Source: Macrostomum lignano
Lineage: Eukaryota
Reading direction: 5' to 3'
Assembly (NCBI GenBank): GCA_002269645.1
Contig: NIVC01000349.1
Coordinates: 186,001-250,000, forward strand
DNA: 64,000 bases
The translations under genes and the position numbers were made by a program. This document shows positions 1 through 64,000 of the stretch, in pieces. Numbering within the stretch: position 1 is the first letter of the stretch; each line of letters starts with the position of its first letter. The notes under the pieces were generated by a model. The model saw only the letters and a program-made list of their open reading frames with translations, searched no databases and was not told the DNA's origin.

Positions 1-1206
1 AACTCGTCGCAGCTGGCGTCGGTGCTCACCCAGTCTGAGCTGGACTTTGTGAACAAGCTCAGCTTCGGAATCGACAGCTGCGAGTCGGCAGAGCTGCTCG
101 ACTCGGTGTGGCTCGGCCTCATCAAGCTGAACCCCTGCTTCCCTGACAGTGCGGGTCGCGAGCTCTGCTACCAGTGGACGGATTTCTCAGGGAAACACGA
201 CAACAAGCTGCCCGCATGGGAGACTGGACACCCGGACAGTGCGGACTGGACTGTGAACTGCGTCACGCTGTCAGCTGGTCGACTGCGCAGCGACAGGTGC
301 CACAGCAGGCACAGGTTCGTGTGCAAGACGGAGGCGTCGGACGGTACCTCCACACCTGACGGAGGCGTCACCTCTGCACCTGACGGAGGCGTCACCTCCA
401 CACATGACGGAGGCGTCACCTCCACACATGACGGAGGCGTCACCTCCACACATGACGGAGGCGTCACCTCCACACCTGACGGAGGCGTCACCTCTGCACC
501 TGAAGGAGGCGTCACTCCACCTGTGGACGGCCTCGTGGCTGCGTTCGACTTCAGAAGAGGCCTCGACAACCTGGTGGACCCGCGCGCATTCGCCATCGAG
601 GACCAGTTCGACGTGGAGAGGTCGGCAGAGGCCGGGGCCTGCTTTAAGATGAATGGTAGCATCTACCAGGAATATTTCGGTGTCGGAGGGTTTACATCCT
701 ACGCAAAATCTGTTTTCTCAACTGGAGAATGGACTATGTACTTCAGGCTGCAGCAAGCCAATAAGAACCGAATGAACTTTTTCTCTGTTCTGTCGGACAG
801 GCCGAGTCACTATCCATACCTTGTTCATGGCTTCTGGCACAATTCGACAGGCGCATTTGTCCTTGAAGTGAACACGATGGTGCCTGGAAATGCCACGCAC
901 TCGTTTATCTATTTTAACCGCCACGTGTACGATGCTCACCAGTGCCGTGGATCTCCTTGCGACATCACACTGACAATGAAAGACCAAGTTTTGAGCTCTA
1001 GCATCAATGGCGAGTCCCCTGCAAGCAAGCGCTACTCTGAGAAGTTCGACTCGCCGTTTGAACTCGGACGTCAACAGCTGCAGATTGGGTACGGGTACAG
1101 CTACTTCGATAAGAACCCGGGCCTTTGCGTGAGATGCTTCGGACTGGCTGAGAAGCAACTGAGACAAGAAGATGTCGGGAAAGCGATGTCTGTCCATTGT
1201 TCCTGA
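1..1206 (+). CDS. C-type lectin + 8-aa repeat stalk + ConA/LamG-like C-terminal domain protein, paralog A (5' end outside the window)
   Basis: Open frame from base 1 to TGA at 1204-1206. CTL motifs VWLGL...YQWTD...W..G.P...CV...W/L....C......VCK. Seven 24-bp PDGGVTS(T/A) repeats. Near-identical to 28777-29495. AATAAA at 1318. Confidence 0.85.
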   Translation, partial: NSSQLASVLTQSELDFVNKLSFGIDSCESAELLDSVWLGLIKLNPCFPDSAGRELCYQWTDFSGKHDNKLPAWETGHPDSADWTVNCVTLSAGRLRSDRCHSRHRFVCKTEASDGTSTPDGGVTSAPDGGVTSTHDGGVTSTHDGGVTSTHDGGVTSTPDGGVTSAPEGGVTPPVDGLVAAFDFRRGLDNLVDPRAFAIEDQFDVERSAEAGACFKMNGSIYQEYFGVGGFTSYAKSVFSTGEWTMYFRLQQANKNRMNFFSVLSDRPSHYPYLVHGFWHNSTGAFVLEVNTMVPGNATHSFIYFNRHVYDAHQCRGSPCDITLTMKDQVLSSSINGESPASKRYSEKFDSPFELGRQQLQIGYGYSYFDKNPGLCVRCFGLAEKQLRQEDVGKAMSVHCS

Positions 1207-1430
1207 GACCGTCAGTCCCCGATACTACGAGTCGGCTACGAGTTCAATTACAGCATAAGATTTTGGTAATGGGAGTGGATTTGTGACTATTGTCTGGCTA
1301 TCTAGCAGATTGTCGGAAATAAATATACTTATCTTCCCGACATCAATATATGATGTCAGAATGCTTCTTAAACTTACATAAATAAAATAACAGAGATCTG
1401 ACTATAAGAACTTCGGAAAAGTACATGTTG

Positions 1431-2278
1431 GAAGCTGTAGGGTCACTGATGGGGAGCTGTAGGGTCTTTGATGAGGAGCTGTAGGGTCACTGATGTGGAG
1501 CTGTAGTCACTGATGTGGAGCTGTAGGGTCACTGATGTGGAGCTGTAGGGTCACTGATGGGAGAGATGCAGGGTCACTGATGGGGGAGCTGTAGGGTCAC
1601 TGATGGGGGAGCTGTAGGGTCACTGATGAGGGAGCTGTAGGGTCACTGATCGGGAGCTGTAGTCACTGATGGGGAGCTGTAGGGTCTTTGATGAGGAGCT
1701 GTAGGGTCACTGATGTGGAGCTGTAGGGTCACTGATGTGGAGCTGTAGGGTCACTGATGTGGAGCTGTAGGGTCACTGATGTGGAGCTGTAGGGTCACTG
1801 ATGTGGAGCTGTAGGGTCACTGATGTGGAGCTGTAGGGTCACTGATGTGGAGCTGTAGGGTCACTGATGTGGAGCTGTAGGGTCACTGATGTGGAGCTGT
1901 AGGGTCACTGATGTGGAGCTGTAGGGTCACTGATGTGGAGCTGTAGGGTCACTGATGTGGAGCTGTAGGGTCACTGATGTGGAGCTGTAGGGTCACTGAT
2001 GTGGAGCTGTAGGGTCACTGATGTGGATCTGTAGTCACTGATGTGGAGCTGTAGGGTCACTGATGTGGAGCTGTAGGGTCACTGATGTGGAGCTGTAGGG
2101 TCACTGATGGGAGAGATGTAGGGTCACTGATGGGGAGCTGTAGGGTCACTGATGGGGAGCTGTAGGGTCACTGATGTGGAGCTGTAGGGTCACTGATGTG
2201 GAGCTGTAGGGTCACTGATGGGGGGAGCTGTAGGGTCACTGATGGGGGAGCTGTAGGGTCACTGATGGGAAGCTGTAC
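1431..2278. repeat. 22-bp minisatellite (GAGCTGTAGGGTCACTGATGTG)n
   Basis: Directly visible tandem array, homogeneous in the middle and degenerate at the edges. Confidence 0.95.
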
Positions 2279-2601
2279 AGATTTATGGCAGCCAATATGC
2301 GTCTTTAACGGACTCAGTTCATAAAAAACTTTTTTGTGCATCCGGAAAACGTCTGTTTCACACATGTTATCGCCCGACGAAATGATCAAATATTAACACT
2401 TGGCAAGCTCTTTTGAGACTAATGCAATTCCACTGAAGTCAGTATTTTCGATGCTCCGCGATAAAAACTGATTTCCAAATATAAAAGTTCCAATCGTGAA
2501 GTTTTATCGATAGAAGTTTCTCAAGCATGGCTAGATTCGGTGCATTATAAATTGACCAGCAGTGCAAACACAGGAGCGAGATAAACTTCCTTCAGACCAG
2601 C

Positions 2602-3735
2602 ATGGACCAGCCCTGGCAGCTGAACGCAATGCAGCAGATGAGCATAAGTTCTTACCGATTCGGTGTAGAAATCAACTGCTCAAGTGAAGTGGAGTTGGAG
2701 CGCTGGTCGCATCAAAATGAACTCTGGTTCATCTCGTTCTACGTAACGTTTAACGTTCTGCAGACTCTGGTGTGCCTCGTGGCGGTTGTGTGCAACTGCA
2801 TCGCCTTTGCGGCTCTGGGTCGGGTGGAGTCTGACTGTGCGCTGGCCCTGCAGCTGCGGTCTCTGGCCGTCACTGACACGATATTTGTGATCGGAAACAC
2901 CATCGACAATGCCTGCCACACGCTGGAGTCTGTGCCGGCCTGGAGCTCTGAGTTCTTCAACTTTGTCGTGTACGCTCACCCGATCGCGTGGGCGCTGCGG
3001 GCGCCGTTCCTGACCGCGCACAACTGGACCATGCTGTTCGTGTCCGTGGTGCGCGGCGCCAAGATTCGCTGGCCAATCCGTGCCAACCTGTGGTTCTCCA
3101 GAAACCGGACAGCCGCCTGCTTGGCTTCGATCTGGACAGTCAGCTTGGCTACTTCGGTAATCCGCTGTCTGGAGGTGAGCACCGTCCTGTGTCTCTGCTC
3201 GGACGGTCTCTATCGAGTCGCCATAGTTGCCAGCCGCGTGTTCCCAGTGTACACAACCATAGTGAACTACGGACTGCAGACGGTCACTCCGGTAGTTGTC
3301 GCCGTGCTGGCCAACATCTATCTGCTGCGGTCCCTGCGTCGTCGAGGACTTCGTTTTGCCTGGACTGGACAACCTAATCGAGGCTTTGACGGGCAGCAGC
3401 GTAAAGACACGACTCGGGTGATTGTGCTCCTTCTGCAGCTGTACCTGCTCTGCCAGATCCCCATGATCCTGTTCGGATTCAACGTCCTGCTGACGGTGCC
3501 CACTCCAGTCTACATCGTTATTGGCCTCGTCGGGAACTTCATCGCCTCGCTCGATGGCGCCTGTAACTTTTTCATCTACGTGTACGCCAACCCGAGGTTT
3601 CGACTGGCTGTCAAGCGACAGCTGCGGCTGAGCTCCATCGACTACCGGCCCTCCGCTGTGGCCACGGTCGCCACAGCAGCGACTGCAGTGGTCACGGCAG
3701 CCCCGTCATCTACATGTGCTGCAACTCGCTGTTGA
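2602..3735 (+). CDS. Intronless class A (rhodopsin-like) GPCR, peptide-receptor-like orphan
   Basis: 377-aa ORF with seven hydrophobic segments; LAVTD in TM2, SVVRG..IRWP at the DRY position, CQIP in TM6, NFFIY..ANPRFR in TM7/helix 8. Confidence 0.88.
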   Translation: MDQPWQLNAMQQMSISSYRFGVEINCSSEVELERWSHQNELWFISFYVTFNVLQTLVCLVAVVCNCIAFAALGRVESDCALALQLRSLAVTDTIFVIGNTIDNACHTLESVPAWSSEFFNFVVYAHPIAWALRAPFLTAHNWTMLFVSVVRGAKIRWPIRANLWFSRNRTAACLASIWTVSLATSVIRCLEVSTVLCLCSDGLYRVAIVASRVFPVYTTIVNYGLQTVTPVVVAVLANIYLLRSLRRRGLRFAWTGQPNRGFDGQQRKDTTRVIVLLLQLYLLCQIPMILFGFNVLLTVPTPVYIVIGLVGNFIASLDGACNFFIYVYANPRFRLAVKRQLRLSSIDYRPSAVATVATAATAVVTAAPSSTCAATRC

Positions 3736-4035
3736 CGCAAGTATTAAATAGTCTTGATTAAGAAGGTCTTATGAACATTATCCATGCAAGAGATGTTAAC
3801 CACCCTCCGCTGGAACTGAATGTATGCAGTAGTAGTTAGAGATATGATTTACTCTGTCACTTAAGGACTTGCAATATATATACCTGTATATGCATACATA
3901 CTTGTACATGTACAATTCAGGGGTCGCTAAACTCCGGCCAGCGTCTCTTTTCGGCCCTCCGGTCCTTTGAAACTTTACAATGGCAATCCAACAAGGGTTG
4001 TGTCTCTTCTCAGCTCGATCTTCTCCAATCTCCTC

Positions 4036-4620
4036 TCCTTTTCTCTCCTTTCCCATTTCCTCTACTTTCTCCTCTTCCCTTCTCTCTCCTCTCCTCTTTC
4101 CTCGATCCTCTCCCCTCTCCTCTCTCCTCTCCTCTCCTCTCCTCTTTCCTTTCTCCTCTCCTCTTTCCTCTCCCCTCTCCTCTCCTCTTTCCTCTCCTCT
4201 CCTCTCCTCTTTCCTCTCCCCTCTCCTCTCCTCTTTCCTCTCCTCTCCTCTCCTCTTTCCTCTCCCCTCTCCTCTCCTCTTTCCTCTCCTCTCCTCTCCT
4301 CTTTCCTCTCCCCTCTCCTCTCCTCTCCTCTTTCCTCTCCCCTCTCCTCTCCTCTCCTCTTTCCTCTCCTCTCCTCTCTTCATCCTCTCATCTCTTCTCT
4401 CCTCTTTCCCCCCCTCTCCTCTCTCGATCCTCTCTTCTTCTCTTCCCTCTTCTCTCCTCTCTCCTCTCCTCTCTCCTCTCCTCTTTCTTCTCCTCTCCTC
4501 TCTCCATCCTCTCCTCTCTCCTCTCCTCTTTCTTCTCCTCTCCTCTCTCCATCCTCTCCTCTCTCCTCTCCTGTCCCTCCTTTACCTATCCTATTGATTG
4601 TCTCCTCTTTCTTCTCCTTT
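4036..4620. repeat. Degenerate pyrimidine-rich (CTCCT/CT) low-complexity tract
   Basis: Directly visible; strand-asymmetric C/T only. Confidence 0.95.
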
Positions 4621-4742
4621 ATTCTCTTACAGCTCCTTTCTCCTGTGGCCCGCAGTTATGCGCTAGGTTCTCTATCTGGCCCTTGCGGTAAAAAAGTTTG
4701 CCGACTTACGAGTATGTTGTACATACGAGCTGGTGAGACCTC

Positions 4743-5280
4743 TTGTTGACTTGGCAACCAACGACAGGAGGCCTGCAAGCCTGCGTGTTGAAAGCGAGCA
4801 GCGAACCACCTGACGACCTGGTGCTTGAGTGGAACAAGCAGACAGGTGTGTGCTCGCTCTTCCACTACCAGCAGGTGTGTCGCACGATGCAGGCAAGCGG
4901 TGCCGTCGCGATCGGAGCTGGAGCTGCAGTGCAGCAGTCGCAGTGCTCGGTGTATCGCGCGTTGTCGTTGGCTGGCAGGTGGGAGCAGCCGGTTCAGCAA
5001 CCTGGTGTGCCAGAGCGACAGCGGCGGCGGCAGCCACCGAATGGAGAGCGCGAACCTGCAGTGGACTGAGGAGGGCACCCGCTTCGACGGGACATCGTCT
5101 TAGGCGCTGCTCAACGACAGTCGCTTCGTCTCGAGCGACCCGTTGGCCAGCTTCACGTGGCTGATGAGGCTCAGGAGGGAGTCGAGGCTCCAGCCGCTTT
5201 TAAAAACCCACCGTTTCCTGTGTGTGTGCCCTGCCCGCGAAGCAAGGGGAAGGGCGAGAGCGGCTGCTGACTGAAGTGTA
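4743..5280 (+). pseudogene. Decayed gene fragment: Cys-rich PAN/apple-like segment followed by the start of a LamG/ConA-like domain
   Basis: GC-rich coding-like island. GLQACVL..LEWNKQTGVCSLF...CSVYR, then after a frameshift RFSNLV...LQWTEEGTRFDGTSS*ALL...SFTWLMRL with an in-frame TAG at 5101-5103. Domain names are by-eye resemblance. Confidence 0.4.
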
Positions 5281-6438
5281 AGCATATATTTAAAGGTAAA
5301 CAGATAACAACACCCTTAATCCAAAACCCAGACAAGCAACCCCCACGCGGCGCGCAATGTACATGTACAAATAAATCGATAAAATATATCATGCAAGAAT
5401 AACATACGTCAGTACATGTACATAGGTAGAACTACTTTACGAGGAATAATAACGACATGAATGAAATACAAATAATAGAATAAATGCATACGAGGCTACA
5501 AAACAAAGCAATTAACAGTAAAAAATAGCGCGATAATAATACGTACGAATATTGTTAAAATAAATGAAAGAATACAGTAGTAGTACCGTATGCATATGAA
5601 AATAAAGAAATACGATACACGCTTCTACGAATCACACTGTCACAGCTGCGTGCACCCTGGAGCAACGCCTTCGGAGACTTCGTGCCACAACAACCAGCGC
5701 TGATGGCAATTCTTCATACTTTATATTCGAAAAAAACTTAGTTACACTTACACACACATCTGCAATGCAGGGTTTATATCTGATATAGTCACATAGAGAA
5801 CAGAACTTGTCAAAAGCATGTTTAGACTATACTACTGAAGTACTTAATTAGCAATGAAACAATGAGTAGTCACTGTAGCATAGTCTCTGTCTTTTTTGTT
5901 TAACCTCAATAAAAAGTTTTAAATGCCTTTTGAACGTTTTTGATTGTGTTAAATTTTAAATCTGCATGCAGATTGTTCAATTAGATTAACGATTTATAAT
6001 TTTTTGGTTTAATATTTCTAGAAAACTTTAATTGCAGAAATTAAGATAGCAGAGGTTCGTATCTTGGTAAAGGAATTGTAATCGTACGTAGTGCATTCTT
6101 ACGCGTAAATTCAGTCTTTAAATTTTTATTTTCGAAGAAATAGAAGTTTCGCGTTGTTCCGACCAAGTTTGTTTGACCCAAAGTTTGGCTTTTGAGCCAA
6201 AAATTATATTTATTTCTTCATTAAAAGCCAAGCTTCAATGAAGCTTAGTACTACAATAGTAGTATGGCTTAGTACCTGTTTATGCGCAAATTACTTTAAA
6301 ACAAATTAAAATGAACCTTGCACCGATAGAGCACTATGAAACGACACTAAGACACAACATCAGTCCCTGCACCGACAACCTGACACTTAAAAAATGAAGC
6401 TGTTAAGCAAGTTAAATCAGTTAGTTTCGACACCCAGT

Positions 6439-6860
6439 CTCTCCATAATCAAGAACTCCCCACTGCTCAGGTCCTCAGCCTCCCCAGCCTCTCCATCATC
6501 AACAACTCCCCAATGCTCAGGTCTCCAGCCTCCCCAGCCTCTACATCATCAACAACTCCCCACTGCTCAGGTCCCCAGCCTCCCCAGCCTCTCCATCATC
6601 AACAACTCCCCACTGCTCAGGTCTCCAGCCTCCCCAGCCTCTACATCATCAACAACTCCCCACTGCTCAGGTCCCCAGCCTCCCAAGCTTCTCCATCATC
6701 AACAACTCCCCACTGCTCAGGTCTCCAGCCTCCTCAGTCTCTCCATCATCAACAACTCCCCACTGCTCAGGTCCCCAGCCTCCTCAGCCTCTCCATCATC
6801 GACAACTTCCTACATCTCAGGTCTCGCTCTGGCACCCAGCCTCCCCAGCCTCTCCGCAGC
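6439..6860. repeat. 50-bp minisatellite, about 8 copies, immediately 3' of the SLC17-like stop codon
   Basis: Unit CTCTCCATCATCAACAACTCCCCACTGCTCAGGTCCCCAGCCTCCCCAGC with period 50. Confidence 0.92.
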
Positions 6861-9800
6861 CATTGATGGAGCTGTAGTCGATATTCACTTGCGGCTTCTC
6901 CGTCCTGTCGCTGGCCTCCTCCAGAAGGCGGCTGAATTCTCCGTGAGCCCCGGAGCCACCGGCCCAGGGTTGCACCTCTCCGGAGCCGAGCAGGCCGAAG
7001 GTCGCAGTGCCAGTCGCCAGCAGCGCTGAAGCCGCCGCCAGCAGCGACCGCCACTCGGTCAGCCCAGCCTGGCCTCGGGTCACGTGATGCGCCACGCAGT
7101 GGGAAGCCGCGCCTGCGGAATGGTGCATTGTTTATTAGTTAGATCACTGTCTCAGGTCACTGTCTCAGCTCACTGTCTCAGGTCACTGTCTCAGGTCACT
7201 GTCTCAGGTCACTGTCTCAGGTCACTGTCTCTGGTCACTGTCTCTGGTCACTGTCTCAGGTCACTGTCTCAGGTCCCTGTCTCAGGAGGTCACTGTCTCA
7301 GGTCACTGTCTCAGGTCACTGTCTCAGGAGGTCACTGTCTCAGGAGGTCACTGTCTCAGGAGGTCACTGTCTCAGGAGGTCCCTGTCTCAGGAGGTCACT
7401 GTCTCTGGTCACTGTCTCAGGTCACTGTCTCTGGTCACTGTCTCTGGTCACTGTCTCAGGTCACAGTTAGTATAATCTTAAATGTCGTTGTACTTTTTCC
7501 TTCGTAGCCTCACCATCAGCTCATTAAGTTACGAGCTATCAACCATAGATCATGAAGTTTAAGCGATAATGTACATTCCGTATTTAAAAAGCATCGAGCG
7601 CTACGACCTATCACGAAATCTAATATTTCTAATACTTAGCAACTACAGTCTAGCTGACTTCTTCTAGAGGTTCCTTCCCTCAATTGCATCCTCATGATTT
7701 AACCAACTTGTGACCCTTACAGTATTTTTCATTACAATCAATCAGTCAATCTGACACCTGCTCGCACACGGAGTCATCGTCAGCCTACCCCCCCCCTCCG
7801 ACTCACCCATTCCATTCCCCACAGCCGCGGCAAGTCCTGACAACACGGCGGCCTCGCCAGGCGCCAAGTCAAGCAGGCAGGCGGCCAGCCCGGCAGCGGC
7901 CAGCCCGGCTCCGGCCAAGCCGATACTCATCAGACCGACGGTCGCATCGATGCCAAGCCAGCCTGCGGCGGCAGACAGACAGGCCAGACAGGCAGACAGG
8001 CAGCCCAGTCCTAGACAGACTGTCAAACGACGGCTAGCTGTGGCTGACATGCAACTGGAGCTCAGCCGGTCGATGAGTTGACCGCCTGTAGAGGTGGTCG
8101 GATTTTGAGTCTTATCAACCAAGGTGTGAAGCAACTCTCGTCAGTATATTTACTATATACGTGACGTAAAAGCCGTAGCCAACTATACTTGACTTATAAC
8201 TAACTGTACTGACCCATTTTAAGGCTGGTATAACTAGCCACGCAGGACTGGGGGTGGGGCAAAGCCACGCAGGATTGGGGGGTGGGGGCCAAGCCACGCA
8301 GGATTGGGGGGTGGGGGCCAAGCCACGTAGGATTGGGGGGTGGGGCAAAGCCACGCAGGACTGGGGGTGGGGCAAAGCCACGCAGGACTGGGGGTGGGGC
8401 AAAGCCACGCAGGATTGTGGGGTGGGGCAAAGCCACGCAGGATTGGGGGTGGGGGCCAAGCCACGCAGGACTGGGGGTGGGGCAAAGCCACGCAGGACTG
8501 GGGGTGGGGCAAAGCCACGCAGGACTGGGGGTGGGGCAAAGCCACGCAGGACTGGGGGTGGGGCCAAGCCACGCAGGATTGGGGGTGGGGCAAAGCCACG
8601 CAGGATTGTGGGGTGGGGCAAAGCCACGCAGGATTGGGGGGGGTGGGGCAAAGCCACGCAGGACTGGGGGTGGGGCAAAGCCACGCAGGACTGGGGGTGG
8701 GTCAAAGCCACGCAGGATTGGGGGTGGGTCAAAGCCACGCAGGATTGGGGGGTGGGGCAAAGCCACGCAGGACTGGGGGTGGGGCAAAGCCACGCAGGAC
8801 TGGGGGTGGGGCAAAGCCACGCAGGACTGGGGGTGGGGGCAAAGCCACGCAGGACTGGGGGTGGGTCAAAGCCACGCAGGATTGGGGGTGGGTCAAAGCC
8901 ACGCAGGATTGGGGGGTGGGGCAAAGCCACGCAGGACTGGGGGTGGGGCAAAGCCACGCAGGACTGGGGGTGGGGCAAAGCCACGCAGGACTGGGGGTGG
9001 GGGCAAAGCCACGCAGGATTGGGGGTGGGGGCAAAGCCACGCAGGATTGGGGGTGGGGCCAAGCCACGCAGGATTGGGGGTGGGGGCAAAGCCACGCAGG
9101 ATTGGGGGGTGGGGCAAAGCCACGCAGGATTGGGGGGTGGGGCAAAGCCACGCAGGATTGGGGGTGGGGCAAAGCCACGCAGGATTGGGGGGTGGGGCAA
9201 AGCCACGCAGGATTGGGGGGTGGGGCAAAGCCACGCAGGATTGGGGGGGGGGCAAAGCCACGCAGGATTGGGGGGGTGGGGCAAAGCCACGCAGGATTGT
9301 GGGGTCGGGCCAAGATACGCAGGATTGGGGAATGGGGCAAAGCCACGCAGGATTGGGGGTGGGGGCAAAGCCACGCAGGATTGGGGGGGACGGGGCAAAG
9401 CCACGCAGGATTGTGGGGTCGGGCCAAGCCACGCAGGATTGTGGGGTGGGGCCAAGCCACGCAGGACTTGAATGGATGTTTGTGACCAAGCCAAGCCGAC
9501 TGCGGGTGGGTGGGGCAAAACTCAGAATTGAAGAACGAGAGATAAAGAAGGGGGAGGCTAGCCGATAAGGGGCCTCGGCGGCCAGATACGTGATTGCACT
9601 CTACTAGCCCAAAGGAAAATACTAAACTACCGAGACAACTTAAATGAAAGCAAGAATGGTGACAAAGATAGGAGGGACCAGACGCCAGAATGAGCAAGCG
9701 GCAAGGAAATGAAAGGCAGAGAGCGCAAACGCAGCTCACAACACCTAAGGTAGTTTCATGGCATCATAAGAACGCCCATGGGGGTTCGTGGCACGAGAGT

Positions 9801-11919
9801 CTGAGCTGATCCACCTTGGCTTGTCGAATGATTCGGTAGCTTAATTACATGTATAGGATGACTATTTTTTAAACCCGACTCACCTAACAGCGTCGCTATT
9901 GCCATAGCAACCAATGGAACAGTCATCCTCGGCCAAATCTGACCGGCGTCCACCGCTCCGAACATCTGCCTGTAGAACTTAGCCGGCACAGTCCCCAGCG
10001 CGCACAGTTGGAAGCTCCACTGCAGGCTGCCACAGGCGAGGCAGAGTCCCACCACCGGCCACGAAGTCAGCGCAGATTTCAGCGTAACCAACAGCCGAGA
10101 CCAGCCGCTCTTAGACGTCACCTCCGTCGCCGCCTCCTCATCACTGTCCCAGTCACCAATGTCGTCGCAGGCCTCGGATGTCCACCGGCGGCTCAAGGCA
10201 AGCCAGGCCGTCGACCAGAGACACCCGGTCAGGCCGATGCCGCAGGCGACAGCCGCAAATCCGACCGACTCGGAGCCTGACGTCAGGCCCGCCAGCGACA
10301 CTCCAGCGGCAGCTCCAACGACTGCCCCGAAGCCGGCGCTGGAAGCCAGGCGTGCGCGAGTCGATGTCGACGACCAGCGGCCCCACATGGCGAACGCCGC
10401 TGGCCAGACGCAGCTGTCGGCGGCCGCTTGGACGACTCGAATGACCGATGTAGCAACGCCGGCCACCGCGGCCGAGGCGGCGATTGCTGTTGCTGGCAGC
10501 AGGAGGTTCAACAAGCAGCTGATCAGCACTGCGACACCGAGGAGCTGGTGAGGCGACGTAGGGATCCAACAGTAGCTGCAGCTCACGGAGCTTAAGGCTT
10601 GGATAAACAAGCCGGCTGGTAGGCTGAAAACTGCCAGGCTGATGAGGAAAGCGGCTTCCAGTTGTGAAGTTGACAAAGTGTTCAGCGTTACCTGAGAGTT
10701 TTGGGCGAGAGAATAAAAAATAACGGAATCGGAGTAACCTGAAGTGTCGTAGAGTATAGTGTAGTAGCGCCGATTTCTTTGTCCAAATGGCGCCAATTTG
10801 GGTGTCCTACTGACGCCGATTTGGGTGTCTTAAAGGCGCTAAGTTGGGTGTCTTAATGGCGCTAAGTTGGGTGTCTTAATGGCGCTAAGTTGGGTGTCTT
10901 AATGGCGCCAATTCGAGTCTCCTGTTGACGCCAAATTTGCGTGCCTTAAAACGAAGGCTTCATTGACGTCAAGGCTTCGAGGACTAAATAGACTTTAATT
11001 AAATTGACTTTAATTTCGAACATCCGTAACAGCTGAGTTTGAATATTGAACATTGTGTTTTTGTTAAAATACGTTCTTTTTTCATTTTAAAATTGTTGTA
11101 GATGGCGCTATGTTGTATTTTTCGTTAAAACGGCCCTTTTTAGGCAGAGCGATGGATAAACTTGCATTGCATGCTAAAACTAGTAATAAAGCTCTTTCAA
11201 GAGATACAGTAAATAGTATACAGTAATAATACACTAAAGATCTTGCGTGTCTATATAGTCATACAATCTTAGCACTAGCGTCTGCAATCATAGCTATCTG
11301 TCTAAAAAGGGACATTCAACATAAAATAAATTAAAATCGATTATTAGATTAGCTACTCGTTTCCAGTCTTAATGTTTTTGCGCTCTACTTTAAATTTCTC
11401 AGGGGCACTCATTTACATGTAAGTGTCCTAGGAGTGCCAATTCGAGTGTCTTAGGAGTTCTAATTCCGGATGTATTTGGGGCTCAAATCAAGTCCGCAAC
11501 TAAAAATCTACTTTTTGGTCCTTAAAAGGGCCGTTTTTACACAACTATACCTCTTGCCTACTCTCGCTCCGGTAGACTGTGTCATTGTGCAGCTGCGGAT
11601 CATCAAAATGCTGCACCGATTCGGACTCCTTTGTCGGAGTTATAGCAACCCGGATCTCAGGCTCGGAGCCAAGCTCGCTTCGAATGGCAACCAGCACGGC
11701 TAATCCCAGCATGCTGAGACCAGCAGCTCGAACCCGCAACCAGTTCGGAGCTGCCGAGTTCGAATCTTCATTTTTAACCGACTGGCAAGATCTTTTTCGA
11801 GGCTTCGACGTCTTCTGCGTTGATGCATCCTTCATCAGCTGCCTAGCAACTGGAGGCTGCTGTGATGACGCGTTGCCATCGACGCTTTCGGTTGGCAAGG
11901 GAGTCTCGTCGTTGGGCAT
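6817..11919 (-). CDS. SLC17-family (VGLUT/sialin-like) MFS anion transporter, divergent; exons complement(11551-11919, 9884-10691, 7807-8085, 6817-7112), about 583 aa
   Basis: All three introns are GT-AG with compatible phases (0,1,1). SLC17-like motifs in order: AIRSELG, IRVVQAAADSCVWPA...W..W....R.RL, GGQLIDRL...RRL, LDLAP..A.VL.GL, and C-terminal GSGEVQPWA (cf. VGLUT ASGEKQPWA). Confidence 0.85.
7146..7465. repeat. 13-bp minisatellite (GGTCACTGTCTCA)n with 16-bp variants, in SLC17-like intron 3
   Basis: Directly visible. Confidence 0.93.
8235..9468. repeat. 27-29-bp G-rich minisatellite (CAAAGCCACGCAGGA(C/T)TGGGGGTGGGG)n in SLC17-like intron 2
   Basis: Directly visible; it accounts for the overlapping ORFs at 8115-9739. 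Confidence 0.95.
10790..10915. repeat. Short 23-bp tandem repeat (GGCGCTAAGTTGGGTGTCTTAAT) in SLC17-like intron 1
   Basis: Three near-exact copies plus degenerate flanking units. Confidence 0.8.
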
Positions 11920-12539
11920 GCTTTTAGTGCTTATAAGAAATGATTTCTCAAACAAGATTCTAAAGGCAAGATTTATTTGAAATTTTCTCCCTAACAGCGA
12001 AGAGGGGATTAAAGTGGATTTTAAGCGAAGTTTTGTTGCTATATTTTTATCCCGATACAATTGTAGATTTCTGGGAGGACTAGCAGAGCCAGTCAGGGTC
12101 CTTGCAGCTGGAACAGGGGATCTGAAATGTGAATTATGATCTAAAACTTATCTTATTTCTATAGTCCCTTAGTCCTTGCTTGCTCAGTACTCGTACATGT
12201 ACAGCAGTTAATCCGCCTCCGCAACTTTAATCCCTCGATTGATCTTGCAATTCACAAACAGCCCAGGTAACGCAAACTGCTGGGGTTTAAAATTTGTTGA
12301 AGTTTTACTTCTCTGTAGTTTTGACATTTAAGGATTAAAAAATCTGCATGTCTCGATCTGTGTCCTATGCAATCCAATCTATTAATCTAATGCGTGTCTA
12401 TTAGATGGCATGTTTGCCATGCATGCACACTACGAGTCCAGAGAAGCGTTGTGTATATGTAGCACTATTGTTAGCTTTTTAACGTCGTGTGTTAACAATA
12501 TTTTTGGTTGACAGTTGTAGAAATTAAGAGTCAGATAGG

Positions 12540-13525
12540 AGACCCAACCTCAGAGACAGGGACGCCCACCAAGAGACAGAGGCGCTCATCAAGAGAAAGG
12601 GGCGCCCACACCAAGAGACAGGGGCGGCCACCAAGAGACAGGGGCGACCACACCAAAAGACAGGGGCGGCCACCAAGAGACAGGGGCGACCACCAAGAGG
12701 CGCTGAGTGACAGATGACAGAGACAGAGGCGCTCATCAAGAGAAAGGGGCGCCCACACCAAGAGACAGGGGCGCCCACCAAGAGACAGGGGCGCCCACAC
12801 CAAAAGACAGGGGCGGCCACCAAGAGGCGCTGAGTGACAGATGACAGATGACAGATGACAGAGACAGAGGCGCTCATCAAGAGAAAGGGGCGCCCACACC
12901 AAGAGACAGGGGCGCCCACCAAGAGACAGGGGCGCCCACACCAAAAGACAGGGGCGGCCACCAAGAGGCGCTGAGTGACAGATGACAGATGACAGAGACA
13001 GAGGCAGAGGACAGAAAGGGGCGCCCACACCAAGAGACAGGGACGCCCACCAAGAGACAGAGACGCTCATCAAGAGACAGGGGCGCCCACACCAAGAGAC
13101 AGGGGCGCCCACACCAAGAGACACGGGCGCCCACACCAAGAGACAGGGACATCCAACACCAAGAGACAGGGGCATCCAACACCAAGAGACAGGGCATCCA
13201 ACACCAAGAGACAGGGGCGCCCACTAAGAGACAGGGGCGCCCACCAAGAGACAGGGGCGCCCACCAAGAGACAGGGGCGCCCACCAAGAGACAGGGACGC
13301 CCACCAAGAGACAGGGGCGCCCACCAAGAGACAGGGGCGCCCACCAAGAGACAGAGGCGCCAAAACCAAGAGACAGGGGCGCTCATGTCAAGAGAAAGGG
13401 GCGCTCACACCAAGAGACAGGGGCGCCCACCAAGAGACAGGGGCGCCAAAACCAAGAGACAGGGGCGCTCATCAAGATAAAGGGGCGCCCACACCAAGAG
13501 ATAGGGGCGCCCACCAAGAGACCTG
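12540..13525. repeat. Compound 20/22-bp minisatellite (CCAC(AC)CAAGAGACAGGGGCGC)n with higher-order blocks
   Basis: Directly visible; a ~130-bp block (12716-12843) is repeated at 12851-12978. Confidence 0.92.
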
Positions 13526-13825
13526 TACTACAATTAATATTGGCACCCCTATAGTTTTCAACGCTCCCTTACTCGTACAGTTGAAATTTCTGAAAACGCC
13601 ACTTTCAGAAGCAGCAAAATTCAACAAGAGATTATAGAAAGGGAGGACACAGGACAAAATTAGATTCATAAGCTCCATAGCCACCTGCAGCCACCCAATG
13701 ACACGATTCCCTGCCCTTTATCAAATAAAAGATGATAAAAGGACAAGATGTACATGTAAATCCCATAGGCAGACGTCAATGTTTTTACAAATAACAATAT
13801 ACCTGGTAATTGCAATAGTTTTGCT

Positions 13826-14010
13826 GCAGGGCGACAAAAAATAGGCTCTGAAGCACCAAAATGAGTGCCTGCGGCGCTAAAATGAGCACCTGCTGTGCCA
13901 AAACAAAACGAGCGCTAAAAACACCGATTCTGAAAGCAATGTACACATGTACATGCAGAATTCTTGGCTTTGTCCCCGGTCACCATAAAATCCATGGCGA
14001 CACCCCTTTT
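13826..14010. mobile_element. Fragment of a dispersed non-autonomous element, related to 57815-58299
   Basis: Shares GGCGCTAAAATG units, CACCGATTCT and the end block TTCTTGGCTTTGTC...CCATA.AATCCATGGCGAC.CCCCT with 57815-58299. Confidence 0.55.
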
Positions 14011-14175
14011 CTCTTCTCTTCTAAGAATAGAAGAATAGCTCTACAATAGCTCTTGCTTTTTTCTGTGTACATGTAGAGAGACTGACGTGGTAAAGAAATG
14101 TTTTCATACTCAGCTTTCAGATCTGATCAGATTAGTGTTTAGATCAGCCAGTCCCCAAAACTGCAGTAGTGTCGG

Positions 14176-14700
14176 GTGGGGATGTGAAGGATGGGGATTC
14201 AAAGAATGGGGATTTGGAGGATGGGGATTCGAAGGATGGGGATTTGGAGGATGGGGATTCGAAGGATGGGGATTTGGAGGATGGGAATTTGAAGGATGGG
14301 GATTTGAAGGATGGGAATTTGAAGGATGGGGATTTGGAGGATGGGAATTTGAAGGATGGGGATTTGAAGGATGGGAATTTGAAGGATGGGGATTTGAAGG
14401 ATGGGAATTTGAAGGATGGGGATTTGAAGGATGGGAATTTGAAGGAGGGGGATTTGAAGGATGGGAATTTGAAGGATGGGGATTTGAAGGATAGGAATTT
14501 GAAGGATGGGATTTGAAGGATGGGGGTTTGAAGGGTGGGGATGTGGAGGATGGGGATTTGAAGGATAGGGATTCGAAGGATAGGAATTTGAAGGATGGGG
14601 ATTTGGAGGATGGGAATTTGAAGGATGGGGATTTGAAGGATGGGAATTTGGAGGATGGGGATTTGAAGGACGGGGATTTTAAGGGTGGGGATTTTCAGGC
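14176..14700. repeat. 15-bp minisatellite (GATGGG(G/A)ATTTG(A/G)AG)n
   Basis: Directly visible. Confidence 0.93.
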
Positions 14701-15005
14701 TAGGAATTAGGCAATCTGGGGATTCAAAACCCCAATTTAAAATGATACTCATAGCAAAAAAATAACAAAGCACTCTTAACGCGTGCGCAAATAAGATTTC
14801 CATGCGAGCCAAACCACAAAACTCCCTAAAATATAGCATATTGCCATCGGGTGAATAACACACTAAATTTTAATCATCCTATCGGGAAATTTATTTATTT
14901 TATCATTAATAGACCATTCGACAGAAACTCAAAACACCCAACATCGGGGAACGGCAATAGCAGTTCAGCTTTAGCCGGTCAAGTTAATGACAAGAGAGAG
15001 AAGCT

Positions 15006-17065
15006 CTAGTCGTTAGCAGGCCTGGCCCACTCCACCTTGAGAATGAGATTTCCATAGCCGAAACCCGACACTCCTGTGATGGCTTTCTGGGCGTCCTCCT
15101 TCCGTTGGTAGGTGATGAAAGCGAAGCCCTTGCTAACCATGGTGAGCTTGTCCTTAGCCAGGAAGATTCGATGGATTTTACCGAATGGATTGAACAAGTT
15201 GGCCAGGTCCTCTTCGGTGGTGTCCTCCGGCAGGTTGGTCACCCGGATGGTCGGCTGGTCGTCGCGCCGCTTGTCCATGGGGCCGCCGGGGCTGCCGCCG
15301 GATGTGGCCGCCTGCCTCAGCCCGGGCGGGATGTACTTTCCACCGGCCTCCTTCACCACCGGGGTGGTGGGGGCTCCGGCGTTTAGAGTTGAAGCAGCGG
15401 CGTTCGAACCCGCGACCGCGGAGCTCGGCGCGCCCGGGGTTAGAGAGAGCTAGAAAAAGATATAAAGAGAGATTAGCAATCCACTTTATAAACCTGCTAA
15501 GAGACAGATTAGCAATCCACTTTATGAACCTACTAAGAGACAGATTAGCAATCCACTTTATGAACCTACATGTACTAAGAGACAGATTAGCAATCCACTT
15601 TATGAACCTACTAAGAGACAGATTAGCAATCCACTTTATGAACCTACTAAGAGACAGATTAGCAATCCACTTTATAAACCTACTAAGAGACAGATTAGAT
15701 TAGCAATCCACTTTATAAACCTACTAAGAAATAGATTAGCAATCCACTTTATGAACCTACTAAGAGACAGATTAGCAATCCACTTTATGAACCTACTAAG
15801 AGACAGATTAGCAATCCACTTTATGAACCTACTAAGAGACAGATTAGCAATCCACTTTATAAACCTACTAAAAGACAGATTAGCAATCCACTTTATGAAC
15901 CTACTAAGAGACAGATTAGCAATCCACTTTATGAACCTACTAAGAGACAGATTAGCAATCCACTTTATAAACCTACTAAGAGACAGATTAGCAATCCACT
16001 TTATAAACCTACTAAGAGACAGATTAGCAATCCACTTTATGAACCTACTAAGAGACAGATTAGCAATCCACTTTATGAACCTACTAAGAGACAGATTAGC
16101 AATCCACTTTATGAACCTACTAAGAGACAGATTAGCAATCCACTTTATAAACCTACTAAGAGACAGATTAGCAATCCACTTTATGAACCTACTAAGAGAC
16201 AGATTAGCAATCCACTTTATAAACCTACTAAGAGACAGATTAGCAATCCACTTTATGAACCTACTAAGAAATAGATTAGCAATCCACTTTATGAACCTAC
16301 TAAGAGACAGATTAGCAATCCACTTTATGAACCTACTAAGAGACAGATTAGCAATCCACTTTATAAACCTACTAAGAGACAGATTAGCAATCCACTTTAT
16401 GAACCTACTAAGAAATAGATTAGCAATCCACTTTATGAACCTACTAAGAGACAGATTAGCAATCCACTTTATGAACCTACTAAGAGACAGATTAGCAATC
16501 CACCCACCTGCTGATCAGGATCCAGCGAGTCCTGCCTATCCTTAAACGGACACCTGGTAGTAAAATGCGGCCCCCGGCAGATCCTACAGGTTGCAATATT
16601 CTTGGGCATTTTGCTAGCCAAATCGTCCGCCTGTTTTTCAACTTCGTCCTCCGGGCGGCCGCTGACGAACTGCATGAAGACCTCCTCGGCCGGGTAGGTG
16701 TTGGCCGAGTTCGGGCCCGGTCCGTCCGACTCGGCGGCTCCGTACTTTTTCCATTCTTTTCTACGCGCAATGTTCTTGCTGAGCTTGCGGACTTGCACCT
16801 GCAGCTCCGAGATTACCTGGGGATTGGGGGTAGATTAGCAATCCATTTAAATATGTACCAATGAGATAGATTAGCAATCCGTTCAAATATGTACCAATAT
16901 GATCAAGTTGCACAACAATCAAACCTTAAATAGGTTGCCATCCTCGTCTCGCTGATAGCTGATCTCCCGTTTAATCCCTTTGGATTTGTCATATTCCATT
17001 ACTGGAGCTGGCAGTTGACACTTCATCTGCTCAGCATCCTCCATCTCTTGGGCCCAGTCAGACAT
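15006..17065 (-). CDS. eIF3g: Eukaryotic translation initiation factor 3 subunit G; exons complement(16925-17065, 16508-16816, 15006-15449), 297 aa
   Basis: N-terminal MSDWAQE; ARRKEWKKYG...GP; zinc knuckle CRICRGPHFTTRCPF; GKYIPPGLR; C-terminal RRM (TIRVTNL...KGFAFITY...GFGYGNLILKVEWARP). GT-AG introns, both phase 0. Confidence 0.95.
15470..16502. repeat. 36-bp minisatellite filling eIF3g intron 2
   Basis: Unit GATTAGCAATCCACTTTATGAACCTACTAAGAGACA, close to 29 copies. Confidence 0.96.
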
Positions 17066-17241
17066 TGTGATTGCAACAGAGCTGAAGACATTTCAAAAAA
17101 CAGATTAATAAATAAATTTAGAGGCTTACTTGTAACTAAAAAATCCAATAGTTTTTAAGAAAGTTGATATCAAATATAAATAATATGCAATGATTCCATA
17201 GAGTATTATCAAGCCTTACATCTTAGAAGTAAAAACCGGTA

Positions 17242-17297
17242 CAGAGGCTGACTCAAATTCAAATATCATCAAATTCGAATATCACAGTCAGCCTCTG
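17242..17297. mobile_element. 56-bp Tc1/mariner-pogo-like mini-MITE (TA|CAG...CTG|TA)
   Basis: 12-bp perfect TIR CAGAGGCTGACT/AGTCAGCCTCTG flanked by TA, inside the palindromic target AAAACCGG-TA-CCGGTTTT. Confidence 0.6.
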
Positions 17298-17764
17298 TAC
17301 CGGTTTTCACTGCTATTTCTGGGACAACCCTCATATATACAATATACATTGCCTAGCTTTCAACTAGTGTTCTACCGCCACACCTTTGTATCTCCGTAGC
17401 TATAGCCACACTAAATTTTATCATGCCATCTCCATAGCTGCAATTTGTTATGTTTTAGATAGTCAAATCTCTGTATTCCAAATTTTCCTGTAGCTGTATT
17501 AAAAATTAACAAAATTAAGAAAAACCACTAATTTCTGATTTCTAACCAGTAATGTATCTATTTATTTAGCCAAGAATATAAAAATTTAAATAAAAATAAC
17601 TTTTCTTTACAAAAAAGAGAATTTATATTTAATTACTATTTTGACATTTGCAGACTTCTTTATAATATTTATAAATTGTGGCCAAAGCTGTTTTTATAAA
17701 ACAAGAATTACACTTACATACATGCGCATTGCGCAATCCCCCCCCCTGATTTACACTGGCCATG

Positions 17765-18160
17765 CCCCTATTGGAATAAGTTTCAAAAACCCGCGGACGC
17801 GCGACACGGGTGCCAAAATTGTGCCCTCAAAAGTGCAACGCGACACCAAATTTTGTTGACTGGGGGCGACGACGCGCAACACAACACCAATGCCTGTTGA
17901 CCAAATGACCGGGGGGGGGAGGACACCACAGCAGCCACGTTGCAATTGACAATTCTCGTTCTGGCAACGCGACACATGACAACACCAGCCGCCAAGTTGC
18001 CACACTTTTGTCGCGCGACACGATGCATGACGACACCAGGTTTCCAGTGTCGCACGACGCGACACACCACTTGATAGCACTGTCGCGTGATGCGACACTA
18101 GGAGAATCCAAAAATGCGACGGACAGTTGTCCGCATTTTGTCAACTTATTCCAATAGGGG
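17765..18160. mobile_element. 396-bp MITE with 18-bp TIRs and a 6-bp TSD
   Basis: CCCCTATTGGAATAAGTT ... AACTTATTCCAATAGGGG; GCCATG on both sides (17759-17764, 18161-18166); many internal CGCGACAC/GCGACAC motifs. Confidence 0.8.
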
Positions 18161-21100
18161 GCCATGCAACTTACTTTTTGAGTTTTTGACCAAAAATGTG
18201 ACTTACCTATAAAAGAAACCTTAACACAATTTTGGGTAAATAGCAGGAGGAACTACGATTGTCTTATAAGACAGACGAGCTAAATGTCTCTTCATCTAAT
18301 TAATACTATCTATTCTTTAGGCTGGGCATTTTTGCAACTTACCCCTAGTCCACCACAATTTATGGTGGCCAGATTGGCCAGCAGTTGCACATGTATGTTG
18401 AATTAACTTTTTTACTTCAACACTTTATAGGTACTTCAACTAAGATAACATAAGAATCTAAGTTCTATATTTACTATCTTTGTAGCAAAGTGCCACCATG
18501 TCTACAAACTACTAAAACCAAATATCACTAAGCCACTAGCATTTTAATGCATATAATCTTTTGGACTCTAAGTGCCATTGAGTTTTTCAAGTGGCAAAAA
18601 ACTTAGTAAAGTGGCTACCTTGTCTATGAGCTAAATCTAATGCACTGCACATTTGGATAAAAAAGATAAAGAGGATTGCTAGAATTTCTTCTATATGGCT
18701 AAGTAGAAAATTAATTCAATAAGCTGTTATGATCAAAAAAGCTTAATATCTGAAGACAATGAAACTAGGCCCTTATAGAAAAAAAATAATTTACAAATAT
18801 AGGATAGAAAACCTAGGATTATCATTTGATCAAAATCAATATAATGTGAAAATACAATTAGATTAGAATTTAACAATTGACTATGTCTACAGTTAGTTAT
18901 CTATCTAAGCATAAAAGGGATAGCCTTATATAGAATCATGACAATTGATTAATAACAAGTTTAAGTAGTCATTTGTTGCTTATTGATTACTTCTTAATTA
19001 TTTTTGGTAATTGTTATTTATGCAAATTTAATGCTTAAGCCCCTTCATTGCTTATTTATTTCTTACTTATTGCTTATTAATTGTTAAATTAGTCATTAAA
19101 CTTGATTTATGATCATTCAAATGATTAAAGAAAAACAATCCTTTAATGAATATGTTGGAATGTGTATAAAGGTATTATACACTTTATTGAATCAATATAC
19201 TTAGCTCTATTTTGAGCAATTTAGAAGCAGTTTGATTAAAACTTAATTTGTTGAAAAATTATAGCTTAGGCCTGCCTAATATTTGCTAGATGGATATTAT
19301 ACTAGAATTAAACTATCATTTATAGTCTAGATTATATTAGTTTAGGCCTATACTTATTACTGGGTCCAATATAGGAAAAAATAAGTCCTTTTCTATCTAA
19401 TGCATGATTAAGATAACATCATGGAATCACACATGTCAATGTCTGTACATTTTAATTAATAACATTGGTTTTAATGTTCGTAAAACTGATTGGCTAAAGT
19501 TATTTTCATTTGAAACTATGCCTAGGGGCTATGGCTATAGATTAAGATAGGCCTAATGAAAAGAAGTAGGGGGCCTATGTCAAAATTATTATGGTAGGCC
19601 TAATTTTCAATCTGACTAAACAATATCTGGCAGTTTAATTTTAAGTTAACTTAGGCCTAGAATTATGCCAAATATTGTGTTGAAAGAAAACATGATATGA
19701 TACAGGCCTAAGCATCTAATAGGTTGATTACACATCTCAATAAGGAAGTGAGCATAGCCATAGGCCTACTGATTGATTACTAATCTTCAAAACACAAAAA
19801 CTGAACATCAACATTCTGCATCGAAATTGACGCTTGAAACCTTAAAACGGGATATTATAAGATATTCCGACATGGATTTATAATAAAAAATAGATTTACG
19901 ATTTACGTTGCTTTAACGTGGCAGACGTCAGACGAAATGACCGCGCACCACAATTACAGTGTGTACTACACACCGCTTAGCCAGTAGTCTTAGCCTAGGT
20001 CTTATTATTAACTGGGAAAAACACTAATTTCCAATTTAGGCCTAACCTAGACCTACTATTTTCATGGTGGCCAAATTTAAAAAGAATTTAGTTTTTTTTA
20101 ATAACATATTAATATTGGAAAACCACGCGCTTCAGAAAAAAAACCGCCTTAATTGTGGTTTGAACGATGTTAAAATCAAACAAAAAATCTCGATAGTATA
20201 TTTTAAAAACAGTGTTAATAAACTTAGCTTTTTGTTTAAATATTTTTTGTTTTAAAATAAGAAACCTTTACTGGCTGGACTGTTTTCATTAGACAAAGAG
20301 TTTTCGTTTTTTGTAAGTTTAAACAGAACGAAAATTCATAACTGTATGCACACGAAAGTCCCCGTCCTGCTTGCATTTAAATCAAAATGGCCAGTGTTGT
20401 GGCAGGTATTATACCGATTAGCTTCTCAAAATAATAGTTATTATAAATGACAGCAATATTTATCTAAAAAAATTCTTCTAAAATCTCATGCAGTGTTTAG
20501 ATGCTTCTTAAGCATCTCTAAACAATTTGACAGCGACTCTAAGCGATACAGAGTGTGCATGAATTGCCCTAGTGAGGCTGACATTCTGCCCTTTCACCGA
20601 GCAAATAATAGCATAATATTAATGAATAAGTATAGTTTATTAGGCTTGAAGCATCGCTTCTCTCTAATTATATCCTTTTTTTGTTTACATAATTTCATCT
20701 TAAAAATGTGCCCTACCCGTTTGCTTGTATATTGTTGAAAGTTTTGAATCATTCATTCTGACGTTAGCAGATTTAATAAAGTCATATAAATTTCTAATTT
20801 CAATTTTAATGCTAGCGCCTTGATCCTGATTGACCTGCAATACTGCGCGTATGCAGATGATCGAATTGAAATCGTGATATTTTAGAAAATTGTTGAAGAG
20901 ATTTGTACTGCATGAATACTACTTTGGTCATCACAGCGCTGTGAATTATATATAGATGCAGCATATTTCTGCTACTGCGATAGAAAATATATATTCAAAG
21001 CCTCCTTTGAAATACATACAAGAACACAGAATTAGCACAGAATCACATATATGCTTGGGTCTCAGTGATTAAGTATCTCATATAATTTACCTATAAGAAG

Positions 21101-21278
21101 ATCGTTAAATGTGACTTGCTAAGTCCACAATTATTTCAAAAATAGCTTTCATGGACATGTACACGCACGAATAAAATGTCATACAATGTAGAAAATATTA
21201 GACATTCTGGCACAAGACTCAATATTAAATTAGTTGCACACGACTACAAACGAATATAACAAAATACAAAATTATTAA

Positions 21279-34062
<12,784 letters not shown>

Positions 34063-34214
34063 TGGAAGATGATGATGCCCGGTTGTTATGGGATTCTGGG
34101 GCCAGGTGTCCAAGTCACCTGCGTGTGGAATTGTTTTATGCTTTCAGTTGGAATTATGTTCCGCTTTTCAATGCTTTTCTGCTTCAAAAATTAGACTTTG
34201 GGTCATTTCGGTAA

Positions 34215-34385
34215 CCTCTCTCCCTCTGTACCCTCCTCTCTCCCTCTCTACCCTCCTCTCCTCCTCCTCAGTACCCTCCTCTCTCCCTCTGTACCCTCCT
34301 CTCTCCCTCTGTACCCTCCTCTCTCTCTCAGTACCCTCCTCTCTCACTTAGTACCCTCCTCTCTCCCTCTGTACCCTCCTCTCTC
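34215..34385. repeat. 20-bp minisatellite (CCCTCCTCTCTCCCTCTGTA)n, left part; resumes at 45538-45910
   Basis: Removing 34386-45537 plus one TC restores an intact unit. Confidence 0.9.
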
Positions 34386-35153
34386 CCCAGTGGTTAGAAA
34401 AATTGGGGCGTACCCTCTAGGCCGGCGCCCCGGCGGCCCTCAAGGGTACGCCCCATCCCGCAAGATAAAAGTTTGTAGGTTTTCTTCTTTGTACGTATGA
34501 AATATTTTTGTGAGGAAATTATGTAAAGAGCAGAATTTTTAAAGTTGATTTTTTTAGTTTCGGGTGTTTTTGTGCTCGAACCTGACAGTACGCCTTTCAG
34601 TACGTGCAGTGGACAGTGGGGCGAACTATTGATATCCTTATTAATTATTTTCTTGTATAATGAGCTCATTATTTATTTGCATTGACCAATCCTCATACTA
34701 CAGCTAACTTGAACTTTTAACCCTTTGAGCAGCCATCTCTTTGAAAAATTGCTGCAAGCTCCAAAGTGGGGTATAGGCGACTCGTGCAAATTTTTCTGAG
34801 TTTCATACACTTCAGAAATTGGATGTGAACGCAAAAGTGTGCGTTTTAGCCTACCTACTTATAAGTAATACCTTTTGATCTTCGAAATCAACGCAACAAA
34901 AAATATATTTTTTAATACTCCACTACTTAAGCACTAGCGCATGTACAATGTTGCTTGTATTCTTAAGTTTTCATTTAGATGAGTCCGATTTGGTGGTCAA
35001 TTCAGGATTTTTAAAGTAGTGGGGGCAGATTTGCCCAAATTTTTGTTTTGGTCTAAAAAGCCAAAGTAAGCTCAAAATTTACCCCCCTTATATGCAAGTC
35101 CAGCCATGGCAAAGGGGGCGGCCGCCGGGTCTACTACATCTACGAGTACATTT

Positions 35154-35619
35154 GACCGCCACAATTTGATCGCCGTTCTATTCAAGGTGAAATAGGGCGG
35201 CGGGCAAATTGTCTGGCGGGCAAATTGTCTGGCGGGCAAATTGTCTGGCGGGCAAATTGTCTGGCGGGCAAATTGTCTGGCGGGCAAATTGTCTGGCGGG
35301 CAAATTGTCTGGCGGGCAAATTGTCTGGCGGGCAAATTGTCTGGCGGGCAAATTGTCTGGCGGGCAAATTGTCTGGCGGGCAAATTGTCTGGCGGGCAAA
35401 TTGTCTGGCGGGCAAATTGTCTGGCGGGCAAATTGTCTGGCGGGCAAATTGTCTGGCGGGCAAATTGTCTGGCGGGCAAATTGTCTGGCGGGCAAATTGT
35501 CTGGCGGGCAAATTGTCTGGCGGGCAAATTGTCTGGCGGGCAAATTGTCTGGCGGGCAAATTGTCTGGCGGGCAAATTGTCTGGCGGGCAAATTGTCTGG
35601 CGGGCAAATTGTGGCGGTC
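35154..35619. repeat. 16-bp satellite (GGCGGGCAAATTGTCT)n, about 26 copies, bracketed by a 15-bp inverted repeat (MITE-like cassette)
   Basis: GACCGCCACAATTTG at 35154-35168 and CAAATTGTGGCGGTC at 35605-35619. Confidence 0.88.
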
Positions 35620-36496
35620 TCCGCTGTCGGTCTCCCGCGGCCGCGCCCCCCCCCCTTGGATAGTGGCGTAAATAAATACTCATTTCAAAGTTTTACATGT
35701 AAGTAGGCGGCATACCCTTGCACAAGGTTGCATAATTATTTGAAAGCCGTATGCTTGTATGGGGTGGACAGTTGACAGTCAAAATGCCTATATCTACATG
35801 TACCTCCATACAGTAATAATTTACCTATTAAACAACAGGTAAGGTCAAAGATAACATATGCGTATGCCAGCAAAGGTTTAAAATTTTCAATAATTAATTG
35901 TACGGTACAATGCGATAGCAAAACAAACTAATCTTAGATGCAGCTATTATCTAGAATCTCGATTTATCTTCCAGAATTTTAGAGAAATACAACTAGGACA
36001 GGGGAAATCCCGGAAAATCAATCAGGTTTGCCAAGCTGTATTAAAGGGGGACCAAGCGCATTTTTGCCAAAATACAGAGCCACCCCTCCGCCCCCCTTGG
36101 GTCTTTACCCTTCAGAATCCGCCCCCCCCCCCACATAAGAAATTCTGCTTGCGCCACTGCTAACAGTTCAAGTAATTCTGGAGAGCACAGAGTGCTGTCT
36201 AGAGAAGCTGTTCAGGCTTGGCACAACGCGCCCGCCAAAATTTTGTTAATGTCAACTTTTGCTCATTGTAATGATCGAAATTCCTTGCGAGGGATTGGCT
36301 AACTATTTTACTTTAAGTGCCAGATAGAGAATCTAGCTCAAGACTGCGGGCCAGAAGGAGGAGAGTGGAGGGGAGAGGGGAGAGATGTGAGATGTGAGAG
36401 GAGGGAAGAGAGGAGAGAGGCGAGATGAGAGAAAGAAGGGAGATAAAGGGAGAGAGGAGAGAGGCGAAAGGAGAGATGTCAGAGGAAGGGAGCAAG

Positions 36497-36685
36497 CAGT
36501 AGGGCAACCAGAAATTTTTTGAGGGGGGGGCGGATTCTGGAAGGTAAAGTCCCGTGAGGGAGGGGGCGGAGGGGAGGCTCTGTTTTTGGCGAAAATTCGC
36601 TTGGTCCCCCTTCAATTTTTTCTGGGTCTCCGCCTAAGGGGGGGGCCCGCCCCCCCCCCCCCGCCCCCCCCTGGTTGCGCCACTG
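36497..36685. mobile_element. hAT-type MITE nested in CACTA copy A
   Basis: CAGTAGGGCAACCAG...CTGGTTGCGCCACTG with an 8-bp TSD GGAGCAAG; a diverged inverted relative lies at about 36040-36168. Confidence 0.78.
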
Positions 36686-37785
36686 GGAGCAAGGAAAGAG
36701 GGGAAAGGAGGAGAGAGGGGAGATTTTGATGAGAAAAGGAGAAGAAATTAGCAAAAAAGCTGAGAAGAGATGCAAACCTTGAGCGGGCTGGATTGTTATT
36801 GGCATGGGAAGTTAGAAAGGACCCGAGGGCTGGATAGAGAGACTGCGGGCCGCATGTGGCCCGTGGGCTGGAGTTTGCTGACCCCTGCAGCCTGCAGTAG
36901 GCTATGCATGACGGGCCCAGTTAACTGCATAATGGCAAATAAGAGACATGGGAGATTGGAGATAGGAGACTGTCTCCCCTGTCTCCCCTTCATTTATCTC
37001 CCCGATTACGAGTAGGGCACAGTCACTCAGTCACATTTTGATAAGGAGGGATACATAGACATAGATATTTTCTCAGTTTTCATATTCAGAGGCGGTCAGA
37101 GCTCAAATGGGACAGGTCATGAATAAATAACAATCTAACCCCCGCCTTGTCATTTTTCCGGATGAATAAATCCACTGAATCATAAAGGTTTCAAAGTGCC
37201 TTTGCGTTCTCATGACAGTTTTTGCCACTCAATTATTCTAGTCTTACTGAATCCCCGAGTTAACAGAAAATTATAGCTCGGCGCACGTCCGCCAGCTTGA
37301 ATATTCTCGCTATATTATTGTTCTCTATTTGCGATCGTCTTTTACAACCCGACATCAATAAAACCCGTGTGGGCTTTATCTCTCATTAACAGAAATCTCT
37401 CATCAATTATAGCCTGTATAAAGCTTACTCATTTTGAGTTGCTCTTAGAAAAATGTTTTGAATTTCCTGGCCAGTGGCAATAACCCGTAATGACAGGGCA
37501 ATGCAAGGAATTATTTTAACCTAGAGGTGACAGCTAATTTTGGCCAATTCATTTCAGTTGGGTGGGGGGGGGTTAGAAGAAAGGCTAGAGAAGTGATATG
37601 GGAATTTCTACGTTGTACCGTTCTTGCCTGCTTAAGCGAACCTATGCGAAACAAACAAACTGTCCTGACTCCTTATCAGTGCAGGTCATCAAGTTTTTTC
37701 TATTCCCATATTGCACCAAAGATAAAGGAAGAACAAAGACGAATTTCGTGCGAGGCTTGACAAGGTCTGAACTATATATAGCACA

Positions 37786-38813
37786 TGAAGCACATGAAGG
37801 CTACTGAATTCAGACAGTACTTGCTGTACCTAGGACCTGTCCTCTTCAAAGGCATTTTAAATGAAGAAAGGTATAACCACTTTCTTTACCTCCATTTCGC
37901 CATTTACGCATACTCCAACGAAAGGTACTCCAAGTGGTGGACGCAGGCAAAAACTTGCATTGAAGTTTTTGTTGAACGGGCTGCCCACCTTTACGGCCAG
38001 AAGTTTATAAGTTTCAATCTTCACACTATTCTTCATTTGGATGAGTTTGTCCGAAAGCTAGGCAGTTTAAACAACTTTTCGACTTTCCCTTTCGAAAACT
38101 TTCTTGGATCTGTAAAGCGCCGCGTAAAGGTGACAAGGCACATGGCAGCGCATTCAGTTAAGCAGGTGCTCAGAGTTCGCGATCTTCTGTTGAATGAGCA
38201 GCGAATTCCACCGTTGAAATTCAGCACAAAGCGAGGTGATAATTGTTGCATAATCGACAAAGTATGCGTCCTAATCGAAGCTGTAAGTGAAGCTAATCAA
38301 GTCACTGGCAGGATTTTACACCCAGTTGACAACATCTACGCCAACCCATATCCATCTTTGCGTCTGGGAATCGGCTTGTACAGGATGACATCTGGTGTTC
38401 TAACTGGCACACCTGAGCGAAAGTGCTGGATTTTGCCTGCGAATCTGCTTGCCAATCTTGCTGGAGCGGACAGGGATCCAGCAAGCCATTTTTTTGTCAT
38501 TCCTCTGACAGGTGACTCCGAGGAGGCCTGATGTAGGACGCGTGAGTCGCAAGTGAGTACTAAAAATATCTTTCTCTGGTTTTTTATATCAATCCGATTT
38601 CCTTCTATCTCGATTCTCGTATTCCCTGTATTCTGCAATTCTGCAATTTCTTCCTGTATATGTTCTCAGCTTCAACACGCAGACATGATTGTAGATTGTG
38701 AGTTAAATATTAGTATATTACGATGCATACTCGATCGCAACTGCCATTTTATCTTTACTTTTAGGATCCGCAGTTTCACGAGTTTACTACAAGCCTGGCG
38801 ATCGGTCATTCAT
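37786..38813 (+). pseudogene. Inverted duplicate of the transposase 3' CDS + 3' UTR (left arm of a 1028-bp inverted repeat)
   Basis: Reverse complement of 39323-40350; the ORF-track translations of both arms are identical; lacks the N-terminal catalytic Asp residues. Confidence 0.93.
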
Positions 38814-39604
38814 TCATATATATATATTTTATAAGTTACAACCTAGCATAAACACATAAATACTTTGATACGGAAAGTATTGATTCGATCTGACCTAAAA
38901 TAGGTGCCAGCAAAAGAAAGAAAATATTCATAGCATTTTATATGTGCTTAAAAGTAAAACCAGATGGTAACAGATGGAAATTACAGTTGTGCAGCTAGTT
39001 GATTATTATCAATGGGATAAGTAAAATATTACAAAAATTCTGTTGGCTTGAATTGGAGGTAGGAATACTGTATACAATACCATTAGTATTTCATACTCGT
39101 ATACTGGGGTTTAAGAAAATAAATCCCCCATTTCAGCCACATACAGCGGCATCACCTCCCACTAAGTTTCCGGCCCCTCCACCCCTCCTACACAGTTTTG
39201 AGCTAAATTACCCCTCCGGCCTCTATAACACCGAATTTTAAGCTGTACCTAATTCTAGGGTTCAAGAATGTAAACAATAAAGATAGAATCAATATAATCA
39301 GTCTCTAAAATAACTCCAGTTCATGAATGACCGATCGCCAGGCTTGTAGTAAACTCGTGAAACTGCGGATCCTAAAAGTAAAGATAAAATGGCAGTTGCG
39401 ATCGAGTATGCATCGTAATATACTAATATTTAACTCACAATCTACAATCATGTCTGCGTGTTGAAGCTGAGAACATATACAGGAAGAAATTGCAGAATTG
39501 CAGAATACAGGGAATACGAGAATCGAGATAGAAGGAAATCGGATTGATATAAAAAACCAGAGAAAGATATTTTTAGTACTCACTTGCGACTCACGCGTCC
39601 TACA

Positions 39605-41632
39605 TCAGGCCTCCTCGGAGTCACCTGTCAGAGGAATGACAAAAAAATGGCTTGCTGGATCCCTGTCCGCTCCAGCAAGATTGGCAAGCAGATTCGCAGG
39701 CAAAATCCAGCACTTTCGCTCAGGTGTGCCAGTTAGAACACCAGATGTCATCCTGTACAAGCCGATTCCCAGACGCAAAGATGGATATGGGTTGGCGTAG
39801 ATGTTGTCAACTGGGTGTAAAATCCTGCCAGTGACTTGATTAGCTTCACTTACAGCTTCGATTAGGACGCATACTTTGTCGATTATGCAACAATTATCAC
39901 CTCGCTTTGTGCTGAATTTCAACGGTGGAATTCGCTGCTCATTCAACAGAAGATCGCGAACTCTGAGCACCTGCTTAACTGAATGCGCTGCCATGTGCCT
40001 TGTCACCTTTACGCGGCGCTTTACAGATCCAAGAAAGTTTTCGAAAGGGAAAGTCGAAAAGTTGTTTAAACTGCCTAGCTTTCGGACAAACTCATCCAAA
40101 TGAAGAATAGTGTGAAGATTGAAACTTATAAACTTCTGGCCGTAAAGGTGGGCAGCCCGTTCAACAAAAACTTCAATGCAAGTTTTTGCCTGCGTCCACC
40201 ACTTGGAGTACCTTTCGTTGGAGTATGCGTAAATGGCGAAATGGAGGTAAAGAAAGTGGTTATACCTTTCTTCATTTAAAATGCCTTTGAAGAGGACAGG
40301 TCCTAGGTACAGCAAGTACTGTCTGAATTCAGTAGCCTTCATGTGCTTCAGTTCCAAGTCGATTTTCCGGGGTCTTCGTTGAAAGTTTGAAGGTGTCCAA
40401 CCGGCAGCCATAGTAATTCGGTCGCCCAATAGGCTCATCGGACCGGGATAGACGAGACACTTCTTGCCATTAGATTTGTCGAAAAATAGGTAAAATAGCT
40501 TCCTTGTGACTCCAAGGCATACGGCATGCTGGTAGTCAGGGGGAAAAGCATCGACAAAACTAATGTTAGGCAAATTTAGAAGGGGCGATAGAGCGATTTT
40601 TTTATTTTCCTGGTTAGACTCCTTTCCCTCTCGGTATTGTTGGCTGCTACGAGACTCCCCGACGCTCGTTGAAAATGTTACTCTGTTGTCGGTATAAGGT
40701 CCAGTAGCCCTGCAGTACATGCAACCGACGTACGACATGTGCCCTTGAGTTACTGAGACCCAGGCTCGAGCAGGCGCATCGCAAACAAATCGGATAGTCG
40801 AGAAGCTGATGCTTAAATTTTCGATAATTTTTATTGGACCCGTAAGAAAACGTTTAGCCTCGTCGCAAAATTGTCGAAGATAATCATTCAGAGGTGGCTT
40901 GCCACAACCAGCCCATACGGCTACTGGAAAAGGTCTGCTGAATATGCTGGGAATAGACATAAGTATGGGCCAAAGACCGAAGTGGCTTGCTCGGTACAAA
41001 GGCAAGCCGTCAAAATTAACGATGGCTTCAATTTTGTAAACCTTCTCAGTTTCACTATCGTGTTGTAGATATTCTGGCTTCATGTGCAGCTGGTTTTTGC
41101 GAAACATTAGTTCTAGATTTTTCAGAATCGAAATGTAGCGAAAATGGCCTTTTCCCATGGGCTCCAATTTTTCCGTTGGATCGCCAGCATTGATGACGGC
41201 CTCAATAGAGTTGACAGACTTCGGCGCAGGCAAGCCTATGTCTCTTAGACCATCAACAAGGAATTTTTTAGATCCACGACTTAGGTTGAAACAAGAAAAG
41301 TAGACTACCAGCAAGGCGAATATTTTATCTTCTAAAGAGCGGTCATCCTCTTTCTTGTCAATCTCCTCATCTTCATCGCTGCAAACTCGCGCGAACTCGT
41401 CAAAATCAGGATAGCTGCCATTGTCGTTGTCAAGATCTGGATCCGTACCTTCATTGACTTCTGCTACAGAGGACTCCGAAGCGATGAAACCGGCGACTCT
41501 CCCAGAATCATCTGCTTCAAATACTTTTCTTTTTTTCTCTTGCAGTGCGATGTCTTCCAAAGCTTCTTGTTCTCCTTCCATGAACAAGCCCAGCAAATCC
41601 TTATTTGCTTGTCGCCTCAATTGCCTTGTCAT
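39605..41632 (-). CDS. CMC/EnSpm-type DDE transposase, 675 aa, intact
   Basis: NFDGLPL...LWPIL; VCDAPARA...GH.SY.GCMYC; FPPDYQHAVCLGV.RKL; KATEFRQ.LLY; NLHTILHL; TFPFEN.LG. This is the D, D, CxxC, D-H, HxxxH and E motif order typical of CMC transposases. Confidence 0.92.
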   Translation of the reverse strand: MTRQLRRQANKDLLGLFMEGEQEALEDIALQEKKRKVFEADDSGRVAGFIASESSVAEVNEGTDPDLDNDNGSYPDFDEFARVCSDEDEEIDKKEDDRSLEDKIFALLVVYFSCFNLSRGSKKFLVDGLRDIGLPAPKSVNSIEAVINAGDPTEKLEPMGKGHFRYISILKNLELMFRKNQLHMKPEYLQHDSETEKVYKIEAIVNFDGLPLYRASHFGLWPILMSIPSIFSRPFPVAVWAGCGKPPLNDYLRQFCDEAKRFLTGPIKIIENLSISFSTIRFVCDAPARAWVSVTQGHMSYVGCMYCRATGPYTDNRVTFSTSVGESRSSQQYREGKESNQENKKIALSPLLNLPNISFVDAFPPDYQHAVCLGVTRKLFYLFFDKSNGKKCLVYPGPMSLLGDRITMAAGWTPSNFQRRPRKIDLELKHMKATEFRQYLLYLGPVLFKGILNEERYNHFLYLHFAIYAYSNERYSKWWTQAKTCIEVFVERAAHLYGQKFISFNLHTILHLDEFVRKLGSLNNFSTFPFENFLGSVKRRVKVTRHMAAHSVKQVLRVRDLLLNEQRIPPLKFSTKRGDNCCIIDKVCVLIEAVSEANQVTGRILHPVDNIYANPYPSLRLGIGLYRMTSGVLTGTPERKCWILPANLLANLAGADRDPASHFFVIPLTGDSEEA

Positions 41633-41996
41633 TGTTTTCGTCCGAATCAGACTTTGATGATAGTTGACTGTTGTAATAATAATAAAGTAATTACTACGAT
41701 TGCTTATTTCGTATTAAAGAAAGGATATGAACAAAAGCTGGGAAGAATTGAAAACTATTCCTTTGGGGGTTTGTGCGCGCTGATTGGACAGGTATGGATG
41801 CGGGGACGGTAGGGCCAATGAAATTGGAAAAGCCAGGGCGGCCTTTTTCATTCGAAGAACTATAGAAGACAATTGCTTCTAGAAGCAACCTAAACCACTG
41901 AATCATTAAATAAGCATAAACTATAGTGTGAGCTCCAAACTCTTGCTTTATTTGGTACTCAGTTTTGCACTAGCATAGTCTAGTCTGCATGCTACA
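41633..41996. promoter_or_regulatory. Putative bidirectional promoter between the transposase and ORF2
   Basis: 364 bp between head-to-head ATGs; CCAAT boxes at 41783-41787 (reverse), 41815-41819 and 41823-41827 (reverse); GGGCGG at 41836-41841. Confidence 0.55.
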
Positions 41997-44958
41997 ATGA
42001 AGTTTTTAGTGATCTTTAAAGACGACCGTCAAATTGTTGAGGTCTCGGAAAGCGAAGTGAAGCTTCCTGAAGGCTTTCAAAACCTTAAGGAAGAGGAATG
42101 GTTAGAAAAGAGGGACTCCACTGAGAAGTGGAAGTGTGAAGCCTTGTATGAAGGCTGTTTTTACTCTGCTCTAATTATTCAGGTAAGCAACCGATCCCAA
42201 CGATTGAAATGTTAAAATTCTTGAATCGATCTAATATTTGTACGCTCATATTTTCTCATTAATTTAAAGGTAATACTAAGCAACAACCTAGAGCCTGGGA
42301 GCTTCCGCTTTGTGCGTGAATTGGTGGCCAAAAAGACCCGACTGAACCGAATTCTCGAGTTGGTTCAACCCAGAGTCTTTCAGGAGCGTGACATGAAGAA
42401 AGCACGAAGGCATTACCAGACTAAGGTAAAATTAAGCACAGCCCATATAATTTTTATCGAGAACTTTGTTTTCTCCGTTTTACCTTTTAAACTATTTTTT
42501 AAGAAAAGGGAAGAAATTAAATGTGAAAATAATCTTTAAAACTGACATTAACTTGATAATTTCTCATGCCGTAACCATCCCAAACAGAATCTGTCAGACG
42601 GCTCAGCCACCGATTCCGAGGCAATCTTCGAAGATAAGAGCAGCCGCTGTTTGCAACCTCCAGCTTTGCTGCCTAAACAACATCCGCCTACGATTGCACA
42701 GTTAGCGCCAATGCCTCCTATTAGTGATGATGAAGCAGAAGCTGGCGTAGACGCCGATATGGAAGCTGAGGCGGAAGCTGAGGCGGAAGCTGAAGTGGAA
42801 GCTGAGGCGGAAGCTGAAGTGGAAGCTGAGGCGGAAGCTGAAGCGGAAGATGAGGTGGAAGCTGAGATCGGAGCTGAGGTGGAAGCTGAGATGGGAGCTG
42901 AGGCGGAAGCTGAGGCGGAAGCTGAGGTGGAAGCTGAGATGGGAGCTGAGGTGGAAGCTGAGGCGGAAGCTGAAATAGAAGCTGAGTTCGTAGCAGATGA
43001 TCGATCGACGATTCCTAAGTCGCCTCCCACCATTTCATCTTTTAATTTTGGTTCTGGCTTTCTTAGAAAACTAGAAGAGCAGATCCAAGCCGGTGTTAGC
43101 TTTGAGCTGGAAAGTCCAAGAGGCATCAAGTTTCTGTCCTTATATGCCCTACGCGAACTTACTATGCGCAAGAATGAATTGAAAGCATTAGAAAATAGTT
43201 TGTCCAAACAAATCACCGCAATGCGCACTGAAGTGCAGAGCGTGCTACGCTTTTTGGAACCTGTTGGCGCTGACATTCCAACTGATAATTCTGAGCCTTC
43301 ATTCTGGCCGATCAACTCCTGGGAAAAATATGTGCAATTCGCTTCCAGTCCAAATGAACATATTTCTACTTTGGTAAGTTCATGACAGAGTTTTTTATTT
43401 TCTTTTCATTAGAAGAAATGCTCTAACTACTACTCAAAGCGCACTAGTACTATCACTGAAATAATAATCTATAAGTATTCTCACCTGTAAAAATCTAAAC
43501 AGAAGAGCCTGCTACGTTCATGCAAGCGAGACAAGTGGTCCGATGCTTTAATGGCAATGCTTAACGAGAGCTTGTCGAAAGAGATGCAGGCGGTTATTAA
43601 TTTAATCGGGTCAGACATGCGAAGCCGAGCTGTTGCTGCTGGAGTTGCGACCAACCTTACTGATGCGCAGCTTGGATTTCAGAGCACTCTGCTCAGCCAT
43701 TTCCAAAGTAAGTCTACTTAATCAACGTTCAATGAGACTTTTAGAGCTAAATATCAAGAAATTAGTCGAGCACAGTGCATGCTATTCATAGTAACTTTCA
43801 ACTTTTTTCCTAACAGAAGCAATCACATTCATCTATGGCGCGACCGCTGAAGCCGGCAGGCCCTCTGAACAATCTGTAAGAAATACTTGCAGACAGCAGC
43901 TAAAGCATGGCGGTGACCGATTAAAGGGGCGGTCGCATCGCACAGGAAGCCAGCTGCTTTCCGGAGTCCAGACTCAAAGCCCCGCTTCTGACAGCGCCGT
44001 ACAAAGACAGTCTCTGGTGGCAGCGACTCCAAGCCCCGCTTCTGGCAGCGCCGTACAAAGACAGTCTCTGGTGGCAGCGACTCAAAGTCCCGCTTCTGGC
44101 AGCGCCGTACAAAGACAGTCTCTGGTGGCAGCGACTCCAAGCCCCGCTTCTGGCAGCGCCGTACAAAGACAGTCTCTGGTGGCAGCGACTCCAAGCCCCG
44201 CTTCTGGCAGCGCCGTACAAAGACAGTCTCTGGTGGCAGCGACTCAAAGTCCCGCTTCTGGCAGCGCCGTACAAAGACAGTCTCTGGTGGCAGCGACTCC
44301 AAGCCCCGCTTCTGGCAGCGCCGTACAAAGACAGTCTCTGGTGGCAGCGACTCCAAGCCCCGCTTCTGGCAGCGCCGTGCAAAGACGGTCTTTGGTGGCA
44401 GCGACTCAAAGTCCCGCTTCTGGCAGCGCTGTGCAAAGACGATCTCTGGTGGCAGCGACTCAAAGTCCCGCTTCTGGCAGCGCCGTGCAAAGACGGTCTT
44501 TGGTGGCAGCGACTCAAAGTCCCGCTTCTGGCAGCGCCGTGCAAAGACACAGCCATTCATCTTCTTTTTCCCTAGTGAGTAAAAACGTATCTAAACTGAA
44601 TAATGAACGATGAATACTATGATTGCTAAGCATTAAATACTACTATCAGTAAGATAAAATGTGCATGCAGTAATTTTTTGTTTTCTTTCCAATGTCACAG
44701 ACACCATCGCGACTATCAGCGGGAGAAGTGCCGCCAGCGGCGACAGCAAAGCCGAGCTCCCAATCCAGAAAGCGAGCGAGTATTCAGTTGGATTCTCAGC
44801 CTCGAAAGCGGAACAACCATCGCCCCCGTTCAGCAAAGTCAAAAACCAACTACCGCACTGACTGCTCTCTCGAATCTGATGACGAAACCGAATCAAGTGG
44901 ATCAAACTGGTCCGAAGATCAGCGAGAGCTGGATGATGGACAATTTAAAATCTTCTAA
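41997..44958 (+). CDS. CACTA accessory ORF2 (TnpA-like); exons 41997-42182, 42270-42425, 42588-43373, 43503-43707, 43817-44574, 44701-44958; 782 aa
   Basis: Five GT-AG introns with consistent phases (0,0,0,1,0) and no internal stop. Acidic E/A tract, coiled-coil-like segment, a helical region ending ..[11 protein letters not shown], about eleven 18-aa repeats, and a basic then acidic tail. Function is inferred from position only. Confidence 0.75.
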
Positions 44959-45537
44959 TTATGAGAGCACGTATTTTACGAGTAAATGCTGTCAAAATGA
45001 TTTTAAAACTGACATTCTTTCAACACCTTTGTTGCCAAAAACTTAACTATTTTTCGTTCTAATATTGTGTTTTAATATCAGTTCCATTTAACTTCGCTAA
45101 ATAAATTCAAATTTCATTACATTTAAGTTTCTTATTCGATTTCATTCATAGACTCAAACTAATTTTCTAAAGAACTGCAAAAAAATTTACAAAAGGCAAA
45201 CTTCGTAAGCAGGTAGCAGCAAGGTTGTTTAAATTTATAATGGAAGAGACAATTGCTTAAAAAAATCAGATAGCTCTGAAAATTATTTGGAAATAAATTC
45301 AATTTTGAAACAACCAGAAAGCTAGGCTGCTGCCAGAGCAAAATATATCAGTAAAAGCCCTGCATACTACTGTTAGTAGAGTAAACCAATTCTTGCCTTA
45401 ATTTATTGGGCAGTCCACCGGGCGCCGGGTATAAGGCCGGCGCCCCGACTGGACAAAGAGTGCGCCCCGCTACCGGCCACAGGCCACCGGGCGCCGCGGT
45501 CTGCGCACCCTTGGGCGTACCAGAATTTCCCACTGGG

Positions 45538-45910
45538 TCCCTCTGTACCCTCCTCTCTCACTCAGTACCCTCCTCTCTCCCTCTCTACCCTCCTCTCTCC
45601 CTCTGTACCCTCCTCTCTCTCTCAGTACCCTCCTCTCTCACTCAGTACCCTCCTCTCTCACTCAGTACCCTCCTCTTTCCCTCTGTACCCCCCTCTCTCC
45701 CTCTGTACCCTCCTCTCTCTCTCAGTACCCTCCTCTCTCACTCAGTACCCTCCTCTCTCCCTCTGTACCCCCCTCTCTCCCTCTGTACCCTCCTCTCTCC
45801 CTCTGTACCCCCCTCTCTCCCTCTGTACCCTCCTCTCTCCCTCTGTACCCTCCTCTCTCCCTCTGTACCCTCCTCTCTCCCTCTGTACCCCCCTCTCTCC
45901 CTCTGTACCC
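45538..45910. repeat. 20-bp minisatellite, right part (split by CACTA copy A)
   Basis: Same unit as 34215-34385. Confidence 0.9.
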
Positions 45911-46988
45911 TCCTCTCTGCCTCTCTAACCTCCCCTCCCTCACTACCCTCTTCTTTAGCTCGCTACCCTCGTCTGTCCCTCTATACCCTCCTTTCTCCCT
46001 CTCTACCCCCCTCTCTCTTTCTCTACCCTATCCTGTCCCTCTCTTGCCCTCCATGTTTTTCACCAAGTAGTTCCTAAACAATTACAGAAGCAGAGATGCA
46101 AAATATTTTGTCTTCCACGCGCTCGAACAATTTGTACTCCTTAAAGCAAAAGCAGCAAACTGCCTAACAATCTTTCCCTTTTTTCTATACATGCACTGCA
46201 CTAATTATAATTCTCATAATCCCAGTGGTTAGAAAAATTGGGGCGTACCCTCTAGGCCGGCGCCCCGGCGGCCCTCAAGGGTACGCCCCATCCCGCAAGA
46301 TAAAAGTTTGTAGGTTTTCTTCTTTGTACGTATGAAATATTTTTGTGAGGAAATTATGTAAAGAGCAGAATTTTTAAAGTTGATTTTTTTAGTTTCGGGT
46401 GTTTTTGTGCTCGAACCTGACAGTACGCCTTTCAGTACGTGCAGTGGACAGTGGGGCGAACTATTGATATCCTTATTAATTATTTTCTTGTATAATGAGC
46501 TCATTATTTATTTGCATTGACCAATCCTCATACTACAGCTAACTTGAACTTTTAACCCTTTGAGCAGCCATCTCTTTGAAAAATTGCTGCAAGCTCCAAA
46601 GTGGGGTATAGGCGACTCGTGCAAATTTTTCTGAGTTTCATACACTTCAGAAATTGGATGTGAACGCAAAAGTGTGCGTTTTAGCCTACCTACTTATAAG
46701 TAATACCTTTTGATCTTCGAAATCAACGCAACAAAAAATATATTTTTTAATACTCCACTACTTAAGCACTAGCGCATGTACAATGTTGCTTGTATTCTTA
46801 AGTTTTCATTTAGATGAGTCCGATTTGGTGGTCAATTCAGGATTTTTAAAGTAGTGGGGGCAGATTTGCCCAAATTTTTGTTTTGGTCTAAAAAGCCAAA
46901 GTAAGCTCAAAATTTACCCCCCTTATATGCAAGTCCAGCCATGGCAAAGGGGGCGGCCGCCGGGTCTACTACATCTACGAGTACATTT

Positions 46989-47470
46989 GACCGCCACAAT
47001 TTGATCGCCGTTCTATTCAAGGTGAAATAGGGCGGCGGGCAAATTGTCTGGCGGGCAAATTGTCTGGCGGGCAAATTGTCTGGCGGGCAAATTGTCTGGC
47101 GGGCAAATTGTCTGGCGGGCAAATTGTCTGGCGGGCAAATTGTCTGGCGGGCAAATTGTCTGGCGGGCAAATTGTCTGGCGGGCAAATTGTCTGGCGGGC
47201 AAATTGTCTGGCGGGCAAATTGTCTGGCGGGCAAATTGTCTGGCGGGCAAATTGTCTGGCGGGCAAATTGTCTGGCGGGCAAATTGTCTGGCGGGCAAAT
47301 TGTCTGGCGGGCAAATTGTCTGGCGGGCAAATTGTCTGGCGGGCAAATTGTCTGGCGGGCAAATTGTCTGGCGGGCAAATTGTCTGGCGGGCAAATTGTC
47401 TGGCGGGCAAATTGTCTGGCGGGCAAATTGTCTGGCGGGCAAATTGTCTGGCGGGCAAATTGTGGCGGTC
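46989..47470. repeat. 16-bp satellite cassette in copy B (one more unit than copy A)
   Basis: Same inverted-repeat brackets; span is 16 bp longer. Confidence 0.88.
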
Positions 47471-48347
47471 TCCGCTGTCGGTCTCCCGCGGCCGCGCCCC
47501 CCCCCTTGGATAGTGGCGTAAATAAATACTCATTTCAAAGTTTTACATGTAAGTAGGCGGCATACCCTTGCACAAGGTTGCATAATTATTTGAAAGCCGT
47601 ATGCTTGTATGGGGTGGACAGTTGACAGTCAAAATGCCTATATCTACATGTACCTCCATACAGTAATAATTTACCTATTAAACAACAGGTAAGGTCAAAG
47701 ATAACATATGCGTATGCCAGCAAAGGTTTAAAATTTTCAATAATTAATTGTACGGTACAATGCGATAGCAAAACAAACTAATCTTAGATGCAGCTATTAT
47801 CTAGAATCTCGATTTATCTTCCAGAATTTTAGAGAAATACAACTAGGACAGGGGAAATCCCGGAAAATCAATCAGGTTTGCCAAGCTGTATTAAAGGGGG
47901 ACCAAGCGCATTTTTGCCAAAATACAGAGCCACCCCTCCGCCCCCCTTGGGTCTTTACCCTTCAGAATCCGCCCCCCCCCCCCACATAAGAAATTCTGCT
48001 TGCGCCACTGCTAACAGTTCAAGTAATTCTGGAGAGCACAGAGTGCTGTCTAGAGAAGCTGTTCAGGCTTGGCACAACGCGCCCGCCAAAATTTTGTTAA
48101 TGTCAACTTTTGCTCATTGTAATGATCGAAATTCCTTGCGAGGGATTGGCTAACTATTTTACTTTAAGTGCCAGATAGAGAATCTAGCTCAAGACTGCGG
48201 GCCAGAAGGAGGAGAGTGGAGGGGAGAGGGGAGAGATGTGAGATGTGAGAGGAGGGAAGAGAGGAGAGAGGCGAGATGAGAGAAAGAAGGGAGATAAAGG
48301 GAGAGAGGAGAGAGGCGAAAGGAGAGATGTCAGAGGAAGGGAGCAAG

Positions 48348-48537
48348 CAGTAGGGCAACCAGAAATTTTTTGAGGGGGGGGGCGGATTCTGGAAGGTAAA
48401 GTCCCGTGAGGGAGGGGGCGGAGGGGAGGCTCTGTTTTTGGCGAAAATTCGCTTGGTCCCCCTTCAATTTTTTCTGGGTCTCCGCCTAAGGGGGGGCCCC
48501 GCCCCCCCCCCCCCCGCCCCCCCTGGTTGCGCCACTG
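48348..48537. mobile_element. hAT-type MITE nested in CACTA copy B
   Basis: Same TIRs and GGAGCAAG TSD as 36497-36685. Confidence 0.78.
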
Positions 48538-49639
48538 GGAGCAAGGAAAGAGGGGAAAGGAGGAGAGAGGGGAGATTTTGATGAGAAAAGGAGAAGAAAT
48601 TAGCAAAAAAGCTGAGAAGAGATGCAAACCTTGAGCGGGCTGGATTGTTATTGGCATGGGAAGTTAGAAAGGACCCGAGGGCTGGATAGAGAGACTGCGG
48701 GCCGCATGTGGCCCGTGGGCTGGAGTTTGCTGACCCCTGCAGCCTGCAGTAGGCTATGCATGACGGGCCCAGTTAACTGCATAATGGCAAATAAGAGACA
48801 TGGGAGATTGGAGATAGGAGACTGTCTCCCCTGTCTCCCCTTCATTTATCTCCCCGATTACGAGTAGGGCACAGTCACTCAGTCACATTTTGATAAGGAG
48901 GGATACATAGACATAGATATTTTCTCAGTTTTCATATTCAGAGGCGGTCAGAGCTCAAATGGGACAGGTCATGAATAAATAACAATCTAACCCCGCCTTG
49001 TCATTTTTCCGGATGAATAAATCCACTGAATCATAAAGGTTTCAAAGTGCCTTTGCGTTCTCATGACAGTTTTTGCCACTCAATTATTCTAGTCTTACTG
49101 AATCCCCGAGTTAACAGAAAATTATAGCTCGGCGCACGTCCGCCAGCTTGAATATTCTCGCTATATTATTGTTCTCTATTTGCGATCGTCTTTTACAACC
49201 CGACATCAATAAAACCCGTGTGGGCTTTATCTCTCATTAACAGAAATCTCTCATCAATTATAGCCTGTATAAAGCTTACTCATTTTGAGTTGCTCTTAGA
49301 AAAATGTTTTGAATTTCCTGGCCAGTGGCAATAACCCGTAATGACAGGGCAATGCAAGGAATTATTTTAACCTAGAGGTGACAGCTAATTTTGGCCAATT
49401 CATTTCAGTTGGGTGGGGGGGGGGGGTTAGAAGAAAGGCTAGAGAAGTGATATGGGAATTTCTACGTTGTACCGTTCTTGCCTGCTTAAGCGAACCTATG
49501 CGAAACAAACAAACTGTCCTGACTCCTTATCAGTGCAGGTCATCAAGTTTTTTCTATTCCCATATTGCACCAAAGATAAAGGAAGAACAAAGACGAATTT
49601 CGTGCGAGGCTTGACAAGGTCTGAACTATATATAGCACA

Positions 49640-50667
49640 TGAAGCACATGAAGGCTACTGAATTCAGACAGTACTTGCTGTACCTAGGACCTGTCCTCTT
49701 CAAAGGCATTTTAAATGAAGAAAGGTATAACCACTTTCTTTACCTCCATTTCGCCATTTACGCATACTCCAACGAAAGGTACTCCAAGTGGTGGACGCAG
49801 GCAAAAACTTGCATTGAAGTTTTTGTTGAACGGGCTGCCCACCTTTACGGCCAGAAGTTTATAAGTTTCAATCTTCACACTATTCTTCATTTGGATGAGT
49901 TTGTCCGAAAGCTAGGCAGTTTAAACAACTTTTCGACTTTCCCTTTCGAAAACTTTCTTGGATCTGTAAAGCGCCGCGTAAAGGTGACAAGGCACATGGC
50001 AGCGCATTCAGTTAAGCAGGTGCTCAGAGTTCGCGATCTTCTGTTGAATGAGCAGCGAATTCCACCGTTGAAATTCAGCACAAAGCGAGGTGATAATTGT
50101 TGCATAATCGACAAAGTATGCGTCCTAATCGAAGCTGTAAGTGAAGCTAATCAAGTCACTGGCAGGATTTTACACCCAGTTGACAACATCTACGCCAACC
50201 CATATCCATCTTTGCGTCTGGGAATCGGCTTGTACAGGATGACATCTGGTGTTCTAACTGGCACACCTGAGCGAAAGTGCTGGATTTTGCCTGCGAATCT
50301 GCTTGCCAATCTTGCTGGAGCGGACAGGGATCCAGCAAGCCATTTTTTTGTCATTCCTCTGACAGGTGACTCCGAGGAGGCCTGATGTAGGACGCGTGAG
50401 TCGCAAGTGAGTACTAAAAATATCTTTCTCTGGTTTTTTATATCAATCCGATTTCCTTCTATCTCGATTCTCGTATTCCCTGTATTCTGCAATTCTGCAA
50501 TTTCTTCCTGTATATGTTCTCAGCTTCAACACGCAGACATGATTGTAGATTGTGAGTTAAATATTAGTATATTACGATGCATACTCGATCGCAACTGCCA
50601 TTTTATCTTTACTTTTAGGATCCGCAGTTTCACGAGTTTACTACAAGCCTGGCGATCGGTCATTCAT
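49640..50667 (+). pseudogene. Inverted duplicate of the transposase 3' end (left arm, copy B)
   Basis: Reverse complement of 51177-52204. Confidence 0.93.
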
Positions 50668-51458
50668 TCATATATATATATTTTATAAGTTACAACCTAG
50701 CATAAACACATAAATACTTTGATACGGAAAGTATTGATTCGATCTGACCTAAAATAGGTGCCAGCAAAAGAAAGAAAATATTCATAGCATTTTATATGTG
50801 CTTAAAAGTAAAACCAGATGGTAACAGATGGAAATTACAGTTGTGCAGCTAGTTGATTATTATCAATGGGATAAGTAAAATATTACAAAAATTCTGTTGG
50901 CTTGAATTGGAGGTAGGAATACTGTATACAATACCATTAGTATTTCATACTCGTATACTGGGGTTTAAGAAAATAAATCCCCCATTTCAGCCACATACAG
51001 CGGCATCACCTCCCACTAAGTTTCCGGCCCCTCCACCCCTCCTACACAGTTTTGAGCTAAATTACCCCTCCGGCCTCTATAACACCGAATTTTAAGCTGT
51101 ACCTAATTCTAGGGTTCAAGAATGTAAACAATAAAGATAGAATCAATATAATCAGTCTCTAAAATAACTCCAGTTCATGAATGACCGATCGCCAGGCTTG
51201 TAGTAAACTCGTGAAACTGCGGATCCTAAAAGTAAAGATAAAATGGCAGTTGCGATCGAGTATGCATCGTAATATACTAATATTTAACTCACAATCTACA
51301 ATCATGTCTGCGTGTTGAAGCTGAGAACATATACAGGAAGAAATTGCAGAATTGCAGAATACAGGGAATACGAGAATCGAGATAGAAGGAAATCGGATTG
51401 ATATAAAAAACCAGAGAAAGATATTTTTAGTACTCACTTGCGACTCACGCGTCCTACA

Positions 51459-53486
51459 TCAGGCCTCCTCGGAGTCACCTGTCAGAGGAATGACAAAAAA
51501 ATGGCTTGCTGGATCCCTGTCCGCTCCAGCAAGATTGGCAAGCAGATTCGCAGGCAAAATCCAGCACTTTCGCTCAGGTGTGCCAGTTAGAACACCAGAT
51601 GTCATCCTGTACAAGCCGATTCCCAGACGCAAAGATGGATATGGGTTGGCGTAGATGTTGTCAACTGGGTGTAAAATCCTGCCAGTGACTTGATTAGCTT
51701 CACTTACAGCTTCGATTAGGACGCATACTTTGTCGATTATGCAACAATTATCACCTCGCTTTGTGCTGAATTTCAACGGTGGAATTCGCTGCTCATTCAA
51801 CAGAAGATCGCGAACTCTGAGCACCTGCTTAACTGAATGCGCTGCCATGTGCCTTGTCACCTTTACGCGGCGCTTTACAGATCCAAGAAAGTTTTCGAAA
51901 GGGAAAGTCGAAAAGTTGTTTAAACTGCCTAGCTTTCGGACAAACTCATCCAAATGAAGAATAGTGTGAAGATTGAAACTTATAAACTTCTGGCCGTAAA
52001 GGTGGGCAGCCCGTTCAACAAAAACTTCAATGCAAGTTTTTGCCTGCGTCCACCACTTGGAGTACCTTTCGTTGGAGTATGCGTAAATGGCGAAATGGAG
52101 GTAAAGAAAGTGGTTATACCTTTCTTCATTTAAAATGCCTTTGAAGAGGACAGGTCCTAGGTACAGCAAGTACTGTCTGAATTCAGTAGCCTTCATGTGC
52201 TTCAGTTCCAAGTCGATTTTCCGGGGTCTTCGTTGAAAGTTTGAAGGTGTCCAACCGGCAGCCATAGTAATTCGGTCGCCCAATAGGCTCATCGGACCGG
52301 GATAGACGAGACACTTCTTGCCATTAGATTTGTCGAAAAATAGGTAAAATAGCTTCCTTGTGACTCCAAGGCATACGGCATGCTGGTAGTCAGGGGGAAA
52401 AGCATCGACAAAACTAATGTTAGGCAAATTTAGAAGGGGCGATAGAGCGATTTTTTTATTTTCCTGGTTAGACTCCTTTCCCTCTCGGTATTGTTGGCTG
52501 CTACGAGACTCCCCGACGCTCGTTGAAAATGTTACTCTGTTGTCGGTATAAGGTCCAGTAGCCCTGCAGTACATGCAACCGACGTACGACATGTGCCCTT
52601 GAGTTACTGAGACCCAGGCTCGAGCAGGCGCATCGCAAACAAATCGGATAGTCGAGAAGCTGATGCTTAAATTTTCGATAATTTTTATTGGACCCGTAAG
52701 AAAACGTTTAGCCTCGTCGCAAAATTGTCGAAGATAATCATTCAGAGGTGGCTTGCCACAACCAGCCCATACGGCTACTGGAAAAGGTCTGCTGAATATG
52801 CTGGGAATAGACATAAGTATGGGCCAAAGACCGAAGTGGCTTGCTCGGTACAAAGGCAAGCCGTCAAAATTAACGATGGCTTCAATTTTGTAAACCTTCT
52901 CAGTTTCACTATCGTGTTGTAGATATTCTGGCTTCATGTGCAGCTGGTTTTTGCGAAACATTAGTTCTAGATTTTTCAGAATCGAAATGTAGCGAAAATG
53001 GCCTTTTCCCATGGGCTCCAATTTTTCCGTTGGATCGCCAGCATTGATGACGGCCTCAATAGAGTTGACAGACTTCGGCGCAGGCAAGCCTATGTCTCTT
53101 AGACCATCAACAAGGAATTTTTTAGATCCACGACTTAGGTTGAAACAAGAAAAGTAGACTACCAGCAAGGCGAATATTTTATCTTCTAAAGAGCGGTCAT
53201 CCTCTTTCTTGTCAATCTCCTCATCTTCATCGCTGCAAACTCGCGCGAACTCGTCAAAATCAGGATAGCTGCCATTGTCGTTGTCAAGATCTGGATCCGT
53301 ACCTTCATTGACTTCTGCTACAGAGGACTCCGAAGCGATGAAACCGGCGACTCTCCCAGAATCATCTGCTTCAAATACTTTTCTTTTTTTCTCTTGCAGT
53401 GCGATGTCTTCCAAAGCTTCTTGTTCTCCTTCCATGAACAAGCCCAGCAAATCCTTATTTGCTTGTCGCCTCAATTGCCTTGTCAT
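51459..53486 (-). CDS. CMC/EnSpm-type DDE transposase, copy B, 675 aa
   Basis: Translation identical to 39605-41632 in the ORF track. Confidence 0.92.
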   Translation of the reverse strand: MTRQLRRQANKDLLGLFMEGEQEALEDIALQEKKRKVFEADDSGRVAGFIASESSVAEVNEGTDPDLDNDNGSYPDFDEFARVCSDEDEEIDKKEDDRSLEDKIFALLVVYFSCFNLSRGSKKFLVDGLRDIGLPAPKSVNSIEAVINAGDPTEKLEPMGKGHFRYISILKNLELMFRKNQLHMKPEYLQHDSETEKVYKIEAIVNFDGLPLYRASHFGLWPILMSIPSIFSRPFPVAVWAGCGKPPLNDYLRQFCDEAKRFLTGPIKIIENLSISFSTIRFVCDAPARAWVSVTQGHMSYVGCMYCRATGPYTDNRVTFSTSVGESRSSQQYREGKESNQENKKIALSPLLNLPNISFVDAFPPDYQHAVCLGVTRKLFYLFFDKSNGKKCLVYPGPMSLLGDRITMAAGWTPSNFQRRPRKIDLELKHMKATEFRQYLLYLGPVLFKGILNEERYNHFLYLHFAIYAYSNERYSKWWTQAKTCIEVFVERAAHLYGQKFISFNLHTILHLDEFVRKLGSLNNFSTFPFENFLGSVKRRVKVTRHMAAHSVKQVLRVRDLLLNEQRIPPLKFSTKRGDNCCIIDKVCVLIEAVSEANQVTGRILHPVDNIYANPYPSLRLGIGLYRMTSGVLTGTPERKCWILPANLLANLAGADRDPASHFFVIPLTGDSEEA

Positions 53487-53850
53487 TGTTTTCGTCCGAA
53501 TCAGACTTTGATGATAGTTGACTGTTGTAATAATAATAAAGTAATTACTACGATTGCTTATTTCGTATTAAAGAAAGGATATGAACAAAAGCTGGGAAGA
53601 ATTGAAAACTATTCCTTTGGGGGTTTGTGCGCGCTGATTGGACAGGTATGGATGCGGGGACGGTAGGGCCAATGAAATTGGAAAAGCCAGGGCGGCCTTT
53701 TTCATTCGAAGAACTATAGAAGACAATTGCTTCTAGAAGCAACCTAAACCACTGAATCATTAAATAAGCATAAACTATAGTGTGAGCTCCAAACTCTTGC
53801 TTTATTTGGTACTCAGTTTTGCACTAGCATAGTCTAGTCTGCATGCTACA

Positions 53851-56812
53851 ATGAAGTTTTTAGTGATCTTTAAAGACGACCGTCAAATTGTTGAGGTCTC
53901 GGAAAGCGAAGTGAAGCTTCCTGAAGGCTTTCAAAACCTTAAGGAAGAGGAATGGTTAGAAAAGAGGGACTCCACTGAGAAGTGGAAGTGTGAAGCCTTG
54001 TATGAAGGCTGTTTTTACTCTGCTCTAATTATTCAGGTAAGCAACCGATCCCAACGATTGAAATGTTAAAATTCTTGAATCGATCTAATATTTGTACGCT
54101 CATATTTTCTCATTAATTTAAAGGTAATACTAAGCAACAACCTAGAGCCTGGGAGCTTCCGCTTTGTGCGTGAATTGGTGGCCAAAAAGACCCGACTGAA
54201 CCGAATTCTCGAGTTGGTTCAACCCAGAGTCTTTCAGGAGCGTGACATGAAGAAAGCACGAAGGCATTACCAGACTAAGGTAAAATTAAGCACAGCCCAT
54301 ATAATTTTTATCGAGAACTTTGTTTTCTCCGTTTTACCTTTTAAACTATTTTTTAAGAAAAGGGAAGAAATTAAATGTGAAAATAATCTTTAAAACTGAC
54401 ATTAACTTGATAATTTCTCATGCCGTAACCATCCCAAACAGAATCTGTCAGACGGCTCAGCCACCGATTCCGAGGCAATCTTCGAAGATAAGAGCAGCCG
54501 CTGTTTGCAACCTCCAGCTTTGCTGCCTAAACAACATCCGCCTACGATTGCACAGTTAGCGCCAATGCCTCCTATTAGTGATGATGAAGCAGAAGCTGGC
54601 GTAGACGCCGATATGGAAGCTGAGGCGGAAGCTGAGGCGGAAGCTGAAGTGGAAGCTGAGGCGGAAGCTGAAGTGGAAGCTGAGGCGGAAGCTGAAGCGG
54701 AAGATGAGGTGGAAGCTGAGATCGGAGCTGAGGTGGAAGCTGAGATGGGAGCTGAGGCGGAAGCTGAGGCGGAAGCTGAGGTGGAAGCTGAGATGGGAGC
54801 TGAGGTGGAAGCTGAGGCGGAAGCTGAAATAGAAGCTGAGTTCGTAGCAGATGATCGATCGACGATTCCTAAGTCGCCTCCCACCATTTCATCTTTTAAT
54901 TTTGGTTCTGGCTTTCTTAGAAAACTAGAAGAGCAGATCCAAGCCGGTGTTAGCTTTGAGCTGGAAAGTCCAAGAGGCATCAAGTTTCTGTCCTTATATG
55001 CCCTACGCGAACTTACTATGCGCAAGAATGAATTGAAAGCATTAGAAAATAGTTTGACCAAACAAATCACCGCAATGCGCACTGAAGTGCAGAGCGTGCT
55101 ACGCTTTTTGGAACCTGTTGGCGCTGACATTCCAACTGATAATTCTGAGCCTTCATTCTGGCCGATCAACTCCTGGGAAAAATATGTGCAATTCGCTTCC
55201 AGTCCAAATGAACATATTTCTACTTTGGTAAGTTCATGACAGAGTTTTTTATTTTCTTTTCATTAGAAGAAATGCTCTAACTACTACTCAAAGCGCACTA
55301 GTACTATCACTGAAATAATAATCTATAAGTATTCTCACCTGTAAAAATCTAAACAGAAGAGCCTGCTACGTTCATGCAAGCGAGACAAGTGGTCCGATGC
55401 TTTAATGGCAATGCTTAACGAGAGCTTGTCGAAAGAGATGCAGGCGGTTATTAATTTAATCGGGTCAGACATGCGAAGCCGAGCTGTTGCTGCTGGAGTT
55501 GCGACCAACCTTACTGATGCGCAGCTTGGATTTCAGAGCACTCTGCTCAGCCATTTCCAAAGTAAGTCTACTTAATCAACGTTCAATGAGACTTTTAGAG
55601 CTAAATATCAAGAAATTAGTCGAGCACAGTGCATGCTATTCATAGTAACTTTCAACTTTTTTCCTAACAGAAGCAATCACATTCATCTATGGCGCGACCG
55701 CTGAAGCCGGCAGGCCCTCTGAACAATCTGTAAGAAATACTTGCAGACAGCAGCTAAAGCATGGCGGTGACCGATTAAAGGGGCGGTCGCATCGCACAGG
55801 AAGCCAGCTGCTTTCCGGAGTCCAGACTCAAAGCCCCGCTTCTGACAGCGCCGTACAAAGACAGTCTCTGGTGGCAGCGACTCCAAGCCCCGCTTCTGGC
55901 AGCGCCGTACAAAGACAGTCTCTGGTGGCAGCGACTCAAAGTCCCGCTTCTGGCAGCGCCGTACAAAGACAGTCTCTGGTGGCAGCGACTCCAAGCCCCG
56001 CTTCTGGCAGCGCCGTACAAAGACAGTCTCTGGTGGCAGCGACTCCAAGCCCCGCTTCTGGCAGCGCCGTACAAAGACAGTCTCTGGTGGCAGCGACTCA
56101 AAGTCCCGCTTCTGGCAGCGCCGTACAAAGACAGTCTCTGGTGGCAGCGACTCCAAGCCCCGCTTCTGGCAGCGCCGTACAAAGACAGTCTCTGGTGGCA
56201 GCGACTCCAAGCCCCGCTTCTGGCAGCGCCGTGCAAAGACGGTCTTTGGTGGCAGCGACTCAAAGTCCCGCTTCTGGCAGCGCTGTGCAAAGACGATCTC
56301 TGGTGGCAGCGACTCAAAGTCCCGCTTCTGGCAGCGCCGTGCAAAGACGGTCTTTGGTGGCAGCGACTCAAAGTCCCGCTTCTGGCAGCGCCGTGCAAAG
56401 ACACAGCCATTCATCTTCTTTTTCCCTAGTGAGTAAAAACGTATCTAAACTGAATAATGAACGATGAATACTATGATTGCTAAGCATTAAATACTACTAT
56501 CAGTAAGATAAAATGTGCATGCAGTAATTTTTTGTTTTCTTTCCAATGTCACAGACACCATCGCGACTATCAGCGGGAGAAGTGCCGCCAGCGGCGACAG
56601 CAAAGCCGAGCTCCCAATCCAGAAAGCGAGCGAGTATTCAGTTGGATTCTCAGCCTCGAAAGCGGAACAACCATCGCCCCCGTTCAGCAAAGTCAAAAAC
56701 CAACTACCGCACTGACTGCTCTCTCGAATCTGATGACGAAACCGAATCAAGTGGATCAAACTGGTCCGAAGATCAGCGAGAGCTGGATGATGGACAATTT
56801 AAAATCTTCTAA
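53851..56812 (+). CDS. CACTA accessory ORF2, copy B; exons 53851-54036, 54124-54279, 54442-55227, 55357-55561, 55671-56428, 56555-56812
   Basis: Copy A structure offset by 11854; one visible substitution (LSKQ in A, LTKQ in B). Confidence 0.75.
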
Positions 56813-57814
56813 TTATGAGAGCACGTATTTTACGAGTAAATGCTGTCAAAATGATTTTAAAACTGACATTCTTTCAACACCTTTGTTGCCAAAAACTTAA
56901 CTATTTTTCGTTCTAATATTGTGTTTTAATATCAGTTCCATTTAACTTCGCTAAATAAATTCAAATTTCATTACATTTAAGTTTCTTATTCGATTTCATT
57001 CATAGACTCAAACTAATTTTCTAAAGAACTGCAAAAAAATTTACAAAAGGCAAACTTCGTAAGCAGGTAGCAGCAAGGTTGTTTAAATTTATAATGGAAG
57101 AGACAATTGCTTAAAAAAATCAGATAGCTCTGAAAATTATTTGGAAATAAATTCAATTTTGAAACAACCAGAAAGCTAGGCTGCTGCCAGAGCAAAATAT
57201 ATCAGTAAAAGCCCTGCATACTACTGTTAGTAGAGTAAACCAATTCTTGCCTTAATTTATTGGGCAGTCCACCGGGCGCCGGGTATAAGGCCGGCGCCCC
57301 GACTGGACAAAGAGTGCGCCCCGCTACCGGCCACAGGCCACCGGGCGCCGCGGTCTGCGCACCCTTGGGCGTACCAGAATTTCCCACTGGGAATTAGGAA
57401 GCAACACAGAAAATCTGAACAGAAGAAATCTGCTGCAAAAACTTCGCAAGGAAGACTGGACCACCATAACTGGCACAAAGTTGCAATAAAACCCTCCCGA
57501 GGCAACCTCGCACTGTCTGGTCCGGTCCTGCCTCGGCCTCGCCCAACAGCAGTTTTTTCTAAGAAAATAACACGACGAACTAAAAGATTTTCGCAACAAA
57601 ACCCGCTATGGGAGGCCTCGGGCCGTTGGTTTGTTAAGACCCCGCGTGGGGGGGACTGCGGGTCGGGGACCTCTAAGTGAATCTGGACTGTTGATTTTTT
57701 TCAATAAAGCAGATTTCTATACAATAGTGGGTTTTACTGTTTATTGTGTCCTCCCCCCCGTAAAAGTTATGAGGTAGACCTTTGTTGACCTGTTATGTAA
57801 ATAAAAAATGTTGC

Positions 57815-58299
57815 TTCAGAGCGAAAAAATGCTTCGGTATAGCGCCTGCGGTGCCAAAATGAGTGCTTGTGGCGCTTAAATGGGGCCTGTGGCGCTAAAA
57901 TGGTGCCTGCGGCGCGAAAATGGGGCCTGTGGCGCTAAAATGGGGCCTGTGGCGCTAAAATAGGGCCTGTGGCGCTAAAATGGGGCCTGTGGCGCTAAAA
58001 TGGGCCCTGTGGCACTAAAATGGGGCCTGTGGCACTAAAATGGGGCCTGTGGCACTAAAATGGGCCCTGTGGCACTAAAATGGGGCCTGTGGCACTAAAA
58101 TGGGCCCTGTGGCACTAAAATGGGGCCTGTGGCGCTAAAATGGCGCCTGCGGTGCTAAAATGAGTGCCTGAGGCGCTAAAACGAGTGCCTGCGGCGCCAA
58201 AATTGTCGTTGACAACACCGATTCTAAAAATAATGTGCATAGTAGTATTCTTGGCTTTGTCTCCCCCCCCCACCATAGAATCCATGGCGACGCCCCTGA
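57815..58299. mobile_element. Dispersed non-autonomous element containing a 20-bp array (GGC(G/A)CTAAAATGGG(G/C)CCTGT)n
   Basis: Array at about 57860-58200; end ...CCATGGCGACGCCCCTG; homologous to 13826-14010. Confidence 0.55.
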
Positions 58300-59174
58300 A
58301 TCCAAGGCCCTAATGTTAATCGCAGGACAACAGATCTGGTTTCCAATCCAGGTATCGAAGAGGTCCCTCCCCAGCAGGCAGGGCAGCGGTTCTTGGCCAG
58401 TTTGAACTTAAAAGAAACGCAGCCAGTGTCACGCCGGCGGATCGCTAGCATCTGCCAGTAATTTGGGGGCCACAGAGATGCCTTCCAGGCGCTGCATGCA
58501 GACTTTGCTGCTGATGAGGCAAAGATGCTGACTGGGCGCAGCTTCCTATGCGGAATTTATTATAAGAACGGAAACTGCACCGCACTGCACTGCACACTGT
58601 TAATAGTCTGCCCCTTGCCTGTGCTAACACTCCATTTGGTGTGCATCAGCTGTTCCACTGATCTGGGTCCGAGTTGCTTAATTCACACAAGTGAAACTCA
58701 ATGCTGCATGGAATTTTTATTGCTAGCATTGAACACAAAACGGCCAAACTTTAAAGATCCTTTTTTTATAGCCGCCATCCATGGAGGACGCGAAGGCCTG
58801 TTGTTAAAAGCATTTTTTGTTATAAAACTCTGACACAAACTCTGGCACAACTGGGCACTTTACTGAAGCAGTGATTCCGCTTTTGCAGAGAATTATATAG
58901 GACTCACACGCAAACTGCTGTAGAGTTAATTGAAAACTAACAGTTAATTACTGAGCTAATTATCTATAATAGACATGTCATTGCATATTAATTCGAATGA
59001 ATGAGATGTGGAGTAATGTAGTTCTTTACTGAATCAATTGACGAGTGATGCTCTGTGTTCTGTGTTGTAGGATAATTGTTCATTGTGCTGTCTTTGGGGA
59101 GCAGAGGCTTCACTGAGGAATTGCTATTGAGGAGGCGCCATTTCATCTGGGATGGCTTCATTTCATTTTCCCCA

Positions 59175-59632
59175 GCATCAGAGGCGCCAGCACCAGAGGC
59201 GCCAGCACCAGAGGCGCCAGCACCAGAGGCGCCAGCACCAGAGGCGCCAGCACCAGAGGCGCCAGCACCAGAGGCGCCAGCACCAGAGGCGCCAGCACCA
59301 GAGGCGCCAGCACCAGAGGCGCCAGCACCAGAGGCGCCAGCACCAGAGGCGCCAGCACCAGAGGCGCCAGCACCAGAGGCGCCAGCACCAGAGGCGCCAG
59401 CACCAGAGGCGCCAGCACCAGAGGCGCCAGCACCAGAGGCGCCAGCACCAGAGGCGCCAGCACCAGAGGCGCCAGCACCAGAGGCGCCAGCACCAGAGGC
59501 GCCAGCACCAGAGGCGCCAGCACCAGAGGCGCCAGCACCAGAGGCGCCAGCACCAGAGGCGCCAGCACCAGAGGCGCCAGCACCAGAGGCGCCAGCACCA
59601 AAGGCGCCAGAACCAGAGGCGCCAGCACCAGA
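59175..59632. repeat. 15-bp minisatellite (CAGCACCAGAGGCGC)n, about 30 copies
   Basis: Near-perfect array. Confidence 0.96.
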
Positions 59633-60699
59633 AACGCTAGTTCATTTTACCGGCGCCAAAGTCATAGCAAGGGGCCTCAATATACTTTCGGCAGCTCATT
59701 TGAGGTGTCAGCGGCCCCATCTACCCTTCCCCAAAGGCAGGAACAGGACTCTCCTTTGTTCAACTAAACAAAGACTGAGTTGGCTGCAGCCGCACCTCAC
59801 AGCCCTGGCAAATTATAGAAAATACAGCAGAAAGATAATTGGCCCCAAAAAATTTGAAGTGGAAAATTTCTTTAATAAGGAAAGAAGCTATAAGGCCACT
59901 CTTACCGGCAATTATTACCAAAGAAGAGCTGCTTTGCTCCCAAATCCAGTCAGTCTGCTTATAAGCTTGATGGAGCCAGCAGCCCTCAGGCTGCGACAGG
60001 CGCGCAGGCAAGGCAGACAGGCAGACAGACAGAGACACAGAGGCAGCAGATGAAGCTGAGACGAAGTGAGTTTGAGCCCCAGACTCCCTGGCGACTCTGT
60101 CCCTCCCCCTACCCGCTTTAGTCTGAATATTATTATTGCTAATCTGCAATTGTGCTCCGAGACAATGTGTGTGTATAGAGAGAGAGAGAGAGAGAGCTTA
60201 TATTGAGTCGACTCTAGCAGAAAGACAGACCTGAGGCGTGGGGTGGTTGCTAGGGCGAGGCTAGAAGGACAGGGTGGGAGATGTCTAAAAACGAAAATGG
60301 GGGGGGGATTTAGCCGTCACGTCAAGGCTTCTGATGCTGAGCATGGTTGCTTGAGTTGTGCTGTACCAACCATTGGCAGCCTAAGATCCCCCCTCCCTAA
60401 TCTCGTTTCGCAAAAAATTCTTATTTGTTAAATACCTTTGTTAAAATATAGTCAGGTGGGAGAGAAAGGCTGGAGCCAGGAGAAATCAGCGGATTGGGAT
60501 AGGGAGAGGGAGAGAGAGATGCAGCACGCAATTTCTAGTTGGGGGATTTGAATTTTAGCGAGGATCCAGATCAGGGACAACTAGAGTTGTGATCTGGAAT
60601 AGCGGATTCTAAGTTTTCGTAAAATCCTCCGATGTTGGAATGTTGAGCTTTTTAAAAACATTTGTCGGAACCAGATTACTTTAATAGGAATAGGCTGGG

Positions 60700-61465
60700 C
60701 AGGTGTCAGGAGAGTCAAGAGGCAGGGGTCAGGAGAGTCAAGAGGCAGGGGTCATGAGAGTCAAGAGGCGACTCTTCTGTCAGGAGAGTCAAGAGGCAGG
60801 TGTCAGGAGAGTCAAGAGGCAGGTGTCAGGAGAGTCAAGAGGCGGGTGTCAGGAGAGTCAAGAAGCGGGTGTCAGGAGAGTCAAGAGGCGGGTGTCAGGA
60901 GAGTCAAGAGGCGGGTGTCAGAACAGTCAAGAGGCGGGTGTCAGAACAGTCAAGAGGCGGGTGTCAGGAGAGTCAAGAAGCGGGTGTTAGGAGAGTCAAG
61001 AGGCGGGTGTCAGGAGATTCAAGAGGCGGGTGTCAGGAGAGTCAAGAGGCGGGTGTCAGGAGAGTCGAGAGGCGGGTGTCAGGAGAGTCAAGAGGCGGGT
61101 GTCAGGAGAGTCAAGAGGCGGGTGTCAGGAGAGTCAAGAGGCGGGTGTCAGGAGAGTCAAGAGGCGGGTGTCAGGAGAGTCAAGAAGCGGGTGTTAGGAG
61201 AGTCAAGAGGCGGGTGTCAGGAGAGTCAAGAGATGGGTGTCAGGAGAGTCAAGAGGCGGGTGTCAGGAGAGTCAAGAGGCGGGTGTCAGGAGAGTCAAGA
61301 GTCGGATGTCAGGAGAGTCAAGAGGCGGGTGTCAGGAGAGTCAAGAGGCGGGTGTCAGGAGAGTCAAGAGGCGGGTGTCAGGAGAGTCAAGAGGCGGGTG
61401 TCAGGAGAGTCTAGAAGCGGGTGTCAGGACAGTCAAGAGGCGGGTGTCAGGAGAGTCAAGAGAGA
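60700..61465. repeat. 23-bp minisatellite (GTCAGGAGAGTCAAGAGGCGGGT)n, array 1
   Basis: Directly visible. Confidence 0.94.
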
Positions 61466-62179
61466 GGACAGTCATTTGAATTTAGATTAAAAATCCAAAC
61501 TTTCAAAGGCTAAATGGCTACAAAAATGCTTAAACACCTATAAGGAACTTGGAGAATTGTGGTGACTCCAGTTTCTGTCTCCAAGGGCTTCATGGCTAAC
61601 GGGGAAGGGAAGTCAGTAGAGGAAGGCAGCTGGAGATTGACAAGTATATTACATCTTTTCTTAAGCTATTAACTTGAGCGGAGTTGAGAATTGCCGGTCA
61701 GCCACGCAGCTCCAGTGGTGGCGCTGGATGAAATTTTCTGCCCTGACGGGGGGCGGAGCTGCAAGGCCGTCATCTGTGCCAAAACTTTTTTTTAGATTTT
61801 ATCTTGGACATATATTATATGGAAGTCCTTCCCTACGTTCATTCATTATGCATCTCTGCTTTTTGGCGACGGCGATGGACTGACAGGAGCAGGTAGGGAT
61901 GGACACAGTGCTATCAATAAGAGTGACTGCAGTTTTTTTTGCCTCTCGCCCAGTTGTCAATCATCCATGCTGAATGCAGGTGGGGTGACTGCGTTTTACT
62001 ATTGAGCTGCCTGTGTCACCATGCAAACACTTTGGCTTTGATCTTGTGGACTGAGTGAGGCTGTCTCAGTGACCTGTGTTCGATAGATTTCATAATGCAG
62101 TGGTAAGTACAATACTTGTTGAAGGCATTCGTTCAGCATATGGGGCCTGTGGGGGTCAAGAAGGGCCAAGGGGGAGTTT

Positions 62180-63090
62180 TCAGGAGAGTCAAGAGGTGGA
62201 TGTCAGTAGAGTCAAAAGGCAGGTGTCAGGAGAGTCAAGAGGTGGATGTCAGGAGAGTCAAAAGGCGGATGTCAGGAGAGTCAATAGGCGGATGTCAGGA
62301 GAGTCAAGAGATGGGTGTCAGGAGGGTCATGAGGCGGGTGTCAGGAGGGTCAAGAGGCGGGTGAGAGGAGAGTCAAGAGGCGGGTGTCAGGAGAGTCAAG
62401 AGGCGGGTGTCAGGAGAGTCAAGAAGCGGGTGTTAGGAGAGTCAAGAGGCGGGTGTCAGGAGAGTCAAGAGGCGGGTGTCAGGAGAGTCAAGAGGCGGGT
62501 GTCAGGAGAGTCGAGAGGCGGGTGTCAGGAGAGTCAAGAAGCGGGTGTTAGGAGAGTCAAGAGGCGGGTGTCAGGAGAGTCAAGAGGCGGTTGTCAGGAG
62601 AGTCAAGAGGCGGGTGTCAGGAGAGTCAAGAGGCGGGTGTCAAGAGAGTCAAGAAGCGGGTGTCAGGACAGTCAAGAGGTGGGTGTCAGGAGAGTCAAGA
62701 GGCGGGTGTCAGGAGAATCAAGAGGTGGGTGTCAGAACAGTCAAGAGGCGGGTGAGAGGAGAGTCAAGAGGCGGGTGAGAGGAGAGTCAAGAAGCGGGTG
62801 TCAGGAGAGTCGAGAGGCGGGTGTCAGGAGGGTCAAGAAGCGGGTGTCAGGAGAGTCAAGAGGCGGGTGTCAGAACAGTCAAGAGGCGGGTGAGAGGAGA
62901 GTCAAGAGGCGGGTGTCAGGAGAGTCAAGAGGCGGGTGTCAGGAGAGTCAAGAGGCAGGTGTCAGGAGAGTCAAGAGGCAGGGGTTAGGAGAGTCAAGAG
63001 GCGACTCTTCTGTCAGGAGAGTCAAGAGGCGGGTGTCAGGAGGGTCAAAAGGCAGGTGTCAGGAGGGTCAAAAGGCAGGTGTCAGGAGGG
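62180..63090. repeat. 23-bp minisatellite, array 2
   Basis: Same unit as 60700-61465. Confidence 0.94.
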
Positions 63091-63798
63091 CCCAGTGTCA
63101 TGTCAATCATGTCAATTGGTTCGGAGGATAAATGAGGCAGTATTGAAATGAAATTTCTATTTAATAATGCGACAAGGATGTTTACATATAGCGTAAGAAT
63201 TATAAACACGCATTTTCACCTTTTCTGCACAAGGACCACTAAGAGTCGAAGAAGCTGTTAGGCATTTGTCTTTGGCAATAAAGTTGAAATTTTGCTTTTC
63301 TAAAAAAGTTTTCTAGTCCTCCTGACTAATCCACAACTGTAGCAAGATGTTCCGCCTGCTTTAAACAAAAATTTCACTGCAAATTCCGCAGCTTTTGCTT
63401 TGATGAAGGGCAGTCAGGAAGTGCTTTTCAGCGTCTAATTAACGAAATCTGCGGTAGGTGTAAAATCACGATTTGTTATAACGTGACGAACGGCAAAACC
63501 GGAAGTTGCGCTCCGTTTTCGACTTTCAGTTTTTGTTGCCGGAAAAGTGTTTGGTTTTATAACTGAAGTGAGGCCGCTGTTTCCCGAAAAGATTCAGGCC
63601 TTCCTGCCTTAGTGGGAAACTGAGGGGTGTAGGGTTTTGTTCTTTCTAAGAAAGCGCCTTTCATTTCAGATCCTAATATAGCTTCAATTGAGGGTTTCAT
63701 CCCCGCAATCAATTTGCAGCTTTTAATTAGTGGCCTCATGATGAGGCATCTCGCCGTCTCATTTAGCTATTCGATAACAACTTCGATAACGAGCGAGC

Positions 63799-64000
63799 CT
63801 GACACAAATACTGTACCCACTGAAACTAATCTGACACAAATACTGTACCCACTGAAACTAATCTGTCACAAATACTGTACCCACTGAAACTAATCTGACA
63901 CAAATACTGTACCCACTGAAACTAATCTGACACAAATACTGTACCCACTGAAACTAATCTGTCACAAATACTGTACCCACTGAAACTAATCTGACACAAA
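63799..64000. repeat. 32-bp minisatellite (CTG(A/T)CACAAATACTGTACCCACTGAAACTAAT)n, running off the window
   Basis: About six copies visible. Confidence 0.93.

What the first reader, a model, noticed from the sequence alone, without database searches (positions are those of the whole stretch)
37786..41632. Intact CACTA transposon carrying its own 1-kb anti-transposase hairpin (Mu-killer-like self-silencing cassette)
Seen: the last 746 bp of the intact transposase CDS plus about 280 bp of 3' UTR (39323-40350) are duplicated in inverted orientation at 37786-38813, 509 bp away. The arms look identical, and the same structure is present in copy B (49640-50667 / 51177-52204), so it was inherited through transposition. 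By eye I found no AATAAA/ATTAAA on the transposase (-) strand in the UTR or spacer. The left junction shows a slippage-like GCACATGAA-GCACATGAA duplication. Established: the inverted-duplication locus Mu killer silences maize MuDR in trans through hairpin-derived small RNA. Inference: read-through transposase transcripts fold into ~1 kb of dsRNA, so the element could produce siRNA against its own family while still being mobile. That would be an autonomous element with built-in negative feedback, rather than a defective killer allele.
Basis: partly seen in the sequence, partly recalled or inferred. Interest (0 to 1): 0.85.

Follow-up and report, generated by a model that had tools for sequence, protein, structure and literature searches.

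The report
Mobile flatworm transposon with built-in hairpin
An apparently intact 11-kb DNA transposon in a Macrostomum flatworm genome carries a perfect 1-kb backwards copy of the end of its own transposase gene and has still been copied to a second site, which makes it a natural test case for how an active transposon might first trigger its own RNA silencing, although no RNA evidence exists yet.

Summary
Arms 37786-38813 and 39323-40350 are 1,028 nt, 100% complementary and 509 bp apart, and the same structure is in copy B. The right arm is the last 746 bp of a 675-aa ORF plus 282 bp downstream. The ORF keeps all family-invariant residues.

New findings:
- The carrier is an 11,152-bp element (34386-45537, again at 46221-57391) with 8-bp termini CCCAGTGG/CCACTGGG. 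The two copies have different flanks, so they are separate insertions.
- The same termini occur around Macrostomum lignano relatives and fit the published CCC-core animal branch of the CACTA superfamily, not the plant CACTA motif.
- A second, divergent spliced gene (ORF2) is 98% identical to M. lignano proteins.
- None of 7 relatives' loci has the inverted arm, and all arms are identical, so the duplication is very recent and lineage-specific. It was probably a microhomology template switch into a TA-rich tract.
- The transposase strand has no AATAAA/ATTAAA for 4.7 kb (P about 0.004), so read-through into a perfect hairpin is plausible.

Hairpin RNA, small RNAs and silencing are untested. Adaptive self-regulation is unsupported. 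I read it as an incipient, still-mobile killer-type copy.

The parts
34386..45537 (.). Element copy A, 11,152 bp, inserted into a 20-bp minisatellite
   Evidence: 99.76% identical to 46221-57391. Identity stops exactly at the 8-bp inverted termini. The flanks 34215-34385 and 45538-46029 are the two halves of one minisatellite.
46221..57391 (.). Element copy B, same orientation, 684 bp to the right of A, in unique sequence, flanked by AAT|...|AAT
   Evidence: It differs from A by 4 substitutions, one 16-bp repeat unit and homopolymer lengths.
34386..34393 (+). Left terminal inverted repeat CCCAGTGG (in copy B: 46221-46228)
   Evidence: The same 8-mer starts the M. lignano relative in L001 and the L004 terminus. 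Published animal CACTA-superfamily TIRs start with CCC (PMC1636069).
45530..45537 (+). Right terminal inverted repeat CCACTGGG (in copy B: 57384-57391)
   Evidence: Logan contig L003 ends exactly on this 8-mer.
39605..41632 (-). Transposase ORF, 675 aa, single exon (in copy B: 51459-53486)
   Evidence: Its length is typical of the family and it keeps all 39 invariant columns of a 25-sequence alignment. Relatives hit DUF4218 and Transposase_21.
39323..40350 (-). Right arm (the original): last 746 bp of the CDS plus 282 bp of 3' flank (in copy B: 51177-52204)
38814..39322 (.). 509-bp spacer / loop, 65% A+T, unique in the window (in copy B: 50668-51176)
37786..38813 (+). Left arm: the inverted duplicate, antisense in a (-) strand transcript. 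The junction creates an in-frame ATG at 37785, giving a 248-aa (+) ORF (in copy B: 49640-50667)
37781..37798 (+). Outer junction: tandem GCACATGAA-GCACATGAA. The arm lies between ...CTATATATAGCACA and TCATATATATATATTTT, with 4-5 nt of microhomology at both junctions
   Evidence: read directly from the sequence.
41997..44955 (+). ORF2, a spliced gene divergent from the transposase. Exon 1 is 41997-42182, a GT..AG intron is 42183-42269, and exon 2 starts at 42270. It runs through the 12-bp and 54-bp minisatellites (in copy B: 53851-56809)
   Evidence: 98% identical to M. lignano UniProt proteins. The splice sites were read. There are 16 clusters in M. lignano.
34911..34916 (-). First canonical poly(A) hexamer (ATTAAA) on the transposase strand, 4,689 nt past the stop codon and about 0.5 kb from the left terminus

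Best explanation
This is a real and very young internal rearrangement of an otherwise complete, recently mobile DNA transposon of a Macrostomum flatworm.

The element is 11.15 kb long. It has CCCAGTGG termini, a CACTA-superfamily-type transposase on the (-) strand, and a divergent second gene on the (+) strand.

A single template-switch or microhomology-mediated repair event (inferred) copied 1,028 bp, comprising the transposase 3' end and 282 bp of downstream sequence. The copy went in inverted orientation into a TA-rich tract 509 bp downstream of the original. The rearranged element was then mobilised at least once, giving two near-identical copies 684 bp apart (most parsimonious reading).

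The transposase strand lacks any canonical poly(A) signal for 4.7 kb. Transposase transcripts therefore probably extend through the inverted arm and fold into a perfect 1-kb dsRNA stem (inferred). In a host that has both dsRNA-triggered RNAi and transposon-directed piRNAs, such a stem should yield small RNAs against the 3' third of the transposase mRNA. These would act on this copy and on all related copies (inferred, untested).

I therefore read it as an incipient 'killer' copy that is still structurally autonomous. It is an accident that may start silencing of its own family, not an evolved self-regulation device.
For: - Structure and coordinates.
- Element boundaries, differing flanks and the AAT duplication.
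- A and B differ by 4 substitutions, none within 37786-41632.
- Termini are conserved in M. lignano and Logan relatives and match the published CCC-core animal TRC elements.
- Intact ORF. Superfamily link through relatives.
- The hairpin is absent from 7 relatives' loci.
- Junction microhomologies and the TA-rich target.
- The poly(A)-free stretch is 4,688 nt with 5.6 signals expected (P=0.0035), against 8 on the other strand.
- All 7 relatives, and ORF2 of this same element, have canonical signals near their stop codons.
- The host has piRNA-based transposon silencing and responds to long dsRNA: PMC4604429.
- Inverted duplications of transposase sequence give dsRNA, siRNA and silencing in maize: PMC3440606 and 10.1101/2020.01.07.897926.
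Against: - There are no RNA or small-RNA data. Transcription, 3' ends, hairpin formation and silencing are all inferred.
- Variant poly(A) hexamers are present in the UTR and spacer, so transcripts could end before the arm.
- The fact that the arm-bearing element was copied suggests the hairpin did not block mobility immediately.
- Gene conversion between two adjacent 11-kb repeats could have spread the arm without transposition.
- No other genomic copy of the family could be retrieved.
- Raw reads were not available to exclude a mis-assembly.
Confidence: 0.6

Rival explanations
1. The structure is real but inert. Transposase transcripts end at a non-canonical signal before 38813, or the element is already transcriptionally silent. 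No hairpin RNA is made, and the inverted arm is a neutral or slightly deleterious scar.
For: - Many variant hexamers lie on the (-) strand in the UTR and spacer (ACTAAA at 39572; TATAAA at 38937 and 38828; AATATA at 38823).
- The element was copied after acquiring the arm.
- The transposase is absent from M. lignano protein sets although ORF2 is annotated many times. This could mean it is not expressed.
Against: - The canonical signal is significantly depleted for 4.7 kb on that strand only.
- Relatives and ORF2 use canonical signals close to their stop codons.
Confidence: 0.27
2. One reading: an evolved self-limiting device. The hairpin is a selected, heritable negative-feedback module that lets the element family keep its copy number low while staying mobile.
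For: - The arm sits inside an element with an intact ORF and both termini, and it is present in both copies.
- There is no canonical terminator before the arm.
Against: - All four arms are identical and the two copies differ by only 0.04%, so there has been no time for selection to act or to be detected.
- None of 7 relatives' loci has the arm. The compact 3.7-kb M. lignano relative lacks any such feature.
- The junctions look like a repair accident.
- From population-genetic theory (my own knowledge), selection for self-restraint in transposons of outcrossing hosts is weak.
Confidence: 0.06
3. Assembly artefact. The inverted arm comes from chimeric foldback or amplification-derived reads and was propagated to both near-identical copies during consensus building.
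For: - Perfect arm identity is what an artefact would give.
- The two copies are nearly identical, so reads could be shared between them.
- Small animals are sometimes sequenced after whole-genome amplification, which creates inverted chimeras with microhomology (my own knowledge).
Against: - The same 2.5-kb structure occurs in two copies that have different flanks and their own private differences.
- A 509-bp asymmetric spacer is not what adapter-skipping foldback reads produce (my own knowledge).
- The arm is embedded in otherwise collinear sequence.
Confidence: 0.06
4. The left arm acts as a gene rather than as antisense. The junction-created ATG at 37785 opens a 248-aa (+) strand ORF, the C-terminal third of the transposase. 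AATAAA signals follow at 39118 and 39276. The product could be a truncated, dominant-negative transposase fragment.
For: - ORF 37785-38531(+).
- Two canonical poly(A) signals on the (+) strand in the spacer.
Against: - No promoter evidence upstream.
- The ORF is open only because it is an exact copy made very recently.
- Two AATAAA in 509 bp of 65% A+T sequence is close to expectation.
Confidence: 0.03
5. Two element copies inserted tail-to-tail, one later truncated, rather than an internal duplication.
For: Inverted arrangement of homologous transposase 3' ends.
Against: - The inner arm ends (...GGTCATTCAT) are not element termini. The real terminus CCACTGGG/CCCAGTGG lies about 5 kb further on.
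- The arm sits between microhomologies in a TA-rich tract.
- The arms are 100% identical.
Confidence: 0.02

Closest known systems
Mu killer (Muk) of maize, silencer of MuDR (PMC3440606)
   Same: Both have a partial inverted duplication of a transposase gene, and both are predicted to give a long hairpin RNA by read-through transcription. In Muk that hairpin yields siRNAs against the transposase transcript.
   Different: - Muk is a rearranged, non-autonomous derivative. It contains the 5' part of mudrA with two TIRA copies, is driven by a flanking gene's promoter, and acts in trans through plant RdDM.
- Here the duplicated piece is the 3' end. It lies inside an element with an intact ORF and both termini, the presumed driver is the element's own promoter, the element was copied after the rearrangement, and the host is an animal.
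- Function here is untested.
Ac/Ds composite insertions made by alternative transposition (Wang et al., bioRxiv 10.1101/2020.01.07.897926)
   Same: Both are spontaneous inverted duplications of an active DNA transposon's own sequence. In maize these are transcribed from the Ac or a flanking promoter into dsRNA and siRNAs and start de novo silencing. That paper proposes this as a general initiating mechanism.
   Different: - Those duplications involve the transposon termini and fractured Ac pieces at a host locus, and they are not themselves mobile.
- Here neither junction is at a terminus. The microhomology junctions suggest template switching or gap repair, and the whole unit remains a bounded element.
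SmTRC1 and other animal 'TRC' elements of the CACTA superfamily (DeMarco et al. 2006, PMC1636069)
   Same: - A Transposase_21-type transposase clade in flatworms and insects.
- TIRs that begin with CCC (Aedes: CCCAGTCAAC; here: CCCAGTGG).
- Short flanking duplications that are often imperfect.
- Large elements with tandem repeats.
   Different: - No internal inverted duplication of the transposase is described for them.
- The window element has a separate, divergent ORF2 rather than one alternatively spliced unit.
- The window protein itself is too divergent to hit Pfam Transposase_21 directly.
Animal hairpin-RNA / endo-siRNA loci derived from inverted repeats of transposons or genes (Drosophila hpRNAs, mouse oocyte endo-siRNAs; my own knowledge, not checked here)
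   Same: Long, near-perfect inverted repeats transcribed as one RNA and diced into siRNAs that repress homologous transcripts.
   Different: Those are fixed host loci, usually immobile and often old. This one lies within a mobile, apparently autonomous element, and it has no expression evidence.

Membership tests
CACTA / En-Spm superfamily (animal TRC clade) | DDE transposase of the Transposase_21 (tnp2) / DUF4218 type | tested here: met
   The evidence is indirect. The window ORF gives no Pfam hit even at E<=10. Its homologues (E 1e-45 to 1e-128) do: 12 of 25 aligned members hit DUF4218 and 3 of 25 hit Transposase_21. The window ORF keeps every invariant residue of that alignment.
CACTA / En-Spm superfamily (animal TRC clade) | Terminal inverted repeats with the CACTA core (plants), or the CCC core reported for animal members | tested here: inconclusive
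   The plant CACTA core is not met: the termini are CCCAGTGG...CCACTGGG. The animal CCC core is met and matches the first 6 nt of the Aedes TIR CCCAGTCAAC (PMC1636069). The same termini occur around M. lignano and Logan relatives. The perfect TIR is only 8 bp.
CACTA / En-Spm superfamily (animal TRC clade) | Target-site duplication of 3 bp (plants) or 2 bp (animal TRC) | tested here: inconclusive
   Copy B has AAT/AAT (3 bp, perfect). Copy A has TC/TC (2 bp), which restores the minisatellite exactly, while a 3-bp reading fails. L001 has ACT/ACG. DeMarco et al. saw a 2-bp repeat in only half of the copies.
CACTA / En-Spm superfamily (animal TRC clade) | Subterminal repeats / one long transcription unit spanning most of the element | tested here: inconclusive
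   GGGCGTACC occurs once near each end, and minisatellites are abundant. The 4.7-kb poly(A)-free stretch on the transposase strand, ending 0.5 kb from the left terminus, fits a long unit. However, ORF2 is a separate divergent gene. No transcript data are available.
Mu killer-type hairpin silencer | Inverted duplication of part of the transposase gene of an active family | tested here: met
   The arms are 1,028 nt and 100% identical, and 746 nt of each arm are CDS.
Mu killer-type hairpin silencer | The locus is a defective, immobile derivative containing the 5' / TIR-promoter part of the gene, transcribed from a flanking host promoter | tested here: not met
   There is an intact 675-aa ORF and both termini. 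The duplicated part is the 3' end. Two copies with different flanks show mobility. The description of Muk was taken from PMC3440606.
Mu killer-type hairpin silencer | The hairpin RNA is made, is processed to small RNAs, and heritably silences the family in trans | not testable with these tools
   Only the fold of a hypothetical read-through RNA and the poly(A)-signal statistics bear on this. No RNA data are available.

The most novel reading that the evidence does not exclude
A structurally autonomous animal DNA transposon propagates while carrying a transcribed hairpin against its own transposase. The 'killer' allele that starts small-RNA silencing of a family would then itself be mobile and spread through the genome. 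This would be either a self-limiting transposon lineage or a Trojan horse that shuts down its relatives.
Probability: 0.15. Interest if true: 0.8.

Novelty: new variant of a known kind. Interest (0 to 1): 0.5.

Why it matters
How an active transposon is first recognised for silencing is still an open question. In animals the usual answer is a chance insertion into a piRNA cluster. In maize, rare inverted rearrangements of the transposon itself (Mu killer, Ac composite insertions) do it through hairpin RNA.

This element would be an animal counterpart caught at a very early stage. It has an intact ORF and intact termini, it has just been copied, and it already carries a perfect 1-kb hairpin.

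Macrostomum lignano is a laboratory model with RNAi, transgenesis and published small-RNA libraries. The prediction of small RNAs from both strands confined to the arms, together with reduced transposase mRNA, could therefore be checked quickly.

If nothing is made from the arms, this is just one more rearranged transposon copy.

Tried and rejected
1. Tandem segmental duplication. My first reading of the 11.85-kb spacing was that A and B are a tandem duplication mediated by the 20-bp minisatellite. I rejected this because identity ends exactly at inverted 8-bp termini, copy B's flanks are unique, and copy A simply splits the minisatellite.
2. Tail-to-tail insertion of two elements. Rejected because the inner arm ends are not termini.
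3. Direct Pfam assignment of the transposase. No hit even at E<=10, so I had to go through homologues.
4. Looking for the hairpin in relatives. Seven loci from M. lignano, Hydra, Logan, JGI and ENA assemblies have no inverted repeat overlapping the transposase gene.
5. Looking for an ORF2 homologue of L003 downstream of the transposase. None was found. Weak (+) strand hints were resolved only by the exhaustive protein search.
6. Retrieving other genomic copies of this family. The exact-protein look-ups for the transposase, P0242 and P0250 all returned nothing, and all ORF2 homologues are UniRef-only with no contigs.
7. DNA comparison of the window with three M. lignano loci to settle the species. 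No shared repeats were found, so this was uninformative.
8. Spacer and left flank compared with the rest of the window. Both are unique.
9. Rfam and tRNA scans of the window. Nothing found.
Full report
**1. Checking the observation**

The inverted repeat is exactly as described. The arms are 37786-38813 and 39323-40350. They are 1,028 nt long, 100% complementary and 509 nt apart. The identical structure is at 49640-50667 / 51177-52204.

The right arm consists of two parts. The first is the last 746 bp, including the stop codon, of a 675-aa ORF on the (-) strand (39605-41632). The second is the next 282 bp downstream.

The tandem GCACATGAA-GCACATGAA at the outer-left junction lies at 37781-37798. 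There is no AATAAA or ATTAAA on the (-) strand in the UTR, spacer or left arm.

A (-) strand RNA from 40350 to 37786 folds with all 1,028 arm positions paired to their mirror partner. The MFE is -2162 kcal/mol, against -671 for a shuffled sequence.

**2. What carries the repeat**

Self-comparison shows one 11.17-kb block, 34386-45537, repeated at 46221-57391 with 99.76% identity. The two blocks are only 684 bp apart and a 20-bp minisatellite lies at the junction. I therefore first suspected a tandem segmental duplication. The boundaries refute that.

- Both blocks begin with CCCAGTGG and end with CCACTGGG, an 8-bp perfect terminal inverted repeat. Identity stops exactly there.
- Copy A splits the minisatellite into 34215-34385 and 45538-46029. 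A 2-bp TC duplication restores the array.
- Copy B lies in unique sequence and is flanked by AAT|...|AAT.

So these are two insertions of one 11,152-bp element, in the same orientation and at nearby sites.

The copies differ by 4 substitutions (36645, 36663, 36664, 43203), one 16-bp repeat unit and a few homopolymer lengths. There are no differences anywhere in 37786-41632.

**3. Which family it belongs to**

The 675-aa ORF has no direct Pfam hit. It does have 141 homologues in animals. The best are from Macrostomum lignano at 39% identity over 93% of the query and 52% over 55%. Others come from Hydra, ticks, insects and fish.

In a 25-sequence alignment the window protein has the usual length and carries all 39 invariant residues, including D208, D285-A-P-A, H298, C304, C307, E435 and E531. 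Twelve of the 25 members hit DUF4218 and three hit Transposase_21 (tnp2), the CACTA/En-Spm transposase family.

The termini are not CACTA. However, the same CCCAGTGG...CCACTGGG pair brackets the M. lignano homologue in L001. That element spans 8808-12527, is 3,720 bp long, and has its gene at 10001-11911. A Logan contig (L003) ends exactly on CCACTGGG. The 5'-side terminus of the closest relative, L004 (CCCAGTGGGGATTTTCTGTGCGCCCC), resembles the window's 5'-side terminus (CCCAGTGGGAAATTCTGGTACGCCC) well beyond the 8-mer.

This fits DeMarco et al. 2006 (PMC1636069). They described animal CACTA-superfamily 'TRC' elements whose TIRs start with CCC (Aedes: CCCAGTCAAC), with 2-bp flanking repeats in about half of the copies.

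The element is therefore a member of the animal branch of the CACTA superfamily by its transposase and by its terminus type. It is not a canonical 'CACTA' element.

**4. A second gene, and the host**

To the right of the transposase, on the (+) strand, lies a spliced gene, ORF2.

- Its ATG is at 41997, and exon 1 runs to 42182.
- A GT..AG intron spans 42183-42269, and exon 2 starts at 42270.
- The gene continues through the 12-bp and 54-bp minisatellites to 44955.
- AATAAA signals follow at 45100 and 45292.

An exhaustive protein search found three proteins 98% identical to its non-repetitive part. These are M. lignano UniProt entries. Sixteen clusters of such proteins exist in M. lignano.

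The neighbouring cadherin ORF (30130-34113, (-) strand) also has M. lignano as its best hit by far, although at only 42% identity. The host is therefore M. lignano or a close relative, and the element family is multi-copy there.

One puzzle remains. The transposase of this family is absent from the protein databases, while ORF2 is annotated dozens of times.

**5. How the inverted arm arose**

The inner arm ends (...GGTCATTCAT) are not element termini. This excludes a tail-to-tail double insertion.

The arm lies between ...CTATATATAGCACA and TCATATATATATATTTT, which is a TA-rich tract. GCACA repeats arm positions 5-9, and TCAT repeats the last four arm bases. The spacer and the left flank are unique in the window.

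These are the marks of a templated insertion with microhomology. Likely routes are template switching during repair of a break, or gap repair after excision. This step is inferred.

All four arms are identical. Given the A-B divergence of 0.036%, about 0.4 differences per arm pair would be expected even if the arm arose at the time the two copies split. The duplication is therefore recent and cannot be shown to be older than the A/B split by much.

None of the seven relatives' loci (L001-L007) has an inverted repeat overlapping the transposase gene. The compact 3.7-kb M. lignano relative shows what a plain element of this clade looks like. The hairpin is lineage-specific and not a family trait.

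**6. Was the arm-bearing element mobile?**

The most parsimonious order is arm formation first, then mobilisation. Both copies carry the identical arm, have proper termini, and have different flanks.

Two alternatives cannot be excluded. The transposase could have been supplied in trans. Or the arm could have been transferred between the two adjacent copies by gene conversion.

**7. Would a hairpin RNA be made?**

This is the key inference, and only indirect evidence is available.

On the transposase strand, the first canonical poly(A) hexamer after the stop codon is 4,689 nt away, at 34911. That is 0.5 kb from the left terminus. First-order Markov simulations of that stretch give a mean of 5.6 signals and P(0)=0.0035. 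The opposite strand has 8 in the same stretch.

By contrast, all seven relatives have a canonical signal 6-1,243 nt after their stop codons, four of them within 125 nt. ORF2 of the same element has one 145 nt after its stop.

This strand-specific depletion suggests a long (-) strand transcription unit that runs through the inverted arm. PMC1636069 describes most of the maize Spm element as a single, alternatively spliced transcription unit, and it reports multiple alternatively spliced transcripts for SmTRC1.

Against this, several variant hexamers are present in the UTR and spacer, and no transcript data exist.

The host has the machinery that would act on such an RNA. It has transposon-directed piRNAs with a ping-pong signature, and it shows efficient knock-down by soaking in long dsRNA (PMC4604429).

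**8. Comparison with known systems**

The structure works like Mu killer (PMC3440606). It also resembles the Ac composite insertions produced by alternative transposition, where inverted duplications of transposon sequence are transcribed into dsRNA and siRNAs and start heritable silencing (bioRxiv 10.1101/2020.01.07.897926).

It is not a member of that kind in the strict sense. Those are defective, immobile loci that include terminal or 5' regions and are often driven by host promoters. Here the 3' end is duplicated inside an element that keeps an intact ORF, both termini and evident recent mobility, and the host is an animal.

I found no description of an autonomous DNA transposon carrying an inverted copy of its own coding sequence, but my literature search was limited.

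**9. Verdict**

The structure, the intactness of the ORF, inheritance through mobilisation, and the lack of a terminator all hold or are strengthened.
- 'Plant-type CACTA' is corrected to the animal CCC-terminus branch in a flatworm.
- 'Built-in negative feedback' is not supported as an evolved function. The arm is a very recent, lineage-specific accident.
- Whether the arm is transcribed and triggers silencing is open, but it could be tested quickly in this model organism.
- Novelty: a new variant of a known kind. Interest: moderate, 0.5.

Noticed in passing
window 41997-44955 (+); copy B 53851-56809: The element has a second, spliced gene (ORF2) oriented divergently from the transposase, with 364 bp between the two ATGs. 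It is 98% identical to M. lignano UniProt proteins that carry misleading automatic names. Part of it is encoded by the 12-bp (EAEA...) and 54-bp (18-aa repeat) minisatellites. Its function is unknown. Relatives L003 and L007 have a faintly DUF4806-like gene downstream of the transposase instead.
   Followed up: partly
protein database versus window 39605-41632: The transposase of this family has no hit above 52% identity among 5.8 billion proteins, although ORF2 of the same family is annotated in at least 16 clusters in M. lignano. Either most genomic copies lack the transposase, or it is never called or expressed.
   Followed up: no
window 34911-39604, (-) strand: There is a 4,688-nt stretch with no AATAAA or ATTAAA on the transposase strand (5.6 expected, P=0.0035), against 8 on the opposite strand. 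This suggests a long (-) strand transcription unit reaching almost to the left terminus, possibly with undetected downstream exons.
   Followed up: partly
window 36040-36129 / 36523-36616 (copy B about 47890-48470): A nested pair of roughly 90-nt imperfect inverted repeats (78-91% complementary) lies about 400-500 bp apart inside the element. It looks like a small MITE-like insertion or a foldback.
   Followed up: no
window 30154-30997: A perfect (TGTC)x211 microsatellite (844 bp, 100% matches) lies in frame with the 3' end of the cadherin-like ORF, where it reads as a DRQT repeat. The real gene probably ends or splices before it.
   Followed up: no
window 34113-34386: Element copy A sits only 273 bp upstream (on the 5' side) of the cadherin ORF 30130-34113(-). 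Transcripts on the (-) strand that leave the element would run into that gene.
   Followed up: no
window 35199-35612 and 47034-47463: A perfect 16-bp minisatellite (GGCGGGCAAATTGTCT, 26-27 units, 100% matches) lies inside the element. The unit number differs by one between copies A and B, so it has been changing very recently.
   Followed up: partly
window 1-648 versus 28777-29496: A dispersed repeat of about 0.5-0.65 kb at 94-97% identity, next to a C-type lectin ORF (28159-29940). Not characterised.
   Followed up: no
window 24046-25110 (+): An ORF with a weak reverse-transcriptase (RVT_1) match, probably a retroelement fragment. It is flanked by related minisatellites at 23368-23985 and 26238-26737.
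   Followed up: no
whole window: The minisatellite density is unusually high, with arrays of 12- to 54-bp units at about 1.4, 4, 6.4, 7.1, 8.2-9.5, 12.5-13.5, 14.2, 15.5-16.5, 21.9, 23.4, 57.8, 59.2, 60.7-63.1 and 63.8 kb. No Rfam family or tRNA was found in the 64 kb.
   Followed up: partly
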